Shown here: positions 1-64,000 of the stretch, piece after piece
Numbering within the stretch: position 1 is the first letter of the stretch
Layout: the number at the start of each line of letters is the position of its first letter
Source of the DNA: an uncultured Ignavibacteriales bacterium
Lineage (GTDB): Bacteria > Bacteroidota > Ignavibacteria > UBA10030 > SZUA-254
Direction: 5' to 3'
NCBI GenBank assembly: GCA_963714795.1
Contig: CAVQPS010000009.1
Coordinates: forward strand, 710,970 to 774,969
Length of the DNA: 64,000 nucleotides
Position numbers and translations under genes: made by a program
The notes under the pieces: model-generated
The model's database searches: none
The model's input: only the letters and a program-made list of their open reading frames with translations
Told to the model about the DNA's origin: nothing

Positions 1-736
1 ACCGTGGCTCCGATAATACCGATTGCGATGTACATCATTCCATATTGCCGGAAAGTTGGTGTAATGATGGCGTGACCCATTTCGAGAAAACTCGGTTGTA
101 ACTGCGGAAGGACAAATAATTCGATATAATAACAAATCCCCATTGTTGCAACGAGTAACAAAACCACTGCTTCAATGGTTCGCATACCGAAACGCTGGAG
201 GGCAAGTAAGAGCAGTACATCTCCCGCTGTGATAATGACCGCCCAAAGTAACGGTATGTGGAACATAAGGTTCAGCGCTACCGCACTTCCGAGAACTTCA
301 GCCAGATCGCATGCGCCGATTGCAATTTCGCTGAACAACCAGTTGGGCATTCGGGTCCACTTCGGATACCAGTCACGGAAACATTGAGCCAAATCCTTAC
401 CCGTGACGATCCCTAAACGGGCTGATATCACTTGAAGGAAGATTGCCATTAAACTTGCTAATGCTACGACCCAAAGGAGACCGTATTTGAATTGTGCACC
501 ACCTGCGAGATCAGTACCCCAATTGCCGGGGTCCATATAACCGACACTTACCAACACGGCGGGACCGACAAATGCCCGCCACTGACGCCAGAACCCGGCG
601 TCGTCAGGAGGAATCTTTACCGAACCGTGCATTCCTTCGAGCGATAAGCTTGGCGCGCCGGTAGAATTTGAACGGTTTCTATTGTCCTGAGTATCTGATT
701 CAGATTTAACGTCGCCGGAATTTTTTGACTTCACAT
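1..736 (-). CDS. mntH: Nramp/MntH-family divalent-metal (Mn2+/Fe2+) transporter, N-terminal ~245 codons; the rest lies beyond the window start
   Basis: My minus-strand translation from ATG 736-734 reads MKSKNSGD...FVGPAVLVSVGYMDPGNWGTDLAGGAQFKYGLLWV..., which carries the DPGN Nramp signature and several TM helices. The frame is open to position 1, so it has no stop and is absent from the ORF track. It starts 13 nt downstream of the regulator gene on the same strand. Confidence 0.9.
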
Positions 737-749
737 GAATACCGGATTT

Positions 750-1406
750 CTACTTGATGGTTTTAACAAAAATTGCTTCCGCGAGTTGTTTGCTGATGAA
801 CTGATCTTTTTTCCCGACCCTCACCTTCATTGAGCCGTCAAACAGTACTTTTTCTCTGATCAATACATTGGCTCCTAACGTTAATCCAAGTTTTGTTGCA
901 TGTTGGAGAATTGTCGGATTGTCGCTCACGCGTTTAATGACCGCATGATCACCGTTATCAAATTCAGCAAGCATGGAATACGTGTGCGTGTCCATTTCTC
1001 CCTTTGCAGAAGGGATCGGGTCACCGTGCGGGTCGACTTTAGGATAAGCTAACAATTTATCGAGACGGCGCTCGAGTTCATCCGAAGTCACATGTTCAAG
1101 ATGCTCGGCTTCTTCGTGTACCTCATCCCAGGAATAACCAAGAAATTGTACTAAAAACATTTCCCACAACCGGTGCCGCCGCATCATCTTCACGGCAAGT
1201 TTTTTCCCGGCTTCCGTTAACTCCACGCCGCGATAGGGAACATAACGCAATAATTTCCTCGCCGAGAGCCGTTTCACCATATCGGTAACGGACGCATCGG
1301 AAATGTTCAGATGTCGTGCCAGTTCGGAGGTTGATACCCCCTTGCCGTTTTTCCTGAGTTTATAAATTCCCTTGATATAATCTTCTGTGGATTGATTCTT
1401 TGCCAT
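750..1406 (-). CDS. DtxR/MntR-family metal-dependent transcriptional repressor with C-terminal FeoA/SH3-like domain (218 aa)
   Basis: ORF track entry. It has an N-terminal wHTH (STSELARHLNISDASVTDMVKRL), a metal-site region (RRHRLWEMFL..EEAEHLEHV) and an SH3-like tail. It lies directly upstream of mntH. Confidence 0.9.
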   Translation of the reverse strand: MAKNQSTEDYIKGIYKLRKNGKGVSTSELARHLNISDASVTDMVKRLSARKLLRYVPYRGVELTEAGKKLAVKMMRRHRLWEMFLVQFLGYSWDEVHEEAEHLEHVTSDELERRLDKLLAYPKVDPHGDPIPSAKGEMDTHTYSMLAEFDNGDHAVIKRVSDNPTILQHATKLGLTLGANVLIREKVLFDGSMKVRVGKKDQFISKQLAEAIFVKTIK

Positions 1407-1413
1407 GATAATA

Positions 1414-1435
1414 AAATTTAGGTCGACCTAAATTT
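1414..1435. promoter_or_regulatory. Perfect 22-bp palindrome AAATTTAGGTCGACCTAAATTT, candidate DtxR/MntR operator
   Basis: Hand-checked 11+11 bp inverted repeat centred on GTCGAC, 8 nt upstream of the regulator start codon. The TTAGGT..ACCTAA half-sites resemble DtxR/IdeR-type boxes. Confidence 0.55.
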
Positions 1436-1541
1436 AAGTTTAGATATGGACAAAGTCAAGATGTTTTTTTAAGCAGCTGAAAATGCAAATCCCGATTCTC
1501 GTACGGCGACAAGAATCGGGATTTGTATGGGAGAATGACCG

Positions 1542-2816
1542 TTATGCCGTTTTTGCTTCCTGTTTTCCTACCACAATATTGTATATCGCCATTAAAATCG
1601 TTGCAATGACACCGACCCCGAAGATGACAAACCAAACAGTTTCCGGCGTACTGGATTGTTTTGCATAATTGGCGTAGAGCCAGCCGCCGAATGGTCCTCC
1701 GATTATCCACGCGATTGCCACCGGCAGGAAAGCATAACCCTGGAACAGTCCTTGCTGCCCTTTCGGCGCGAGGTCGGAAATGTACTCATAATACCGCGGC
1801 GCCTGTGTCATTTCTCCGATGGAAAAGACTGCCAGGCCCGCAATGATTGTCCAGATGGTGGGATGCAGGCCGATAAACAGCCAGCACAAACTTGCCATGG
1901 CGAAGCCAACGATGATTGCCGTGCGCGGCGGTAGACGTTTTGTCAAGCGGTTGACAATCAATTGCAGAGCGATAATTGTCCATGCATCTGCAGATTCGAT
2001 GATTTCGAACGGTGCCGTTTTCGATATGAAATCGGTAACATAAAACGGTACGATTATGAAAACTCCTACCCAGAACATGATCCAGTAGAGAGAGAAAATC
2101 AACAGGAAAATCATAAACTTGAAATTGGCTAAAACGACGAACAGGTTTTTCAGTTTGGTGCCGATCGATTCCACAACATCACCCGCCGCGTCTTTGACTT
2201 CTTTATAAAAAAAGAAATTCACAAAGAGCATTGCTGCGCAACTGACGGCAGAAACAACATAGACGAATTCAATCCCGAATTTATCGCGCACGAAATACGC
2301 GATCACCGGCCCGACTGCTCCGCCGATATTGACCAGCCAATAATATATCGCGTAACCGAGCGATTTTGTTTCCGGCGTTGATGTCAGTGCGACAGTTCCC
2401 AGGACCGACGGCTTGACGAACGAGCCGCCGAATGCAGTAAAAACCAGCACGACAACCAGCACACTATACAAAGGCATGCCCGCATAAAATGAGTGAAACG
2501 CCGCCATGCCTGTCGAACCGATCAGAAAATATCCGATCGCCAGCACGAAGAAGGCAAATGTAAATGCTTTCTTGAAACCGAATTTGTCGACGATCGTTCC
2601 GGCAAATATCGGGAATAAATAAATCAAGCCGCCGAAGATCGATGAGAGCTGTCCTGTTTCAATTTCAGTGAAGTGTAAAGAATTACGAAGAAAAATGCTG
2701 AGGACAACCGCTTGCCCGTAATACGCAAGTCGCTCAAACAGTTCCATCGTATTTGCCACCCAAAAAGTTCTGTGAAAACCTTTTCGGACTTTTTCAAACT
2801 CTTCACTGATTGCCAT
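1542..2816 (-). CDS. POT/PTR2-family proton-dependent oligopeptide transporter (MFS)
   Basis: ORF 1542..2903. I place the start at internal ATG 2816 (MAISEEFEK..). It has the ExxERFxYYG-type motif MELFERLAYYGQ and many TM helices. Confidence 0.85.
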   Translation of the reverse strand: MAISEEFEKVRKGFHRTFWVANTMELFERLAYYGQAVVLSIFLRNSLHFTEIETGQLSSIFGGLIYLFPIFAGTIVDKFGFKKAFTFAFFVLAIGYFLIGSTGMAAFHSFYAGMPLYSVLVVVLVFTAFGGSFVKPSVLGTVALTSTPETKSLGYAIYYWLVNIGGAVGPVIAYFVRDKFGIEFVYVVSAVSCAAMLFVNFFFYKEVKDAAGDVVESIGTKLKNLFVVLANFKFMIFLLIFSLYWIMFWVGVFIIVPFYVTDFISKTAPFEIIESADAWTIIALQLIVNRLTKRLPPRTAIIVGFAMASLCWLFIGLHPTIWTIIAGLAVFSIGEMTQAPRYYEYISDLAPKGQQGLFQGYAFLPVAIAWIIGGPFGGWLYANYAKQSSTPETVWFVIFGVGVIATILMAIYNIVVGKQEAKTA

Positions 2817-3018
2817 GCAAGCTCCTTGAAGTTCGTGAGTTGATCGCTTTCTATTCGCAAAACATGAAAAAGTAACGAAATGCCCGGAGAGAAGCAAGGT
2901 CACGGGTCTATTCTTCTGAAATCAAAATGATTGTGCCTCATTCGATTTTTCAGTATCTTGACAGAAATTTCTTTGGAAAAGTACCTTTTTACCATCTTTT
3001 TGAAAAAGGAAACCGTGA

Positions 3019-4854
3019 ATGATGTCTCAGGGCAATATCAGGAATCAACGACTTCTCAAATGGGTTGAAGAGACAGTGCGGCTCTGTCAGCCAGATAACG
3101 TTCATTGGTGCGACGGGTCGGATGAAGAATACCGTACACTGTGCAACCAGCTTGTCGCATCGGGAACGTTCATAAAACTGAACGAACAAAAACGACCGAA
3201 CAGTTTTCTTTCGCGTTCCGATCCCGGAGATGTAGCGCGTGTTGAAGACCGCACGTTTATTTGCAGTACGCGGAAAGAAGATGCCGGTCCGACCAATAAC
3301 TGGGTCAACCCGCATGAGATGAAAGTTTCCTTATTGAAACTTTTCGATGGATCAATGCGCGGACGGACAATGTACGTCATTCCGTTCAGTATGGGCCCGA
3401 TCGGTTCACCCATCGCGCATATCGGCGTTCAACTGACGGATTCGCCGTACGTTGTCGTCAGCATGAAAATCATGACGCGCATGGGAAAAAAAATTCTTGA
3501 TGTTCTTGGAGAAGGAGAATTTGTTCCATGCCTTCACTCCGTCGGGATGCCGTTACAGCCGGGACAAAAAGATGTTCCCTGGCCCTGCAATAAAGACCAA
3601 AAATACATTGTTCATTTTCCGGAAGAACGCGCCATCTGGTCTTTCGGCAGCGGCTATGGCGGCAACGCTCTGCTCGGGAAAAAATGCTTCGCTCTTCGTA
3701 TTGCTTCGACGATGGCGCGTGATGAAGGATGGCTTGCAGAACACATGTTGATTCTTGGCGTTGAATCGCCTGAAGGTGAGAAAACATATGTTGCCGCCGC
3801 ATTTCCCAGCGCTTGTGGCAAAACCAATTTTGCAATGCTCATTCCTCCGAAAGCATTTACAGGATGGAAAATCACGACGGTCGGCGACGATATTGCCTGG
3901 CTCAAACCGGGATCCGATGGTCGGCTGCACGCAATCAATCCTGAAGCCGGATACTTCGGCGTCGCTCCGGGAACATCCGCGAAAACAAACCCGAACGCGA
4001 TGGAGTGCATCAAGAAAAATACGATCTTCACGAATGTTGCTCTGACTCCCGACGGTGATGTCTGGTGGGAAGGGATGACCGATACTTTACCGGAAAAACT
4101 TATCGACTGGGAAGGAAATGATTGGACGCCGTCGTCCGGAAGGTTTGCGGCACATCCCAACTCGCGGTTCACCGCGCCGGCAAGCCAGAATCCGATTATC
4201 GATCCGGCATGGGAAAACCCGCGGGGTGTCCCGATCAGTGCGCTGATTTTCGGCGGACGGCGCAGCAATGTGGTGCCGCTCATCTATCAAGCCGATAACT
4301 GGAACTTTGGCGTCTACATGGCTGCGACGATGGGCTCCGAAACAACCGCTGCCGCCGCCGGCGAAGTCGGCAAGGTTCGCCGTGACCCGATGGCGATGCT
4401 GCCGTTCTGCGGTTATCATATGGCGGATTATTTCAATCACTGGCTGCAGTTCGGACGCAATCTCCCGAATCCGCCGCGTATTTTTGCCGTTAACTGGTTC
4501 CGGAAAGATGAAAATGGAAAATTTCTCTGGCCCGGTTACGGTGAGAACATGCGCGTGCTGAAATGGATCGTCGATCGTACACATGGACGCGGATACGGTG
4601 TTGAACGACCATTAGGGTGGGTGCCGCGATATGAAGATTTTTTATGGGAAGGACTGGAAGAATTTACGGTTGAAAAATTCAATAAAGCCATGTCAATAAA
4701 AAATGAAGAATGGAAGAATGAAATTCTTTCCCATCAGGAATTGTTTTCAAAGTTGTACGATAAGCTTCCGAAAGAATTCATTTTTATGCGCGAACTTCTT
4801 CTTTCCAGTATCTGGCGTTCACCGGAACATTGGGAACTCGCGCAGGAGCGATAA
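3019..4854 (+). CDS. pckG: Phosphoenolpyruvate carboxykinase (GTP)
   Basis: 611 aa. It has the kinase-1a block [14 protein letters not shown] and the GTP-PEPCK blocks [12 protein letters not shown] and [24 protein letters not shown]. Confidence 0.95.
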
Positions 4855-4857
4855 TCG

Positions 4858-5898
4858 ATGAAAGCCATCAGACTTCATTCATTCGGCGGACCGGAAGTGC
4901 TTCAGTATGAAGATGCGCCGGAACCCGTAATCGGACCGGATGAAGTTCTTCTTCAGCTCAAAGCTGCCGCATTAAACCATCTCGATATTTGGGTGCGAAG
5001 CGGTGCGCGGGAACGCAGCATTCCGCTTCCGCATATTCCCGGTTCCGATGGCGCAGGAATTGTTGCCGAAGTAGGAAGTGCCGTGAAAAAGTACAAACCC
5101 GGTGACCGTGTTCTGATTTCGCCGGGATTGTCGTGCGGGAAGTGCAAACAATGCCTCGAAGGTCGTGACAATCTTTGCCGCGACTACCGCGTGCTGGGCG
5201 TTCGGGAGGATGGAACGTATGCCGAATGTGTGAAATTGCCGGTGGCAAACATTCTGCCGATTCCCGAAGGGCTGGAGTTTACCGAGGCGGCGGCAATTCC
5301 GCTTGTGTTTCTGACCGCATGGCACATGCTCGTGACGCTTGCGAAGATTCAGCAAGGGGAAACGGTACTTGTTCACGGAGCGGGAAGCGGAGTCGGTTCT
5401 GCGGCAATTCAGATTGCGAAAATGATCGGCACTCGTGTGATCACAACGGCAGGTTCGAATGAAAAACTTGCCAGGGGAAAATCGTTGGGAGCCGATGAAC
5501 TTATCAATTATCGCGAAAAAGATTTTGTGGAAGAAATAAAACGTTTGACGGACAAACGCGGCGTGGATGTTGTGTTCGAACATATCGGCGGAGAAGTTTT
5601 TGAAAAAAGCATTACCATTATGGCAAAAGGGGGCCGACTCGTAACATGCGGTGCAACGACACAATATTCCGCAAACCTCGATATCCGCTATGTCTACTCA
5701 CGGCATCTCACATTGTACGGCTCCTGGATGGGCGGAAAACCGGAACTTGTGGAAGTGTTAAAATTTTTTGAAGGCGGCGCCGCAAAACGAAAACTGCATC
5801 CTGTTGTTGACAGCGTTTTCCCGCTGTCTCAAGCTGCCGATGCGCATCGACGAGTGGAAGAGCGGAAAAATTTTGGGAAGGTTGTGCTTTCTATTTAA
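4858..5898 (+). CDS. Zinc-type alcohol dehydrogenase / MDR-family NAD(P)-dependent oxidoreductase
   Basis: 346 aa. It has GSDGAGIVAEVG, the structural-Zn Cys cluster CGKCKQCLEGRDNLC and the Rossmann block GAGSGVGSAAIQ. It starts 4 nt after the pckG stop. Confidence 0.85.
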   Translation: MKAIRLHSFGGPEVLQYEDAPEPVIGPDEVLLQLKAAALNHLDIWVRSGARERSIPLPHIPGSDGAGIVAEVGSAVKKYKPGDRVLISPGLSCGKCKQCLEGRDNLCRDYRVLGVREDGTYAECVKLPVANILPIPEGLEFTEAAAIPLVFLTAWHMLVTLAKIQQGETVLVHGAGSGVGSAAIQIAKMIGTRVITTAGSNEKLARGKSLGADELINYREKDFVEEIKRLTDKRGVDVVFEHIGGEVFEKSITIMAKGGRLVTCGATTQYSANLDIRYVYSRHLTLYGSWMGGKPELVEVLKFFEGGAAKRKLHPVVDSVFPLSQAADAHRRVEERKNFGKVVLSI

Positions 5899-6855
5899 AT
5901 GATTACTTTCTCCGACATCGAACGTGCTTACAGAGTTCTTCAGCCAGTCGTTCACAAAACGCCGCTGCTGTCATCGCGGACGTTCAATGAGACGACCGGG
6001 AACAAAGTTTACTTCAAAGCGGAAAATTTTCAGCGTATCGGCGCGTTTAAATTCCGCGGAGCGTACAACAAGATTGCCTCACTCTCCGAACAGGAACGAA
6101 AACGCGGCGTCATCGCGCATTCGTCCGGGAACCATGCGCAAGGCGTTGCGCTCGCCAGCAAACTCTTCGGCATCAAAGCGGTCGTGGTGATGCCGCACAA
6201 TTCCGTCATTTCGAAAGTGGACGCGACGAAAGGTTACGGAGCGGAAGTCGTTTTCTGTGAAGACTCAACCGACGACCGCGAACGATTAACTGATCAGCTT
6301 ATCCGACAGCACGGATATACACTCATTCATCCGTACCAGGATGAAACGCTGATTGCCGGTCAGGGAACTGTTGCTCTTGAAATCGGACAGGAACTCAAAT
6401 CCCTCGAGTATCTTTTCGTTCCGATCGGCGGCGGGGGACTGATTTCCGGCTGTGCCGTTGCTGCAAAACATTTTTTCCCGAAGATCAAAGTTATCGGTGT
6501 GGAAACGGAACCGGCAAACGATTGTTACCAATCGTTCCGGGCAAAACGGATCATCAAAATTCCATCGGCAAAAACAATTGCCGACGGTATGCGAACACTT
6601 TCTGTGGGGACGATAAATTTCGATATCATCATGAAATATGTCGACGATGTCATCACCATAACCGATGATGATATTTATCCGATGATGAAATTCTTCTTTG
6701 AGCGCATGAAGATTGTTGCGGAACCGACCGGTGCCGTCGCTCCGGCTGCCGTCATGAAGAATGGCCTGAATCTTTCCGGTAAAAAAATCTGTGCGATCAT
6801 CAGCGGGGGAAATGTGGATGCCAACCTTTTTCGTCAAATTCTTGAAAAATCATAG
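5899..6855 (+). CDS. PLP-dependent threonine/serine dehydratase (threonine ammonia-lyase / serine racemase family)
   Basis: 318 aa. It has the PLP-Lys block FQRIGAFKFRGAYNK, SSGNHAQGVA and GGGGLISG. It abuts the previous stop codon. Confidence 0.85.
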   Translation: MITFSDIERAYRVLQPVVHKTPLLSSRTFNETTGNKVYFKAENFQRIGAFKFRGAYNKIASLSEQERKRGVIAHSSGNHAQGVALASKLFGIKAVVVMPHNSVISKVDATKGYGAEVVFCEDSTDDRERLTDQLIRQHGYTLIHPYQDETLIAGQGTVALEIGQELKSLEYLFVPIGGGGLISGCAVAAKHFFPKIKVIGVETEPANDCYQSFRAKRIIKIPSAKTIADGMRTLSVGTINFDIIMKYVDDVITITDDDIYPMMKFFFERMKIVAEPTGAVAPAAVMKNGLNLSGKKICAIISGGNVDANLFRQILEKS

Positions 6856-6956
6856 CGCATTTTTTTTAGTAAGCAGCTATTGCTTCGACAAAGAAAATTT
6901 ATTATTTTTCTTCATCAGTAAATCACTGTTCTTTTCATCAAAATCAGGAGGAAGTT

Positions 6957-7256
6957 ATGTATCTGGTACGGGATATCATGTACTGCAAACCGGGGCATGT
7001 GCGGTCGATGGTTGAGAAATTTACTGCGCTTGCAAAACTCTCAAAAAAAATGGGAGTCGAATCGATGCGTGTCATGACCGATGTTTCAGCGGAGCAATAC
7101 TGGACGGTCGTTGCCGAAATGGAAGTGAAAAGTCTCGAGGAATATACCGAGATGTCGCGTTCGTCGATGAACGACAAAAAATTCCAGAAGATCATGAAGG
7201 GATACCACGACCTGATACAATCCGGTCGGCGTGAAATTTATAAGCTCGAAAAATAA
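6957..7256 (+). CDS. Hypothetical small protein (99 aa)
   Basis: Intact ORF with AGGAGG 5 nt upstream of the ATG. I recognise no family. Confidence 0.55.
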   Translation: MYLVRDIMYCKPGHVRSMVEKFTALAKLSKKMGVESMRVMTDVSAEQYWTVVAEMEVKSLEEYTEMSRSSMNDKKFQKIMKGYHDLIQSGRREIYKLEK

Positions 7257-7268
7257 TTGGTTTGCAAT

Positions 7269-7311
7269 CCTTGCGAAGGTGGTTCCGCCGAAAGCGTAAA
7301 CCTTCGCAAGG
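7269..7311. repeat. REP-like hairpin, copy 1: CCTTGCGAAGGT - 19 nt - ACCTTCGCAAGG
   Basis: Hand-checked 12-bp arms lying between convergent genes. The same arm sequence recurs at 10108-10161 and 36711-36739. Confidence 0.8.
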
Positions 7312-7315
7312 TTGT

Positions 7316-8515
7316 TTATATCTTCCGTAATGCCTGCCGGAAATCTTCAATCAAATCTTCAATACCTTCAACACCGACCGAGATCCGGATCATTCCCGGC
7401 GTAACACCATGTCTCTTGAGTTCTTCATCCGTCATGTTGATGTGCGACGAATAGACCGGAATGCTCACCAGCGTTTCCACACCGCCGAGCGACATGGCAT
7501 TGATGGCAACTTTCAGTGAATCACAAACTTTGACTGCCGCTTTCACTCCGCCTTTTACTTCAATCGTTACCATACCGCCGAAACCGGACATTTGTTTCTT
7601 CGCTAGCTTGTAATTCGGATGTGAGGGAAGTCCGGGATAAAGAACGCGTTGAACCTTTGGGTGGCGTTGGAGTGCGCGTGCGAGAGCAAATGCGTTTTCC
7701 GATTGTCGTTCGACGCGAAGCTCGAATGTCTTCAAACTCCGGTCGAGCAGGAACGACATGAACGGATCGGGCGTTGCACCGAATTGTTTCGCGATGCTTT
7801 TTATTTTTTTAATGATGGATGTCGATCCGACCAACACGCCGGCAAGAATATCCGCATGACCGCCTAAATATTTCGTTGCACTTTCCATAATCAGATCGAT
7901 GCCGTACTCGAACGGCTTCTGGTGGATACATGTTGCAAACGTATTATCGATCATGATCGTAATCTTCGTCCGGTATTCTTTTTCCATCTTCCGTGTGAGG
8001 CGGACTAATTTTTCCATATCGACGATTTGCAGTGTCGGATTCGTCGGCGTTTCAAAATAAACGATCTTCGTTTTCGGGGTAATAAGATAGAGAAGATCAT
8101 CGGGCGCAGAGGGATCGAGATATTTTACGCCGATGCCGTAATTGGAAATCGTATCGCGGAAAAACCGATATGTGCCGCCATACAATGCCGGCGTGCTCAC
8201 AATTTCATCGCCCTGTTTGCATAAGGCAAGCGCTGCCGTTGAAATTGCCGCCATGCCCGATGCAAAAAGGATGCATGCCTCGCCGTTTTCCATCAGCGCG
8301 ATCCGGTCTTCCACTTCGTTTGTTGTGGGATTGTGGTAGCGAGTGTAGACCAGCACTTTCGGATCGCCCTTCGCATACCGGATGGCGTCATTCGAATTTT
8401 CAAAACGGTACGTGCTTGTCTGATAGATCGGCATCGTTACCGGTCCTTTGAATGCATGAAGATGTGTGCCGTGGATTGCGCGCGTTGCAAGCGAAAGTGT
8501 TTTGGTCTTTTTCAT
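7316..8515 (-). CDS. Cys/Met-metabolism PLP-dependent enzyme (methionine gamma-lyase / cystathionine gamma-synthase or beta-lyase family)
   Basis: The ORF track gives 7316..8779, but its first 88 codons overlap the SDR gene. I moved the start to ATG 8515 (MKKTKTLSLATRAIHG..). It has the PLP-Lys block SATKYLGGHADILAGV and YTRYHNPT. Confidence 0.9.
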   Translation of the reverse strand: MKKTKTLSLATRAIHGTHLHAFKGPVTMPIYQTSTYRFENSNDAIRYAKGDPKVLVYTRYHNPTTNEVEDRIALMENGEACILFASGMAAISTAALALCKQGDEIVSTPALYGGTYRFFRDTISNYGIGVKYLDPSAPDDLLYLITPKTKIVYFETPTNPTLQIVDMEKLVRLTRKMEKEYRTKITIMIDNTFATCIHQKPFEYGIDLIMESATKYLGGHADILAGVLVGSTSIIKKIKSIAKQFGATPDPFMSFLLDRSLKTFELRVERQSENAFALARALQRHPKVQRVLYPGLPSHPNYKLAKKQMSGFGGMVTIEVKGGVKAAVKVCDSLKVAINAMSLGGVETLVSIPVYSSHINMTDEELKRHGVTPGMIRISVGVEGIEDLIEDFRQALRKI

Positions 8516-8546
8516 ACCATCCTCTGTTATAAATTTTTGAATTATT

Positions 8547-9314
8547 CTATCGTGCACAGGTTTGTGCCCTGCCGCCGTCGATGCTGAAACTTCCGCCCGT
8601 AATCCATCCGGCACGATCCGATGCGAGAAATAAAATGAGTTCCGCGACATCTTCCGGTTTTCCCACGCGGCCGATGGGGTGTGTCGATTTGCTGTGTTCG
8701 AGAAATTTCGCGTACGCGTCTTCCTGCATCCCGCTGGTGCGGTGAAGATTCGTGACGACAACACCGGGATCGACGGCATTGATGCGGACGCCTTTCGGTC
8801 CCAACTCCAATGCCGCGCAATGTGTCAGTTGATCGACTCCCGCTTTGCTCACACAATATGCAAGCACATTCGGAAACGAGCGGATGCCGGTAACGCTGGA
8901 AAGGTTGACGATATTTCCTTTTCGTTCGATGATGGACGGCAACGCAAGCTGTGTCAGGCGGAAGATCGAGCGGAGATTCACATCCATCATCGTATCCCAT
9001 TGTTCGAGAGTCGTGTTCTCGATGGTGCCGTTGCCGATAATGCCGGCGGCGTTCACAAGCACATCGATTCCGCCGAAGCGTTTGAGAGTTTGCGAAATGA
9101 TCCGCTGCCGGTCCTGCTCGTTGGTAACATCGGCTGCGATAATTTCGACATGAGATGGATTGAGATTCGATGTGATAGATGTAAGCTCTTGCCGGCGTCG
9201 GGCAACAAATGCGACTTTTGCCCCGCGTTCGATTGCCGTGAGTGCCGTTGCTTTCCCGATGCCGCTCGATGCACCGGTGACGATACATATTTTATTCTGA
9301 AATTCGTTTGTCAT
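8547..9314 (-). CDS. Short-chain dehydrogenase/reductase (FabG-like)
   Basis: 255 aa. It has TGASSGIGKA, NAAG and a YxxxK block (YCVSKAG). Confidence 0.9.
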   Translation of the reverse strand: MTNEFQNKICIVTGASSGIGKATALTAIERGAKVAFVARRRQELTSITSNLNPSHVEIIAADVTNEQDRQRIISQTLKRFGGIDVLVNAAGIIGNGTIENTTLEQWDTMMDVNLRSIFRLTQLALPSIIERKGNIVNLSSVTGIRSFPNVLAYCVSKAGVDQLTHCAALELGPKGVRINAVDPGVVVTNLHRTSGMQEDAYAKFLEHSKSTHPIGRVGKPEDVAELILFLASDRAGWITGGSFSIDGGRAQTCAR

Positions 9315-9325
9315 TTTCTTATTTT

Positions 9326-10078
9326 TTATTTTTGAATTTTTACTTTTGAATTGATTATCTCTTTTGCCCTTTGAAACACTGCATCAAACATCGGCTGCGT
9401 CAGTTTGCCGGTGAACGTATTTTGCTGGCTCGGATGAAACGAAGCAATCAGCGTTTGGCGATCGTTTAATGTACATTCCATGCCGTGACCGAATTTCGGG
9501 CGTTTTGTCAGCGAAGTCATTTCCGTTTCGCGCATGGCATCGAATACGACATCGCAGGCAACTTTGCCAAGTCCGACGATGACACGCACGTTTTTTAATA
9601 ACCGGAGTTCGGTCAATAAAAACGGCCGGCAGTTTTGTAATTCCTTCGGCAGAAGCTTGTTCTGCGGCGGCGCACAGCGTGCAGCGGCAGTGATATAACA
9701 ATCGATCAGTTGTAAACCGTCGTTGCGGGAAACAGATTCCGGCTTATTCGCAAAACCGAATTTGTGCAATGTGCGGTAGAGCCATTCGCCGCTCCGGTCG
9801 CCGGTGAACATTCTGCCGGTTCGGTTTGCTCCGTGTGCCGCCGGCGCAAGCCCGACGATCAGCAGCCGCGCATCCGGATCGCCGAACGGGGGAACCGGTT
9901 TTCCCCAATAGTGTTCATCCCTAAACCGTGCGACTTTTTCCCGCGCAACGGCTTCACGCCACCGGACCAGCCGCGGACAACGGGAACAGGAAGTAATTGT
10001 CCGTTCAAGATTCCGGAATTCTTTCGACGCCGTGTTCGCTTTCATCGTATAGACAAAAGGTAAGGAATAAAGAGGCAT
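9326..10078 (-). CDS. Uracil-DNA glycosylase, family 4/5 (family-5-like)
   Basis: It has CSRCPRL Fe-S cysteines, GLAPAAHGANRTGRMFTGDRSG and HPSQQN. The true start may be ATG 10045 (MKANTASK). Confidence 0.85.
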   Translation of the reverse strand: MPLYSLPFVYTMKANTASKEFRNLERTITSCSRCPRLVRWREAVAREKVARFRDEHYWGKPVPPFGDPDARLLIVGLAPAAHGANRTGRMFTGDRSGEWLYRTLHKFGFANKPESVSRNDGLQLIDCYITAAARCAPPQNKLLPKELQNCRPFLLTELRLLKNVRVIVGLGKVACDVVFDAMRETEMTSLTKRPKFGHGMECTLNDRQTLIASFHPSQQNTFTGKLTQPMFDAVFQRAKEIINSKVKIQK

Positions 10079-10107
10079 TATTCAAACACAATGTGCAACT
10101 CAGGACG

Positions 10108-10161
10108 AACCTTGCGAAGGTTTCCCGCCTTCGGCTGGACAAGCTTCACCTTCGCAAGGTT
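10108..10161. repeat. REP-like hairpin, copy 2: AACCTTGCGAAGGT - 26 nt - ACCTTCGCAAGGTT
   Basis: Hand-checked 14-bp arms in the divergent intergenic region between the UDG gene and 10328. Confidence 0.8.
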
Positions 10162-10265
10162 GCCACGTTCATCCTTGATTTGTTCTGAAAATAATGGTAT
10201 ACTCGAAGAAAAGTTGGAGGACTGGCTTACACGATGAATCAAACATATCAATCAAAGAAAATAAT

Positions 10266-10281
10266 TACGCAATATTGCGTA
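10266..10281. promoter_or_regulatory. Perfect 16-bp palindrome TACGCAATATTGCGTA upstream of 10328
   Basis: Seen by eye 47 nt upstream of the ATG at 10328. Its function is unknown. Confidence 0.3.
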
Positions 10282-10327
10282 GTTACAAAGTTATACGCTA
10301 TTTGCGGCTGGAGACGGGAAAACAACT

Positions 10328-10756
10328 ATGAGGCAGATTAGAATTCAAATCATCACAATTGTGCTTTTTATGTTGTCTTGCTATCCGCTAGTTCTCTATG
10401 CTGGCGCTTCAGGCGCAAAGCAATCTAAGGCAACACGAGGCATTTTCCAGTTGGTCGAGACTCGTAATGGGAAGAAATCCTGTTGGGGTTTCATCATCCA
10501 ACTCAGTGATCTATCGTTCAAGCAGTCCATCGATCAAGACGATCTAACGATCACCGATGCAAAGTACGCCAGAGATATGAAGCCGATTATGACTTGGGCC
10601 GTTGATAATAGTCGTAAGCGGCTCACGATCATCTTCAAGCAAGGAATGGGTGACTTCGGCTCTGGTGATGACGTAACGGTGAGAATTCGAGGTAATGCAC
10701 TTACTGGCGAGCCGAAACAAGATTACGTTTTCGAGATCGCAACGGACATTCTTTAA
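10328..10756 (+). CDS. Hypothetical secreted protein (142 aa)
   Basis: It has an N-terminal signal-like segment (IITIVLFMLSCYPLVLYAGASG) and sits in an AT-richer patch. I recognise no family. Confidence 0.5.
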   Translation: MRQIRIQIITIVLFMLSCYPLVLYAGASGAKQSKATRGIFQLVETRNGKKSCWGFIIQLSDLSFKQSIDQDDLTITDAKYARDMKPIMTWAVDNSRKRLTIIFKQGMGDFGSGDDVTVRIRGNALTGEPKQDYVFEIATDIL

Positions 10757-11068
10757 TTGAGGTGTCTGTGAATCTGCTCGCCGCAAACAGCGCATAACAA
10801 GCAAAAGCACGACGTTGGTTGGATCGAGGATGATAAAGCCTCACTCAACATTTTTGTTCACATAAAAGCAATTATGGATTCACAAAAACATTGCTTTTTT
10901 CCAAAGCCTTGTCAAGTATATTCACTCAACATTATTAAAATTTTAATGTGATATACTTCCTGCCCGCCTTGCTTATCTCATTTCCTTTTTGTATTCTCTG
11001 TATGTTTTTTATGACCGATTGCAGGTAACGTTTTTTGCGAATTTTCATTACCGGACTTGAACGAAAAT

Positions 11069-11485
11069 ATGGCATACTGGCTTTTGAAAACCGAACCTGA
11101 AACGTATTCATTCGCCGACCTGGAAAATGATGGAATGACGCGGTGGGAAGGCGTGTCGAACAATCTTGCATTGAAGCATCTCCGCGCCATCAAAAAGAAC
11201 GATTGTGCGTTTATCTATCATACCGGTAAAGAAAAAGCCGTTGTCGGCATTGCCGAGGTCGTAAAAGCGGCGTATCCCGATCCTTCGGGTAACGATCCCA
11301 AACAAGTTGTTGTTGATATAAAAGTGAAACGACGATTACAGCGGGCAGTGACTCTGGCAGAGCTGAAAAGCGACAAATCGTTTGCATTGTTCGAGCTTGT
11401 CCGCCTGCCGCGGCTTTCGGTGATGCCGGTGAACAGCGCTCATTGGAATGCGATTGTAAAAAAATCATCGCTAAAGCCGGAGTGA
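11069..11485 (+). CDS. EVE (PUA-like) domain protein
   Basis: MAYWLLKTEPETYSFADL..WEGVSNNLALKHLRAIKKNDCAFIYHTGKEKAVVGIAEV is typical of the EVE/DUF55 family. I prefer ATG 11069 over the TTG at 11057. Confidence 0.85.
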   Translation: MAYWLLKTEPETYSFADLENDGMTRWEGVSNNLALKHLRAIKKNDCAFIYHTGKEKAVVGIAEVVKAAYPDPSGNDPKQVVVDIKVKRRLQRAVTLAELKSDKSFALFELVRLPRLSVMPVNSAHWNAIVKKSSLKPE

Positions 11486-11533
11486 TATACAATGATGGAT
11501 CAATATTTTTCAAACCTTTTTTAGGAATATAAC

Positions 11534-12100
11534 GTGACTGTGAAAGAACGATTCAAAAAGATTGGGCGAGTGATATGGAATTTTATCGAGGCTTATCCGG
11601 TGTTGATAGCCGCGCTTGTGATATATCTCTATTATTTATTTACCACGGTGAATTTTTTCAGTCACGAAGGAGAAAAGAAGTCATTCATCGATTATTTCCT
11701 TCAATTTGATTCATTGTTCTTCCTTTGGCTTGCGGCGGCGGCACTTATTCAATTACAGCGTGTCCGGAAAAATTTCAAACGAGAAGAACTCTCGCGGCGT
11801 GAGATTGAGCGCGTTCTGGACAGACAACAGATTTACAGCGGACTTGTTCAGGATATTACATCGCTTCTGCAGGATAATGTCAATAATCCGCTTGCGATTA
11901 TTTCCGTTACCACGCAGGAAATCCGGCGAAAATTCGAATCCGATACCGAAATTATCCGGTGGCTGGACCGTATCGACGGCGCCATGAAGCGCATCCATAA
12001 TACGATTCGTGACCTCCAGGCATACGAAGCACAGAAATTAATTGAATCGTCTGCCCAATTATTCGAAAAACAAAAGGAACGACAGGCCGTTAAACAATAA
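11534..12100 (+). CDS. Hypothetical membrane protein with coiled-coil / HisKA-like helix lacking the phospho-acceptor His
   Basis: GTG start, two predicted TM helices, then ..LLQDNVNNPLAIISVTTQEIRRKF.., which resembles a DHp helix with Asn in place of His. There is no ATPase domain. Confidence 0.5.
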   Translation: MTVKERFKKIGRVIWNFIEAYPVLIAALVIYLYYLFTTVNFFSHEGEKKSFIDYFLQFDSLFFLWLAAAALIQLQRVRKNFKREELSRREIERVLDRQQIYSGLVQDITSLLQDNVNNPLAIISVTTQEIRRKFESDTEIIRWLDRIDGAMKRIHNTIRDLQAYEAQKLIESSAQLFEKQKERQAVKQ

Positions 12101-12501
12101 GGGATTTTTGGATTTGCCTTTCCCATTCAAGTAAAGAATGGCCGTCATCAATTTTCCCCCTGTAAAAGATATCTCAGATAACTTCCACCTACCTTTTTTG
12201 TAAAAATTCCGGCTTTTTTTTCAACCTTTCTCTAAAATCAATTCGATTCATTTCATGAGATGAACGTCGACGAAAATGTGCGTTACCTCAACGCTTTTTG
12301 TATACGATGTTCTTACCTTATATCAAGAAATTCGTCAAACATGGGAAATTGCGGCAAGCTTCATTTTGAGGGAGGAACATGTTTGTCGTATATCACACGT
12401 GTTGTTGTGTGTCATTTCAAAGGTAAGCAAATTGTCATAGACTATAGCGTAAATTCATTTTGTATCGTTCTTAAATTACATATTTGTTAAACGAGGGCAC
12501 T

Positions 12502-14526
12502 ATGTCTACAAACGATTTCAACAACAAGAAGAAAACAAACGTTCTTCTGACGTACAACAATTCCGTTGAGAAAAAGCCGGACCGGGGTTCAGGCGAAAAT
12601 CTCGATAATTTATTGTGGGATGACGAAGAGAACTCTAAACCGAAAGGCAACAGCAATTCGGCTTCGGGTGAAAAAGTTCTCATGGAAAGCATTCCGTTAA
12701 AACCATTTCCGCTTTCATCACAACCGAACATCGAAGACCGAAGTGTACCGTCCAAGCGTCCCCAATCGGTGCGTCTTAACCAATACCTGGTGGAAAGTGG
12801 AATTGTTACGAAAGACCAATTGGAAGAGGCGTTGGAAACTCAGGCGAAGACGTCCGACAAACGCCGTATTATCGATATTTTGATGGAAGACCTCAACGTC
12901 AACAAAGATGAAATCTTACGGACCGTTGCACACTATTATTCATTTGAAACTATCGACCCGACGTCTTCTTTCGGGAATAAAGACAAACTTCAATTTATAA
13001 AACAGTTGCTGGAAACATTGCCTGCGCTGTATTATGACAGCGCTGTCCGGCATAAGATTTTACCGTATGAGTTGTTTACCAACGGTTATGATAAACTGGT
13101 TCTGATCACTCCGGATCCGACTCATCCCGATGTTCATCTCGTTGCACGCGCATTTAAATTTCCGAAATATGAAGTCAAATATGTCTCGACCGACCTGTGG
13201 CAGGAACTGTGGAGACAGCTTGCATTCGATCAAAGCGCGAAACAATTGGGAGTTGATACTGAGGATGGGTTTTCTCAATACAACCCGGATGAAACCGAAA
13301 AGGAAATCGAAGCTTCACTCGAAGATAAAATTGGTCGTGGAAGACTGAATGATGTCATCGAAGCATTGTTGGTTGATGGCGTTCGGACCGGTGCGAGCGA
13401 TATTCATGTCATTCCAAAATCATTAAATCGGACAGAGTTTCATTTTCGTATCGACGGCAGGCTGAGTCTGTGGAGTGCAATTACCGACGTTCGCTCCGAG
13501 GCAATTCTGACCGTTATTAAAGACCGTGCAAAAAATCTTGACCGGTTCGAAAAAATGCTTTCGCAGGACGGTTTCGCACAGCGTATGGTTGATAACAAAA
13601 TGATACGCTTCCGGTTCTCGACAATGCCGATTTATAGCGGCGATCTTCGCAGTAAAGTAGAATCCATTGTTATTCGTGTCCTGAGAAGTGCAGATGCTTC
13701 CAATGGTATCGAATCGCTGCAAATGCCTCCATCGACACAGGAAATATTTCTCAAAGCAATCCGGAAGCCGCAGGGCATTATTATTTTTACCGGACCGACA
13801 GGTAGCGGAAAAACAACGTCCCAGCTGGCAGCCCTTCAAACAATAATGGATCCGGGCATTAACATTATCACCATCGAAGATCCTGTCGAATATCTCATCG
13901 AAGGATGCCGTCAGGTAAAATTGAATCACAAACTTGACTTCGAAGGCGCGCTGCGCGGGTTATTGCGTCACGATCCGGACGTCGTTATGGTCGGTGAAAT
14001 GCGTGATAAAGTAACAGCCGAAATTGCAGTCAAGCTTGCCAACACCGGACATCTGATATTTTCGACATTACATACGAATGATTCGATCGGCGCTATTACA
14101 CGTTTGTATAATATGGGCATCGAGCCGTTTCTCCTTGCCTATACGATTAATATCATCGTCGCACAACGTCTCGTTCGAAAACTCTGTGACCGCTGCAAGA
14201 CAATCGACGATACTGTCGATCATGATTTTCTTATCGATTCCGGATTTGCAGAACAAGATATTGATTCGACGAAGTTCTATAAACCGGTCGGCTGCGTTCA
14301 TTGTATCCGCGGTTATCGGGGACGTATAGGAATTTTTGAAGCTCTGGCGATGACAAAAGAAATTCGCAGGGTTATTCTTAAATCGAAAGACTTTGTCGAC
14401 GAAGATACGATCCGTGCACTTGCTTTGCAGAACGGGATGCAGACGCTTCGGCAGTCTGCAATCAATTTGGCAAAACAAGGGTTGACCTCGATCGATAACG
14501 TAGAAGGAATGATTCTGGAAGATTGA
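12502..14526 (+). CDS. GspE/PilB-family type II/IV secretion ATPase with a ~95-aa low-complexity N-terminal extension
   Basis: It has a T2SSE_N-like block (YLVESGIVTKDQLEEALE), Walker A GPTGSGKTT, Walker B DPDVVMVGEMRD, His box GHLIFSTLHTND and a Cys4 motif (CDRCK..CVHCIRGYRGR). I prefer ATG 12502 over the TTG at 12484. Confidence 0.9.
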   Translation: MSTNDFNNKKKTNVLLTYNNSVEKKPDRGSGENLDNLLWDDEENSKPKGNSNSASGEKVLMESIPLKPFPLSSQPNIEDRSVPSKRPQSVRLNQYLVESGIVTKDQLEEALETQAKTSDKRRIIDILMEDLNVNKDEILRTVAHYYSFETIDPTSSFGNKDKLQFIKQLLETLPALYYDSAVRHKILPYELFTNGYDKLVLITPDPTHPDVHLVARAFKFPKYEVKYVSTDLWQELWRQLAFDQSAKQLGVDTEDGFSQYNPDETEKEIEASLEDKIGRGRLNDVIEALLVDGVRTGASDIHVIPKSLNRTEFHFRIDGRLSLWSAITDVRSEAILTVIKDRAKNLDRFEKMLSQDGFAQRMVDNKMIRFRFSTMPIYSGDLRSKVESIVIRVLRSADASNGIESLQMPPSTQEIFLKAIRKPQGIIIFTGPTGSGKTTSQLAALQTIMDPGINIITIEDPVEYLIEGCRQVKLNHKLDFEGALRGLLRHDPDVVMVGEMRDKVTAEIAVKLANTGHLIFSTLHTNDSIGAITRLYNMGIEPFLLAYTINIIVAQRLVRKLCDRCKTIDDTVDHDFLIDSGFAEQDIDSTKFYKPVGCVHCIRGYRGRIGIFEALAMTKEIRRVILKSKDFVDEDTIRALALQNGMQTLRQSAINLAKQGLTSIDNVEGMILED

Positions 14527-14587
14527 AATTCCTGAAAAGGCACTGGCGCTTCGTAGACAAGCAACCCTCCCAGCTGCCGCAACAGAG

Positions 14588-14619
14588 CGCCCGAAGTGAA
14601 ACGCTTCGGGCGTTATTTT
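14588..14619 (+). terminator. Rho-independent terminator after the PilB-like gene
   Basis: CGCCCGAAG - 7 nt - CTTCGGGCG followed by TTATTTT. Confidence 0.75.
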
Positions 14620-14764
14620 ACACCGTAACTCTCAATATTTTTTCTTTCAACGGAAGTTAAGTAAAATGTGCCCGATCAAAGAACGAACGGGCGGCACTTT
14701 ATCTGACGATGCTTTATTCTATCGTTGAGAATTTTTAAATAGATCGTGATGGAGGAAAATTAAA

Positions 14765-15631
14765 ATGAACGTTACTTCAAATGATCGCAAAATAATACTG
14801 AAACAATTTTCCCGGGAACTCCAAGAACACCGGGAAGGCCATTTACTCGGCGTGGAATTACAACGCGAAACGGAACTCTTTGTTGATTCGCTGATGGGTA
14901 TTCTGTTTCCGCATTTCTGTAAATCGCAATATCGGACTGCAGACGAAATTGAATGGCAGCTTCTGTCGTTGGAACACGACTTGAAGATCCTTCTCTCATC
15001 GCTGTCGAGTAATTCTCGTCTCGATATACAAAATGTTGCGGGCGAGTTCATGTCTCTTCTGCCGGAAGTGTATTACAAACTCCGTCTTGACGCGGAAGCA
15101 ATTAATAGCGGAGATCCCGCGGCTGAAAGTGTCGACGAGGTCATTCTTGCATATCCGGGTTTTCGTGCCATTGCGATTTACCGTCTTGCACATGAATTCT
15201 ACCGGCTACATGTTCCCATTTTTCCGCGTCTCTTAACGGAATACGCACACGGAAAAACCGGGATCGATATTCATCCGGGGGCACAAATCGGAACGTCATT
15301 TGCAATCGATCATGGCAGCGGGATAGTTATCGGTGAGTCAGCGGTCATCGGTGACAATGTGAAAATGTACCAGGGGGTAACGCTTGGTGCATTGAGTGTC
15401 GATAAGAAGATTGCCAAGTCGAAAAGACATCCGACTATTGAACACGATGTTGTCATCTATGCCCAGGCGGTCATCCTCGGTGGGAAAACGATCGTCGGTC
15501 ATCACAGCATCATCGGTGGAAATGTCTGGCTGACGCATAGCGTACCGGAATATTCAGTTGTATCGCAGGATCAGGAAGCGATCGTGCAGAGTAAGGAAGG
15601 CTTCGAAGGTGTTCTCAATTACGTCATTTAA
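14765..15631 (+). CDS. cysE: Serine O-acetyltransferase
   Basis: It has a hexapeptide LbH C-terminus (GAQIGTSFAIDHGSGIVIGESAVIGDNVKMYQGVTLG) and is followed by cysK. Confidence 0.85.
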   Translation: MNVTSNDRKIILKQFSRELQEHREGHLLGVELQRETELFVDSLMGILFPHFCKSQYRTADEIEWQLLSLEHDLKILLSSLSSNSRLDIQNVAGEFMSLLPEVYYKLRLDAEAINSGDPAAESVDEVILAYPGFRAIAIYRLAHEFYRLHVPIFPRLLTEYAHGKTGIDIHPGAQIGTSFAIDHGSGIVIGESAVIGDNVKMYQGVTLGALSVDKKIAKSKRHPTIEHDVVIYAQAVILGGKTIVGHHSIIGGNVWLTHSVPEYSVVSQDQEAIVQSKEGFEGVLNYVI

Positions 15632-15649
15632 TCATTATAGGGGATAAAC

Positions 15650-16558
15650 ATGAAAGCAGTCAGCATACTTGAAACCATTGGAAATACACCGCATGTGCGC
15701 TTCCGGAAGTTGTTCGGTACGAAAGAAGTCTGGATGAAGCTGGAGCGGGCAAATCCCGGGGGTAGTATCAAAGATCGGATTGCTCTCTCGATGATTGAGG
15801 ATGCAGAACGGCGCGGCATCCTGAAGCCGGATAGTGTCATTATCGAACCGACGTCCGGCAATACCGGAATCGGATTGGCAATGGTATCGGCAGTGAAAAA
15901 TTACCGACTGATTCTTGTCATGCCGGAGTCGATGTCGATTGAACGCCGGCGTATCATGGCCGCATATGGCGCCAAACTTGAACTCACACCGCGAGAAAAG
16001 GGAATGAACGGCGCTATCCAGCGTGCAAACGAACTTGCAGCATCGACTCCCAATTCCTGGATCCCTCAGCAGTTTGAGAACGAAGCGAACATCGAAGTTC
16101 ACCGAAATACTACGGCGAAGGAACTGCTGGCCGATTTCCCCGACGGTTTCGATTTGCTGGTAACCGGTGTCGGAACCGGCGGTCATATTACCGGTGTCGG
16201 TGAAATACTGAAGAAACATTTTCCCCGGCTGAAAGTCTTTGCCGTTGAACCTTCTTTGTCTCCGGTGATCAGCGGCGGTCAGCATTCCCCGCATCCCATT
16301 CAAGGAATCGGGGCAGGGTTCATTCCTAAAAATTTACACAAAGAAGTCCTCGACGGAGTGGTACAGGTTACGAAAGAGGAGTCATTCGAGTATGCTCAAC
16401 GATGTGCACGGGAAGAAGGAATCTTTGTCGGAATTTCAACAGGAGCAGCTCTGGCAGCAGTTGCTAAAAAACTTCCCGACCTGCCGCCGAAAGGTCGATT
16501 GCTGACATTTTGTTACGATACCGGAGAACGATATCTTTCGGTTGAGGGATTATTCTAA
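15650..16558 (+). CDS. cysK: Cysteine synthase A (O-acetylserine sulfhydrylase)
   Basis: It has GGSIKDRIA (PLP Lys), SGNTGIGLA and [10 protein letters not shown]. Confidence 0.95.
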
Positions 16559-16569
16559 TAATTTTTGGA

Positions 16570-17547
16570 CTATGGTATCTGTTTTCCCCTTATCGCCGTG
16601 ACGAGCGCATACCACTCTTCCCGTGTCAGATGAATGTCGGGAGCGGGTGAGCTTGATGCAATGCGATCGGGATTCGTTGTTCCGATGATCGGTTGGATTT
16701 GTGCGGGATGCCGCAACAGCCACGCGAGAAGAATTGCCTCCTTCGTGGTGTTCTTGTCCGATGCGAGTTTTGTTATTAGTGCATTCGTCTGCCGGATGCA
16801 CTCATCGGCATCGTGCGGAGGATGAGAAAGCACTCCCTTGGCAAGAGGGGACCAAGCCTGAATCATAATTTTGTGTTGACGGCAATAATCCAACGTTCCC
16901 GCCGATGCCGTGTAGTGAACGTCATTTGTATTCGCGACAACGCCTTCCGTAATCAACGAAGAGTGCAGAAGATTGAGTTCAACCTGATTGATGACGATTC
17001 GCTGTTCGATGACGCTCTGAAGTAAGGCAATCTGCTGTCCCGTGTGGTTGCTGACGCCGAAATAACGAACCTTTCCGGTTTTTTCCAATTCCTGAAATGC
17101 TTGTGCGACTTCTTCCGGTTCTACAAGCGGATCGGGCCGGTGTAATAAAAGGATGTCGAGACGGTCGGTTTGTAAACGGCGCAAACTTCCTTCTACCGAC
17201 CGGACAATATGGTCACTGCTGAAATCATACCGGAACGGATTTCCCGCATCAGGATCGTCCTTCATCCTGATACCGCATTTCGATTGAAGAATAATTTTGT
17301 CGCGTAAACCGGTTTGCTGTCGGAGAATTTCGCCGAACACGGTTTCCGATTTTCCCCGGCAATAAATATCGGCGTGATCGAAAAACGTCATGCCGTTTTC
17401 GAAAGCCGTCATGACTGCTCGCGTTGCTTTCGCACGGTCATCCGATGTTAACGGCGAACCGTCCCACCGTTTGCCGATGGTCATGCATCCGTAGCCGATG
17501 ACCGAAACATCAAGATTTGTATTCGGAATACGATATGTTTTCATCAC
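16570..17547 (-). CDS. Aldo/keto reductase
   Basis: 325 aa with the typical AKR blocks GYGCMTIG, FFDHADIY, LLLHRPD and VRYFGVSN. Confidence 0.9.
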   Translation of the reverse strand: MMKTYRIPNTNLDVSVIGYGCMTIGKRWDGSPLTSDDRAKATRAVMTAFENGMTFFDHADIYCRGKSETVFGEILRQQTGLRDKIILQSKCGIRMKDDPDAGNPFRYDFSSDHIVRSVEGSLRRLQTDRLDILLLHRPDPLVEPEEVAQAFQELEKTGKVRYFGVSNHTGQQIALLQSVIEQRIVINQVELNLLHSSLITEGVVANTNDVHYTASAGTLDYCRQHKIMIQAWSPLAKGVLSHPPHDADECIRQTNALITKLASDKNTTKEAILLAWLLRHPAQIQPIIGTTNPDRIASSSPAPDIHLTREEWYALVTAIRGKQIP

Positions 17548-17640
17548 GACAGTCCGAAATTCATTTTACCGTTTACATCAAAAAAACACATGGAGTGATT
17601 ACAGGAATCTACAATTTATTTTCGCTACTATCAATTTTGG

Positions 17641-17683
17641 GATGAAAAATAAATGTGCAGTCCACCTCCCATTTGGACTGCAC
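17641..17683 (-). terminator. Rho-independent terminator downstream of the TonB-dependent receptor gene
   Basis: GTGCAGTCCA - 9 nt - TGGACTGCAC, followed on the minus strand by ATTTATTTTTC. Confidence 0.7.
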
Positions 17684-17708
17684 CGTATTTTCCTATGACC
17701 GATTTTTT

Positions 17709-20030
17709 TTAAAATATAAGATCGTAATTAAGACGGAAGCCGCGGGCCGGTTGTGGAATAAAATCCTTGATCACCGATAAATTATCGCGATAGACCTGGT
17801 TAAATACGTTATCACAATGTACGCTGATGTTATGGACTACTCCGCCTTGAGGTAACCGCACTCCGGCACCGAGATTAATGATGCCGTAACCTGCCGTCGG
17901 CGTATCACCGATCCCGAGATTATTCTGTGCTGCGGCAACTCGCCATTCGATCATCCCGGAATAAGTGTTATCCTGATAATTCAGACGGAGCAAACCCTTC
18001 AGCGGCGGAATAAACGGAAGCGGTGTGACGCTGTCACGCACCGCCTCTGCATAGACGTAACTTCCGCTTACCGTCATTGCCCAATGGTCCATGAGTTGTG
18101 TTGAAGCCGTGAAATCAATTCCATACAGCCGTGCATCCGTCTGAGCATACTGGCGGTAGGGGTAATTCGGTTGTTGTGTCGTGTCCGTTCCGCCCGGAAA
18201 GTAGCTGTATAAATAATTGGTAATCAGATTGAGATAGGGAGACACTTCAAATGAAAATCCGGAATACTGGCCTTTGATGGAAAGATCGAATTCTAATCCG
18301 GTCTCCGGCACCAGGCTCGCATCGCCGAGAATGAACGAGGCGCTGGCATCATCCGGTCCATATCCGAAAAGTTCCTGTTGCGTCGGCGCGCGAAACGATC
18401 GGGCAATACTGAGACTGCCTGTTAACTCGTTCGTCAGTTTTTGTATGATGCCGACAGATCCCGTAACTGCACTGGCAAGACGTGACGTATCAAGAGTCTG
18501 AAAACGCGGAGTGAGCGAACCGGGATCCGGATTGGTCTGGATATTATCGTAATCATACCGAATCGCTCCCTGAAAGCGTGTGTTTTCGCTGGCGGTATAT
18601 TCTTCATACAGATAACCGGCAATATCAGTTGTGAGCGTGTTCGGTCCGAGCGGTTGGAGACCACCAATCGTTAAGTTGTCGAAGTTTGTCCAGATGCCCA
18701 ACGTTCCACGCCAGTTTCCCATCGGTTGAAGTAGAAATTGTACGGTGGCATTGTAATTATTTTGATGAAAGTTATTCTGTTCGAACTCGGAAAATGTTCC
18801 TGTCGGGTTGCCGGCTGAATCCGCATCCGGTGCCGTTGGATGTTCGGAATGTGTGTAATCAACGGTATTCGCATTGAGCTTGATCTGGTTGACGAGGGAG
18901 CCACCGACTTCGAATAATCCCCGCAACTCGAGACTGTACTTTTCCATCTCAATGCGGGAAAAAGTAGGATTCATATATACCATATCGATAGGATCTCCCG
19001 GAATTCCATAATTCATCTGATAATGTTTGCCGCCGATGCCGATCATTCCAAAAGTTCCCGAATAGGAATATCCTGCAGATTCTTCCGATGTTCTATCGAA
19101 CGATTGCGGGACGTGGTCGAGTTGATATCCCTGGCTTGTCGTAGGATCCGTATAGAAGCCGTCGGGAATACGAATATCCTGAGAGTGCAATCCGCCGGCG
19201 GAAAACTTGAACGCGGAAGAACCATCGCTCAGTGTTGTTGTGAAATATCCTGAATAGAGATCACTGACAGTGTTACCCATGACGGATGCCCGGCCTGAAA
19301 CTGCATTCGATGATGCGGTGGGAATGAGATCGGTCATGACGTTCACCACACCACCAACGGCATTCGGCCCGAACATCACACTGGCAGGGCCGCGTACAAC
19401 ATCGATCTGCTCGACCGCTTCCGGTTCAATCGGAACTGCGTGGGCCGGGTCGAAGGTGGAGATGTCTCCGACACGAAGCCCGTTCTCTAAAACGAGGACA
19501 TCATTGTCGGTGAGTCCGCGCATCATCGGACGAGCGGGAGCAGAACCGTTCCATCGGACAGACACTCCCGGTATATCCTCGATTTCTTCAGCGAAACTCG
19601 ATCCCGGACTCGCATGCAAATCCAGCATCGATTTTGATTCGGAGGATTGGTATTGATCGTCTGCCGGACGGGCGTATGGCGAAGCGGAGACAACGATTTC
19701 TTCTTCTTCAATGGCTGATTCATGCAATTGAAAAGATGTTTCGGCAGTATTATCCGTTACATGAATTGTGTTCGTTGCCGATGAATAACCGATGACGCGT
19801 ACAAATACGTTGTATGTGCCGTTCGGAATATTGGAAAAAAGAAACTCGCCCTTACTGTCGGTACGCGTAACGCGTTCGAACTCCAATAAGCGAACCGTTG
19901 CACCGACAATCGGTTTACTGTCGCCGGTTATTGTTCCATGGATGCCGCCGCCATCAGCGGCTTCGGCAACAATCGGATGAATCAAAAGAACGATTCCTAC
20001 AATAAAAACCATAAGATTGATTTGTTTCAT
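17709..20030 (-). CDS. TonB-dependent outer-membrane receptor with N-terminal CarboxypepD_reg-like domain
   Basis: 773 aa. It has a signal peptide, a carboxypeptidase-regulatory-like fold (GATVRLL..GTYNVFVRVIGY), a plug domain, and a beta-barrel ending ..RGFRLNYDLIF. Confidence 0.9.
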   Translation of the reverse strand: MKQINLMVFIVGIVLLIHPIVAEAADGGGIHGTITGDSKPIVGATVRLLEFERVTRTDSKGEFLFSNIPNGTYNVFVRVIGYSSATNTIHVTDNTAETSFQLHESAIEEEEIVVSASPYARPADDQYQSSESKSMLDLHASPGSSFAEEIEDIPGVSVRWNGSAPARPMMRGLTDNDVLVLENGLRVGDISTFDPAHAVPIEPEAVEQIDVVRGPASVMFGPNAVGGVVNVMTDLIPTASSNAVSGRASVMGNTVSDLYSGYFTTTLSDGSSAFKFSAGGLHSQDIRIPDGFYTDPTTSQGYQLDHVPQSFDRTSEESAGYSYSGTFGMIGIGGKHYQMNYGIPGDPIDMVYMNPTFSRIEMEKYSLELRGLFEVGGSLVNQIKLNANTVDYTHSEHPTAPDADSAGNPTGTFSEFEQNNFHQNNYNATVQFLLQPMGNWRGTLGIWTNFDNLTIGGLQPLGPNTLTTDIAGYLYEEYTASENTRFQGAIRYDYDNIQTNPDPGSLTPRFQTLDTSRLASAVTGSVGIIQKLTNELTGSLSIARSFRAPTQQELFGYGPDDASASFILGDASLVPETGLEFDLSIKGQYSGFSFEVSPYLNLITNYLYSYFPGGTDTTQQPNYPYRQYAQTDARLYGIDFTASTQLMDHWAMTVSGSYVYAEAVRDSVTPLPFIPPLKGLLRLNYQDNTYSGMIEWRVAAAQNNLGIGDTPTAGYGIINLGAGVRLPQGGVVHNISVHCDNVFNQVYRDNLSVIKDFIPQPARGFRLNYDLIF

Positions 20031-20183
20031 GATAAAACTCCTTTAAAAAAATTGTATGTTCATCTCTCTGCCCCAAAAAAAAGCACGAAAGCGAAAGAAC
20101 TCTGCGCGATGGCAAATACAACGAGCGATATCCGGTAAGATCCGGAGATTCGTCGTCAGGCGAATGTGAAAACTATCTGAAAA

Positions 20184-20504
20184 TTAAATATTGCAGAGAG
20201 ATGAAGGGGGAGATTTATCTTGAATTAAACGAAATGACAAATACGGGGAGTATTGCTCGCGATGTTCCGGAGGAAAAAATTCTATCGGTTGAATTTGGAT
20301 ATGAGCATCGAAGACGAACGCTTTCGACGCGTTGTCTTTATCAAATGTTTCCCAGTTAAGAGACGGAAAAGTAAACGAAACGGTGCTCTGAGCGTGGGGA
20401 TGGTTTTCTGAATTCTCGTCTTGAAATAATTCGGTTCTGAATGCAAAATAATTCAACGCAATCAGAATTGAACAGAATTGATATGTGAGAATCCGCCCGC
20501 GCAT
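20184..20504 (-). CDS. Hypothetical small membrane-anchored protein upstream of the TonB receptor
   Basis: ORF 20184..20549. I prefer internal ATG 20504 (MRGRILTYQFCSILIAL..). I recognise no family. Confidence 0.35.
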   Translation of the reverse strand: MRGRILTYQFCSILIALNYFAFRTELFQDENSENHPHAQSTVSFTFPSLNWETFDKDNASKAFVFDAHIQIQPIEFFPPEHREQYSPYLSFRLIQDKSPPSSLCNI

Positions 20505-20619
20505 AATTTTTTCCTTCGTTAGTATACTATTTTGTGTCGGAAGAAGCAAGAAAAAACGGTCGCATTGGATTTTACAGAAACATTAAATACATTTATTCCT
20601 TCATCCGGAAAGTAATTCA

Positions 20620-21510
20620 ATGAATAAGAGTCCACGATCGCATATCGTCGTCACGGAAATCGGATTGCTGTTTGTCGTCGTTGTCTGGGCGGCAAATTAT
20701 CCGTTGGCGAAATATGCTTTGTCCGGCATGGATCCGTTTGTCTTTAACGCGATCCGGTACATCGTCGCCGCGGCAACACTGCTGATTCTTTTTCTGTTTC
20801 GGTCCGAATGGCGTCCTATTGCCCGCGGTGATTGGAAAAGATTATTGCTCACCGGTTTTGAAGCGAACGTGCTGTATCAGATTGCCTTTATTATCGGGTT
20901 GAGTATGACGACCGCGGGCACCGCTTCCGTGCTGCTTTCCACCTCTCCGCTCTGGACAATTCTGTTGAATGCCCGCTTGCACCGGGAACGAATTCACAAA
21001 ATCCTCTGGATCGGGATGTCGATCTCATTACTCGGCGTTCTCATGATTGTATTCGGCGGTGGTTCGGATTATGTTCCCGGCAATCATGAATTTCTCGGCG
21101 ACGGCATTGCGCTGTGCGCATCCATCCTCTGGGCATTGAATACCGTTCTTCAAAAACCGTTGCTTGCAACATATTCTCCAACACAACTTTCGCTGATGAT
21201 GATTTCTATCGGGGCGATCGGGCTTTCTATTCTTTCGATTCCGACGGCAGTCACGTTCGGTTGGGCAACAACCGATTGGACATGTTATGGCGCTGCAATT
21301 CTTTCCGGAGCGTTATCGATCGGTATCTGTAATGCCATCTGGTCGCGCGGCGTTCTTCATATCGGTCCGGGAAAAACATCAAATTTCAACAACCTTGTTC
21401 CTGTTCTCGCCCTTGCAATTTCGTATTTCACGCTTCATGAAAAACTCATGCCCGTTCAGTTGGTCGGCGCCGGTATAACCGTTATCGGCGTGTGGATTGC
21501 ACGGCGGTGA
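20620..21510 (+). CDS. EamA/DMT-family transporter
   Basis: 296 aa with ten predicted TM helices and duplicated EamA-like halves. Confidence 0.85.
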   Translation: MNKSPRSHIVVTEIGLLFVVVVWAANYPLAKYALSGMDPFVFNAIRYIVAAATLLILFLFRSEWRPIARGDWKRLLLTGFEANVLYQIAFIIGLSMTTAGTASVLLSTSPLWTILLNARLHRERIHKILWIGMSISLLGVLMIVFGGGSDYVPGNHEFLGDGIALCASILWALNTVLQKPLLATYSPTQLSLMMISIGAIGLSILSIPTAVTFGWATTDWTCYGAAILSGALSIGICNAIWSRGVLHIGPGKTSNFNNLVPVLALAISYFTLHEKLMPVQLVGAGITVIGVWIARR

Positions 21511-21569
21511 TTGTTCATGCTTGATACTCCTCAAAAATATACCTACTTTATTCATGCTTTATTTTTCCG

Positions 21570-23876
21570 ATGTCTTCATCAATTGTTGGTAAGGAATTTC
21601 TTATGATGGTGCGAAACATATTTCCCGTGTTGATCGTTTTCATGATACCGCTCATTTCCAACGGACAGTCACGTGATGAATCAAAGCCGTTGCTTGGGTT
21701 TACCATGTCTCATGCTGCGGAACAACATTCATTGGAGACCGGGTTTGACGCATTGTTAAAACCCGACAGTCTGCGGGCATGGATGAAACATTTGGCCGCG
21801 CGGCCACATCATGTTGGTTCACCTTATGATAAAGAAAATGCTGAATTTCTCGCCTCGGAATTTCGTTCCTGGGGATACGAAACGGCCATCGAAGATTTTC
21901 AGGTATTATTTCCAACGCCGAAGACCAGAGTTCTGGAAATGATTTCTCCGACGACCTATGTTGCAAAGCTCACGGAACCGCCGGTTGCCGGCGACACGAC
22001 ATCATACCAGACTGATGAACAACTGCCGCCGTATAATGCTTATTCGATCGATGGCGATGTCACCGGAAATCTTGTGTATGTCAATTACGGTATTCCAGCG
22101 GACTACGAAGAACTGGACCGTCTCGGCATCGATGTGAAAGGAAAAATTGTCATCAGCCGGTACGGCGGAGCGTGGCGCGGCATCAAGCCGAAAGTTGCCG
22201 CCGAGCATGGCGCAATCGGCTGCATTATTTATTCCGACCCGCGCGATGACGGATATTTTCAGGGGGATGTGTATCCGAAAGGACCGTTCCGCAATGACGA
22301 GGGCGCGCAACGCGGCTCCGTAGCCGATATGCCGCTCTATGCCGGTGACCCGCTGACGCCATTTGTCGGCGCGACGAAAAATGCCAAGCGACTGTCTTTG
22401 AGCGAAGCGAAAACGTTGACGAAAATTCCGGTGCTTCCCATTTCGTACGGCGATGCGTTGCCACTTCTGAAGGCACTGGAAGGTCCGGTGGCTCCCGACG
22501 ACTGGCGCGGCGCACTGCCGATCACGTATCATATCGGACCGGGACCGGCAACGGTGCATTTGCATGTTGCATTCAATTGGGATATCAAACCGGTTTACGA
22601 TGTGATCGCGAAGATGAAGGGAAATGATCGTCCCGACGAGTGGATTCTTCGCGGCAATCATCATGATGCGTGGGTGAACGGTGCGGACGATCCGATCAGC
22701 GGTACCGTTGCCATGATGGAAGAAGCGCGTTGCGTCAGCGAGCTTGCAAAGCAGGGATGGAAACCGAGACGGACGATTATCTATTGTGTGTGGGACGGCG
22801 AAGAGCCCGGCTTGCTCGGTTCGACTGAATGGGTGGAAACACACGCCGATGAATTGAAAACCAAAGCGGCGGTCTATATCAACTCCGATTCAAACGGACG
22901 CGGCTTTTTAGGGGCAGGAGGTTCTCACACGTTGGAGAAATTTATCAACCAGGCGGCACGCGATGTGCTCGATCCGGAAAAAAATGTTTCAGTTCTTGAG
23001 CGGGAACGCACACGCCGGATGCTGAACGGTTCGCCGGAAGAAATGAAAGAAGTACGCGATCGTTCCGATCTGCACATTTATGCGCTTGGTTCCGGTTCCG
23101 ATTACACGCCTTTTCTTCAGCATCTCGGAATTGCTTCCTGTGCTATCGGTTATGGTGGAGAAAATGATGCCGGTGTCTATCATTCCGTTTACGATTCATA
23201 TAGTGCGTATTTCCGGTTCGGGGATCCCGGATTTGCCTACGGCATTACACAGGCAAAAACGACCGGACGACTCGTTCTTCGTCTTGCCGATGCCGATGTT
23301 CTCCCGCTGGAGTTTACGAATCTCGCCGAAACCGTTTCGCGATATGCCCGCGAAGTTCAAAAACTTCTCGATGATATGCGAACCGAAACTGAAAATCAAA
23401 ACGCCAGAATTCGCAATCGCACATACGAAATTGTAGCCGATCCCACCAAGCCGTATGTTTCACCAAAGCAAAAAGATCCGGTTCCGTATTTGGATTTTTC
23501 TTCTCTGCAGAATGCCGTCGCACATCTCACCGGTAATGCAAATCAGTTTGATACCGCACTTCATGAAATTCCCGATGGAATTCCGGCGTCAAACGGTGTT
23601 CAAACATCTCTCGATGAAATTTTGATGAAGATGGAACAAGCGTTCACGCGGCCCGAAGGATTGCCGCGGCGTCCGTGGTTCATTCATCAAATATATGCGC
23701 CGGGATTTTATACGGGATACGGCGTCAAAACGCTTCCGGGAATTCGTGAAGCGATCGAGCAGCGCAATTGGAAAGAAGCCGGTGAAGAAATCGTCGCGAC
23801 GGCTTCCGTCATCGAAAATTTCAATAACGAAATTGATCGGGCTGTAAACCTTTTACACTCTGCCGTGAAAAAATAA
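21570..23876 (+). CDS. M28-family peptidase of the glutamate carboxypeptidase II / transferrin-receptor-like type (PA + M28 + dimerisation domains)
   Basis: 768 aa. It has NAALADase-like blocks (ISRYGGAWRGIKP, RGNHHDAWVNGADDP, WDGEEPGLLGSTEWVE, GSGSDYTPF). The start may be ATG 21603. Confidence 0.9.
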   Translation: MSSSIVGKEFLMMVRNIFPVLIVFMIPLISNGQSRDESKPLLGFTMSHAAEQHSLETGFDALLKPDSLRAWMKHLAARPHHVGSPYDKENAEFLASEFRSWGYETAIEDFQVLFPTPKTRVLEMISPTTYVAKLTEPPVAGDTTSYQTDEQLPPYNAYSIDGDVTGNLVYVNYGIPADYEELDRLGIDVKGKIVISRYGGAWRGIKPKVAAEHGAIGCIIYSDPRDDGYFQGDVYPKGPFRNDEGAQRGSVADMPLYAGDPLTPFVGATKNAKRLSLSEAKTLTKIPVLPISYGDALPLLKALEGPVAPDDWRGALPITYHIGPGPATVHLHVAFNWDIKPVYDVIAKMKGNDRPDEWILRGNHHDAWVNGADDPISGTVAMMEEARCVSELAKQGWKPRRTIIYCVWDGEEPGLLGSTEWVETHADELKTKAAVYINSDSNGRGFLGAGGSHTLEKFINQAARDVLDPEKNVSVLERERTRRMLNGSPEEMKEVRDRSDLHIYALGSGSDYTPFLQHLGIASCAIGYGGENDAGVYHSVYDSYSAYFRFGDPGFAYGITQAKTTGRLVLRLADADVLPLEFTNLAETVSRYAREVQKLLDDMRTETENQNARIRNRTYEIVADPTKPYVSPKQKDPVPYLDFSSLQNAVAHLTGNANQFDTALHEIPDGIPASNGVQTSLDEILMKMEQAFTRPEGLPRRPWFIHQIYAPGFYTGYGVKTLPGIREAIEQRNWKEAGEEIVATASVIENFNNEIDRAVNLLHSAVKK

Positions 23877-23877
23877 T

Positions 23878-24660
23878 ATGGCGCGATTTAAAGTCTTTCT
23901 TGAATATGAGGGAACACGGTTCAGCGGCTGGCAAATACAGAACAACGCACGGACGATTCAGGGTGAAATTCTCCGCGTCGCACAGGATATTTTCCAAACG
24001 CGCTCGATAGAAATATACGGCTCCGGCCGTACCGATGCAGGCGTTCACGCACTGTATCAGGTTGCTCATCTCGATGTGGAAACGGTTCTTGCGCCGGAAA
24101 TCATTCGGATGAAACTGAACGATGAACTTCCTCCCGATATCAATATTATCGAGATCGAAAAAGTCCCGAAAACATTTCATGCACGGCACGATGCCGTTGC
24201 GCGAAGCTATCTCTATCAGATTTCGCGGCGGCGCACAGCGTTCGGTAAACGGTTTGTCTGGTGGATCAAAGATCCGCTTGATGTCTCTGCGATGAAATCC
24301 GTCCTTCCATTATTCGAAGGAATGAAAAATTTTCAATCGTTCACAGCCGATGACCCGGAAGAAAAATCCACGGCTGTTCTCATCGAACGAATGCGGATTG
24401 CCGAATCGGGAGAACTGATTCTGGTGCGCATCGAAGGATCGCATTTTTTGTGGAAGATGATCCGGCAGATGATCGGCATTCTTGTCGAAGTGGGGCGTGG
24501 CAAAATGAAGAAGAATGAAATCGAACAACTCCTGCGAACGCATTCCGATAAACCAGCCCGCTACACCGCACCGCCATCCGGATTATTTCTCGAGCGTGTC
24601 TATTATAAAGGGGAGAAACGGCTGGAAACGATAGAGCCGGTTTTACAAATTCATTCCTAA
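23878..24660 (+). CDS. truA: tRNA pseudouridine(38-40) synthase
   Basis: It has YEGTRFSGWQIQ and the catalytic block GSGRTDAGVHA. Confidence 0.9.
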   Translation: MARFKVFLEYEGTRFSGWQIQNNARTIQGEILRVAQDIFQTRSIEIYGSGRTDAGVHALYQVAHLDVETVLAPEIIRMKLNDELPPDINIIEIEKVPKTFHARHDAVARSYLYQISRRRTAFGKRFVWWIKDPLDVSAMKSVLPLFEGMKNFQSFTADDPEEKSTAVLIERMRIAESGELILVRIEGSHFLWKMIRQMIGILVEVGRGKMKKNEIEQLLRTHSDKPARYTAPPSGLFLERVYYKGEKRLETIEPVLQIHS

Positions 24661-26108
24661 AGCGTCTCTTCGAGATGGCGCGCTTTTTCCCGGATGATCG
24701 AAAGCGCCATGTCGATCGTATCGAGATGTGTGCGGAAGCTGAGCACCGCCATGCGAATGACGAACTGCCCGTTCAGTCTTGTTGATGAAAGAAATACGCG
24801 GCCATCGCGAACGACTTCCTGAATCAACCGTTCGTTAAACGTGTTTACATCGCCGCGTTTCGGAATATATCGAAAAGTCGTTACGGAAAGATCGGGAAAC
24901 CTGCCAACCTCAAACCCATTGACTTTCTGAATCTCCTGATGAAAATACCGTGCGAGCAGTAATTTTTCTTCAAGCGTCGCCCGAAACGGAACGATGCCGA
25001 GCAATTTGAGCGGAAGCCATAACCGTAGTCCGCGAAAATGCTTCGTCAGTTCCGGCGAAAGATCTGCCGGCGAAAGTTCGTCGCTGGACTTCAATGCATC
25101 CTGCAGATAATTTGCCTGATACCAGAATGCATGATAGAGTTTCGTTTTGTCCCGCACGAGCAACGCGCCGCTTCCGTACGGAAGAAATAAACCCTTGTGA
25201 GGATCCATCACCAGCGAGTCCGAACGTTCCATTCCGCGAAGGATTTTTTTTCCCTCATCACAGAGAATAAAAAATGCACCATACGCTCCGTCGGTATGCA
25301 TCCATAAATTATGACGTTGTGCAATGTCGGCAATGGTGTGTAACGGATCGACGGCCCCGACATCGGTCGTGCCGGCGGCGCAAATAACGAGCCACGGATT
25401 TAATCCCGATCGCTTATCTTCAAGAATGGATTTTTCCAGTGCGACCGTATCCATTCGAAATTGTGCATCGACAGGAACATGTCGTAAAATACAATGATTG
25501 AGTCCCGCGATGCGTATTGCTTTATCGACGGAATGATGTGCCTGCGTCGTGAGATACATAACCGACCGCTCAATGTCTTTCGGTTGCAATCCAGCAGCAT
25601 CCCGGGCTGCAACGATGCCGATTAGATTTGCAATGCTTCCGCCGGATGTTAAATTTCCTCCAGCCGTTTTCGGAAACCCGGCAATCGATGCCATCCAATC
25701 GATCAGCAATTGTTCCATACGAACGGCGCCCGGCCCTGCAAAAAATACTCCGGCAAATCGATTTGTTACATCGGCAAGGTAATCGCCGAGAGAAGAGTAA
25801 TAAATTCCGCCGCCGGGAATATAACCGAGATGTCCGCCCGAAGCGGGATTGAGTCCGGGACGATCGACTTGTTCACCGATGATTTGAAGTAACGATTGTA
25901 TGTCGGCAGGATGTTCGGCAATAGGAGAATCGAAAAGTCCTTTTCCTTTATCATCGGTGGTGACGTATGCGGGAAGATCATAAATATGATTGAGGAATTG
26001 CTCGGTGTATGTAATTACCTGCGAGCGTACCGTTTCGCGTTGCGATGCCGACGGCTCGAGCAATCGCGCAATCGGTTCCAGCTTCTGAATTTCCTCAATG
26101 ATGCTCAT
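24657..26108 (-). CDS. Group II pyridoxal-dependent (aromatic-L-amino-acid-type) decarboxylase
   Basis: 483 aa. It has SGGSIANL, HTDGAYGAFF and the PLP-Lys block DPHKGLFLPYGSG. Confidence 0.85.
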   Translation of the reverse strand: MSIIEEIQKLEPIARLLEPSASQRETVRSQVITYTEQFLNHIYDLPAYVTTDDKGKGLFDSPIAEHPADIQSLLQIIGEQVDRPGLNPASGGHLGYIPGGGIYYSSLGDYLADVTNRFAGVFFAGPGAVRMEQLLIDWMASIAGFPKTAGGNLTSGGSIANLIGIVAARDAAGLQPKDIERSVMYLTTQAHHSVDKAIRIAGLNHCILRHVPVDAQFRMDTVALEKSILEDKRSGLNPWLVICAAGTTDVGAVDPLHTIADIAQRHNLWMHTDGAYGAFFILCDEGKKILRGMERSDSLVMDPHKGLFLPYGSGALLVRDKTKLYHAFWYQANYLQDALKSSDELSPADLSPELTKHFRGLRLWLPLKLLGIVPFRATLEEKLLLARYFHQEIQKVNGFEVGRFPDLSVTTFRYIPKRGDVNTFNERLIQEVVRDGRVFLSSTRLNGQFVIRMAVLSFRTHLDTIDMALSIIREKARHLEETL

Positions 26109-26119
26109 GGATGAAGAAT

Positions 26120-26572
26120 CTACCGTTCAACGACATCGGTGGGAAGCTCGTTCGTATCTCCTGCCGAATGCGGGAAATGTTTCGCCAGTTCCATGCCTAC
26201 TGCCGTGACGGCATCGGTAATCCCCTGAACATATCTGCCTTCTTTAAAGTGTGCGGAGATTACTTCGGCAATTCGACCCCACGTGCCGTCATCGACTTTT
26301 TTATGAATCCCTTCATCGGCGATGATGTGAAATTTCCGTTCGGAAAAAAGGAGCAATAATAACACGCCCGTCCGGTTGCGTGTGTGCTGCATGCCGAGCC
26401 GGTGGAATTCTTTGAGTGCGAGTTGATGGAGCGATAGTTGCTTTTCATTCCAATGTTTACCGTGGCGTACAACGACGCGGATTTGTCCCGATGTCTTTTT
26501 TTCCGCTTCGGCAATTGCTGCCGAAAGCGTCTTCAAATCGTCTTTCGAAAAATATGGTTTAAACCGCCACAT
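26120..26572 (-). CDS. TPM-domain (TLP18.3/Psb32/MOLO-1-like) protein
   Basis: 150 aa with ..AEKKTSGQIRVVV.. and ..RNRTGVLLLLLFSERKFHIIADEGI... It is the third gene of the LemA-TPM-TPM run. Confidence 0.75.
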   Translation of the reverse strand: MWRFKPYFSKDDLKTLSAAIAEAEKKTSGQIRVVVRHGKHWNEKQLSLHQLALKEFHRLGMQHTRNRTGVLLLLLFSERKFHIIADEGIHKKVDDGTWGRIAEVISAHFKEGRYVQGITDAVTAVGMELAKHFPHSAGDTNELPTDVVER

Positions 26573-26604
26573 GATGTTTTAAAATTAGTCCATAAAAAGA
26601 ATCA

Positions 26605-27360
26605 TTACCAGCTTCCGCTGGCGCCGCCGCCGCCGAAACTTCCGCCGCCGCCGCTGAACCCGCCTCCGCCAAATCCACCGCCGGAAAATCCGCCCCCGCC
26701 GAATCCGCCGCCCCACCATCCGCCGCGGGAATAATAACCGCCGGAACCGAGGTAATGTCTACGGCTCCCGGTAAGAAATCTCATGAGAATAAAAAATAAC
26801 GGGAAGAGCAAAAATAGAAAGGGCGGAGGATTACTGTGCCTGTTGCCGGCCGGATCGCCTTTGAACTCTCCTTTGGTGACGCTGATGATTGCAGATATAC
26901 CGGCACTTATGCCGCCGGCAAAATCCCCTTCGCGGAAATACGGCGCCATTACTTTTCGTATGATTTGATCGGAGATCGCGTCGGTCAGCGCTCCTTCCAG
27001 CCCGTAGCCCACTTCAATGCGTGCTTTGCGATCCGATTTGGCGATCACCATGAGAACGCCGTTGTCGCGTCCCTTTTTTCCGAGCTTATTTTTTTCCGCA
27101 ACCTGAATTGTGTAGTCTTCGATGCTCTGGTCGTTCAGTGTCGTGATGAGAAGAACGACAACCTGATTGGAGGTCTCCTGTTCGAATTGTGCTAATGATT
27201 GATCGATCGATTGGAGTTCCCCTGCCGACAATGTTCCCGAAAGATCCGTAACGCGGGTGTGAATGTCCGGAATTTCCTGAGCCAGTACGTTGTCAGACAG
27301 TAACCCGCCGACAAGAATTACAAAACCAACTAACCAGCAAACTGAAAATATTTTTTGCAT
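26605..27360 (-). CDS. TPM-domain protein (YgcG-like) with TM segment and Gly-rich C-terminal tail
   Basis: It has a signal peptide, a TPM fold (NQVVVLLITTL..DNGVLMVIAKSDRKARIEVGYGLEG) and the tail GGGFGGGGFSGGGFGGGGFSGGGG. Confidence 0.8.
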   Translation of the reverse strand: MQKIFSVCWLVGFVILVGGLLSDNVLAQEIPDIHTRVTDLSGTLSAGELQSIDQSLAQFEQETSNQVVVLLITTLNDQSIEDYTIQVAEKNKLGKKGRDNGVLMVIAKSDRKARIEVGYGLEGALTDAISDQIIRKVMAPYFREGDFAGGISAGISAIISVTKGEFKGDPAGNRHSNPPPFLFLLFPLFFILMRFLTGSRRHYLGSGGYYSRGGWWGGGFGGGGFSGGGFGGGGFSGGGGSFGGGGASGSW

Positions 27361-27966
27361 TTAGAATTTCACTTTGGGCGCTTTGTCCGAACCCGGTTCC
27401 GCCTGGAAATATTGTTTTTGTGCGAAGCCGAACATGCCGGCAAAAATTGCCGTCGGGAATGTCCGGACTTTCACATTATAATCCTGAACGACCTCATTGA
27501 ACCTTTTTCGTTCGACCGTGATCCGGTTTTCCGTTCCTTCAAGCTGGGACTGCAACTGAAGAAAATTTTCATTGGCTTTCAGTTGCGGATAATTTTCGGC
27601 CACTGCCATTAACCGTGAAAGTGCAGAAGAAAGCATCCCCTGCGCTTCCTGAAATTTCTGGAATGCCTGTGGATTGTTCAAGACTTCGGGCGTTACCGTC
27701 AATTTACCGACGCTCGAGCGTGCATCGGCAACATCGGTGAAGACCTGGCTTTCATGCTGCGCGTATCCTTTGACCGTCTCGACAAGATTCGGAATCAAAT
27801 CGGCCCGCCGCTGGTATTGATTTTGGACCTGTGCCCAGGCCTGGTTGACCGATTCGTCAAGCTTTACCAACGAATTGTACATTCCTGTTGCCCATCCGAA
27901 AATGCCGATAGCAAGCAAAACAATGACGCCGAGAACCGCCAGAATGATTATTGTACTGCGTTTCAT
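27361..27966 (-). CDS. lemA: LemA-family protein
   Basis: 201 aa with an N-terminal TM helix and LemA blocks (WAQVQNQYQRRADLIPNLV, NYPQLKANENF). Its stop abuts the next start codon. Confidence 0.9.
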   Translation of the reverse strand: MKRSTIIILAVLGVIVLLAIGIFGWATGMYNSLVKLDESVNQAWAQVQNQYQRRADLIPNLVETVKGYAQHESQVFTDVADARSSVGKLTVTPEVLNNPQAFQKFQEAQGMLSSALSRLMAVAENYPQLKANENFLQLQSQLEGTENRITVERKRFNEVVQDYNVKVRTFPTAIFAGMFGFAQKQYFQAEPGSDKAPKVKF

Positions 27967-28136
27967 AATTTCTTCCTTTTGAGTGATTTCGAATTCGTCT
28001 GATCAATATTGTAAAACAAGCGACGAAAATCAACTTTCATCATTGCGTTTTGAACCGATAACTTGTATACTTATATCCATACGATTATTTCACCGTAAAA
28101 GTTCACACAATCTAAAACGGTTTTGGAGAAACAAAT

Positions 28137-28727
28137 ATGCATTGCCGCACATGGTTTTCATTCACCGCATTCATAGTTTTAATTCTGGCCGGATGTTCAA
28201 ATCAAAAGGAACCGGCACGACAGCAACCGCCACAAATGCCTTCGACCGAAATGGTACAACAGGGTCCGTCAAATATGATAGCCGGGATAGAGTGGACCGT
28301 TCCGCAGCATTGGAAAGAACAGCCACAGCGGCAAATGCGCGTTGCAACGTATACAATTCCTTCCGCCGATGTTAATGTTGATGAAGGCGAGTGCGCGGTG
28401 TTTTATTTCGGCAACAATCAAGGCGGCGGCATCGATATGAATATCGACCGTTGGGCTGCACAATTTGAAAACTCTCCGAAACCCGATCGATCATCCAAAG
28501 AAATAAACGGCACCAAGGTAACGTTCGTCACGATCGATGGTACATATCTTGCACCTTCCGGACCGATGATGCAATCGCAGGGTAAAAAACCGGACTACCG
28601 GCTTCTCGGCGCCATCGTTGAAGCACCGGATGGTTTGGTGTTTTTTAAATTCACCGGTCCGAAAAAAACCGTCGGCGCGGCAGAAACAGAATTCACTTCT
28701 CTGATTCAATCCATAAAAAAGAATTAG
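28137..28727 (+). CDS. Hypothetical lipoprotein
   Basis: It has the lipobox LILAGC. I recognise no family. Confidence 0.6.
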   Translation: MHCRTWFSFTAFIVLILAGCSNQKEPARQQPPQMPSTEMVQQGPSNMIAGIEWTVPQHWKEQPQRQMRVATYTIPSADVNVDEGECAVFYFGNNQGGGIDMNIDRWAAQFENSPKPDRSSKEINGTKVTFVTIDGTYLAPSGPMMQSQGKKPDYRLLGAIVEAPDGLVFFKFTGPKKTVGAAETEFTSLIQSIKKN

Positions 28728-30526
28728 TTGTTCATCAACACCGGCATGCCGGTACGCGCTCCGTTGAGAGTCCGCTCCTGCCGCTCGCCGATTTGCTGAC
28801 GCCACATCGCGTAGTACAGTCCTTTTATCTCCAGGAGATCGTGATGTCTGCCGGATTCGACGACGTGGCCCTTTTCCAGAACGAAAATTTTGTCGGCATG
28901 GAGAATTGTCGACAACCGATGCGCGATGAGAATGGTGATCATGTCTTTTCTTGTTGAAACATCGCGGATCGTTTCGCTGATTTCTTCTTCCGTCAAAGAA
29001 TCCAGTGACGAGGTTGCTTCGTCGAAGACGAGCAAATTCGGTTGGCGCAGTAACGCGCGGGCGATCGACAGACGTTGTTTTTCGCCGCCGGAAACTTTCA
29101 CACCGCTTTCACCGATGACCGTATCCAATCCTTTGCTGGCACGTGCCATCAACGATTGACATGCCGCTTTCTGTAAAACGTCCAAACATGCTGCGTCGGT
29201 CGCCTGCGGATTCACGAAGAGAAGATTTTCGCGGATTGTTCCGGAGAACAACTGCGTGTCTTGCGTAACAAAGCCGATGTGTTCGCGGAGATGGTCTAGA
29301 TCGATTTTTGTGCTGGAAAATCCGTTATAGAGAATCGTTCCTTCCTGTGGCTGGTAGAGTCCGACCAGCAGTTTAACCAGCGTTGTTTTACCGGAACCGG
29401 ACGGTCCGACAAACGCGATCGTTTCGCCGGTGTTGACGGTAAATGAAATGCCGTTGAGCGCATTGCTCGTCGCCGATTGATGTTTGAACAGAACATTGTT
29501 GAATTCCAAAGTGGAAATCGTGCCGAGCGTGACAGGGTTTGCGGGCTTCGTTTCTTTCGGTATATTCAGAATATCCTGGAAGTTTTGGAGCGATACTTCG
29601 GTTTCGCGGTATGTATTGATGACGTTGCCCAATTCCTGCAGCGGTCCGAAAATAAAGAACGAATAAATCCACAACGAAAAGAATTGTCCGAATGTGATTT
29701 CCTGCGCGTAAATCAGGTACAGCATTAATCCGAGAATACTGGTGCGGAGGAAATTGACCGACGACCCCTGAATGAAACTCAGCCGGCGCAGGTAGCGGAT
29801 TTTTTTCAATTCGAGCTGAAGAATTTTTTCTGTGGTTGAATTCAGCCGAAGTGTTTCCTGTTGTGCCAGCCCTAAACTTTTAATCAATTCGATGTTGCGC
29901 AACGATTCCGTCGTTGAGCCGGCAAGCGCCGTTGTTTCGGAAACAATGATCTTTTGAATTTTTTTGATTTTCTTGCTGATTGCCGAGCTGATGAAGCCGA
30001 GGATCGGGATCGTGGCAAAGTACACCGGTGCGATAATCCAGTGTACCGTGAAAGCATAGATTGTAACGAATACGACGCCGACAAGCGTGGTAAAAAGAAT
30101 GTTGATGGCGGCACTGATCAGGCGTTGTACATCATCCCGGACTTTCTGCAGTTTGCCGAGTGTTTCACCGCTGCGTTGATCTTCAAAGACCTGATACGGG
30201 AGGTCGAGCGAGTGTCGCAATCCGTCCGAATAAATTTGCGCACCGACCCGCTGTGTTATCACATTGATAAAATAATCCTGGAAATTTTTCGCCACACGTG
30301 ACACAAACGCGGCTCCCATCGCAGCCAGAAGAAGAAGACCGACACCTTTAAAGAAATCAGAAGATGTATACTGTTTGAATCGGGTGACATACTGATCGAT
30401 GATGTGCCGGAAGATTAACGGATCGAGAAGCGAAAACACCTGGTTGATCGTGGCGAGCAAGAGTGCAAGCGCTACGATTTTCCAATATTTCTTAAGATAT
30501 GAATAAAGAATGTCCATAATGAGCAT
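28724..30526 (-). CDS. ABC exporter, fused permease/ATPase (MsbA-like)
   Basis: It has six N-terminal TM helices, Walker A GPSGSGKTT, the signature VSGGEKQRLSIARA and Walker B LLVFDEATS. The start is probably ATG 30517. Confidence 0.9.
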   Translation of the reverse strand: MLIMDILYSYLKKYWKIVALALLLATINQVFSLLDPLIFRHIIDQYVTRFKQYTSSDFFKGVGLLLLAAMGAAFVSRVAKNFQDYFINVITQRVGAQIYSDGLRHSLDLPYQVFEDQRSGETLGKLQKVRDDVQRLISAAINILFTTLVGVVFVTIYAFTVHWIIAPVYFATIPILGFISSAISKKIKKIQKIIVSETTALAGSTTESLRNIELIKSLGLAQQETLRLNSTTEKILQLELKKIRYLRRLSFIQGSSVNFLRTSILGLMLYLIYAQEITFGQFFSLWIYSFFIFGPLQELGNVINTYRETEVSLQNFQDILNIPKETKPANPVTLGTISTLEFNNVLFKHQSATSNALNGISFTVNTGETIAFVGPSGSGKTTLVKLLVGLYQPQEGTILYNGFSSTKIDLDHLREHIGFVTQDTQLFSGTIRENLLFVNPQATDAACLDVLQKAACQSLMARASKGLDTVIGESGVKVSGGEKQRLSIARALLRQPNLLVFDEATSSLDSLTEEEISETIRDVSTRKDMITILIAHRLSTILHADKIFVLEKGHVVESGRHHDLLEIKGLYYAMWRQQIGERQERTLNGARTGMPVLMNN

Positions 30527-30809
30527 GAAAAATTTATGATATAAAAGATAGGAAATTCAAAGATGAAATGCTTTGCCGGATAACGCCATCATTTTTTTGG
30601 TAGTGGGTCAGTTTCCTGATATCACCTATCCCGAAATCTCCCGTCTTGCTGAATTGCTTTTGTTCAGCATCTATTCCGAGCTTGCTTGGTTCTGATTCCG
30701 AATAGAATCGTTTCGGAAAGACGCGGTTTTGTAAATTGACCCCCTACCATTTTTATGATTTTTTTGGAATTTCTTTTCATTTGATTACATTATCCATGCT
30801 CATAATTTC

Positions 30810-32429
30810 ATGGATTCTATGAAACGTCTATTAATATTCATTATCGTTCTTCAGCTTCTGTTTGCCGCTGCTGTTCTTGCCGGTAAAAGTTCTCCGCAGG
30901 ATGAACTATCTAAAAAACAGAATGGAAAAAATCTTGTCCTCATGTGTTTGTCCGCTCATCCCGACGATGAAGACGGCGCGACGCTGGCGTATTATGCAAA
31001 ACTGAACGGCGTAAAAACGTACAGCATCTTTTATACGCGCGGCGAAGGTGGTCAAAATGAAACCGGCTCAGAGTTGTACGACGATCTCGGCGCGCTCCGC
31101 ACAAAAGAAACGTTAGCCGCGGCAAAAATTCTCGGAAGCGAAGTGTATTTCCTGGGATTTCCCGATTTCGGTTTTTCTAAAACCGCAAAAGAAACTTTTT
31201 CGAAATGGGGCGGCAAAGACAGTGTTCTTGCTCGACTGGTGTACGTGATCCGCGCATTGAAGCCTGATATCATCATCACCAATCATGATACGGTCACGAC
31301 GAAACCGAGCCGACAGCACGGCAATCATCAGGTTGTCGGCATCACGGCGCTGGAGGCGTTCGAGAAAGCTGCCGACCCGCATTTTCATCCTGAACAATTG
31401 AACGACAGCATTACCACATGGCAGGTGAAAAAATTTTACTACCGTGTGTTCCGAACAAACGTGATGGTTCATGATAGCACCCGCATTGTCGAATTGGACA
31501 TGACAAAGCGGGATGCCGGCGGAACTTCGATTGTAGACCTCTCCATCCAGGCATTGCGCAATCACCGCTCGCAGGGAATGGATAAACTGACGTTCAATGA
31601 TATCCCGACATTTTTCCGGACGCATCGCTATACGCTGTTCCGTCAGAACCAAACATATACTTTCGATCCGCACGATCTTTTTTCCGGCATCGATCCTTCC
31701 GAACGAAGGACTGCATCAATTGCTTCGTGGAATGTTTCATCGGCATCTGAAAAAGTTGAAGCGGGTTCCGCAAAATCCATTACGGCGATATTTGACAGAA
31801 ATATCCGGATCGGTTTGGTGAAGACGTACGACAACACGCTCGAAGAAACGATGAAATCATTTTCGATTAATTATACGTTGATCGATTCATCACAGCTTGC
31901 CGCCGGAGATTTGAAACAGTACACAACGATTCTTCTCGATCTGCGAACATATGCATATCGTTCCGATGTCGAGCGGTACAATGACCGATTGCTGGAATAT
32001 ATGAAGAACGGCGGAAATGTTGTTTGCTTCTACAATAAAACCGGTGACTGGAATAAGAAAAAAGTTTCGCCCTATCCGATTGCCGTGTCAAGCGAACGTG
32101 TAACGGAAGAAGATGCGCCGGTCACGATTCTTGAACCGCATCATCCGTTATTCAATCATCCGAATCAAATCGATCGGAATGATTGGGGAGGATGGGTGCA
32201 GGAACGGAGTATTTATTTGCCGAGTGATGATACGACGTTGACGTCGCCGAAGTATGAACGGTTGCTTGCCATGAGCGATGAAGATGACCACCAACCGTCG
32301 ACCTCCATCTTGTGGACGAAGTACGGCAAGGGAACATATTCCTATGTTTCGCTTGCTTTGTACCGGCAGTTGCGTATCATGAACAACGGCGCGATGAAAC
32401 TCTTCTTCAATTTGATTTCACAACAGTAA
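30810..32429 (+). CDS. PIG-L/LmbE-family deacetylase with a long C-terminal extension
   Basis: It has a signal peptide and the LmbE motif LSAHPDDEDGATLAYY. I did not recognise the ~280-aa C-terminal region. Confidence 0.8.
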   Translation: MDSMKRLLIFIIVLQLLFAAAVLAGKSSPQDELSKKQNGKNLVLMCLSAHPDDEDGATLAYYAKLNGVKTYSIFYTRGEGGQNETGSELYDDLGALRTKETLAAAKILGSEVYFLGFPDFGFSKTAKETFSKWGGKDSVLARLVYVIRALKPDIIITNHDTVTTKPSRQHGNHQVVGITALEAFEKAADPHFHPEQLNDSITTWQVKKFYYRVFRTNVMVHDSTRIVELDMTKRDAGGTSIVDLSIQALRNHRSQGMDKLTFNDIPTFFRTHRYTLFRQNQTYTFDPHDLFSGIDPSERRTASIASWNVSSASEKVEAGSAKSITAIFDRNIRIGLVKTYDNTLEETMKSFSINYTLIDSSQLAAGDLKQYTTILLDLRTYAYRSDVERYNDRLLEYMKNGGNVVCFYNKTGDWNKKKVSPYPIAVSSERVTEEDAPVTILEPHHPLFNHPNQIDRNDWGGWVQERSIYLPSDDTTLTSPKYERLLAMSDEDDHQPSTSILWTKYGKGTYSYVSLALYRQLRIMNNGAMKLFFNLISQQ

Positions 32430-32435
32430 GGTTCC

Positions 32436-33899
32436 ATGACTGCTTCTTCCGACCGCGTGCAGGAACAGTCACATTTGATTCGCGGCGTCGGTCTGCTCGG
32501 TGCCACGTCGCTGAACATGATCGACATGATCGGCGTCGGTCCGTTTATCACCATTCCGCTGATCGTTTCGGCGATGGGCGGACCGCAGGCGATGGTTGGA
32601 TGGATCGTCGGCGCCGTACTCGTGATGTGCGACGGTTTGGTCTGGGCGGAGTTGGGCGCGGCGATGCCCGGCTCAGGCGGCTCCTATCGTTACCTCAAGC
32701 AAATCTATAATCCTGCCGGCTTCGGAAAATTCATGGCGTTCCTTTTTATCTGGCAGCTGACCTTCAGCGCGCCGCTTTCAATTGCTTCGGGTTGTATCGG
32801 TCTTTCACAATATGCAAGTTATCTTCTTCCTTCGCTTTCAACTTCGATCTTCCGGTATGATCTTCATACAATGATCCCATTTGCCGGAACTCTTGATGCA
32901 AGTATCGATATTACATCGGGGGTGTTCGTTGCAATGGGCGTTTGCCTTGCTGCAATTATTCTTCTCTACCGAAAAATCACAATCATCAGCCGCATCTCGG
33001 AATATTTATGGATTGGCGTGATGATCACGATCGGATGGATTATTATTTCCGGTGTGACGCATTTCAACAGTGAGCGGGCATTTAGTTTTCCAAGCGGGGC
33101 GTTCGATCTCTCCACGAATTTCTTCAACGGGCTCGGTGCGGGAATGCTTGTCGCAGTCTACGATTATTGGGGCTATTATAACGTTTGTTTTCTTGGCGGC
33201 GAAATACGCGATCCGGGCAAAACGATTCCTCGCGCAATCATCATTTCCATTCTGCTCGTAGCAGTCATTTATCTCGTGATGAACGTCAGCATTCTCGGTG
33301 TCATCCCGTGGCAGGAATTGAGTGCAACTGCATCGTCCGATGCGCACCGGTATGTCATTTCTGTTTTTATGGAGCGACTCTACGGAAGCTGGGCGGGTAA
33401 TCTTGCAACGATGCTGATTATGTGGACTGCTTTTGCTTCGGTGTTTTCACTTTTGCTCGGATATTCCCGCGTGCCATATGCCGCGGCAACCGAGGGCGAT
33501 TATTTCAAACCGTTTGCAAAAGTGCATCCTGTGCACCGGTTTCCGTACATTTCACTTCTCGTGCTCGGCGGCGTTGCGATGATATTCTGTTCGTTCCGAC
33601 TTGCGGACGTCATTGCTGCTCTTGTCGTCATCCGCATCATGGTTCAGTTCCTCGCGCAAACGATCGGCGTTATCGTTTTGCGTATCCGCCAGCCGCAAAT
33701 GGAACGTCCGTTCAAAATGTGGCTTTACCCGATTCCCGCGTTCGTTGCTGCCGCCGGATTTATGTATGTTCTTCTGATGAGGAAAAATTTTCTCAACGAA
33801 ATCCGCTATGCTATCGCTATCATCGTGATCGGAACGATTTTATTTCTTCTTCGCTCATGGAAAATAGGTGAGTGGCCCTTCCGGAAAACTGCAGTCTAA
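32436..33899 (+). CDS. APC-superfamily amino-acid permease
   Basis: 487 aa with 12 or more TM helices and an N-terminal GxG-type block (IDMIGVGPFITIP). It starts 6 nt after the previous gene. Confidence 0.85.
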   Translation: MTASSDRVQEQSHLIRGVGLLGATSLNMIDMIGVGPFITIPLIVSAMGGPQAMVGWIVGAVLVMCDGLVWAELGAAMPGSGGSYRYLKQIYNPAGFGKFMAFLFIWQLTFSAPLSIASGCIGLSQYASYLLPSLSTSIFRYDLHTMIPFAGTLDASIDITSGVFVAMGVCLAAIILLYRKITIISRISEYLWIGVMITIGWIIISGVTHFNSERAFSFPSGAFDLSTNFFNGLGAGMLVAVYDYWGYYNVCFLGGEIRDPGKTIPRAIIISILLVAVIYLVMNVSILGVIPWQELSATASSDAHRYVISVFMERLYGSWAGNLATMLIMWTAFASVFSLLLGYSRVPYAAATEGDYFKPFAKVHPVHRFPYISLLVLGGVAMIFCSFRLADVIAALVVIRIMVQFLAQTIGVIVLRIRQPQMERPFKMWLYPIPAFVAAAGFMYVLLMRKNFLNEIRYAIAIIVIGTILFLLRSWKIGEWPFRKTAV

Positions 33900-33903
33900 A
33901 AAA

Positions 33904-35142
33904 TTACTTGTTGAATTTCTTCAATGCAAAAATTCTTTCCATTACCGGCGGGTGAGAGTAATTGAGCGTGACATACATCGGGTGAGGCGTGAGATGCGAG
34001 AGGTTATCGACGGAAAGTTTCTTCAGTGCAGTGATCATCGTTTCCGGTTGTCCGGTTGTTTCCGCCGCGAACCGGTCGGCTTCGTATTCGTTCTTTCGTG
34101 AAAGGGCGTGCATCACCAGCGACAGCAATTCTTCGATCGGTGTGAAGAGCATACCGAAGAAAATCATTCCCGCGTAGACCGAAACGTGTTCCATCGAGAA
34201 TGCATCGAACAATTCCTGCCTGCTGATGAATAACGAGAGAACGAAAAACATCACGCCGGTGTGGAGTATGCTGATGATCATTCCCTGGCGGATGTGCTTC
34301 TTTTTGTAATGACCGATCTCGTGTGCGAGCACGGCAACAAGTTCCTGGACCGAATGATTCTTGATGAGCGTATCGAACAAAGCGATCCGTTTGTTGCGAC
34401 CGAAGCCGGTGAAGAATGCATTCGATTTGCTGGAGCGTTTCGATCCGTCCATCACGAACACATCCCGCAGTGAAAACTTCACCGAATCCGCGAACGACAG
34501 GATCGCTCTGCGCAATTCTCCTTCTTCCAGCGGCGTAAACTTATTGAAGAGCGGCATAATCCATGTCGGTGCAACGAATTGCACGATCACGATGAAAGCT
34601 GTTGCGATCAGCCAGCAGTAGAGCCACGCCATGCTTCCGGCAGATTCGAAGAACCAGAGCACGACGAACAACAGCGGTCCGCCGAGTAGAACGCCGAGCC
34701 CCAATCCCTTTGCCAGATCCGCGACAAACGTTGCCGCGGTTGTTTTGTTGAAGCCGAACCGTTCTTCTATAACGAAAGTCGAGTAAATGCTGAACGGCAA
34801 CGAAAGAATACTGCGTGCGAGAAGAAGAATACCGATGTAGATCATGCCGGTCCACGGCGAGCCGACGTTCCACGACCGGACGATACCGTCCAGATACGGA
34901 AATCCCCCGCCGAACCAGAAGGCAAGTGTTACTGCGAGACTGAATGCCGATGAGAGGATGCCGAATTTCGTATTGACTGCCGTATACTGCTGTGACTTCC
35001 GGTATTTTTCTTCATCGTAGACGCCGCTGAATTCCGCCGGCAGTCCGGCGTTCAGCGTTTTCATGTTGAGCAAATCTGCGATGAGATGAATTGCAAACTC
35101 GATAACGATCGTGCAGAGAATAATGACGGCGTAAATATTCAT
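33904..35142 (-). CDS. M48-family (Ste24/HtpX-like) zinc metalloprotease
   Basis: It has HEIGHYKKKH (HExxH) and an N-terminal multi-TM Ste24-type region. Confidence 0.9.
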   Translation of the reverse strand: MNIYAVIILCTIVIEFAIHLIADLLNMKTLNAGLPAEFSGVYDEEKYRKSQQYTAVNTKFGILSSAFSLAVTLAFWFGGGFPYLDGIVRSWNVGSPWTGMIYIGILLLARSILSLPFSIYSTFVIEERFGFNKTTAATFVADLAKGLGLGVLLGGPLLFVVLWFFESAGSMAWLYCWLIATAFIVIVQFVAPTWIMPLFNKFTPLEEGELRRAILSFADSVKFSLRDVFVMDGSKRSSKSNAFFTGFGRNKRIALFDTLIKNHSVQELVAVLAHEIGHYKKKHIRQGMIISILHTGVMFFVLSLFISRQELFDAFSMEHVSVYAGMIFFGMLFTPIEELLSLVMHALSRKNEYEADRFAAETTGQPETMITALKKLSVDNLSHLTPHPMYVTLNYSHPPVMERIFALKKFNK

Positions 35143-35150
35143 TGGCGTGA

Positions 35151-35735
35151 TTAATAATGATGAAGCATTTGGTCGATGCCGCTGCGGATCATCATGACCG
35201 CGATACCGGCGAGAAAGAGCGCGAAGACTTTTGCAATTGCCTGCGATCCCGCTTTGCCGATGAGATCGGTGATGCGGTGCGACTGCGAGAAGACGACCCA
35301 GACGATGATCATATTGACGAGCAATGACGCGATCGTCAACAGGTAGCCGTGCGAATCCACGAGGATGAGAATAGTGGTGAGCGCCGCGGGTCCCATGATG
35401 AGCGGTATGCCGATCGGCACGACGCCGAGCGACGATTCCGGATCGCGCTGCTCTTTTTTGGAAAACAGCAGGTCCTTGATGGCAAGGACGAGCAGGACAA
35501 CCCCGCCGCCGACGCGGAAATCATTTTCGGTGATGCCGAGAAAGGAAAAGATCAGTTTTCCCGCTGCAAGAAAAAGGATGGAGATGCTGAACGCGGTGAG
35601 CGTTGCCTCGACGGTGAGGATTCTTTTCCGGCGCTTATCCAGCCCGGTCGTGAGCGCGACAAAGAACGGTACCACGCCGAACACATCGATGGCGACGAAT
35701 AACGGTATAAACGCAAGCCAAAATGTTTGAAACAT
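35151..35735 (-). CDS. MarC-family (UPF0056) membrane protein
   Basis: 194 aa with six TM helices and the MarC-type N-terminus FIPLFVAIDVFGVVPFFVALT. Confidence 0.85.
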   Translation of the reverse strand: MFQTFWLAFIPLFVAIDVFGVVPFFVALTTGLDKRRKRILTVEATLTAFSISILFLAAGKLIFSFLGITENDFRVGGGVVLLVLAIKDLLFSKKEQRDPESSLGVVPIGIPLIMGPAALTTILILVDSHGYLLTIASLLVNMIIVWVVFSQSHRITDLIGKAGSQAIAKVFALFLAGIAVMMIRSGIDQMLHHY

Positions 35736-35891
35736 GAAGTGATTTCAATAAATAAGAAATGATGCTCTATAATCTAAGAGAATTTTGTTTGAATTACAAT
35801 GGAGGAGTGGCAAATACGACGTCACTGATCAACTCGATGTGCCTGACGCTCTCTCTGCAATTTGATTGAAGGTTTTGTTGGTGTACAATTA

Positions 35892-36520
35892 TTAATCGCC
35901 TTCCCAGTAACTGAAAGAAACAATTTTGTCAAATATGTTTTGCTTACCATTTCGAATTAGAAGTCTGCCTTCGATTGGAGTAACTTTAGATTCGATGTCG
36001 GGCTGATTCCAAAAGTCTCCGCGTTTGTCTATGCAAGTTCCCTGATAGATTAATGTTCCTAGTTGTTTTTGAGCAAAAGGTTCCTTTTATTGTGTCTGTC
36101 GTATATCTTTACTGATTGATTTAAATCTTTGCAGTCCCTCATACCATCGTTCTTTAACATTCCAAGCATAAAGAAGTCTCGGTAGATGCAGCTTAAAAAT
36201 AAAAGTGTATTCTGTTAATAGTTTCGAACTTCTCGGCAAAGACATTCTAAGATTATTCTATGTCCAAATTTTTGGAACCCTGTTTTGCTGTGAAAAAGCT
36301 GCATTCAAAATTTTTAGATTCAAGGATATTACAAAATGTATACTTTAATGTCGAGTCATGATTCTATGTGAAAATAATCGAGTTTAGAATTGTTAATAGT
36401 TACCCCATGTATCGGGAAGAAATAGCCGTCAGGATCAAAAACTTTTGATTGTTCGGAATTCTGTGCCTGTACAATGCTAAATAAATTTGAGACGACAATA
36501 ATTATCACAAAATATTTCAT
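35892..36520 (-). pseudogene. Decayed gene for a small secreted protein (several stops and frameshifts)
   Basis: My translation from ATG 36520 reads MKYFVIIIVVSNLFSIVQAQNSEQSKVFDPDGYFFPIHG.. then stops after 57 codons. Coding-like stretches continue in other frames and end ..DFWNQPDIESKVTPIEGRLLIRNGKQNIFDKIVSFSYWEGD* at 35892. The ORF track lists no ORF of 60 aa or more anywhere in 35736-36774. Confidence 0.4.
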
Positions 36521-36636
36521 AATGGGTTCCTTTCAATTGGAATCTAAAGAACAATAGCATCTCTAATCTCGAGGTAGTTGCTTTCAATATCTTTTTTTGG
36601 GTTATAATTACTCAGAATCATATGCAAGTCAATCCC

Positions 36637-36683
36637 CCAAGATTTCTTTGAGTATACAAAAAGTTTCTCCGTTAGTCAATTTG
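36637..36683 (+). repeat. Left direct repeat of the methyltransferase/ORF6N cassette
   Basis: CCAAGATTTCTTTGAGTATACAAAAAGTTTCTCCGTTAGTCAATTTG matches 38214-38261 with one indel and about three substitutions. A second shared block, GTGAGTCGCACATTT, lies at 36755-36769 and 38270-38284. Confidence 0.85.
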
Positions 36684-36686
36684 GAC

Positions 36687-36765
36687 GTGCGACTCACCTT
36701 CTAAGTGTAACCTTGCGAAGGTTTGGAACCTTCGCAAGGATTAGTATCCGCAAGGTGAGTCGCAC
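36687..36765. repeat. Nested hairpin containing REP-like copy 3
   Basis: The outer 14-bp arms are GTGCGACTCACCTT / AAGGTGAGTCGCAC. The inner arms are CCTTGCGAAGGTT - TGG - AACCTTCGCAAGG (36711-36739). It occupies the position where the right repeat copy has only 8 nt. Confidence 0.8.
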
Positions 36766-36774
36766 ATTTCCCGG

Positions 36775-37524
36775 TTAATCATTCGCTCGCAAAACGTAAA
36801 TAACCCATGGCGCAATCGTTTTCTCGCTCACCCATTTGTATGGTTCAGATTCGTTTCCTAATGGTTTGTAGATGTCAACCGGCGTCAACCCGGCAAGTTT
36901 ATAGGTTTCTTCGTAAGCTTCATCTGTCCAGATGATATCTTCGACCGGACGGCTGTCTTCCACGTCGAGCATCACAATGAACACCTTTTCTCCGCTCTTC
37001 GCATTTCTGTTTTGCGGAAAGTCTTTCGTAGAAAACGATGCCCATTCATTGACATAAATCTCCGGCGAAGAAACCACGCTCACAATGCATCCGTTCGGTT
37101 TGAGCAAACGCTTCAGTGATTGGAAGAGAAGAACTTTCTTCTCCATCGTCGGGATATTGTCGAATGTGAATGCGCACAACACCAGATCGTACGTGCTTGC
37201 CGCAAACCCGTCTAACTTGCCATCCGGAACGAGGCGATATTCTCCGTTAGGGTCACGTTTCCGGGCGAGTGCGAGCATGTTTTCTGCAATGTCCACACCG
37301 ACAACATCGAAACCCAATGTTTGCAAAAACCGGGTCGAGCGCCCCGTCCCGCATCCGAAATCAAGTGCCTTCTTGTCGTGAACGTGTTTGCTGATGATCG
37401 CCGGCAAATCGCGGAAGGCAAGGTAATACGTTCCAGGAAACTCGAGGCGGTCGTATGCCTCTGCCCGAACCTTGTCGTCGTAAACGTTGGAAAAATCGCT
37501 TTCCATTTTGATTTTCTTTTTCAT
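36775..37524 (-). CDS. Class I SAM-dependent methyltransferase
   Basis: 249 aa with motif I ALDFGCGTGRSTRFL and post-I VVGVDIAENML. Confidence 0.85.
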   Translation of the reverse strand: MKKKIKMESDFSNVYDDKVRAEAYDRLEFPGTYYLAFRDLPAIISKHVHDKKALDFGCGTGRSTRFLQTLGFDVVGVDIAENMLALARKRDPNGEYRLVPDGKLDGFAASTYDLVLCAFTFDNIPTMEKKVLLFQSLKRLLKPNGCIVSVVSSPEIYVNEWASFSTKDFPQNRNAKSGEKVFIVMLDVEDSRPVEDIIWTDEAYEETYKLAGLTPVDIYKPLGNESEPYKWVSEKTIAPWVIYVLRAND

Positions 37525-37557
37525 CAGCAGATTACTTTGAAAACGAGTTTGCGGATT

Positions 37558-38127
37558 TCACCGAATCGCTTTTTTCCGAAGCGAATAATGAACTTTTGGT
37601 TCTTCAATCACGAAGCCGATTTCGCGTTTCGGTTTTTCTTGCACATTGTCTGGAGCAGCTATTAATTGCCGGATTGCATCGAACACAATCTTGAATTGTT
37701 GATCGTATTTCTTTTCCATTTCTTCCAGTTTTCTGGCGAGGTCTTTGTGCGTTGCAAGGATTTCTCGAAGTCTGATAAACGTCCGGACGATTTGTACGCT
37801 TACCTGCATAGCTTTTGGACTGTTCAATACATTTGCAAGCATTAGTGCCCCATGTTCGGTGAACGCATACGGCAAGTAAGGCGAGAATTTGAGTTTGGCG
37901 AGGTGGTCACAATTTGTGACCACCTCAGATTTTTCTTCCTCTGTAAGTTCAAACATAAAATCCGATGGAAACCGATCAAGATTACGCTTTACGGCCTGCT
38001 TAAGTGCTTTGGTGGGAATGCCATACAGTATAGCAAGATCGGCATCAAGCATCACTTTTTGTCCGCGAAGAAAGATAATCGAACGTTCAATACGTTCTAA
38101 TGCTATCAATATTACTTGTTTCGTCAT
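37558..38127 (-). CDS. ORF6N (KilA-N-related) DNA-binding domain protein
   Basis: IIFLRGQKVMLDADLAILYGIPTKALKQAVKRNLDRFPSDFMFELTEEE..LPYAFTEHGALMLANVLNS is the classic ORF6N pattern. Confidence 0.85.
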   Translation of the reverse strand: MTKQVILIALERIERSIIFLRGQKVMLDADLAILYGIPTKALKQAVKRNLDRFPSDFMFELTEEEKSEVVTNCDHLAKLKFSPYLPYAFTEHGALMLANVLNSPKAMQVSVQIVRTFIRLREILATHKDLARKLEEMEKKYDQQFKIVFDAIRQLIAAPDNVQEKPKREIGFVIEEPKVHYSLRKKAIR

Positions 38128-38172
38128 TGTACATCCTCCCGTTTGGTTTTAGTTGAATTTGCATCGTCTTAT

Positions 38173-38199
38173 CTTGATGTTCCAAATTGGAACATCAAG
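38173..38199. promoter_or_regulatory. Perfect 27-bp palindrome CTTGATGTTCCAA-A-TTGGAACATCAAG
   Basis: Hand-checked 13-bp arms around one central base, in the divergent region between the ORF6N gene and the PgaB-like gene. Confidence 0.45.
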
Positions 38200-38213
38200 G
38201 TTATATATTTTCT

Positions 38214-38261
38214 CCAAAAATTTCTCTGAGTATACAAAAAGTTTTTCCGTTAGTCAATTTG
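38214..38261 (+). repeat. Right direct repeat of the methyltransferase/ORF6N cassette
   Basis: See 36637-36683. Confidence 0.85.
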
Positions 38262-38362
38262 TCTTGAACGTGAGTCGCACATTTTACTTTTTGCTTCTTT
38301 ACGGCGAAAACAGTATTATTCATGTAGAAATATTTGAAAAAGTGACATCTAACCACATATTC

Positions 38363-41300
38363 ATGCCGAAAAGGTTTTCATTGCGATTTGTCGTTCTCTT
38401 GCTGTCCGTTTTAATATTTAGCGGAATCTGTGTGAGCCAGGATTTTCTGGCGCACCGCGTGCTTATTCTCTTTGAAGGAAGCGACGTTCCGACGAACTAC
38501 GCCCGCGGCGATGCCCGCCAGCTTGCAATGCTGATGGGACATTTTACCGTCGATACTAAATTGCAGGGCGTCGATTCGTACCTTCCGGGCGAAATCAATA
38601 ATTATGACATCACATTCTTCGTCGGCTTTACGAAACGATACGACCCGCCGGAGAAATTCATGCGCGACGTCTACAACTCGACGCAACGGATTGTCTGGAT
38701 GAATACCGGCATGGAACGGTTTTCGAAGCAATTCAATCTTTCGAAACAGTACGGATTTACATTTACGCGGTTCGATACCGTTCTGCAATTCAATGAAGTG
38801 CGGGCAGGCAAAAAGACCTTCACCAAAGGCGAGCCGAATCTGAATATCATCAACATCACGAATACGAAAGCGGTGGAAGTAATTGCGACGGCATATTCCA
38901 CGTCGACACGTCGCGAATCGCCCTACATCATCCGCAACGGAAATTTTATGTATATCGCCGATTCGCCGTTCGCCTCGGCAACGGAAACCGACCGCTATAT
39001 CTTTTTTGCAGACATGCTTCATGACTTGCTTGGTCAACAGCATGAAGAGATTCACCGGGCGCTTCTTCGCATTGAAGATGTTGGCGTTTTTGACAATCCT
39101 GCCAAGCTGCGAGATATTGCCGACATGATGTATTCCAAACATCTTCCGTTCCTTGTCGGTGTGATTCCGTACTTTGTTGATCCGCAAGCCGGACTGCGGC
39201 TCAGCATGTCCGACAAGCCGGAGTTCGTCGATGCACTGAAGTACATGGTTGCGCACGGTGCAACCCTCGTTATGCACGGCATCACGCACCAGTATGAAGG
39301 CGTAACCGCGACCGATTTCGAATTTTGGGACGGCAGTACGAATAAAAAAATCCGCGGCGACTCGAAAGAGTTCGTCGAGAAGAAAATGAAAACGGGATTG
39401 GAGGAATTCTGGAAGAACAATCTCTACCCGCTTGTCTGGGAAACGCCGCATTATACCGCATCGCAACTCGATTATCCGGTGTTTGCGGAATTTTTCTCCA
39501 CCGCAATGGAACAACGACTCGTCATCGAAGATCCGGATTACAGTCAATACTTTCCCTATATAATAGAGAAGGATTTATATGGTCAACGAATCATTCCGGA
39601 AAATTTAGGATACATCCCGCAGGATCCCGATCCAAAAGTCGAAGAAGCGGCCGTTCAGCAATTGCTTGATGGAGCGAAAGCACAGCTTGCCGTGCGTGAC
39701 GGATTTGCATCGGCATTCATTCACTCATTTATCGACATCAAATATATCGAGGAATATGTCGACGGCGTGCTCGATCTCGGTTATACGTTTATGGATGTGA
39801 AGAACGAGCCGCATCAGGTCAGATTGAAAGACCGCATCGTTCTGACCGGAAACCAAATTTTCGATCTCACGCTGGACGATCAATATATGAGGAGAACATG
39901 GCTTGCTCCGAACGGTGAAGTCGATCATAGTGAAATTTCCGAGAACCGGATGAAAGGTGTTATCAAGGACACTATCGATGTTCCGCCCGGAGAGATTTTT
40001 ATGGCGGAACCGTCCGAATATCGCGAGATGGAAGTTTCCTGGCTGGAAAAAATGAAAGAACAAACCGCGGCGTTATGGAATAATATTTTCCAGAACGAAG
40101 AAATTTTCGATGAGGCGCGTGTCGGGATCATTTGGGACTCGCGTGCAAAAGGGAGCGACTGGAACAATCAGGCGAGTTTTGCTTCGGCATTCCGGTCGTT
40201 AAATATCGATATCGATTCGCTGTCGGGAGACAGCATCGGAAGCTTGTCGATGTATAATTTGCTTGTCGTTCCGTACCATACCGTCGAACGGTTATCGAAC
40301 AGCGATTATGATCGTATCGTCGAGTTTGTGGAAAGCGGCGGATGTTTGATTACCGACGGGAAAAACGAGCTTGCAAAAGAAGTCGGGGTGAAATTTGCTT
40401 CATCATCGATCAAGATCGAACGGATGCGTGACCAGATGTATCCGGAAGATGCGCTCGTCCTCCGGTCTCCCGATATCATGTCACGCTTTGAGGTGGATCG
40501 TAACGATGAATCGTTTTGCATCGATGAACGAACGGAAGCTCCGGTTGTCATCGGCAGGAAATACGGCAACGGGAAATTCCTTTTCCTCGGCCTCCGGTTC
40601 GATCCCGTTTCCACCGGTGGATTCACGCGGTTTCCCTATTTGATGGAATATATCCGGAATTATTTTCATCTCCAGCCGATGCTTCGGCGTGAAAATCTGG
40701 AGGTGTATTTTGACGACGGCTATCGCCACAACGTCAGCATCGAAGACCTTGTCAAACGCTGGACGATGGCCGGTGTGCGCGTCGTGCATGTCGTCGGATG
40801 GCATCAATACAAAACGTGGACGTATGATTACGGACGTTTGATCAAGCTGTGTCATGCAAACGGCATCCTGGTGTATGCGTGGCTTGACCCGCCGCAGGTT
40901 TCAGAAAAATTCTGGACAGATCATCCGCAGTGGCAGGAGTTGAATTACAAAGGCGAAGCGATCCGACCATCATGGCGGTATCCCGTTGCGCTGACAAATT
41001 CCGAATGTCTGTCAACCGTCAAGGGTATCTTCAAGGATTTCCTGATGAAGTACGAATGGGACGGCGTGAATATCGCGGAATTATATTTTGAATCGGGCAA
41101 CGGTCCGCAGGATGCAAAACTGTTGACGCCTATGCACCCGTCGGCACGGAATGATTTCAAACGAAAATTCAGCTTTGATCCGGCATTGTTGCTCGATTCG
41201 ACATCGCAATATTATTGGAAGAGCAATCCTGCGGCATGGAAACAATTTGAAGATTACCGCGTCGATTTGCTGACACATCTGCATGAAGAATTCCTGAAGA

Positions 41301-42316
41301 TGACCGATGAAATTCGTGTGGAGCGGCCATACTTTGACGTGGTAATCACGGCAATGGACAATATCGGCAACCCGGAATTGCGCGTCAATCACGGCGTCGA
41401 TGTTCAACGTATTATCGATCTGGAAAAGAAATATAAATTCGTTCTGCAGGTCGAAGATCCCGAATCGGAGTGGTCGAAAGACCCGCGCCGGTATAAAAAA
41501 ATCGGACAGCGGTATCAAACACTGCTCGGTCCGGATGGAAAATTGATGCTCGATATCAATATTCTCGAATTCCGCGACGAGAAAAAACCGACGCAATTCC
41601 CGACCCTCATCCAAACCGGAATCGAAAGTTATCATCTTGTCCGCTCGGCAGCACTCGGCGCCGACAGATTTTCCATTTATTCCGAATCAAGTGTCCGCCC
41701 GCAGGATTTGCGGATGATGAGTTATGCCGCTTCGGCGCGCGCAGAGATCGATCATATTCCCGGCGGCTGGAAAATCAGCGCACCGTTTCCGGTTGTGCTC
41801 GAATTGCCGAAACAATATTCCGCGCTGCGACTTTCAACAGGAGAACAAATAACTTCGGATCAGGGATTATTCTTTCTTCCGGCAGGCGATCACATCCTTC
41901 AGGCGGAACGTCATTCGAATCAAACATTTCCCTCCAATCCTCCGACAACCGGACGATTGCTTTCCATTTCCGGAAAGCTGACAAGCCTGAACAATACGAA
42001 CCGCAGTGTGTCGTTCTCATATTCAAGCGACACGAGATGTTTCGCGTCGTTTAGCCATCGTCCGTTTGCCATTATTGTCGATGGAAAGGAAATTAAATCG
42101 GATCCGATGGAAGGTTATCGCCGGTATAGTGTGGCACTGCCGCAGGGCGAGCATCAGGTAATTGCTATTCTGGAAACGACCGTTTCCTACGGCGTCGATA
42201 TTACGAGCTTCTGGTCGTCGTGGTTTATCGTCGGGCTCGGCGCATTGTGCGGCGCCGCGCTGATGGCATTCTATATTCTTGTCCGCATTTCCCGAACTTC
42301 CGAAATGAATGCCTGA
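38363..42316 (+). CDS. Large (1317-aa) exopolysaccharide-modifying protein: DUF2334/polysaccharide-deacetylase-like N-domain, TIM-barrel glycoside-hydrolase-like region, C-terminal TM anchor (PgaB-like logic)
   Basis: I place the start at ATG 38363 (MPKRFSLRFVVLLLSVLIFSG, a signal peptide) rather than the TTG at 38153. It has the DUF2334-like block LLRIEDVGVFDN..LPFLVGVIPYFVDPQ..LVMHGITHQY and a later block VVHVVGWHQYKTW..GILVYAWLDPPQV..WDGVNIAELYFESG. The last ~30 aa are hydrophobic. Confidence 0.75.
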   Translation: MPKRFSLRFVVLLLSVLIFSGICVSQDFLAHRVLILFEGSDVPTNYARGDARQLAMLMGHFTVDTKLQGVDSYLPGEINNYDITFFVGFTKRYDPPEKFMRDVYNSTQRIVWMNTGMERFSKQFNLSKQYGFTFTRFDTVLQFNEVRAGKKTFTKGEPNLNIINITNTKAVEVIATAYSTSTRRESPYIIRNGNFMYIADSPFASATETDRYIFFADMLHDLLGQQHEEIHRALLRIEDVGVFDNPAKLRDIADMMYSKHLPFLVGVIPYFVDPQAGLRLSMSDKPEFVDALKYMVAHGATLVMHGITHQYEGVTATDFEFWDGSTNKKIRGDSKEFVEKKMKTGLEEFWKNNLYPLVWETPHYTASQLDYPVFAEFFSTAMEQRLVIEDPDYSQYFPYIIEKDLYGQRIIPENLGYIPQDPDPKVEEAAVQQLLDGAKAQLAVRDGFASAFIHSFIDIKYIEEYVDGVLDLGYTFMDVKNEPHQVRLKDRIVLTGNQIFDLTLDDQYMRRTWLAPNGEVDHSEISENRMKGVIKDTIDVPPGEIFMAEPSEYREMEVSWLEKMKEQTAALWNNIFQNEEIFDEARVGIIWDSRAKGSDWNNQASFASAFRSLNIDIDSLSGDSIGSLSMYNLLVVPYHTVERLSNSDYDRIVEFVESGGCLITDGKNELAKEVGVKFASSSIKIERMRDQMYPEDALVLRSPDIMSRFEVDRNDESFCIDERTEAPVVIGRKYGNGKFLFLGLRFDPVSTGGFTRFPYLMEYIRNYFHLQPMLRRENLEVYFDDGYRHNVSIEDLVKRWTMAGVRVVHVVGWHQYKTWTYDYGRLIKLCHANGILVYAWLDPPQVSEKFWTDHPQWQELNYKGEAIRPSWRYPVALTNSECLSTVKGIFKDFLMKYEWDGVNIAELYFESGNGPQDAKLLTPMHPSARNDFKRKFSFDPALLLDSTSQYYWKSNPAAWKQFEDYRVDLLTHLHEEFLKMTDEIRVERPYFDVVITAMDNIGNPELRVNHGVDVQRIIDLEKKYKFVLQVEDPESEWSKDPRRYKKIGQRYQTLLGPDGKLMLDINILEFRDEKKPTQFPTLIQTGIESYHLVRSAALGADRFSIYSESSVRPQDLRMMSYAASARAEIDHIPGGWKISAPFPVVLELPKQYSALRLSTGEQITSDQGLFFLPAGDHILQAERHSNQTFPSNPPTTGRLLSISGKLTSLNNTNRSVSFSYSSDTRCFASFSHRPFAIIVDGKEIKSDPMEGYRRYSVALPQGEHQVIAILETTVSYGVDITSFWSSWFIVGLGALCGAALMAFYILVRISRTSEMNA

Positions 42317-43608
42317 TGCCCGGACAGTCGTTTCTTGAACTCGACCTCAGTATCGTTTTTCTTCTTTCCGTCATTCTAATCTGGTTCATGATCTTCTACC
42401 AGCTTGTGCTGACGCTGGCGGGATTTTTTCATTACCGGAGTTCTATCAAAGAACGTCGTCGTATCGATAAGCAGACATTCGATTATCCGCGTGTGTCGAT
42501 TCTGATTCCCGCACATAATGAAGAAAAAGTGATTGCGTACACCGTTGAAGCGATGATGAACCTCGAATATCCGAAAGACAAGCTGGATATTCTCGTTATC
42601 AATGACGGCTCGAACGACGGCACCGCGTCGATTGTGCAGAAATATGTCGATCAAGATTCACGTGTGCGGCTGTACAACGTCCCGAAAGGTGAGGGAGGCA
42701 AAGGAAAATCCCGCGCATTGAATTTGGGGCTGAAGCAAACCGACGCGGAGTTCATTGCAATTTATGATGCCGATAACACTCCCGATCCGAAAGCATTACG
42801 ATATTTGATGGCGCAAATTATTTCCGATGACAAACTCGGTGCGGTGCTTGGAAAATTCCGTACGGTAAATAAAAACCGCAATATTCTGACGCGATTCATC
42901 AATATCGAAACGCTCAGCTTTCAATCGATGCTGCAGGCGGGGCGGTGGAAGCTGTTCAAAGTATCGACATTGCCCGGCACCAATTTTGTCATCCGCCGGA
43001 ATTTGCTCGACAAACTCAACGGTTGGGATGAAGATGCGATCACCGAAGATTCCGAGTTGAGCATCCGCATTTACAAAGAAGGATTGCGCATCAAGTGCAT
43101 TCCGTATTCGATCACGTACGAGCAGGAGCCGGAATCGTGGAGGGTGTGGATCAAACAGCGGACGCGATGGGTGCGCGGCAATAATTATGTCGGCACGAAA
43201 TTTTTGAAAGAGATTCCGGCATTCAAGAATAAATTTCTCGCGTTCGAATTACTCTATTTATTGTCGCTGTATTACGTATTCCTTGTTGCTATCGTCAGTT
43301 CCGACGTCCTGTTTGTGCTGGGATTATTCAATGTTGTCACGATCAGCCTGCCTGGTCCGTACACCGCGGTCTGGATCGTCGGTATCGGATTATTTTTGCT
43401 GGAAATTCTTCTCGCGCTTTCGTACGACCGCGAAGACAGTTTTTCAAACATTCTCATTACGTTCCTGATGTATTTTACCTACTGCCAGCTCTGGATTTAT
43501 GTGGTGGGGAGGGCGCTCTATCTCGACTTCATCAAGAAAGAAAAGCGGACATGGGTGAAGACCGTGCGGTTCGATGTGAAACCGGCGGCAACGGAGACGA
43601 AGCATTAA
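42316..43608 (+). CDS. Family-2 processive glycosyltransferase (PgaC/IcaA/NodC-like)
   Basis: I place the start at ATG 42316, which overlaps the upstream TGA (TGATG). It has ILIPAHNEE, INDGSNDGT, IYDADNTP, TEDSELS and QRTRWVRG (QxxRW), with TM helices at both ends. Confidence 0.9.
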   Translation: MPGQSFLELDLSIVFLLSVILIWFMIFYQLVLTLAGFFHYRSSIKERRRIDKQTFDYPRVSILIPAHNEEKVIAYTVEAMMNLEYPKDKLDILVINDGSNDGTASIVQKYVDQDSRVRLYNVPKGEGGKGKSRALNLGLKQTDAEFIAIYDADNTPDPKALRYLMAQIISDDKLGAVLGKFRTVNKNRNILTRFINIETLSFQSMLQAGRWKLFKVSTLPGTNFVIRRNLLDKLNGWDEDAITEDSELSIRIYKEGLRIKCIPYSITYEQEPESWRVWIKQRTRWVRGNNYVGTKFLKEIPAFKNKFLAFELLYLLSLYYVFLVAIVSSDVLFVLGLFNVVTISLPGPYTAVWIVGIGLFLLEILLALSYDREDSFSNILITFLMYFTYCQLWIYVVGRALYLDFIKKEKRTWVKTVRFDVKPAATETKH

Positions 43609-43708
43609 AAATAAATGGGGACTGGGAGGAAGTTCAACTTCTCAACGAATTGAGTTATCAACCGACCAGACATTGTTCAATCAGCAGTAGAACTGCTTCC
43701 CAGTAGAT

Positions 43709-43741
43709 AAAAAAACCCGGCCATTTCTAGCCGGGGTTTTT
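43709..43741. terminator. Bidirectional terminator element, copy 1 (A-run CCCGGC-CATTTCTA-GCCGGG T-run)
   Basis: A hairpin flanked by A7 and T5, lying between the convergent GT2 gene and the lipase pseudogene. Near-identical copies occur at 50912-50943 and 54113-54144. Confidence 0.75.
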
Positions 43742-43866
43742 GCCCTTCCACTACAGAAACTTATTCTACTTTACCATTACCTTAAATTCATAGGAGGGTG
43801 ACTTATGCTTCACCCTCCCATATGCCCTCCACAATCTAATCCACACGGAGAAGAGGGCACACAACC

Positions 43867-46800
43867 CTACTTCGTAAGAACCATCTTCCGTACCTGAGTA
43901 AATGTCTTATTCGGATTTGCAACACTCGTTGCTTCAATGCGGTAGAAATAAATTCCTGATGCGACACTGCTTGCGTTCCACTGAGCAGGATTTGATAACC
44001 AGCACTCACGATACCATCGGTAAGTATCGTACGACAACTTGTCCGAGCACATTGTAAACTTTCAACGTGACTCTACTATCTGTCGGTAATGCATACCTTA
44101 GCGTTGTCGTGGGATTGAATGGGTTGGGATAGTTTTGTTCCAACGCAAATTCCTTTGGTAACTCATTTTGCACCCCATTCGCGCTAGGTGGCGATGGTGG
44201 TGTCTCACTTGTAGGTACAATCCTTATGCGACCTGTGTTTGAGTTCTTTGCCAAAGAGGTACTGCTTCCTGTGGGATATGCCGACAATATCAACTTTCCA
44301 CTTCTGTTTGTTTTCACCCAATATCCCTTACCTGGCCAGATTGTATCAGAGGTCGCGTAGCCATCCTTATATCCAAAGAACTTTGAGATTGTAGTTATAG
44401 AATCTGATGAAATGTAGATCGGTGACGCAGGGATGGGGACAGATAATGCGCCAATCATATTCCAACCTTCACCAACTACAATCGTATCAACGTAGAATGG
44501 AATTCCGGATATTCCAACTGTTTCAGGTGACGAGAATTTTAGCCAATATCCAACACCATTTAACAGAGAATCTTCTATTACGTAATTAACTTGATACCCA
44601 AAAGCTTCAGATGTTGCATTGGGAAAGAGCGAGACTTTTGAATTGTTTGCTGGGAAGGCAGGGAGAGAAACTAGGTTCCACCTTGATAGCACTATTGAAT
44701 AATTAGAAAAAGCGGAATATGTTGTTGGAGTGATAACCGTATCGACAATTGAATCCCCATTAAGATCAACATAAAGCGGCAATGATGGAGTGATCGTTCG
44801 TAATGAGCAAGTCATAACTGTTGCCGGTCCAAAGACAACACTGTCATATTCAACACTCCTCAGCCCATAACCACCAGAGATTTCATCAAGCCGAAAATCG
44901 AATGAAGCGGAGGTGTCTTGTGAGATTATTTTAAAATTATATACTCCGCCTACTGGAAGTAAAATTGTCTTCTCCGAATTGGGATCTGATAAGTCACCCG
45001 GAATGTAATTGCTACCTTGTATTTGAGCTTCCCAAGTCGAATCTGAAGTTGGCCCTGTGTGCCTACCCAATGAATCATACGCGTGTAAAATCACGGGACA
45101 TGATGCTGTGGCTTGGTATATAGAAGTTCCATAGCTAATCGAAGATAGAATACTGGCATCTTTAATATTTGGATCGGTGAACGTCGTAACAGGCGGATCC
45201 TGCAAGAGTCCTGAGATAATTTTTTTGACAGGTTCACTTGATGGTAAATCTTGATGTTGAATGTCCTTGATATAATAATCAGCTGTCGTTCTAGCACTAC
45301 TGATCGTCTCAGCGCTTCTCAAAGGAACAGTTCCATCTCCAAATAGATTATATTTAGCCTTTCGTTTGCCTTTTTTGTCTCTATCGATAATGACAGAGCC
45401 GATAGTCTGAGTATTGAATCCTACAATATTGTAAATCATTGTATTGCCAAATAAACTATTTGGCATATCCTGGATACTAGGCTGAAAGGTTGTTTCGCTG
45501 TTATTCAGTAGCCCCGCATTAAATTCAAAACCATTACTCGTTGAACAGGTATCAATATAGTTCATTGTTTCTTGATAGTTATATGGGAATAACGTCCCGT
45601 TCTGTTTACTGTATAACACATTTTTATATAAAGGATCGGTCAGTCCAAAATATCGTGCGAATGGTAGCAACTGATACGAAGTAGCATAATTTCGTGAAAT
45701 CGTTTTAACTTCAGGTGGATTTAATGGAATATTCAGAATATCCTAATAATGGAATGGGTAAAGATATATTCATGGCATAGCCGGTTAACAAAACGTTCAG
45801 CATTTTAGGAGCTCCCAGATGAGGAAGTCGCCACGAAAATCAATTTATTTACGTTTAGCATTTCCATGAGTTTCGATATATTGTTTTGCAATCAGGCCAC
45901 CCATACTATCGGGCAATAAGATTGACCTGATTAGCGCCGGTCCAACTTTTCACGCTGTCAATGAATACGTTAAGCGATTCCGCTATAAAGGAATTATTCA
46001 TTCGCCAATCGTATGTGAATATAAACAGATTTTCTCCCTCATTATGATTGTTATCAAAATTGTCTAATACGTAGGGACTGGGGCCATCAATTAAGGTATC
46101 AACCAACCCCTTAATATATGAAAGTGGTTGTGACAGCCATCCCCCTAAATTCAGTTCAGCTCCAATCGAAGACCAATGATTGGCCACGAGGAGGTGCTAC
46201 TTGAATATGTATAGCTTGTATTCGGAGGGATATTAATTCCATCTTCGTCTAATGCTAAATGTGACAAGTTAGATAAGTCCCCAGCCCATATTTTGTCAGG
46301 ATGTACATAGTTGAGATCATAAAGGGGAGATCCCATAATGCCTGGGACGATGCATAACTGGAGTTTTAACAGGATCCCACCCATTCTCATGGTACAATGC
46401 TTGCACGTCCGAATTACTCAATGCGCGGTTGTATATGCGAATGTCGTCCATTGCACCACTGAAATATTGGGGATCCGATGGATTACTGTTTAATGATCCT
46501 ATTTTTAAAGGGATGCTTTCAACTTGAATATTCCCTTCCCCGGAAATATTATAGTCCTTATAGACGTTTACGCCATCAACAAATAAATCTGCTAATTGTG
46601 CTATTTTGTCCACGCGAAGTACAAAGTGATGCCAATTTCCATCTTCAGTATTTAGGCTTTGATTATACCATACATCACAACTATTCAAGCCTCCCAATCC
46701 GTCATTGTATTCCGCACGCACGCCATTGTCACGATCCTGAAGCAAAAATCCCTTTGGTACAGCTGGATCCTCCTGTCGCAATAAGTGAGCCGTGTTCATC

Positions 46801-47272
46801 AGAGGTATTTTTTTTAATTGCCCATACGGAGACTGTGAAACTCGCGGAAAAATCAAGTGAGGTTGAAGGGACAACGCTTATATCGTTACTTACTCCATCA
46901 AATGAATAGCTTCTATTAGGGATTCCAAATCTGTCTGTGGTCAAAGTAGCGCCATTAAGCAGATCCATTATTTCCATTTCCACTAGAATCATTGGCATTT
47001 CCATTGAACGGATAGTAGGCAACAAGCCCATTAGATAAATCAGGAGGAATATTAAACTCCCAAGGTTCACGGGCTTTGTTGGAGATGCGGACTTCGTCAA
47101 TTTTACCCACAAATCCATTTGCCGTATTATTTTCTTGGCCAATCCATACTGGAGCCGTAGAGATTTTTATTGAATCAGGAATATATGCTTGAGCTCTAGC
47201 AAAATTGTTGCCGAGCCACGATAATACGAGAATGCTTAATAAATAAAATAGCTTATGCATGAATGTCTCCAT
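43867..47272 (-). pseudogene. Disrupted gene for a secreted LamG-LamG-alpha/beta-hydrolase (LCAT/PGAP1-like lipase) protein with T9SS C-terminal sorting domain
   Basis: Fragments lie in different frames: signal peptide + LamG (46955..47272), LamG parts (46729..47142, 46317..46874), lipase blocks PGIMGSPLY, FTYDWR, DSMGGLIAKQY and PHLGAPKML (45700-46390), a beta-rich region (44006..45670), and a T9SS CTD ([25 protein letters not shown] / GIYFYRIEA..KMVLTK, 43867..44100). I count at least 9 frame breaks. Confidence 0.75.
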
Positions 47273-47362
47273 TTAGGTTGAGTGAAATAACTCGCGTAAA
47301 TTCTAGTTGGGTCAAAAACTCACTTAACATTAATTGCATATTTGGAGATCTGCGGAAAAAAT

Positions 47363-47395
47363 CAAAAAAAATCCCACCCCTTTTTAGGGGAGGGA
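47363..47395 (-). terminator. Terminator-like hairpin between anti-sigma A and the lipase pseudogene
   Basis: TCCCACCCCT-TTTT-AGGGGAGGGA with an A8 run on the plus strand, which is a T-run after the hairpin on the minus strand. Confidence 0.6.
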
Positions 47396-47436
47396 CCGAT
47401 TATCGTATTCTGTAAAAGTAACTTTTGAAAGCTCGG

Positions 47437-48881
47437 TTATTTCATCGAGATTGGGTTTTCGTTCTTAATCTGGACATTTTCCTTCGACCATTCCTTTCCG
47501 TTCCAATACCGCACTCCGTTCTTAAGATTATCAAGATAACTTTGGTCAAACGTTCCGCGAAGTTTTCCTTCGGCTATGAGTCTTTGTCGGAACCGAAGAG
47601 TAGCGCTTGAGTATTTTATGTCGAGAACATTTAGGTTTTCAGAGAGAACATACTCGAAAATCGGGTGGCCTCCGGTGTGAGTAAGGCTGTCGAAATAGGA
47701 GCCGGTAATAGAAACTGTAAGTGCCGGTTTTCCATTATATGTTGTTTGTTGAACCGATTCGATGCGTCCATTGGACTTTCAACAAATAATTCATATCGGA
47801 AAGTGGAAACCGGACATAGGAGAGTTCAGCCGGAGATGGGGGCAAATCAAACCCGGGAGTACAGTTCGATTCTGACCGACCGATAATCTTCTCGGGATCG
47901 ATCAGAGCAAGAACCGGAAAACTCAACGAATCCATTTCGCCAAGATCGTTTTGACCGAATACAAAAAGTTTTTTCTTGCCATCTGTCAATTGAAGGAGGA
48001 TATTCTTAACATCTCCGTAATGAGCGTACGATCCAAGAATATTTGTTTGGTTATCCAACCGAAAAATAACATTTGGAGACCGACCATTATTTGTTCCAAC
48101 AATAATTTCCGGCAACTAGTTGGCTGCATATTTATTGCATTGTATGTTCCCTACTCCAAAATTGTCATCGTATTTTTTTCCTCGAAACTCTATTTGTTGT
48201 TGAAATACTTTCTGGTAAAGCAATTTTTTGTCGTACGTGAAAATAGACAAAGGTGGAGCTATAAAAGAATGATCCCCAAATGGAAGGCAGGATAATACCT
48301 CGTTTTTTCCATCCTCATTGAGGTCAAATAGAACTACTTGCTCGTAATCTTTTCTCAGATTATCTTCATGAAGTCCATTCAATGCTTTTGAAGGAAGATT
48401 CCAAAGCATATCATGTTCACGATTATAGATTTCTAACATGCCTTGTTCTGGATTTAAATGAACATACGCAGGGTTTACGTCCTTTTGCAATTCCTTTGTT
48501 CCAAACATAAATATCATTGCCAACGTTGCAATTCCCGCAAGGCTTCCAACGCCGGTTACCACGGGATGGTCGACGAATGAAATATGAAAGTCTACCTATC
48601 GCTGTGGCTCGGTCGATACGGTATCGGCGGTGTATATGGTTCGTAGTACGGCTCAATGTTTTGCCGTGAACGAACGAGCCGCGTGCTTACCGGGCGTTCT
48701 GTATGCTTGGTATTTTTTAAATGCATCGTCGGCGCGTTCAGTAAAAGGCTTGTATTTGGTCAGCGAGTGCCCGGCATCCGTGGCACTCAGCAAAGTGCCG
48801 TTCAATTTCATCTCTTCGCTCTTCGACGAGCTCGGAACCGAGAACGTATAATTCTATGATATGTTCATCAATATGCTGCAT
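47437..48881 (-). pseudogene. Disrupted zf-HC2 anti-sigma-like membrane protein A (ZnF - TM - FG-GAP-like extracytoplasmic domain)
   Basis: My translation from ATG 48881 reads MQHIDEHIIELYVLGSELVEERRDEIERHFAECHGCRAL.. (Hx3Cx2C). It continues in other frames through the TM segment VVTGVGSLAGIATLAMIFMF and FDLNEDGKNEV / IIVGTNNGRSP repeats. It has an in-frame TAG at 48116-48118 and at least 4 frameshifts. It is paralogous to 54412-55836. Confidence 0.7.
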
Positions 48882-48932
48882 GTTTACCTCATGGAAAACT
48901 AATTACATTTTTTATTATTGGCGGAAAATTCG

Positions 48933-49385
48933 TTAACCCTCTCCCCTGTCCCGACTTCGTCGTGACATCCCCTCTCCCAAATTTGGGAGAGGGGAACGAG
49001 GGGAGAGGGTCAATATCTTTTCCAGAACTTTCTCAACATCCTCAAGAACTTCTTCATTTTTTATTCTCAACACTTTATATCCGCCGGCCATTAATTCTTC
49101 ATACCGCACACCATCATACTGTTTCTGTTCATTCAACTCATGAATACCGCCTTCAAGCTCAATCACAAGTTTTAAACCGGCACAGTAAAAATCTGCCACA
49201 TACCTGCCAATATGGTGTTGGCGTTTAAACTTCAAACCGTCGAGCGAGTGGCGCCGAAGCTTCTGCCAGAGAATTTCTTCTGCAGGAGTCGAGCGCTTCC
49301 TGAGTTGCCGCGCAACCTCGATGATATAGTGTGGATATTGTTTCATGGTTTTTACCCTCTCTTTATCCCTATCTTTGCGGGACAT
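48933..49385 (-). CDS. DUF559 (Vsr-like endonuclease fold) protein
   Basis: It has ..RKRSTPAEEILWQKLR..LKFKRQHHIGRYVADFYC..LVIELEGGIH..RYEELMAGGYKVLRIKNEEV... It is intact. The start may be ATG 49346. Its C-terminal tail is encoded by the flanking palindrome. Confidence 0.85.
   Translation of the reverse strand: MSRKDRDKERVKTMKQYPHYIIEVARQLRKRSTPAEEILWQKLRRHSLDGLKFKRQHHIGRYVADFYCAGLKLVIELEGGIHELNEQKQYDGVRYEELMAGGYKVLRIKNEEVLEDVEKVLEKILTLSPRSPLPNLGEGMSRRSRDRGEG
48936..49010. repeat. Nested palindrome at the 3' flank of the DUF559 gene
   Basis: The outer arms are ACCCTCTCCCCT (48936-48947) and AGGGGAGAGGGT (48999-49010). Inside is a perfect 28-bp palindrome, TCCCCTCTCCCAAATTTGGGAGAGGGGA (48968-48995). 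Partial direct copies (GACATCCCTCTCCCAAATT, AGGGTGAGGGTCAA) lie at 49381-49446. Confidence 0.8.
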
Positions 49386-49452
49386 CCCTCTCCCAAATTA
49401 GTCGACGAGTCGAGTCGTCGAGAGAGGATCATAGGGTGAGGGTCAACAAGGG

Positions 49453-50479
49453 TCATAATTCTTTCAATTTCTTCACCGCTTTCTTCTGGACAAGCTTCAT
49501 TAAGTATTCAATTTTATTTCTATGTATTTTCGAATATTCTTCTTTCGTCAATCGCGGAAGACGTTGCTGTAAACTCTCAAAAAGAGAACTATCGTGTCCA
49601 TCTTTTCCGATGAACTTATTACACAGCACTTCTTGAATGGAACAGAAGTACAATCCAAATATTTCCTCTGTTACTTTTTCATTTTCAACATATTTTTGTA
49701 CGGTTTGTCGTCGAACATCGTTACAAGCTTGCCGAAGGATAGCTGTAACATCTTCGGAAACAAGTGCTGCATCGATCGTTTCCGATTTCAGGTTGTGCCA
49801 GTTCTTTTTTCTCATAGACGGTCCGAAAGAGGATACCGACACCGACAAACGGCAGAATCCGGCATCGTTCGATTTGCTCCCGGAGTAAAAGCGAAAGCTT
49901 TGCCAAAAGATCGGGGATAAGCTCATCACCTCGCGCTATGTGCAGGAAACAGTGTTCAAGTTCCTCACGTTCGAACGGAGGTAAATGGACCAAGGTATCA
50001 CAGAGACTCGGAACAATGCACGGTTCACCGAATCGTTCAATTTCCTCAAAATTTTTCAGAGAGTGAATTGCCAGCTTAATGTTCCGGAGAATTTTCGACA
50101 AGGATGGATCTGCCTCGCTGTACAACCGGAAAATGCTCTGGTTCACCTTCGAAAAAACAAGCCGCCGCAGGTGAATGAGAATCTCTTCGTCGCGTGCTGT
50201 CGCAATTGAAAGACCGGCGAAGTATGCCTGAAGCTGTCGGTATTTGCCGTCGCCGTCTTCCTGAAAAAGGTCGGCAATGCAATCGTAGGCAAGGTCGGAG
50301 GTGGTGAGATCATAAACAGAAATCAATGACTCAGTTGTTGCTTTGCTCGCGAGGAATGAGGCGGCAAGAGAGTGAGAAACGCCAATGAGGCAATTCAATT
50401 CCTTGCGCGAATGTGATCCGGCAAGAATTGCCGCGATAATGACACGTAATCCCTTTGCTATGCTTGTCTGTTCGATCAT
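49453..50479 (-). pseudogene. Disrupted sigma-70-like (divergent ECF-like?) protein A
   Basis: ORFs 49721..50764 and 49453..49929 overlap in different frames, and the shift maps to the A6 run at 49805-49810. It has region-2-like blocks (DLAYDCIADLFQ; LIHLRRLVFSKVNQSIFRLY). It lies upstream of a zf-HC2 anti-sigma gene and is a paralogue of 55912-56941. The sigma assignment is weak and made by eye. Confidence 0.5.
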
Positions 50480-50911
50480 CCGATTGTACAGCTTCACTGA
50501 CTTTCTAACTATTGATATGCAGAACAGAATTTTCGATTTGTTTTTACGGAATCGGGAGAGAAAGGTATGTTCATGAATGGGAAATAATCCTTTCGTTTCC
50601 TTTATCCCTGCCGTGAAAGATTTAGGAATGTACTGAATAAGCAAGAAATTCTCAAGGCATAATAGCAGTTCTTTAACAGAAATCGGAAAAACAACGCACT
50701 CGATGGTATACAGCAGGGCTTTCGTAAACAGAAGGTTGGCAAGAGATGTCCATAATCTATACAAAGAGGCTATCTTAACACAGAGAGTGAAGTGACTGCC
50801 AACAGCTATTGAGTCGGATTAAAATTTATCTGAATCGAAGGCGATCGAGAGGAATTACCCTCTTATGGGCAAGCTGATTTCAATCTTTGGCATTCAATTC
50901 ATTTGTAAAAT

Positions 50912-50943
50912 AAAAAAACCCGGCCATTTCTGACCGGGGTTCT
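50912..50943. terminator. Bidirectional terminator element, copy 2 (partial family member)
   Basis: AAAAAAACCCGGCCATTTCTGACCGGGGTTCTT, lying 40 nt downstream (minus strand) of the LuxC-like gene. Confidence 0.7.
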
Positions 50944-50982
50944 TGCACTTCCACCTTTCTAAGTATAACCGAGATAAATTAA

Positions 50983-52467
50983 CTACTTGATGAGTCCCAT
51001 TTCGGCTGATTTTATCACTACCTTGGGTTCCATGATTCTCAAGGCATAATCATTACCTTCATGTATAATTGGAACTAAATTTGCAGTCGGGTGATTGAAT
51101 AAAACAGTATGTGTGTTTATTGAAGACGCTAATCTTATATCATCCTCTTTGAGATGAAGTAAGCTGACAGCTAATCTTGGATGAGCGGTTGCATATTTAT
51201 TAACGTGTTCAATTGCTTCAGCTACGGTGCCACAATATCGGACTGCCAAAACATATGCAGATACTTCCACACCAAAAAATTCAGGAAGATGCTCCTGGCT
51301 CTGAATAATTACTGGTTCGGCCTGATGTGGATGGATCCGTCTTCCTCCATAAAAAGTTTTGATATTGTTTGCCTTGATCTTTTCAAAGATATAATTGAGA
51401 TTATCTGGATGTACAAATCCTATTTTTGTATCAGGGTCTAATGGGTCACCAACTTTTAACTGTAATAGATAATCTGCAGCATCTTTAGCCCAATTAGTAC
51501 TTTCAATAGCCATGACAGATTTTGTTGCTGTACACCCAATAGCATATCCTGTTGATTTATATAATAATTCCCCAATATTGTTGTCGAATTGTCCCTGTGT
51601 TATGGAAGCACAATTTCCTGATCCATGTCGCAATACGTTCTTGCCAACAAAATGATCTTTAATTTCGTATTGCATTACTAAAGCAGATTTTAAGCGGTTC
51701 GGATCTGATAAAATAGTAGGCAAATCATTTGGATCTATTGATATTATACCACGTTTTCCTTTTTGCTCATATCTAAGCGTATTATCCACAGTATCATCTG
51801 ATCCAAAAGTCCACACAAGAGAACTAGCATCCACTAATTTAAAATGTTTTCTTCCAGCATCTGCATCCGATGTATTAAAATACACTAGATTGCAGAAATT
51901 CGGATCAAAGCCACCTTCAATCAATGCACGAATTACATCTGTTGCCATAGCATCTTCTTTTGATGCCTTAATTATAAAGGGCACTCCGAAATAGCATAGG
52001 TTCGTTGCAACAAATGCTACTGCTCTAGGATCATTACCTGGTGTCACTGCATAGCAGAATCCTTCCAGGGGAGAAAAGGTTTTATAAATTCCCGAACCAA
52101 TGTGCTCTGAACATATTTGGTAGTCGGTGGTTTTCGGGAATCTTTGGTTGTATAGACTTGGTATACTAGTAAATAAATTAGGGATGTCTTGTGCATAATC
52201 ATTTAGAATAGATACTGGCATTCCCGTCATCTTGACGGTATGCTCTATATCATCTTGTGTGCATTTGAATAGTTTAGCAGTCTTATGCAGTGCATCAATC
52301 CTATTGGCCAGAGTTAATATGGCCGCCTTTTTAGTGTTGCCGATAGCCCGGGAGATTTCCATGTCCTTCGTATTTGCAACTTCATATTCATATTTGTAAA
52401 AGATGGACTTTACTTTAAAAACATCTGTTGCAATATTGCTCCCTCCGATTATCGATGTTAATCTCAT
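50983..52467 (-). CDS. Aldehyde-dehydrogenase-superfamily protein, LuxC-like acyl-CoA/acyl-protein reductase (tentative)
   Basis: 494 aa from ATG 52467. Blocks resembling LuxC family motifs (recalled from memory) are AVTPGNDP..VPFIIKASKED, LVWTFGSDDTV, HGSGNCASITQ (candidate catalytic Cys) and IIHEGNDYALRI. It is intact and starts 2 nt after the upstream stop codon. Confidence 0.65.
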   Translation of the reverse strand: MRLTSIIGGSNIATDVFKVKSIFYKYEYEVANTKDMEISRAIGNTKKAAILTLANRIDALHKTAKLFKCTQDDIEHTVKMTGMPVSILNDYAQDIPNLFTSIPSLYNQRFPKTTDYQICSEHIGSGIYKTFSPLEGFCYAVTPGNDPRAVAFVATNLCYFGVPFIIKASKEDAMATDVIRALIEGGFDPNFCNLVYFNTSDADAGRKHFKLVDASSLVWTFGSDDTVDNTLRYEQKGKRGIISIDPNDLPTILSDPNRLKSALVMQYEIKDHFVGKNVLRHGSGNCASITQGQFDNNIGELLYKSTGYAIGCTATKSVMAIESTNWAKDAADYLLQLKVGDPLDPDTKIGFVHPDNLNYIFEKIKANNIKTFYGGRRIHPHQAEPVIIQSQEHLPEFFGVEVSAYVLAVRYCGTVAEAIEHVNKYATAHPRLAVSLLHLKEDDIRLASSINTHTVLFNHPTANLVPIIHEGNDYALRIMEPKVVIKSAEMGLIK

Positions 52468-52469
52468 AA

Positions 52470-53618
52470 TCAACCCTGCGCACATCCATTAAAGAGAAGT
52501 GCATTTTGCTCTGATGCATTTGCTCTATGAACATTCGTGATTACTGGACTAAAAAGTCCACAAGAGCATTCGCCCTCTTTGAGAGCAAGTGTAGCAACAT
52601 CGCCTGGCCAATATCTCATCCATATTGTACCATCACGAGCAAAAGAAGTATAGATTAAATATCCCTCTTCACCTTTATCTACGGGTTTCCACGAATCTTT
52701 ATCTTTTTTCACGACTTCGATATAATGTGGTCCGTTTAGCAAGTGAAGATTATTATGATGGCACTGAGCTTGGGACGTTAATGCAGGATTAGTGCTGCAT
52801 GCTTGTGGAATTGCCTCTGAAGAGCCAAGACATGTTGCAATGGGAATGTCACCTAAATAATTCCTTGCTAGATCTAGAGCATATGGTACAATTTCAAAAC
52901 CTCCTAAGAAAACAAATTCTATCTGTCTCTGTCCATCCTTATCGGGTACCAAGATGCCTTCATGTTGAGGATTTTCAAGTGACTTTTCAACAAGATCGTG
53001 AAGATTAATGCCTGCTGATTTTGCTTGCTTGTCCATATTTTCTATTGGTTGCTGTACCGTAAAAAGTACGTTTGCTTTATAATCTCGAATATTTTCTAAA
53101 ATCTTATCCGGTCCTTCTTCCGGCCTTCTTAATAGAACATTAACACCTAACGCAACAAGGCTTTCCTGAATCCACTGACCACCTTTATGTGTTAGATTGT
53201 AAGTAGATATCGCCGTATCTCCCGCAGCAATGCCGTGATATTTGATACTTCTTCCAAAAGCTTCAACCTCACGCTCTCTATCATGGACAGTTATAAATGT
53301 TGGAGTATATTTACCCAGTGTTCCTCCACTACCAAATGTGACTACAGGAGAATTTATATCGTTCGGTTTTAGCAACCGAGGATTTGCATTTACGGTTTCT
53401 CTGAATCCTCTCAGTCCGTTTTCCTTGTTAGTGTCTTTGACACAAAGAGGAACTCTGTACCAATCTTCCTGAGTTCTTATGCTATGCGGATGAATGTCTG
53501 CCAATGTCTCAGCATACATGCCGGGCATCTCTGATTTACACCTTCCGAGTTGTTCCTTGAGAAAAGGTAAAATCATGGTGAATAATCTGTCTTGATCGAC
53601 ATTATCCCATCCATGCAT
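52470..53618 (-). CDS. PaaK/CapK/LuxE-like adenylate-forming enzyme lacking the PaaK C-terminal lid domain (LuxE-like acyl-protein synthetase, tentative)
   Basis: 382 aa. By eye it is collinear with the PaaK N-domain (VVTFGSGGTLGKYTPTF, KANVLFTVQQP, MRYWPGDV, ECSCG). It ends ..LLFNGCAQG with a Cys near the C-terminus, as in LuxE. A further ~35 upstream codons are open but have no start codon in frame. Confidence 0.65.
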   Translation of the reverse strand: MHGWDNVDQDRLFTMILPFLKEQLGRCKSEMPGMYAETLADIHPHSIRTQEDWYRVPLCVKDTNKENGLRGFRETVNANPRLLKPNDINSPVVTFGSGGTLGKYTPTFITVHDREREVEAFGRSIKYHGIAAGDTAISTYNLTHKGGQWIQESLVALGVNVLLRRPEEGPDKILENIRDYKANVLFTVQQPIENMDKQAKSAGINLHDLVEKSLENPQHEGILVPDKDGQRQIEFVFLGGFEIVPYALDLARNYLGDIPIATCLGSSEAIPQACSTNPALTSQAQCHHNNLHLLNGPHYIEVVKKDKDSWKPVDKGEEGYLIYTSFARDGTIWMRYWPGDVATLALKEGECSCGLFSPVITNVHRANASEQNALLFNGCAQG

Positions 53619-54021
53619 AGAAAAACATGATGGTTCTATTTCTCGATAACTTTTTATTTCACCATTGATAATCCTTCTTTCTAATTCCAGAAACGGATTT
53701 TCGACACCTGTTAATTCTTTCCAACTTAATGAAGTTTCTCATACTTATTCACATTTATTTCTTAATTAATAATCGGATTTGCTAGTGGCAAGGAATTAAT
53801 GATACGGAATGACTAATTTATTTTTTGTTCAACTTTAGGCTGTCCATTCTCATCGATTTGGCTGCTTTAAAAAACTGCCAAATAACTGCGGAGGAGACAA
53901 AATATTTTTTTAATATTGAAAACCGAAGACATAATAAGAGGAATAATGTCTTACTTATATTAATAGCAGTTATTGCAAACTGCTGAAAAATTGTAAAGAA
54001 ATCTTTGATTGTTTAAAAATT

Positions 54022-54087
54022 AAGTAGACGTGGGTAAAGACCGCGGGGTTCGATGTGAAACCCGCAGCGACAGAAACGAAACGATAA
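54022..54087 (+). pseudogene. Remnant of the last 22 codons of a GT2 glycosyltransferase gene (diverged copy of 43543-43608)
   Basis: It reads K*TWVKTAGFDVKPAATETKR*, against KRTWVKTVRFDVKPAATETKH* in the live gene. By hand count 52 of 66 nt are identical. The same terminator element follows it. Confidence 0.8.
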
Positions 54088-54112
54088 AAATAAAAAGTAT
54101 AAAGTATAAAAT

Positions 54113-54144
54113 AAAAAAAACCCGGCCATTTCTAGCCGGGGTTT
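54113..54144. terminator. Bidirectional terminator element, copy 3
   Basis: AAAAAAAACCCGGCCATTTCTAGCCGGGGTTT, followed by the same second hairpin (GGGAGGGTGA-N8-TCACCCTCCC) as copy 1. Confidence 0.75.
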
Positions 54145-54411
54145 CGCCCTTCCACTACAGAAACATATTTTTTCTTTACTATAATACTAAATTTTGGGAG
54201 GGTGACTTATGCTTCACCCTCCCGCATGCCTCAGCCGTCTAATCCACAACAGAAGCAGACCTTTCTTATATTCCTAGCAGTCATGCTCTAACTGATGAAA
54301 AAATAATTAAAATTTTTTTTATGACAGAAGAATAGGGGGATAATGGATGACGTGAGGTTATCACCTTCCGAGCAAAACAGTAAAGAAAAGCGAAATATAA
54401 GGGATTCGGTA

Positions 54412-55836
54412 TTATGGACCGAAAGGTGTTTGTACCATTGTTACTTGTTTTCTCCATTCCTTCCCATCCCAGTATCGAACTCCATCTTTGAGCGCATCAA
54501 GATAGGATTGATCGAGTTTGCCGGTGAGTTTTCCTTCATTCACAAGGAGATCGTGTAATCGGTCTATGTCGTTATTTGATTTGACACGAAGAATTTTCAT
54601 ACTATCAAGTGAAAAGAAGTAATCAAAACCGAAAAAAGCCCGGAACTGTCCCGAAAACCTGCCGAGAAAGATACCATATTAGAATCTTCTCTTTCCATCC
54701 TAACTACAACATTAGTTTTATGAAGGAGCTTGCTTATATCCGATTCCGGAATTTTGATATAATACAATTCAGCATCGGACGTCGGCATTTGAAATCCCGG
54801 TGTGGCAGAGGATTTCTTTTGTCCGATAATTTTTTCCGGGTCTAAAATTGCAACAGCTCCGAATTCACCCCGGTTCGTGTCGTCTATATCATTTATACCG
54901 CAAGCAATGATTGCTTTCTTTTTTTCCGAGCCCAATACGAACTTCATAAATGAAATCCAATTGTCCAAAGTGCCAATATTCCCCAACAATTTTATTGTTT
55001 TTGTCTATCCTTGCAAGAAAGAATGGCGAACGGCCTATGTTGCTAACAGATACCAAGATTTCTTTTCCACTCTTGCCTCCGAAGTCATCCACAATGATAT
55101 CGCTAGGATTAAAATAGGGTGAATACTGACGGTCAAGGTAATGGACCGGTTCCTCAAAATTTCCTCTCCCATCGAAGGTTTTTATTATAATCAAAAACTC
55201 TGAGTGAAGAAAACAATTTTTCCCCTTTTGAAAGAATCGGAAGAGTGGTAATGAGTTCATTTTTTCCATTCCCATCAAGATCCGCAATTATTGCTCTCTC
55301 ATTACGAGATCCAATTGCACGGTATTTGATTATCTTTCAAATTAATTGATGGAAGCTGCCAGAGTTTCTCATCATGTTTGTTGTATACTTCAATAAAATC
55401 AGTTGTAATATTATCCTTCTCATAGCTGGGATTATCGTCCTTTGTCGATATCCTCGACGTAAAGATTAATGCTGCCGCCAATCCCGCCACCATTGCAAAA
55501 CTTCCAACACCGGTGACAACGGGATGATTTCGGACAAAATATCGAAACTTTTCAATAGGTCTTGTCGGACGGTACGGAATCGGAGGAAGATCGGTACTGA
55601 AATATGGTTCTATCCCGCGTCGGGAACGAAGAATTGCAGTTTCCGCCGAAGGAAGCTCATCCGGCTTTTCCTCTAAATCTTTTTCCAGACCGGCATAAAA
55701 TTCCGTCAGTTCGTCAACAATCGCTTTGCAACCGTAGCATTCTGCCAGATGCTCTTCGATTTGGCGTTCTTTTTGATTCCACTTCCTCAGCGTGCAGAAC
55801 GTAGAGATCTAATGTATGTTCGTCGATATGTGTCAT
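54412..55836 (-). pseudogene. Disrupted zf-HC2 anti-sigma-like membrane protein B (paralogue of A)
   Basis: From ATG 55836 it reads MTHIDEHTLDLYVLHAEEVESK, then shifts at the A5 run (55770-55774) into ..ERQIEEHLAECYGCKAIVDEL..PPIPYRPTRP..VVTGVGSFAMVAGLAAALIF... Further shifts occur near 55300, near 54950 and at the run 54632-54637. It has ADLDGNGKNEL and LDPEKIIGQKKSSATPGF blocks. The C-terminal piece is ORF 54412..54600. Confidence 0.7.
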
Positions 55837-55911
55837 CGTTTTTATATTAGTGACAAGTCAATGCTCTTGCTTAAATAATCCGTTTACCGAGTGACATCCG
55901 TCAAAACCGAG

Positions 55912-56941
55912 TTACATATTCCGTTTTAATTCTTTCACTGTTCTATCGTATGTAAGCCGGGCAAGATATTCTAATTTTGATTTATGGCATCCATAATATT
56001 CATCTTTTGTCAAGGTCGGGAAGTGTTGTCCGTAGCCGGTCAAAAAATGAAAAGTCTTCGCCGTCTTTATCAATGATTCTTTGTTGAAGATTGAGACGGA
56101 TAACATCAAAATATTTTTCAAAAATCTCTACCGATACTTTGTTTTTTCCAACATATTTTGGCCAATTCTCATCCTGCACACATTGACAGGCAAGATCGAT
56201 TATTTTTTTGACGTCGGTGACAAAGAAATTATCTTCAGGAACTGTGTGCACGGCAGATTCCTCCGGCGAATCGTAGAGCGAACGAAATACCTGTACAACA
56301 AGAGTGATTGGAAGAATCCGGGAATTCGAAACCTGTTCCCGCATCACCACGGAAAGGCGTGCAAGAAGCGTCGGGACATTTTCGCTCCCGTTCGCTATCA
56401 CCCGCAAACTTACCTCAAGTTCATTTTGCTCCATCGGCGGGAGATGCTCAAACGAATCGCAGCCGGTGGGAACGATGCACTGCTCTCCCAACCGTTCGAC
56501 AATGGTGAAGCTCTGAATTGATTGAACGGCAAGTTTCAGGTTGCGAAGAATTTTTCCGAATGTCGGATCCGCTTCATGGTACATCCGAAGGATGCTTTGA
56601 TTAACCCGTGCAAAGATGAGGCGTCGGAGATATGCCAGCACTTCCTCATTGGAAAGTTTTTCAAATGAAAGTCCGTCGAAGTATACTTTCAGTTGAATAA
56701 AAGTACCGTTATCGTCACGCTGGAAAAGATCGGCAATCGAATCGAGTGCGAGATCTTCGAGAGGAATAGTCGAGAAATCAAGATAAAGTCGGCCGGTGCA
56801 AACTTTCTTTCGCAGGAATCCGAATGCAATACTTCTGGAAAGAAAAATAAATTCCTTCAACGAATCCGCGGTCGGATGATCGCCAATGATTTGAGCTATT
56901 ATCGATTTTACTTCCATGGAAACGATATTCTGACCCTTCAA
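55912..56941 (-). pseudogene. Disrupted sigma-70-like protein B (paralogue of A)
   Basis: ORFs 56000..56941 and 55912..56121 overlap in different frames. It has LEDLALDSIADLFQR and VLAYLRRLIFARVNQSILRMY. The C-terminal piece ..LTKDEYYGCHKSKLEYLARLTYDRTVKELKRNM aligns with the end of protein A. Confidence 0.5.
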
Positions 56942-57051
56942 CCTCCATCAAGTAAGGTGAATGAATGTACTGAATATGGGAGATATTCTCAAGCCCCAGG
57001 CGTATTATTCCGTTAATAAACGGGAAGATTAGAAATGATATATTATCCAAG

Positions 57052-60000
57052 TTGTTCATGGGGGATTTTGAGAATTTCCCGTATCTCTCTATATTGAGCA
57101 GTTCGGACAAACCAAGGCAATCTACTCTAGGTATATTTCAGCACATGCAAGAAACTCTTACTCCTGATTCAGCGTTAACACTTCCCGATTTTACGCTCGT
57201 GTCCGCATCGGCGGGAAGCGGAAAGACGACCGCGCTCACGCGAAGGTTCATACAGCTTCTTTTGTCCGATCGCATTCCGCACAACGATCTCCGGAATATT
57301 CTTGCCATTACGTTTACCAACAACGCCGCTGCCGAAATGAAACAGCGCATCCTCGGCGATCTCAAGAAAGCGTATTTCGGTGATGAGGAAATTCTTTCAC
57401 AGTTCAAAAACATTGTTTCGCTGGATGAAGAAACAATCAGGAAGCGGGCGGGCGCTCTTGTCGATACTATCCTGGATCAGTATTCCGATTTTCAGGTGCA
57501 AACCATCGATAGTTTTTTGTCGAGGGTACTGACCGTTTCCACGCTGGAGTTCGGTCTTCCGCCCGGTTTCGAAATTGTCTTGAACGGCAATCAGCTTCTT
57601 GATGAAGCGTTCGATCATCTGATGATGAAACTTGTTTCCGATCCGCCACAACGACATCTTCTCGAAGAATTGCTCGAGACTTCTTTCCGAAACCTGGAGC
57701 GATAAAGAAAAATTTTTATGGAATCCATATCATAATCTGCTCACCGAAATAAAAAACTTATATGCTCAGACTCGGCGGTCATGCCGGAATCATTGGCAGA
57801 TCGGCACCAAAATCCGGTAATCTTGATGCTATGCGTAAAGAAATTCTCGATGCGGTCTGTGCGATCGGTGATCTGGCGGAGCAATCCGGTTGTATTGTCG
57901 GGAAAAATTATCAAAAAATTATCGAAGCAGCGCGGGCGGGAGACATCAATTCGTTGCTTGATAAAAAACTCGATCAGCATGTACTGAACAAATCCAACGG
58001 TCCCGCGTACGAACAAACCGTCAAACAAATCGAACTTCTTCAAGACGAGTTGATGAAGAACGTTACACGATACTATGAAGCAAGAGCGCACATTCATTAC
58101 AGGCCGTATGTTGCCGCGTACCTATTGTTGTTGGATTTTTTGGAAATAGTTGAACAAAAAAGCGGCAAGCTTTCGCTGACCGATGCCATCAAGAAGCTGG
58201 CAACATCGCTGACGAGCGATGCAGTTCCGGAAATTTATTTCTCGCTCGGTGAACGGATTCATCATTTTCTTATCGATGAATTTCAGGATACATCGCCGAT
58301 TCAGTGGGCAACGCTTCGTCCGCTCATTGAAAATTCTCTGGCACAGCAGGGAAGTCTGTTTATCGTCGGTGATACGAAGCAATCGATCTACACATTCCGT
58401 GGCGGCGATTGGCAGATCATGAAACGGATGATGACGGAAGAGGAATTTCCGTCCGTTGCCCGCGAAATGAAAGAACTGACGACTAACTATCGAAGCGACG
58501 AAGCTATTGTCGCGTTCACCAAAAAAGTATTTCATGAAATTGTTCCGCAAAGAATTCCGTTGGCGATTGCGGAAAAAAGCGGGCTCACTTCATTTCAGCA
58601 GGAAGTGAAGCGGTCGGCTCAAGGAAAAGGATTCGTGGAAGTATACCCGGTCAGCGGTGACAAGGAAAATCCGTCTCCGGAAAAACAAAAACTGCTCGGC
58701 ATTCTTGCCGACTGCCGTAGGCGCGGCTACCGGTTTCGTGATATTGCCGTCCTCACGCCGAAGAATTCCGATGTCGTTGAAGTAAGCAGATGGCTGAATG
58801 AATCGGACATTCAGTTCATTTCACACAGCAGCCTGGACGTCCGTACGCGCAAGATTACCGGAGAACTTCTCGCATTACTGAAATTTCTCGATTCTCCGGT
58901 TGACGATCTCTCTTTTGCGACGTTTATTCTCGGGAATCTTTTTCATACTATTACGTCTGCCGAAGGCATTCATGACGATTTGAGTTCATCCATTCTCTCG
59001 CATCGGTCCGGCGACCATGACGATGAGCCTCTGTACACGCATTTCCGGTCGTTGTATCCTCATCTCTGGGAAAAATATTTTGAATCGCTGTTCAACCGTG
59101 TCGGCTATCTGCCATTGTACGATTTATTATCGGATGTTTATGGAACATTTTCTCTTTTCGATACATGTCCTGATGAAATGAGCTCTCTGGTGAAAATGCT
59201 GGAAGTTGTCAAGAATTTTGAACAAAGCGGCAGTAATAACCTGAAGGAATTTCTTGCGTATGCTGAAGAAGAAACGGATGAGGCGGATTGGAACATCGAC
59301 GTTTCCGCAGATACCGATGCCGTAACGGTGATGACGGTCCATAAAGCAAAAGGTTTGGGATTCCCGGTCTTGATCGTTTTGTTGTATGACGGAAAATCCC
59401 GGGCTGACAATCTTTTCCTGCATGAAGATGCGGATGGCATTCATCTCGTACGGATTATAAAAAAGTGGGCGGAACAATCGGCTGAGCTTTCGGCGATCTA
59501 CCGGGAAAAAAATATTCTCCGGCAGGTAGATGATCTCAATAAGCTGTACGTTGCGTTGACGCGGGCGCGCGAAGAAATGTATGTCCTCAGCGTGACAACG
59601 GACAAATTCGATATGCCATCGTCGTTATTGCCGCGTGATTTTTCTGCAGGAAAACATTCTCCCCCAAAAAAGTATCAACAAACAAACGAACAAACAACCG
59701 ATTTGGCTTTTATCGGCGGCTCTGTTTCCCCGGCATCCACGCGGAACGAAACGATCAATATCGCAGAAACGCAGCGCGGCGATTTTTTTCATGCCGTTCT
59801 TCAGCAAATTATCTTTCTCGGCGACGATCCTATTTCTCAAATAACCCGTGCGATTGAAGACTCGCGGCAGGTTGTTAGTGTTGACGGTGAAAATATTTCC
59901 CGCATCCTTCAAAAATTTTTGGGACAACCCGAAATTAAAAAATATTTTACCCGAATGAATGATCGAATTGTCCGGAATGAACAGGAAATCGGTTCTTCGA

Positions 60001-60203
60001 ATGGAAGATTGTATCGTATCGATCGCCTGGTGATCGATCCTGATCTCGTTACCGTCATCGATTACAAAACCGGAAGCGAACGGATCGAATACGTCTCACA
60101 GGTTAAAGAGTATATCGATCTGCTGAAAGATGTCTATCCTCAAAAAAGGATTCAGGGCATTCTTGCTTACATCGATCTGAACGTCGTGCGGAGCGTTAAA
60201 TGA
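57052..60203 (+). pseudogene. AddA/UvrD-type helicase-nuclease; reading frame broken twice between ~57690 and ~57775
   Basis: It has Walker A SASAGSGKTT (57052..57705 frame), a middle piece in the 57632..57820 frame, then 57762..60203 with FLIDEFQDTSPIQW, VGDTKQSIYTFRGG, TVHKAKGLGFPV and the PD-(D/E)XK block RIDRLVIDPDLVTVIDYKTG. The real start is probably ATG 57145. Confidence 0.8.
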
Positions 60204-60236
60204 ACGAAGACGATCATTATTCCTTCCGGATCGAAT

Positions 60237-63029
60237 TTGGTCGATGCCGTTCTTGCAGAACTTCGTCCCGAAGGGTTGGATTACAGCCGGTCGATGGTTG
60301 TCTTTCCCGGTAAACGCCCCGGTCATTTTTTACGCAAAGCGATCGCTGAGCGCATAGGTTCCAGTTTTCTTCCGCCGCGGATTTTTTCCATCGATAATTT
60401 TGTTGCTTACCTCGCGTCAGATCATCTCGGCATTCGACGGACGATGCTTGAGGCCGAAGATGCCGCGGCATTATTATTCGAGATTCACAGCCGCGGCAAT
60501 CATGCATTGGGAGGCAATCATTACCGGACGTTCGATACATTTTTTACGGTCGGTTTGAAACTCTTCGGCGAACTGGAGGAAGTGATGCTGACGAATCTTC
60601 CTGCAAAACATATTCATGCTGCGTTGAAGGGAATTGAATATGAAAAATTCCGATCGTTCGGAACGTATTATGAAGAATTTTACCGGGCGGTTGAAGAACG
60701 GGAATGGATGACACGCTCGATGATGTACCGTTCGGTTGCCGACCGGATTGACGAGATCGATTACTCGCAGTATACACAAATTATTATTGCCGGTTTGTAC
60801 GCGCTCACCGCAACGGAGCGTGCAATCGTTACCGGCTTGCGCCGACGCGGGAATGTTCGGCTTATTTTTCAGAATGGCATTGGATTGCCCGAAAAACTGA
60901 ATCAGCTTGGTATTGCCGTTCCGGAAAATTCTGTACAAGAAAAAGTTTCCCCAACCATACAGTATTACTCGTCGCCGGATACACACGGACAGGTATTCGC
61001 ACTTGCCGCGCAATTGCAGAAGCATCATAACGCGAACCGGGATGAACGGACAGCAATAGTTCTTCCATCTGCCGAAGCGCTTTTTCCTGTTCTTCACCAT
61101 GCGCTTTCTCATTTTGAGGAGCACGAGTACAATATTTCCCTCGGGTATCCGCTTTCCCGAACGCCGGTGTACGGTTTTCTTCAAAGTATCCTGGAACTGG
61201 TTGCCTCTGTTCGCAACGGTACATTTTCCAGCGCGGCATATCTCCGGTTTATGCTTCATCCGTACGTTAAAAATATCCGGTTTCACGATCGATCGGATAC
61301 CGCGCGCATTGTTATTCATTCCATTGAAGAATATTTTATCCGGACCGGATCGAAAACACTATTTGCTCTGGATGAAATTGAAAACAATGACGAACTCTTC
61401 GAATTAATTGCCCGCCGTATTAGCACATTGGACGAAAAGGCAACGGCGGGTAATCTTCAGGAACATTGCAGAACGATTCACGACCGGACGATCAAAAGAT
61501 TTCTTCGCATTGCGTCGATTCGGGATTTTGCATTGCAGTCAATTGATGTTCTTCAATATATCTTTGAACAAAGCACGGCGCGGCAGCATCCCTATTTTCA
61601 TCCCTATGTCGAACATGCGATTACCTTTTTCGACCATCTTGCGCGGTCGCCGATCGGCAATCAGCGATTTGAGGATACGGCAGGATACATAACATTTCTT
61701 CGGAACGCGGTCGCGTCGCAAACAGTACCGTTTTCGGGCACACCACTTCACGGACTTCAGGTTCTCGGATTTCTGGAAACGCGCAATCTTTCATTCGATA
61801 CTGTTTATTTCTTCGATGCGAACGACGATATTCTCCCGGGACGAAATGATCGTGATTTACTTCTGCCGTTTCCGGTTCGGAAAATGCTCGGGTTGGAAAC
61901 GTCGCATGATCGCGAATTATTAACGGAATATTATTTCGATTTGCTTATTTCATCGGCGAGAGAAGTGCATTTATTTTATAATGAAACCGGTAAAAAAGAA
62001 AAAAGCCGGTTCGTCCAAAAGCTGCTGTGGAAGTATGAGCAATCCAAACAGGATATTTCTTCCGAAGGTATCGAACGGAAAATTCGTTATTCCGTCAATT
62101 TAGGAAATGGCCGCCCGGAGCCTGTCAAAAAAACTACGTTGATGATCGATCAGATCCGGAACAATGTTCGGTTCAGCGCCTCGGCATTAAATACGTATCT
62201 TGCGTGCCCGTTGAAATTTTATTACCGGCATGTCCTTGGGCTGAACGAAAAAATTGAAATCTCCGATGATATCGAAGCATCGGATATCGGAACGATCGTT
62301 CATACAATTTTGAAAGAATATTTCAAGCCCCTTGTCGGAAAGCGATTAACCCGCGATAGTTTGGATGATAAGAAACTCAATGCAGTTATCGACCGTTGTT
62401 TCAAAGAATCCTTCGGTGAAGAATTTCCCGGGTCAATTTATCTGATGAAAGAACAGGTCGTGCGTCAATTGCAATCATTTTTACTGCATTATCAGATGCC
62501 GGTGGCGGATGGTTCAGTCATGATCACCGGACTCGAACGCGACCTTACTATTGATTATCGCGGTTTCACGTTTACCGGTCGAATCGATCGGATCGAAATG
62601 CGGGATGAAAAAATATATATTCTGGATTACAAAACCGGTTACGATGAAAAGCGTAATAATGTGAATGTTGAAAAATTAATTGCTGATCGTCGGGAAACGT
62701 GGCGTGAAGCAATCGGATCATTCCAGCTTCCGGTATACATGCTGTTGTATGCCACATTTTTTAAGAAGCCGATAGAGCAGATCTCTCCGGCAATTATTTT
62801 TTTGGGAAAACAACCGATCGATCAGTCGATTGAAGTCAGTATCGGCGATGATAGCCATACCGCTCATGACGTCTATCGGGCGGTGGAACCGGTCATGTTT
62901 ACCTTACTCGAAGAAATTCAGGATCAAGAAAAAGACTGGATTCCGACGGATACTATGGAACAGGAATGTCCCCGCTGTCCCTTTTCAACCATATGCGGAA
63001 CGGCCTGGGTTCAGGGCTGGAGCGCGTAA
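60237..63029 (+). CDS. AddB-like PD-(D/E)XK nuclease subunit
   Basis: 930 aa. It has the nuclease block GRIDRIEMRDEKIYILDYKTG and C-terminal cysteines (CPRCPFSTIC) that, with an upstream Cys, could form an AddB-type Fe-S cluster. It directly follows the AddA-like gene. Confidence 0.8.
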   Translation: MVDAVLAELRPEGLDYSRSMVVFPGKRPGHFLRKAIAERIGSSFLPPRIFSIDNFVAYLASDHLGIRRTMLEAEDAAALLFEIHSRGNHALGGNHYRTFDTFFTVGLKLFGELEEVMLTNLPAKHIHAALKGIEYEKFRSFGTYYEEFYRAVEEREWMTRSMMYRSVADRIDEIDYSQYTQIIIAGLYALTATERAIVTGLRRRGNVRLIFQNGIGLPEKLNQLGIAVPENSVQEKVSPTIQYYSSPDTHGQVFALAAQLQKHHNANRDERTAIVLPSAEALFPVLHHALSHFEEHEYNISLGYPLSRTPVYGFLQSILELVASVRNGTFSSAAYLRFMLHPYVKNIRFHDRSDTARIVIHSIEEYFIRTGSKTLFALDEIENNDELFELIARRISTLDEKATAGNLQEHCRTIHDRTIKRFLRIASIRDFALQSIDVLQYIFEQSTARQHPYFHPYVEHAITFFDHLARSPIGNQRFEDTAGYITFLRNAVASQTVPFSGTPLHGLQVLGFLETRNLSFDTVYFFDANDDILPGRNDRDLLLPFPVRKMLGLETSHDRELLTEYYFDLLISSAREVHLFYNETGKKEKSRFVQKLLWKYEQSKQDISSEGIERKIRYSVNLGNGRPEPVKKTTLMIDQIRNNVRFSASALNTYLACPLKFYYRHVLGLNEKIEISDDIEASDIGTIVHTILKEYFKPLVGKRLTRDSLDDKKLNAVIDRCFKESFGEEFPGSIYLMKEQVVRQLQSFLLHYQMPVADGSVMITGLERDLTIDYRGFTFTGRIDRIEMRDEKIYILDYKTGYDEKRNNVNVEKLIADRRETWREAIGSFQLPVYMLLYATFFKKPIEQISPAIIFLGKQPIDQSIEVSIGDDSHTAHDVYRAVEPVMFTLLEEIQDQEKDWIPTDTMEQECPRCPFSTICGTAWVQGWSA

Positions 63030-63135
63030 AAGTTTTGCCATCACGCTGTTTTTGCGTTCTTACGGTTTGATTGTCAAGCCGAATCTTCCTACATTTTCAC
63101 CAACGCACCAGGATCCGTACATCCGATAATGACGT

Positions 63136-64000
63136 ATGGCAATTGCAACAATAAATCCCGCAACCGGAAAATTGATTTCATCATTTCGGGCTCTCACCGA
63201 ACAGGAAATTCAGCAGAAACTTGTTCGTGCTCGTGAAGCATTTTCTCTTCACAAGACGACAACATTTGCCGGGAGGGCGGCGATGATGAATGAAGCGGCA
63301 CGAATTCTCGATTCAGAAAAAGCATCATTCGGAAAATTGATGACACTTGAAATGGGAAAACCGATTGTTGCCGCGATGGAGGAAGCAGTGAAGTCCGCGT
63401 GGGTGTGCCGCTATTATGCCGAACATGCAGAACAATTTCTTGCCGACGAAATTGTTGCGACGAATGCGACGAAAAGCTACATCAAGTATCAGCCGCTTGG
63501 TCCGGTTCTTGCCGTGATGCCGTGGAATTTTCCGTTCTGGCAGGTGTTTCGATTTGCCGCGCCGGCGTTGATGGCGGGAAATGTCGGATTGCTCAAACAT
63601 GCTTCCAATGTTCCTCAATGTGCGCTTGCCATCGAAAATATTTTCCTGCGTGCCGGTTTTCCGGAAGGAGTTTTTCAGACGCTTCTCATCGGCTCCGATC
63701 AGGTTCAATCGGTTCTTGAAGATTCAACGGTGAAGGCGGTGACGCTGACAGGCAGTGAACCGGCTGGACGAACAGTGGCGGGGCTCGCCGGAAGGCTTAT
63801 CAAAAAAACAGTGCTCGAGCTTGGCGGCAGTGATCCGTTTATTGTCATGCCGAGTGCCGACCTGGAACAGGCAATTCCCCTTGCCGTAAAAGCCCGCACG
63901 ATCAATAACGGTCAATCATGCATTGCGGCAAAACGATTTATTGTTCATCAAAAAATTTATGACCTGTTTGAAAAGCAATTCGTCGGGATGATGGAACGAT
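63136..64000 (+). CDS. NAD(P)-dependent aldehyde dehydrogenase (succinate-semialdehyde dehydrogenase-like), N-terminal 288 codons; runs off the window end
   Basis: My translation from ATG 63136 reads MAIATINPATGKLISSF..PLGPVLAVMPWNFPFWQV..LKHASNVPQCA..LTGSEPAGR..LELGGSDPFIV..NNGQSCIAAKRF (catalytic Cys block). There is no stop before position 64000. Confidence 0.9.
   Translation, partial: MAIATINPATGKLISSFRALTEQEIQQKLVRAREAFSLHKTTTFAGRAAMMNEAARILDSEKASFGKLMTLEMGKPIVAAMEEAVKSAWVCRYYAEHAEQFLADEIVATNATKSYIKYQPLGPVLAVMPWNFPFWQVFRFAAPALMAGNVGLLKHASNVPQCALAIENIFLRAGFPEGVFQTLLIGSDQVQSVLEDSTVKAVTLTGSEPAGRTVAGLAGRLIKKTVLELGGSDPFIVMPSADLEQAIPLAVKARTINNGQSCIAAKRFIVHQKIYDLFEKQFVGMMER

Follow-up and report, generated by a model that had tools for sequence, protein, structure and literature searches.

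How did a block of AT-rich DNA come to lie downstream of a family-2 glycosyltransferase (GT2) gene, with imperfect direct copies of the GT2 3´ end and its terminator on either side? A preliminary description of the window (the whole 64,000-nt stretch analyzed, from an uncultivated Ignavibacteria-like bacterium) treated the DNA at 43552-54255 as an island without a visible mobility gene and offered three origins: att-type insertion at a gene 3´ end, recombination between two diverged versions of the locus, or unequal crossover.

A strain-variable gap between conserved flanks

The DUF2334-domain gene and GT2, which form the left flank, are paired in 47 of 47 related genome loci. The former shows ~90-93% nucleotide identity to three relatives (L001, L061 and L062), the GT2 protein shares 96% amino acid identity with P0001, and GT2 homology to L001 continues evenly at ~90% as far as 43592. 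On the right, addA is broken by four small insertions at ~57676-57808 (three frames by tblastn), and the addB-like gene is syntenic in L001, L004, L007, L061 and L062. Comparison with relatives defines a strain-variable gap of 13.5 kb between GT2 and addA (43593-57057; Table 1). The gap is empty in the more distant relatives L004-L009 and L013, with addA starting 40 bp after GT2. It holds an unrelated 311-aa gene in L001 and L002, a pentapeptide-repeat gene in the close relative L062, and an intact 6.25-kb cargo (LamG/T9SS protein, X2, DUF559 and X1; hereafter A-type) in the close relative L061. The empty arrangement envisaged earlier, consisting of GT2, terminator and anti-sigma gene, was not found complete in related genomes.

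Homology to L061 covers 38263-43741 (92.7%), then 46418-47107 (72%) and 47438-50487 (81%) in the cargo, and jumps to 56963-61079 (89%), while homology to L001 resumes at 57058. The extra DNA is thus 43593-57057 relative to L001 and 50488-56962 relative to L061, and the island as first delimited is therefore only part of the gap. The repeats do not bracket the extra DNA relative to L061, and they fail to bound it relative to any relative. The AT-rich character was borne out, with GC at 0.402 in 43.6-57.06 kb versus 0.474 +/- 0.024 elsewhere in the window and tetranucleotide distance at 0.413 versus 0.224 +/- 0.031, and the deviant tract extends to ~57.0 kb, well beyond the right repeat. All cargo genes are oriented leftwards, as had been described. 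Mobility genes are absent, again as described. The window has no tRNA, six-frame domain searches of 43600-57150 turned up neither an integrase nor a transposase or recombinase, the 20 largest ORFs of 0.7-37.5 kb likewise gave no recombinase or transposase domain, and nothing matched plasmids or phages.

Table 1. Features of the GT2-addA region and its flanks
Feature	Position	Strand	Evidence or remarks
DUF2334-domain gene	38363..42316	+	Pfam DUF2334, E 2e-48; conserved left flank with GT2
Live GT2 gene, 430 aa	42316..43608	+	Pfam GT2 families
Left repeat, R_L	43548..43855	+	five blocks
R_L: GT2 tail	43548-43608		first block
R_L: 85-bp block	43617-43703		second block; 15-nt inverted ends
R_L: bidirectional intrinsic terminator	43707-43751		third block; then spacer
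R_L: 64-bp hairpin-2 module	43783-43845		last block, after spacer
T9SS-sorted secreted protein pseudogene	43870..45742	-	Por_Secre_tail and TIGR04183 matches
LamG-domain pseudogene	45906..47272	-	Laminin_G_3 matches
A2, anti-sigma-like membrane protein pseudogene	47440..48881	-	zf-HC2 match
DUF559 ORF (Vsr-like endonuclease fold), intact	48933..49385	-	Pfam DUF559, E 1e-35; between A1 and A2
A1, X1-family gene	49456..50479	-	one frameshift near 49787-49854
X1-upstream motif, copy A	50617..50656	.	right end of A-type module; 80-87% identical to 56954-56993
Seam, A-type module/LuxCE cassette, 249 bp	50657..50905	.	identical in L010
Third terminator copy (term-I), bidirectional	50906..50954	.	~30-40 nt downstream of LuxC-like stop codon
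LuxC-like gene, 500 aa, intact	50983..52485	-	Pfam Aldedh; aldehyde-dehydrogenase family, acyl-CoA-reductase-like
LuxE-like gene, 382 aa, intact	52470..53618	-	weak Pfam AMP-binding; NCBIfam NF045666, E 2e-16
LuxE-like upstream region	53619..54021	.	AT-rich (GC 0.29); ends at non-homologous junction with GT2 remnant
Right repeat, R_R	54022..54255	+	three blocks
R_R: orphan GT2 3´ end	54027-54087		stop codon 54085-54087
R_R: terminator	54107-54155
R_R: hairpin-2 module	54187-54249
B2, second anti-sigma-like pseudogene	54430..55836	-	DUF2510 and FG-GAP matches; at least 4 frame changes
B1, X1-family gene, 305 aa (P0121), intact	56000..56917	-
X1-upstream motif, copy B	56954..56993	.	homology to L061 resumes here
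addA (UvrD-type helicase-nuclease)	57145..60203	+	Pfam matches; first gene of conserved right flank
addB-like PD-(D/E)XK nuclease gene	60237..63029	+	Pfam PDDEXK_1, E 2e-37; conserved right flank

The left part of the gap is a decayed counterpart of the L061 cargo. The LamG pseudogene is what remains of the 778-aa LamG/T9SS gene intact in that strain (aa 195-449 align across three frames, and the N-terminal 194 aa are gone), and the C-terminus of the neighboring T9SS pseudogene, which has a weak LCAT/lipase-like region, a C-terminal sorting domain and a frameshift near 44000, matches aa 679-778 of the same protein in two frames. A2, with a zf-HC2 N-terminus, FG-GAP-like repeats and a DUF2510-like C-terminus, is 74% identical in amino acids to an intact 479-aa L061 protein and carries two frameshifts and an in-frame stop (48113-48115). 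The DUF559 ORF is 91% identical in amino acids to a 116-aa L061 protein, and A1 aligns with a 341-aa protein of the same strain in two frames (aa 1-231 at 90%, aa 206-341 at 68%). In L061 the X1-upstream motif lies directly upstream of A1 and is followed by the addA upstream region. The right part of the gap holds a second, B-type set, in which B2 shares 40-47% amino acid identity with A2 and B1 shares 42-46% with A1, while only ~67 bp occupy the DUF559 position. No PDB fold match was obtained for the AF2 model of B1 (pLDDT 87). Both modules end with the same 31-40 bp X1-upstream motif.

Between the two lies the LuxC/LuxE-like pair, joined on its left to the A-type module by a seam (50657-50905) that is not significantly similar to GT2 or to the regions upstream of addA. 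Homologs of the LuxC-like protein carry the source name "acyl-CoA reductase-like", the nearest outside its own cluster being only 46% identical, and the LuxE-like protein is an adenylate-forming enzyme of the PaaK/DVU_1553 CoA-ligase type. As in lux operons, the gene for the adenylate-forming enzyme overlaps that for an aldehyde-dehydrogenase-fold reductase-like protein, which suggests carboxylate activation followed by reduction. Unlike lux operons, however, the locus has no luxAB or luxD, Pfam LuxC (PF05893) and LuxE are unmatched at E <= 0.01, with PF05893 carried only by distant homologs, and the best named relatives of the LuxE-like protein are PaaK/DVU_1553-type ligases. The pair is intact, as described earlier, and the genes to its left are broken, save for the intact DUF559 ORF. 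B2 and addA, outside the island as then drawn, are broken too.

The direct repeats and the orphan GT2 3´ end

The repeats noted earlier were recovered by blastn as two alignments in identical block order and orientation, 43548-43615 with 54027-54094 (82.4% over 68 bp, E 9e-13) and 43709-43845 with 54114-54248 (84.8% over 138 bp, E 6e-34). The last 60-68 nt of GT2 make up the first block on the left. Each repeat measures 230-300 bp, and divergence between the two is 15-18%; they have exact runs of ~30 bp in the terminator and ~27 bp in hairpin-2 in common. The alignment agrees that ~85 bp (43617-43703) are present on the left and missing from the right. The third terminator copy reported inside the island is likewise real, with 91% identity to the left copy and 88% to the right; it is predicted to fold at -21 kcal/mol (z -3.5), with U7 following on the minus strand. 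The window contains three occurrences of the 25-nt terminator core and two of the 26-nt second hairpin, against an expectation of zero for each in shuffled sequence. Hairpin-2 has 9-bp perfect inverted arms flanking an 8-nt spacer. The 64-bp module is also present in L011 in an unrelated context, and no further copies were found across 762 kb of related DNA.

Each boundary has its own counterpart among relatives. The tail, 85-bp block and terminator of R_L match A-type L061, which has 38 extra bp and is without hairpin-2; the 85 bp are a normal feature of the A-type allele and not an insertion. L064 shows the R_R layout downstream of a live GT2 gene: tail, terminator and hairpin-2, with the 85-bp block absent. 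R_L itself is mixed, with an A-type left part and a B-like spacer and hairpin-2, and needs either an A-type donor carrying hairpin-2 or an old conversion event. Over 60 nt, 12 differences separate the GT2 remnant in R_R from the live tail; nine are at third codon positions (binomial P = 0.004), and eight are synonymous codon changes. Given this excess at third positions, the remnant derives from a diverged allele that was functional. At the junction upstream of the remnant (~54015-54026) we found microhomology at most, an A-rich run ending in AAG.

All data are metagenome assemblies. The right junction, 54021/54022, is spanned by two others, from a ~95% identical strain (L010) and from a Logan assembly of another run (L063, 99.95%), and L010 also spans 50487/50488, with the order A2, DUF559, A1, term-I, LuxC, LuxE, GT2 remnant and B2 3´ end. 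L061 agrees with the order GT2, tail, 85-bp block, terminator, A-type cargo; the window's own contig is the only assembly that covers 43741-43870. Between L010 and the window there are no substitutions over 50605-53854, with ~3% divergence rightwards and 5-20% leftwards, and judged by this pattern recombination here looks recent. Sliding identity to L001, L061, L062 and L064 swings from 75% to 97% and shows no clear point of change.

Origin of the tandem arrangement

The gap is modular, and versions of it exist separately in other strains. We consider it probable, with some reservation, that this strain-variable gap is a hotspot of recombination (a flexible genomic island), with different AT-rich cargo in different strains between the conserved flanks, and that here two or three allelic versions stand in tandem, stacked by recombination. 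The first, A-type (43.6-50.66 kb), would comprise the GT2 tail, 85-bp block, terminator, T9SS/LamG, X2, DUF559 and X1, now decayed; the second (50.9-54.02 kb) would be the LuxC/LuxE-like cassette, which has a copy of the GT2-downstream terminator of its own; and the third, B-type (54.02-57.06 kb), would comprise the last 68 bp of GT2, terminator, hairpin-2, X2 and X1. Searches for a strain with a complete B-only locus (GT2, terminator, hairpin-2, B2, B1, addA) found none, L064 stopping 219 bp after GT2, nor was a strain with a LuxCE-only locus found. In the most likely mechanism, DNA would be taken up from related strains. Homologous recombination within a conserved flank (DUF2334-GT2 or addAB) would fix one end, an illegitimate join near the GT2 stop codon would attach the other, and the resident cargo with its orphaned GT2 3´ end would be displaced, not replaced. 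We infer this one-sided (homology-facilitated illegitimate) joining, as well as the number and order of events and the anchoring flank, from the arrangement. The repeats would then be copies of the left boundary that each version carries (GT2 3´ end, terminator, hairpin), not attachment sites. Among the origins first offered, recombination of diverged versions and unequal crossover fit the relatives (the A-type cargo in L061, the B-type left boundary in L064) and the mostly synonymous divergence of the remnant; the att-type origin is not supported.

Site-specific insertion of a 10.4-kb integrative element targeting the GT2 3´ end or hairpin-2, with its recombinase lost or acting in trans, is unlikely. 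Direct repeats containing a gene 3´ end are found at many integrative islands, the geometry of hairpin-2 is also that of tyrosine-recombinase core sites, and its module occurs elsewhere in L011. However, the domain searches of 43600-57150 and of the 20 largest ORFs at 0.7-37.5 kb found no recombinase, the repeats are long and diverged, with coding differences biased to synonymous sites, and they do not bound extra DNA. In addition, L061 has A-type cargo at the same place without hairpin-2 or a right repeat, the DNA right of R_R is just as variable and AT-rich, and 762 kb of related DNA yielded no more hairpin-2 copies.

Equally doubtful is a Campbell-type event, in which a circularized fragment carrying a copy of the GT2 tail, terminator and hairpin entered by a single homologous crossover and duplicated the region. 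This would yield homologous direct repeats around cargo without a mobility gene, and the exact runs common to both repeats could serve it. For an A circle entering a B recipient, or the reverse, with crossover in the terminator, we would nonetheless expect another layout, with the 85-bp block in the repeat not joined to full GT2 or with B cargo beside GT2. Neither is seen, and forming the circle still requires an illegitimate join at 54021/54022.

It is quite improbable that the tandem is an assembly artifact in which gap versions of co-occurring strains were stitched where they have the terminator or hairpin in common. In its favor, the contig was assembled from a metagenome, related samples contain coexisting strains whose A-modules have diverged (as L010 illustrates), and many frameshifts fall exactly in strain-variable parts, L010 being without them. 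Against this, L010, a different strain and assembly, has the same order from A2 to the B2 3´ end, L063 crosses the right junction, and L061 backs the order at the left boundary.

In-place tandem duplication of the GT2 3´ end, terminator and X2-X1, with subsequent divergence, decay and later insertions, is disfavored and the least probable: it would account for two paralogous X1-X2 pairs in the same orientation, with the same boundary sequence before and the same upstream motif after, but a single duplication does not fit because the gene pairs are only 40-47% identical in amino acids and the repeats 82-85% in nucleotides (85% in non-coding sequence), third-position bias is unexpected in a dead GT2 copy, and L061 and L064 have the A- and the B-type boundary, respectively, each on its own.

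Comparison with known systems

Tandem joining of strain versions by recombination, the reading we prefer, is a known and fairly ordinary route of bacterial gene gain. Att-flanked islands at tRNA genes or gene 3´ ends likewise have direct repeats that include a gene 3´ end and AT-rich cargo, but here there is no integrase, the repeats are long and diverged instead of a short identical core, and they do not delimit strain-specific DNA. Homology-facilitated illegitimate recombination is documented experimentally in E. coli conjugation (PMC3240628), with further examples from Acinetobacter, S. pneumoniae and P. stutzeri. There too, foreign DNA is added beside a homologous anchor with microhomology at most and no element-encoded functions required. 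That process is defined by experiment, mostly with short inserts, whereas here it is deduced from the end product, and the inserts would be 3.5-7 kb.

Displacement of the same kind is the proposed origin of orphan 3´ ends at rhs loci and of T6SS immunity arrays (PMC5361080, which also cites Jackson et al., 2009, PMC2935791). In these arrays, as here, the 3´ end of a conserved upstream gene still works, an older one, beginning with a short conserved piece, sits downstream with the genes that formerly followed it, and one-sided homologous recombination with an illegitimate join is proposed without an integrase. The cargo in the GT2-addA gap is not a toxin-immunity pair, however, and what was displaced of GT2 amounts to just 68 bp, together with the terminator. 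The cargo that was pushed aside has mostly decayed and therefore gives no sign of retention for a function such as immunity.

Finally, the locus resembles the replacement and additive flexible genomic islands of Alteromonas and other aquatic bacteria (PMC4033161) in its fixed chromosomal position, strain-dependent gene sets, deviant composition, probable exchange through homologous recombination of the flanks, and surface or secreted-protein cargo adjoining a polysaccharide-synthesis operon. Classic replacement islands swap whole cassettes, whereas this one shows tandem accumulation and a duplicated boundary.

Variable content between conserved flanks

The DUF2334 gene and an intact GT2 gene (430 aa) on the left and addA-addB on the right enclose a 13.5-kb gap (43593-57057) in which all genes point leftwards. 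Judging by the names of GT2 homologues, the organism belongs among uncultivated Ignavibacteria/Bacteroidota-like MAGs. The DUF2334-GT2 pair is kept in 47 of the 47 species-level loci recovered, with addAB next to it only in the nearest relatives, and the order DUF2334-GT2, gap, addA-addB was found in the related loci L001/2, L004-L009, L013, L061 and L062 as well as in the window. The gap is 40 bp long in L004-L009 and L013 (GT2 86-87% identical at the amino acid level), 1.2 kb in L001 and L002 (GT2 96% identical), where an unrelated 311-aa gene lies, 1.8 kb in L062, where the gene is a pentapeptide-repeat one, and 6.25 kb in L061, which carries intact LamG/T9SS (778 aa), X2 (479 aa), DUF559 (116 aa) and X1 (341 aa) genes, here termed A-type. 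The 311-aa gene of L001 was rejected as a homologue of the window's X1 copies, B1 or A1. Gap GC ranges from 0.35 to 0.43, compared with 0.47 in the core. Given its position, its variable content and the exchange between strains described below, the GT2-addA gap is best read as a flexible genomic island, a hotspot with conserved flanks.

The preliminary description had placed an AT-rich island at 43552-54255, between imperfect direct repeats. The AT-richness was borne out by GC (0.402 in the gap, 0.474 +/- 0.024 elsewhere in the window) and by tetranucleotide distance (0.413 compared with 0.224 +/- 0.031), yet the AT-rich tract extends to ~57.0 kb, 2.8 kb past the right repeat. Comparison with relatives also showed that the repeats do not delimit strain-specific DNA. 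Homology to L001 ends at 43592 and restarts at 57058, leaving 43593-57057 as surplus. Homology to L061 runs through GT2, its tail, an 85-bp block (38 bp longer in L061) and the terminator to 43741, and includes further right the LamG gene (72%) and A2-DUF559-A1 (47438-50487, 81%). Since it then jumps from 50487 to 56963, the surplus of the window over an A-type strain is 50488-56962.

Two other places in the window are of note. A 1.5-kb block immediately upstream of the DUF2334 gene, with a methyltransferase gene (36775-37524) and a 189-aa ORF, lies between the copies of a 51-bp direct repeat (90%; 36633-36683 and 38211-38261); the same spot holds MarC in L004 and L007 and small ORFs in L001, and may represent another site of variation whose boundary has been duplicated. 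A low-GC patch (10328-12100, ~0.42), which adjoins a uracil-DNA glycosylase-family gene, carries an EVE-domain ORF (11057-11485) and two ORFs without a Pfam match.

Genes of the gap

Gene models in the gap were guided by the intact L061 proteins, and their coordinates are listed with those of the repeated elements.

Features of the GT2-addA gap and related copies (window coordinates unless a locus is named)
Feature	Position	Strand	Remark
Left repeat R_L	43548-43855
Hairpin-2 module, left	43783-43845		~64 nt, conserved
T9SS-sorted secreted protein	43870-45742	-	pseudogene
LamG gene	45906-47272	-	pseudogene
A2 (X2), anti-sigma-like (zf-HC2)	47440-48881	-	two frameshifts and an in-frame stop
DUF559 ORF	48933-49385	-	intact; Vsr-like endonuclease fold
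A1 (X1)	49456-50479	-	one frameshift
X1-upstream motif	50617-50656		31-40 bp; closes the A-type module
Terminator copy	50906-50954
LuxC-like gene	50983-52485	-	intact
LuxE-like gene	52470-53618	-	intact
Promoter region	53619-54021		29% GC
Right repeat R_R	54022-54255
Hairpin-2 module, right	54187-54249		~64 nt, conserved
B2 (X2)	54430-55836	-	at least four frame changes
B1 (X1)	56000-56917	-	intact
X1-upstream motif	56954-56993		31-40 bp; closes the B-type module
Hairpin-2 module in L011	85-148		~64 nt, conserved
Hairpin-2 module in L064	1769-1853		~64 nt, conserved
X1 in L014	19072-20073
X1 in L065	8001-9047

What had at first been seen as one large broken gene is a two-gene module, X1-X2, as it occurs in the paralogous pairs A1/A2 and B1/B2 (40-47% amino acid identity); the module is intact in further genomes and settings (loci L014 and L065). 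X1 is a rare family of ~335 aa (39 clusters, no Pfam domain) that, wherever the downstream DNA is visible, always precedes a zf-HC2 anti-sigma-like membrane protein, X2. Its conserved motifs appear sigma-like by eye. The sigma-factor idea had no Pfam or PDB sequence hit, and a confident AF2 model (pLDDT 87) gave no Foldseek match to a PDB fold at E <= 0.001. X1 could be a partner of X2 that has gone unrecognised. The DUF559 ORF is located between A1 and A2, at a site where the B copy and L014 have a short spacer only, and is flanked by GC-rich palindromes (CCCTCTCCCC/GGGGAGAGGG at 48923-48947 / 48999-49023). It occupies the same position in L061, has a 53% homologue at a different location in the related locus L017, and may be a small selfish insertion. 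The lesions of A2 are absent from L010, a 6.9-kb contig from another assembly, and some frameshifts in the gap may therefore have arisen recently, or may reflect consensus errors where strains vary. Next to the gap, addA has four short insertions, of 1, 1, 2 and 1 nt, in a 130-bp stretch (57676-57808) when compared with L001 and L061, in no case in a homopolymer context; either this core repair gene has truly become a pseudogene or the consensus is locally in error.

The LuxC-like and LuxE-like genes are the most AT-rich and have no frameshifts. Outside their own cluster, their nearest homologues are at most 46% identical and scattered over phyla, whereas GT2 has dozens of relatives at 75-96%; the LuxCE cassette is foreign to this lineage and came from an unsampled donor. 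The family matches were to Aldedh and, weakly, to AMP-binding only. Pfam LuxC (PF05893) and LuxE were unmatched, with PF05893 carried only by homologues that are 30-32% identical. The pair is thus a predicted adenylate-forming ligase and aldehyde-dehydrogenase-fold reductase, LuxE/LuxC-like in logic rather than a demonstrated Pfam LuxC/LuxE member.

As first reported, mobility genes were not found: there is no tRNA in the window, and a six-frame Pfam scan of 43600-57150 with stop codons replaced by X (E <= 0.1) gave no recombinase or transposase domain. The ORFs neighbouring the gap are housekeeping genes. PADLOC defence models had zero hits among all cargo proteins, and a plasmid or phage origin of the region was rejected given no blastn match in plasmid and phage collections.

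Direct repeats and the orphan GT2 3´ end

The similarity reported for the two flanks was reproduced by alignment in two segments, 43548-43615 with 54027-54094 (82% over 68 bp, E 9e-13) and 43709-43845 with 54114-54248 (85% over 138 bp, E 6e-34). The blocks agree in order and orientation, the ~85-bp block at 43617-43703 is present in the left copy only, and the third terminator copy, inside the gap, shares 91% and 88% identity with the left and right copies. Shuffled sequence gave 0 matches to either hairpin core. The repeated ~50-bp element folds into a GC stem of 6-7 bp and, because A and T runs flank this stem on both strands, is a bidirectional intrinsic terminator; it is missing from the L001 and L062 cargo. 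The second hairpin (hairpin-2) has a 13-bp stem without a T run. Across its copies the module consists of a GC-rich hairpin of 9-13 bp with an invariant loop, CUUAUGCU, and a conserved tail ending ...AUCCACAA; one arm change in the contig L064 preserves pairing as G-U. Two allele types carry hairpin-2 behind GT2; it also occurs in the metagenomic contig L011, where the setting is unrelated and a LuxR-type response regulator gene precedes it.

A high-copy REP or MITE family was ruled out for the repeats because the searches came back nearly empty: an exact terminator scan of one genome per species had no match, an exact hairpin-2 scan of metagenomes found the single contig L011, a hairpin-2 covariance model found no further copies over 762 kb of related DNA, and Rfam offered no credible family for hairpin-2. 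A separate dispersed REP-like palindrome (AACCTTGCGAAGGTT ... AACCTTCGCAAGGTT) was noted at no fewer than three intergenic sites (7266-7315, 10108-10161 and 36700-36750), and also in L061 and L062. Inverted ends of 15 nt (ACTGGGAGGAAGTTC / GAACTGCTTCCCAGT) border the 85-bp block, which forms a long stem (-26.8 kcal/mol, z -2.6). The block is present in L061 (6345-6465), missing from B-type alleles (GT2 3´ end, terminator, hairpin-2, X2, X1), and no other copies were found. As L061 homology runs through the GT2 tail, this block and the terminator, the 85 bp present only on the left are normal A-type sequence.

The right repeat begins with an orphan GT2 3´ end (54027-54087, compared with the live end at 43549-43608) that lies downstream of the live gene with matching orientation and keeps its stop codon. 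Orphan (54028-54087) and live end differ at 12 of 60 nt, nine of these at third codon positions (binomial P = 0.004), with eight codons synonymous. This pattern is not expected of a copy that died in place, and shows that the orphan came from a diverged allele that once worked. Live GT2 tails of the orphan's type are present in L064 and L062. In L064 (1.9 kb, GT2 88% identical at the nucleotide level), terminator and hairpin-2 come immediately after the live GT2 and the 85-bp block is missing, just as in the right repeat; the contig ends ahead of any cargo, and close B1 relatives were found only on contigs of ~1 kb.

Origin of the gap and comparison with known systems

We suggest that this genome carries three versions of the locus in series. 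From left to right these are the A-type, the LuxCE cassette with its own copy of the terminator that lies downstream of GT2, and the B-type. We infer that they were added as DNA from relatives was taken up, one end recombining by homology in a conserved flank and the other being joined illegitimately close to the GT2 stop. The joins at ~50657-50905 and 54021/54022 have no homology beyond A-rich microhomology, and local alignments of 50657-50905 as an addA-upstream or GT2 derivative scored barely above shuffles. Sliding identity to four relatives fluctuates, with no clean switch seen for the homologous crossover.

Exchange between strains is documented by L010, which has the same order of A2, LuxCE, GT2 remnant and B2 3´ end. 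From 50605 to 53854 (3.25 kb; L010 3462-~600), a stretch that holds the terminator copy, LuxC, LuxE and the promoter, there are 0 substitutions between L010 and the window, with ~3% divergence rightward and 5-20% leftward. This pattern is a recombination mosaic and suggests that the LuxCE cassette was transferred, or swept, very recently. L063, a Logan assembly from a different run, crosses 54021/54022 at 99.95% identity. The right junction, spanned by L010 and L063, and the middle one (50487/50488), spanned by L010, are therefore not assembly artefacts; this independent support does not reach the stretch 43741-43870.

The preliminary description had offered an att-type insertion, recombination between diverged versions, or unequal crossover as the origin. 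Its observation of the repeats stands, and its interpretation is borne out in part. The first of these origins, with a recombinase lost or acting in trans, draws some support from hairpin-2 geometry and from the other context of this module in L011, but is contradicted by the relatives' gap states and homology and by the functional-allele origin of the GT2 remnant. The 82-85% identical repeats (68 + 138 bp) have exact runs in common of ~30 bp in the terminator and ~27 bp in hairpin-2, and no feature marks either as a crossover core; the empty sites of L004 and L007 hold no repeat copy. An att-flanked GI, IME or prophage fails on integrase and on repeat-delimited extra DNA. An integron or CALIN array, defined by IntI or by attC sites with R''/L''/L'/R' boxes at cassette ends, was likewise rejected, as the domain scan gave no integrase, the repeated element is a terminator, and the L001 and L062 cargo lacks it. 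We consider it very improbable that terminator and hairpin-2, instead of being passive boundary sequences, are recombination sites for a recombinase encoded elsewhere in the genome. In that case the three gene sets, all leftward and each with the ~50-bp element at its end, would be cassettes of an integrase-less, integron-like or Xer-like system with a polysaccharide-synthesis operon's 3´ end as its target. Campbell-type integration of a circle predicts the wrong placement, as the 85-bp block or the B cargo would sit elsewhere than seen. An assembly chimera is largely excluded by L010, L063 and L061. A single tandem duplication in place fails because divergence is not comparable along the unit (82-85% nucleotide identity for the repeats, 40-47% amino acid identity for the X1/X2 pairs).

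For annotation, the region can be described as a 13.5-kb GT2-addA flexible island with most genes decayed and one intact LuxCE-like pair. Direct repeats that include a gene 3´ end should not be taken for att sites; here the displaced gene end and its terminator would be a fossil record of an earlier resident allele. The locus offers a clean natural case of gene gain without mobile-element machinery; it is not a toxin locus, and it comes from an uncultivated Ignavibacteria-like lineage.

The feature is of a known kind, a flexible island with 3´-end displacement. Flexible islands of replacement and additive types provide the wider frame (PMC4033161), and experiments have demonstrated homology-facilitated illegitimate recombination (PMC3240628). 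The same logic of one-sided homology and an illegitimate join was proposed for rhs orphan 3´ ends and T6SS immunity arrays (PMC5361080), and the gap shares with these 3´-end displacement arrays both an orphan 3´ end in the same orientation and its origin in a functional allele.

Follow-up and report, generated by a model that had tools for sequence, protein, structure and literature searches.

The 64,000-nt stretch of DNA analyzed here (the window) carries two co-oriented open reading frames on its minus strand: gene A (52470–53618), whose current frame encodes 382 aa, and gene B (50983–52467), which encodes a candidate ALDH-fold thioester reductase of 494 aa. The original prediction had described the two frames correctly, including the spacing of 2 nt between the stop codon of A and the start codon of B (junction ...GGT TGA tt ATG AGA...). 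The start of B matches the N-termini of its homologues. The pair also has the terminator of its own that had been proposed, an intrinsic-terminator-like, G+C-rich hairpin (CCCGGTCAGAAATGGCCGGG) followed by a T-run on the minus strand (50938–50919), which lies 45 nt past the B stop codon and closes the A–B unit. A near-identical hairpin upstream of A (54121–54140, minus strand) closes the preceding unit and thus marks the 5′ boundary of the A–B transcription unit. The same terminator element was found three times (43707–43765, 50910–50968, and 54111–54169).

Gene A has lost its original N-terminus. Members of the A family are usually 423 aa long, that is, 41 residues plus the 382 of the current frame, which opens at Met42 of the ancestral protein. 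Three-frame translation against the 423-aa homologues located a remnant of the missing part at 53619–53742 (minus strand). The ancestral ATG lies at 53742–53740, where one extra A at 53739 puts it out of frame and creates an in-frame TGA. The 40 in-frame codons upstream of Met42 (53738–53619, ETSLSWKELTGVENPFLELERRIINGEIKSYREIEPSCFS) survive in the window and still match the family N-terminus at W7, E14, F17, G27, and other positions. The pair had been taken as intact, and its supposed freedom from frame breaks as an argument for selection; both statements fail, as the 1-nt insertion cuts 41 conserved residues from A, leaving it without its ancestral start. An independent contig from another sample (L020) has the identical sequence, including the extra base after the ancestral ATG. 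This contig is the sole close comparison, and being 100% identical across the pair it is uninformative about selection. The loss of 41 conserved residues makes the activity of A in this organism uncertain.

Profile and fold searches identified gene A as an adenylate-forming N-terminal domain of the PaaK type without a lid. PaaK was the top match in a PDB profile search with A (1e-09), and a broader A profile reached it at E = 2.7e-46, indicating clear PaaK derivation. The AF2 model of A consisted of one domain (pLDDT 90.4, pTM 0.90), with disorder at residues 99–102, 199–201, and 378–382, the last being the tail. PaaK, BT_0428, and ClxA were its best Foldseek matches (E ~5e-18, TM ~0.7); over sequence and fold together, the best matches were PaaK1/2, BT_0428, ClxA, NatL2, and AjiA1 (TM ~0.65–0.73). 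A shares with the PaaK-type ligases the P-loop, the SSEA/GxSE motif, the GD motif, and the hinge Arg. All four vary little or not at all across 73 A sequences (S97-G-G-T-x-G-x-x-T-P-T107, G265-S-S-E-A-I-P-Q272, G339-D340, and R365). By its fold and its P-loop, GxSE, and GD motifs, A is a member of the ANL/PaaK-like adenylate-forming superfamily. The Pfam AMP-binding model scored 28 bits, just below its cut-off of 29.9, and matched nine of 13 family members. Among NCBIfam models, the best match of A and of every remote relative tested was the DVU_1553 family (NF045666); A scored 59.7 bits and the relatives no more than 143, against a cut-off of 300. The NCBIfam PaaK models TIGR02155 and NF041878 gave 30.2 and 50.7 bits (cut-offs 646 and 700). 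With scores this far under the curated cut-offs and the lid absent, identification of A as a PaaK phenylacetate-CoA ligase was rejected.

The absence of the PaaK lid domain had been predicted and was borne out: A stops 17 residues past hinge Arg365, where PaaK continues for ~100 more. In fold alignments, PaaK targets exceeded A in length by ~45–50 residues and HCL by as many as ~95. Unlike A, PaaK enzymes possess a ~100-residue lid with a catalytic Lys, and their products are CoA thioesters or amides. It is established for PaaK that the ANL lid supplies the adenylation Lys and the CoA/thioester-forming conformation (PMC9157457). Two lysines of A, K145 and K200, each present in 73 of 73 sequences, are candidates for replacing the lid Lys; K200 lies in a disordered loop, and an HMM alignment places His144-Lys145 at the position of the Phe-Thr of the PaaK pocket. 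PaaK profile alignments start at position 37–40 and the window protein at approximately position 42; judging from these alignments, truncated A still holds the whole PaaK-homologous core. A truncated ANL architecture like that of A is also found in EhpF (PDB 3HGU/3L2K), which was among the fold and profile matches listed for A, and in DVU_1553 (331 positions), whose profile ends at about the hinge Arg and so does not cover the tail described below. We know of no ALDH partner for either EhpF or DVU_1553.

In place of a lid, A ends in G378-C379-A-Q-G382-stop, with the Cys379 codon at 52484–52482. G378-C379 was present in all 73 close relatives and the terminal Gly in 72 of them, so that the ending reads G-C-x-x-G-COOH. 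C379 was also one of only four invariant columns in an alignment of 40 remote lid-less relatives (21–42% identity). The CxCG block, the short ..NGCAQG tail, and the HEGNDY motif of B, all pointed out by the original prediction, are present and conserved across the family, and the CxCG block is common to BT_0428 and ClxA. One remote relative of A (P0228) has a PP-binding carrier domain fused directly after the GC tail. Pfam searches detected no PP-binding or SDR domain in either window protein.

Gene B belongs to the aldehyde dehydrogenase superfamily (PF00171) by both profile and fold. The Pfam Aldedh model scored 45.4 bits (cut-off 23), and the AF2 model (pLDDT 95.0) returned GAPN and glyceraldehyde dehydrogenase as top Foldseek matches (TM 0.72–0.75). 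In the PDB profile and Foldseek searches, B was closest to ALDHs acting on small anionic aldehydes, such as GAPN, phosphonoacetaldehyde dehydrogenase, and KGSADH. Its C312 (motif GCTA, codon 51534–51532) occurs in 65 of 65 family members, and the PDB profile alignment places it opposite the catalytic Cys of T. tenax GAPN. The catalytic Cys had originally been sought in GSGNC, but that residue, C286, is kept in only 61 of the 65. R280-H281 stands in place of the general-base Glu of the ELGG motif and its neighbor, and no partner in any clade had an acidic residue at this position. The equivalent of Asn169 (ALDH2 numbering) is N145, present in 54 of 65 members. Assignment of B as a hydrolytic ALDH (Cys302, Glu268, Asn169) was rejected: the Cys is kept as C312, but R280/H281 take the place of Glu268. 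The anchor loop carries the invariant motif H469-E-G-N-D-Y474, and the Rossmann WTFG motif is present. The family-specific invariant motifs of B (GFCYAVTPGNDPR, R-H281, and HEGNDY) were matched by no curated model. The invariant residues near the predicted active site are polar (HEGNDY, R148, D146, and H281).

A was followed by B in all 15 evaluable non-redundant loci, i.e., those extending far enough, which came from Anaerolineales, a ‘Nitrospirae’ MAG, Micrarchaeota, Iainarchaeum, and Woesearchaeota. The same order was found in two clades with only ~23–36% identity to A. The view of the pair as a functionally coupled unit, with homologues adjacent in other genomes, is thereby upheld in bacteria and archaea alike. 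The family occurs mainly in DPANN archaea and anaerobic Anaerolineales, and the nearest relatives of the window pair (64% and 46% identity) lie on Chloroflexota-type contigs. Elsewhere, the pair neighbors either glycine-cleavage genes (gcvH/gcvP/SHMT-gcvT) or genes for FIST, V4R, and a KaiC-like ATPase. None of these neighbors has an obvious role in a carboxylate reductase scheme.

The pair had been described as LuxE-like and LuxC-like, and the description stands for its architecture (a lid-less adenylating protein, a tail Cys, and a Glu-less ALDH) and falls for family membership. The Pfam LuxE model (PF04443) did not match A at E ≤ 1 or any of 13 family members at E ≤ 10, and matched four of 40 remote lid-less relatives weakly (best E = 0.0078). 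The Pfam LuxC model (PF05893) did not match window B and matched one of 15 B family members (E = 0.008). Reductase partners in related clades reached the LuxC gathering cut-off of 21 (45.1, 31.6, 21.1, and 21.1 bits), always scoring higher on Aldedh; the scores of 31.6 and 45.1 belong to the two clades with ~23–36% identity to A. The PDB contains the LuxC–LuxE complex, solved by cryo-EM (PMC9157457). The LuxE chain was absent from the PDB profile matches of A (nine at E ≤ 1) and from the best 60 of the broader profile; LuxC was absent from the PDB sequence matches of B (E ≤ 10) and from its Foldseek top 50. The listed profile and fold matches were led by PaaK and by GAPN-type ALDHs and included neither Lux chain. 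As neither window protein matches the Lux models, the parallel rests on architecture rather than demonstrable homology. The pair is placed in a separate, rare, uncharacterized but conserved family, apart from LuxE/LuxC.

LuxE lacks the C-terminal subdomain and ends in a ~20-residue tail with a conserved acylated Cys just past the active-site Arg, and LuxC lacks the catalytic Glu residues and Asn of ALDHs (PMC9157457). Like LuxE, A is adenylate-forming, does without the ANL C-terminal subdomain, and ends in a short flexible tail with Gly-Cys past an Arg (R355...G-C364 in LuxE, R365...G378-C379 in A). Like LuxC, the adjoining B is an ALDH-fold reductase candidate that keeps the catalytic Cys and has lost the general-base Glu. 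Unlike the Lux proteins, A is PaaK-derived, B is nearest to GAPN-type ALDHs, and neither has a significant Lux model match. The Cys of A lies three residues from an invariant C-terminus, and its candidate lysines differ in location from that of LuxE (K238, in an N-domain loop and paired with the hinge Arg). Active-site motifs of the pair are polar, unlike those of lux. The hosts differ too, those of the pair being Anaerolineales, DPANN archaea, and one Ignavibacteria-like island. Neither the window island nor the other loci examined carried luxA, luxB, or luxD.

We estimate at roughly 0.55 the probability that the pair is a two-subunit carboxylate reductase that depends on ATP and NAD(P)H and makes no use of CoA or phosphopantetheine, and that the window copy is horizontally acquired and damaged. 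The conversion of a carboxylic acid to an aldehyde is the probable reaction of the pair, similar to that of LuxE and LuxC, whose mechanism needs neither CoA nor phosphopantetheine (PMC9157457). The acid would be adenylated on the PaaK-like core of A. As A has no lid domain, we propose that the acyl group then passes to its own Cys379 thiol on the short flexible C-terminal tail, which would insert the thioester into B's substrate tunnel and deliver it to Cys312. As B has no general-base Glu for thioester hydrolysis, the thioester would instead be reduced by NAD(P)H and the aldehyde released. The folds, the motifs, the invariance of both Cys residues, the lack of the Glu and of the lid, and the strict adjacency of the genes are observations, while the chemistry, its direction, and the transfer between the proteins are inferred. 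The PP-binding domain fused after the GC tail in P0228 fits such a route from acyl adenylate to carrier thiol. To judge from the polar invariant residues and from the genes conserved beside the pair in other loci, the putative substrate is less likely a fatty acid than a small acid that is polar or related to amino acids. The location of His144-Lys145 at the PaaK pocket position and the closeness of B to ALDHs for small anionic aldehydes also speak for a polar substrate.

Alternatively, the two steps could depend on CoA, with A a small acyl-CoA ligase, B a CoA-acylating reductase of the PduP/EutE/AdhE type, and the C-terminal Cys of A structural or regulatory. Relatives are labeled ‘phenylacetate-CoA ligase’ and ‘acyl-CoA reductase-like NAD-dependent aldehyde dehydrogenase’ by JGI, and the best NCBIfam matches of A, far under their cut-offs, are CoA ligases (the DVU_1553 family, PaaK, and FlxY). 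PduP, EutE, and the AdhE N-domain resemble B in having the ALDH fold and the catalytic Cys without the hydrolytic Glu, and in acting on thioesters; unlike what is proposed for B, they use free acyl-CoA and have no lid-less adenylating partner. LuxC itself also accepts acyl-CoA (PMC9157457). A CoA route is nevertheless unlikely. A lacks the very domain that gives ANL ligases the adenylation Lys and the thioester-forming conformation, and the route does not explain why 73 close and 40 remote relatives all keep a Cys three residues before an invariant C-terminus, or why A and B are strictly adjacent, an arrangement that diffusible acyl-CoA would not need.

The pair could also run in the oxidative direction, with B oxidizing an aldehyde to an enzyme-bound thioester that it passes on to Cys379 of A, and A working in reverse (acyl-S + AMP + PPi to acid + ATP) to conserve energy. 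Such a reaction might benefit DPANN archaea, whose metabolism is poor and in which, together with anaerobic Anaerolineales, the family is concentrated, and B is nearest in fold to oxidizing ALDHs such as GAPN. AMP-forming acyl-CoA synthetases are reported to run in reverse in Syntrophus. We nonetheless judge this direction very unlikely: the loss of the Glu is compatible with either direction, and there were no conserved pyrophosphate-related genes near the pair in the loci surveyed.

A further comparison for the proposed carboxylate reductase is CAR and Lys2 (alpha-aminoadipate reductase), which the pair would resemble in proceeding from acid and ATP via an acyl adenylate and a protein thioester to an aldehyde with NAD(P)H. 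CAR unites in one polypeptide a complete A domain with its lid, a phosphopantetheinyl carrier, and a reductase of the SDR fold; the pair consists of two proteins, with an ALDH-fold reductase and a Cys side chain as the proposed carrier. A CAR/Lys2-type reductase was rejected as an identification, since the lid, PP-binding, and SDR domains are all missing and PP-binding appears only in remote P0228.

A and B are the right-most genes of a ~10.5 kb segment with a G+C content of 0.38–0.42, compared with mostly 0.45–0.51 in the first 44 kb of the window. The segment is bounded by direct repeats of ~0.2–0.3 kb with 82–85% identity, of which the left copy (43548–43845) spans the 3′ end of a GT2 gene (42220–43608), the terminator, and a second hairpin, and the right copy lies at 54027–54248. 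The island around the pair is full of broken ORFs. Under the proposed carboxylate reductase reading, the Ignavibacteria-like host would have gained its copy horizontally within this repeat-bounded, low-G+C, decaying island. The decay may extend to the pair, which would then be a passenger of the island with A inactivated by the frameshift and its apparent intactness due to recent acquisition; this is compatible with the family mechanism. The insertion is seen in two independent assemblies, and the host is Ignavibacteria-like while the nearest relatives are of Chloroflexota type. The pair is 100% identical in the two contigs, whereas their flanks show up to 11% divergence, a pattern that implies a very recent shared ancestry with no time for decay. 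However, every family-invariant residue is retained in window A and B, the PaaK-homologous core of A appears complete, Met42 opens a 382-aa frame, and the junction to B is intact. We consider an inactivated pair possible but somewhat unlikely.

The original prediction had also assigned a physiological role, in which a secreted lipase would supply fatty acids that the pair turns into fatty aldehydes under sigma/anti-sigma control, as in a LuxD–LuxE–LuxC system. Physical proximity in the window and the LuxE/LuxC-like architecture are the points in favor of this route, which we regard as barely credible. The ‘sigma-like’ and ‘LCAT-like lipase’ labels found no Pfam, PDB-sequence, or PADLOC support, and the only matches of the island neighbors were a weak one to Por_Secre_tail and others to Laminin_G_3 and DUF559. 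None of the lipase, LamG, sigma-like, and anti-sigma-like ORFs has a homologue in the 22 other pair-carrying loci, so the expected co-occurrence of these neighbors with the pair does not recur. The next module is set off from B by a separate terminator, and His144-Lys145 of A and the polar motifs of B are unlike the acyl cleft of LuxC, which is long, hydrophobic, and L-shaped (PMC9157457).

The neighborhoods in other genomes suggest a broader, tentative idea that we regard as possible, if doubtful: an ancient DPANN-wide module of a KaiC-like ATPase, FIST, a lid-less Cys-arm adenylating enzyme, an ALDH-fold reductase, and V4R, of which Anaerolineales and the Ignavibacteria-like island would have kept just the two enzymes. 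It would constitute a second lineage, derived from PaaK, of Cys-carrier carboxylate reductases independent of CoA and phosphopantetheine, with a small acid, polar or amino acid-related, as substrate and LuxE/LuxC as one specialized, possibly convergent, example. No description of such a KaiC-like ATPase/FIST/V4R module was found in the searchable literature.

If the proposed carboxylate reductase reading is true, two-protein carboxylate reductases that run on ATP and NAD(P)H and have a C-terminal Cys carrier exist in a second, independent lineage, represented by the pair; acyl carriage on such a Cys, rather than on CoA or phosphopantetheine, has so far had the lux system as its only known example. 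Aldehydes or alcohols could then be made without a phosphopantetheinyl transferase, probably from polar substrates that LuxCE refuses. The FIST, V4R, and KaiC-like ATPase cluster would gain a putative biochemical role; it is conserved in DPANN archaea, which have reduced genomes and a metabolism that is little understood. The window copy, as a horizontally acquired and partly damaged passenger, gives this particular window a smaller biological weight. The reading would also fill an annotation gap for relatives now named as ligases, dehydrogenases, or hypothetical proteins; apart from the JGI labels, these are named ‘aldehyde dehydrogenase family protein’ or ‘hypothetical protein’.

The gene pair occupies the minus strand. 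Gene A (52470-53618, 382 aa) encodes a PaaK-type adenylate-forming enzyme, and gene B (50983-52485) encodes an ALDH-fold partner, a candidate thioester reductase, of 500 aa, or of 494 aa when translated from the second ATG (52467). Homologues of B begin with M..PLIIxG in the alignment, which the 494-aa start fits. With this start, the junction reads GGT TGA tt ATG and leaves 2 nt between the stop of A and the start of B. A G+C-rich hairpin followed by a T-run is located 45 nt past the stop of B (50938-50919, minus strand), and a near-identical hairpin ends the preceding unit (54140-54121, minus strand). The coordinates, junction and terminator described in the original prediction were thus all correct, and the observation as a whole was largely real. 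Three points needed correcting: A carries a frameshift, the catalytic Cys is not the residue first named, and the labels given to the neighbouring genes lack support.

The pair had been described as intact and free of frame breaks, which turned out not to be so. Upstream of Met1 of A, 40 more in-frame codons (53738-53619, ETSLSWKELTGVENPFLELERRIINGEIKSYREIEPSCFS) align with the N-terminus of the family. They are preceded by an in-frame TGA, and an ATG at 53742-53740 lies in a different frame. Without the single A at 53739, the frame would encode exactly 423 aa and open with M-E-T-S-L-S-W..., whose Trp is residue 7, as it is in the homologues; 423 aa is the length of most of the 108 relatives of A found among 5.8 billion proteins. 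The 1-nt insertion therefore cuts off 41 N-terminal residues. A C-terminal truncation was considered for the same length difference and rejected: the extra 41 residues of the homologues are N-terminal in the alignment, and the C-terminus is common to all, being the family's invariant end. The PaaK-homologous core is wholly kept in the 382-aa form, as profile alignments to PaaK chains begin at alignment positions 37-40 and the window protein itself begins at about position 42. A one-off assembly error is unlikely to account for the frameshift since an independent 6.9-kb contig from another sample (ENA ERZ25039480 contig_108986, locus L020) carries the same pair and shows no differences from positions 50623-53854, which cover A, B and their flanks and include the frameshift site. 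The frameshift is probably real, a systematic sequencing error at this site being the less likely alternative. Over the pair this contig, the sole close relative, is 100% identical and therefore uninformative about selection; the next nearest proteins are 64% (A) and 46% (B) identical. In the Chloroflexia MAG MFD09779.bin.1.231 (L002/L010, 11106-12706), two overlapping ORFs of 225 and 312 aa make up the B orthologue, owing to either a frameshift or an assembly error, so damage to the pair is not confined to the window.

In the Pfam search, A matched only AMP-binding, at 28 bits and thus under the cut-off of 29.9, and had no match to LuxE. Among NCBIfam models, it matched the lid-less DVU_1553 family, PaaK, FlxY and F390 synthetase weakly, all far under the cut-offs. 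The AlphaFold2 (AF2) model was confident (pLDDT 90.4, pTM 0.90) and consisted of one domain, with disorder only in the P-loop (99-102), at 199-201 around the invariant K200 and in the last five residues. The protein stops in a short tail after the hinge Arg, which bears out the proposed absence of the PaaK lid, the ANL C-terminal domain. The best Foldseek matches were ClxA, BT_0428, PaaK1/2, HCL, NatL2 and AjiA1 (TM about 0.65-0.73); the lid-less EhpF ranked lower, and LuxE was not among the top 50. Among the matches listed, profile searches of PDB sequences with the A family gave PaaK-type proteins only. In an alignment of 73 sequences, the ANL core motifs, the hinge R365, G378 and C379 were invariant. 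Every protein ended in G-C-x-x-G, as GCAAG or GCCIG, with the final Gly present in 72 of the 73; the invariant Gly-Cys follows the hinge Arg by 13 residues, on a disordered tail.

Gene B exceeded the Pfam Aldedh cut-off (45.4 bits versus 23) and had no match to LuxC. It has 72 relatives, the closest of which is 46% identical, and its AF2 model reached a pLDDT of 95. First-ranked by Foldseek and PDB profile searches were GAPN, glyceraldehyde dehydrogenase, phosphonoacetaldehyde dehydrogenase and other ordinary ALDHs; LuxC was outside the Foldseek top 50 and absent from the PDB sequence matches at E <= 10. The catalytic role assigned earlier to the Cys of the GSGNC motif (C286) had to be given up: this residue is conserved in 61 of 65 sequences, whereas C312 (motif GCTA) is conserved in all 65 and aligns with the catalytic Cys of Thermoproteus tenax GAPN. 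Where ALDHs carry the general-base Glu (ELGG), this family has R280-H281 (H281 in 65/65), and no acidic residue was found there in the partner reductases of any clade. The replacement of the usual C-terminal ALDH motif by HEGNDY was borne out, the motif being invariant and specific to the B family.

To assess whether A and B belong to the LuxE and LuxC families, Pfam was run on both window proteins and all members of three family alignments, together with PDB sequence and fold searches. Neither window protein reached either Pfam model, and neither LuxE nor LuxC appeared in the PDB sequence or fold listings. The pair makes up a separate family that is PaaK-derived and uncharacterised. Of 1.84 billion representative proteins, only 28 matched the profile at E <= 1e-30, a number that rose to 954 when the limit was E <= 1e-3. 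The remoter full-length relatives of A (21-42% identical) are lid-less too, and GC followed by 2-8 residues closes nearly all of them; C379 is among just four invariant columns in an alignment of 40 of them. Both of the two remote clades looked up have one and the same operon, made up of KaiC-like ATPase, FIST, A-like and ALDH genes, then further genes and V4R. Their ALDH partners scored over the Pfam LuxC gathering cut-off of 21 (31.6 and 45.1 bits), as did, at 21.1 bits, two archaeal reductases paired with members of the A family itself, and the Aldedh score was higher than the LuxC score in all of them. LuxE matches were seen in four of the 40 remote A-like proteins and were weak (best E = 0.0078). 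These graded scores point to a tenuous connection to the Lux families at the superfamily level. One remote relative of A (P0228, 505 aa) has the GC tail followed by a fused carrier domain (Pfam PP-binding, E = 2.1e-08, motif LGLDSF) and could connect Cys-arm carriers with phosphopantetheine carriers in evolution.

We surveyed one genome per species in 185,579 species, and only 14 loci encoded a relative of A. Their hosts were Anaerolineales and other Chloroflexota, one 'Nitrospirae' MAG, Micrarchaeota, Iainarchaeum and Woesearchaeota. When HMMs of A and B were run across all fetched loci, B was directly downstream of A or one gene off at 15 of the 17 non-redundant loci, and at each remaining locus the contig stopped before that point. 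The pair co-occurs in other genomes, and many short metagenomic contigs occur in the match lists of both proteins. Loci of the Anaerolineales type encode gcvH-gcvP1-gcvP2, a 575-aa PRK-like protein, A, B and FKBP, with an aminotransferase and an SHMT-GcvT fusion on the opposite strand. In loci of DPANN archaea, genes for a 147-aa protein and a FIST protein come before A, and one for a V4R protein comes after B; some of these loci have a 300-aa protein of unknown family between A and B, and a KaiC-like ATPase is encoded nearby. This set (KaiC-like ATPase, small protein of unknown family, FIST, A-type enzyme, ALDH/LuxC-like reductase and V4R) recurred in L003, L011-L019 and L021-L024, with ApbA-like and SDR-like reductases added in some archaeal loci. 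No description of the FIST/V4R/KaiC/ALDH/PaaK cluster or of the A-B family was found in the searchable literature.

The architecture of the pair is nevertheless that of LuxE and LuxC. According to a cryo-EM study (PMC9157457), LuxE is without the ANL C-terminal subdomain and has instead a tail of ~20 residues with a conserved Cys (TRxxKGCxLS), in which Cys364 follows the active-site Arg355 and is acylated from the acyl adenylate. The flexible tail is proposed to swing >30 Å to the catalytic Cys296 of LuxC, which lacks the ALDH catalytic Glu residues and Asn (PMC9157457). Gene A similarly has no lid, and its hinge Arg is followed by Gly-Cys on a tail predicted to be disordered; B has a catalytic Cys without the general-base Glu, and the two genes are strictly adjacent. 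From these shared features, we infer the chemistry, its direction and a hand-over between the proteins: A would convert an acid and ATP into acyl-AMP, the acyl group would pass to Cys379 of A and then to Cys312 of B, and B would release the aldehyde using NAD(P)H. The end of A is fixed and made of small residues (G-C-A/C-A/I-G-COOH), which suggests a narrow tunnel into which the tail is threaded. Of the explanations available for the pair, an acid-to-aldehyde module like that of LuxE/LuxC is the best and was strengthened by the other genomes, even as the LuxE/LuxC family identity fell away. The substrate might be a small polar or amino acid-related acid rather than a fatty acid. Pointing this way are His144-Lys145 of A, which replace the Phe-Thr of the PaaK pocket, the polar invariant motifs of B, its nearest structural relatives, which are enzymes for small anionic aldehydes, and the conserved glycine-cleavage, SHMT and aminotransferase genes or FIST proteins nearby.

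The host is Ignavibacteria-like, its PEP carboxykinase being 83-85% identical to versions from Ignavibacteria/Bacteroidota MAGs. A segment of ~10.5 kb, with A and B at its right-hand end, is low in G+C (0.38-0.42, against 0.45-0.51 for most of the first 44 kb). On either side of it are direct repeats, about 0.2-0.3 kb long and 82-85% identical (43548-43845 and 54027-54248). The repeats contain two hairpins, one a bidirectional terminator and the other GGAGGGTGACTTATGCTTCACCCTCC, along with the 3' end of a gene for a GT2 glycosyltransferase (42220-43608). The terminator occurs a third time between B and the next gene (50910-50968). The repeats look like the scar of an integration at a gene 3' end that duplicated the end of the gene; no integrase was seen with the segment.

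Elsewhere in the island the ORFs are fragmented: a T9SS-tailed protein, pieces of LamG, a DUF559 gene and two paralogous two-part modules (47735-48656/49453-50764 and 54412-55493/56000-56941). The 347-aa and 313-aa proteins of the modules are 46% identical and the fragments 37-43%; both 'anti-sigma' parts are fragmented. Neither module had a match in Pfam, PDB sequences or PADLOC, and the sigma, anti-sigma and LCAT-like lipase identities originally given to the neighbours found no support in these searches. As these identities are unsupported and the neighbours have no homologues in 22 other loci with such a pair, the route in which a lipase supplies acyl groups under sigma control should be dropped. 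An anti-phage defence role of the pair or island was likewise rejected, there being no PADLOC matches. Across positions 49469-54451, the window and L020 form a mosaic of divergence between two independent contigs: the 'sigma-like' gene (49469-50622) diverges by ~11%, with 142 substitutions, many of them 3 nt apart, and nine indel columns. The pattern hints at recombination with a breakpoint near 50622, or else at a neighbour that evolves fast or was replaced by another allele. A perfect 28-nt palindrome (48968-48995) is located near the 3' end of the DUF559 gene (48933-49385), which encodes a very-short-patch-repair-like endonuclease. Just outside the low-G+C island, a plus-strand UvrD/AddA-type helicase-nuclease gene is split by a frame break into two ORFs (57052-57705 and 57762-60203), which cover positions 16-116 and 115-266 of the UvrD-helicase profile, respectively, and adjoin an intact PD-(D/E)XK AddB-like gene (60237-63029).
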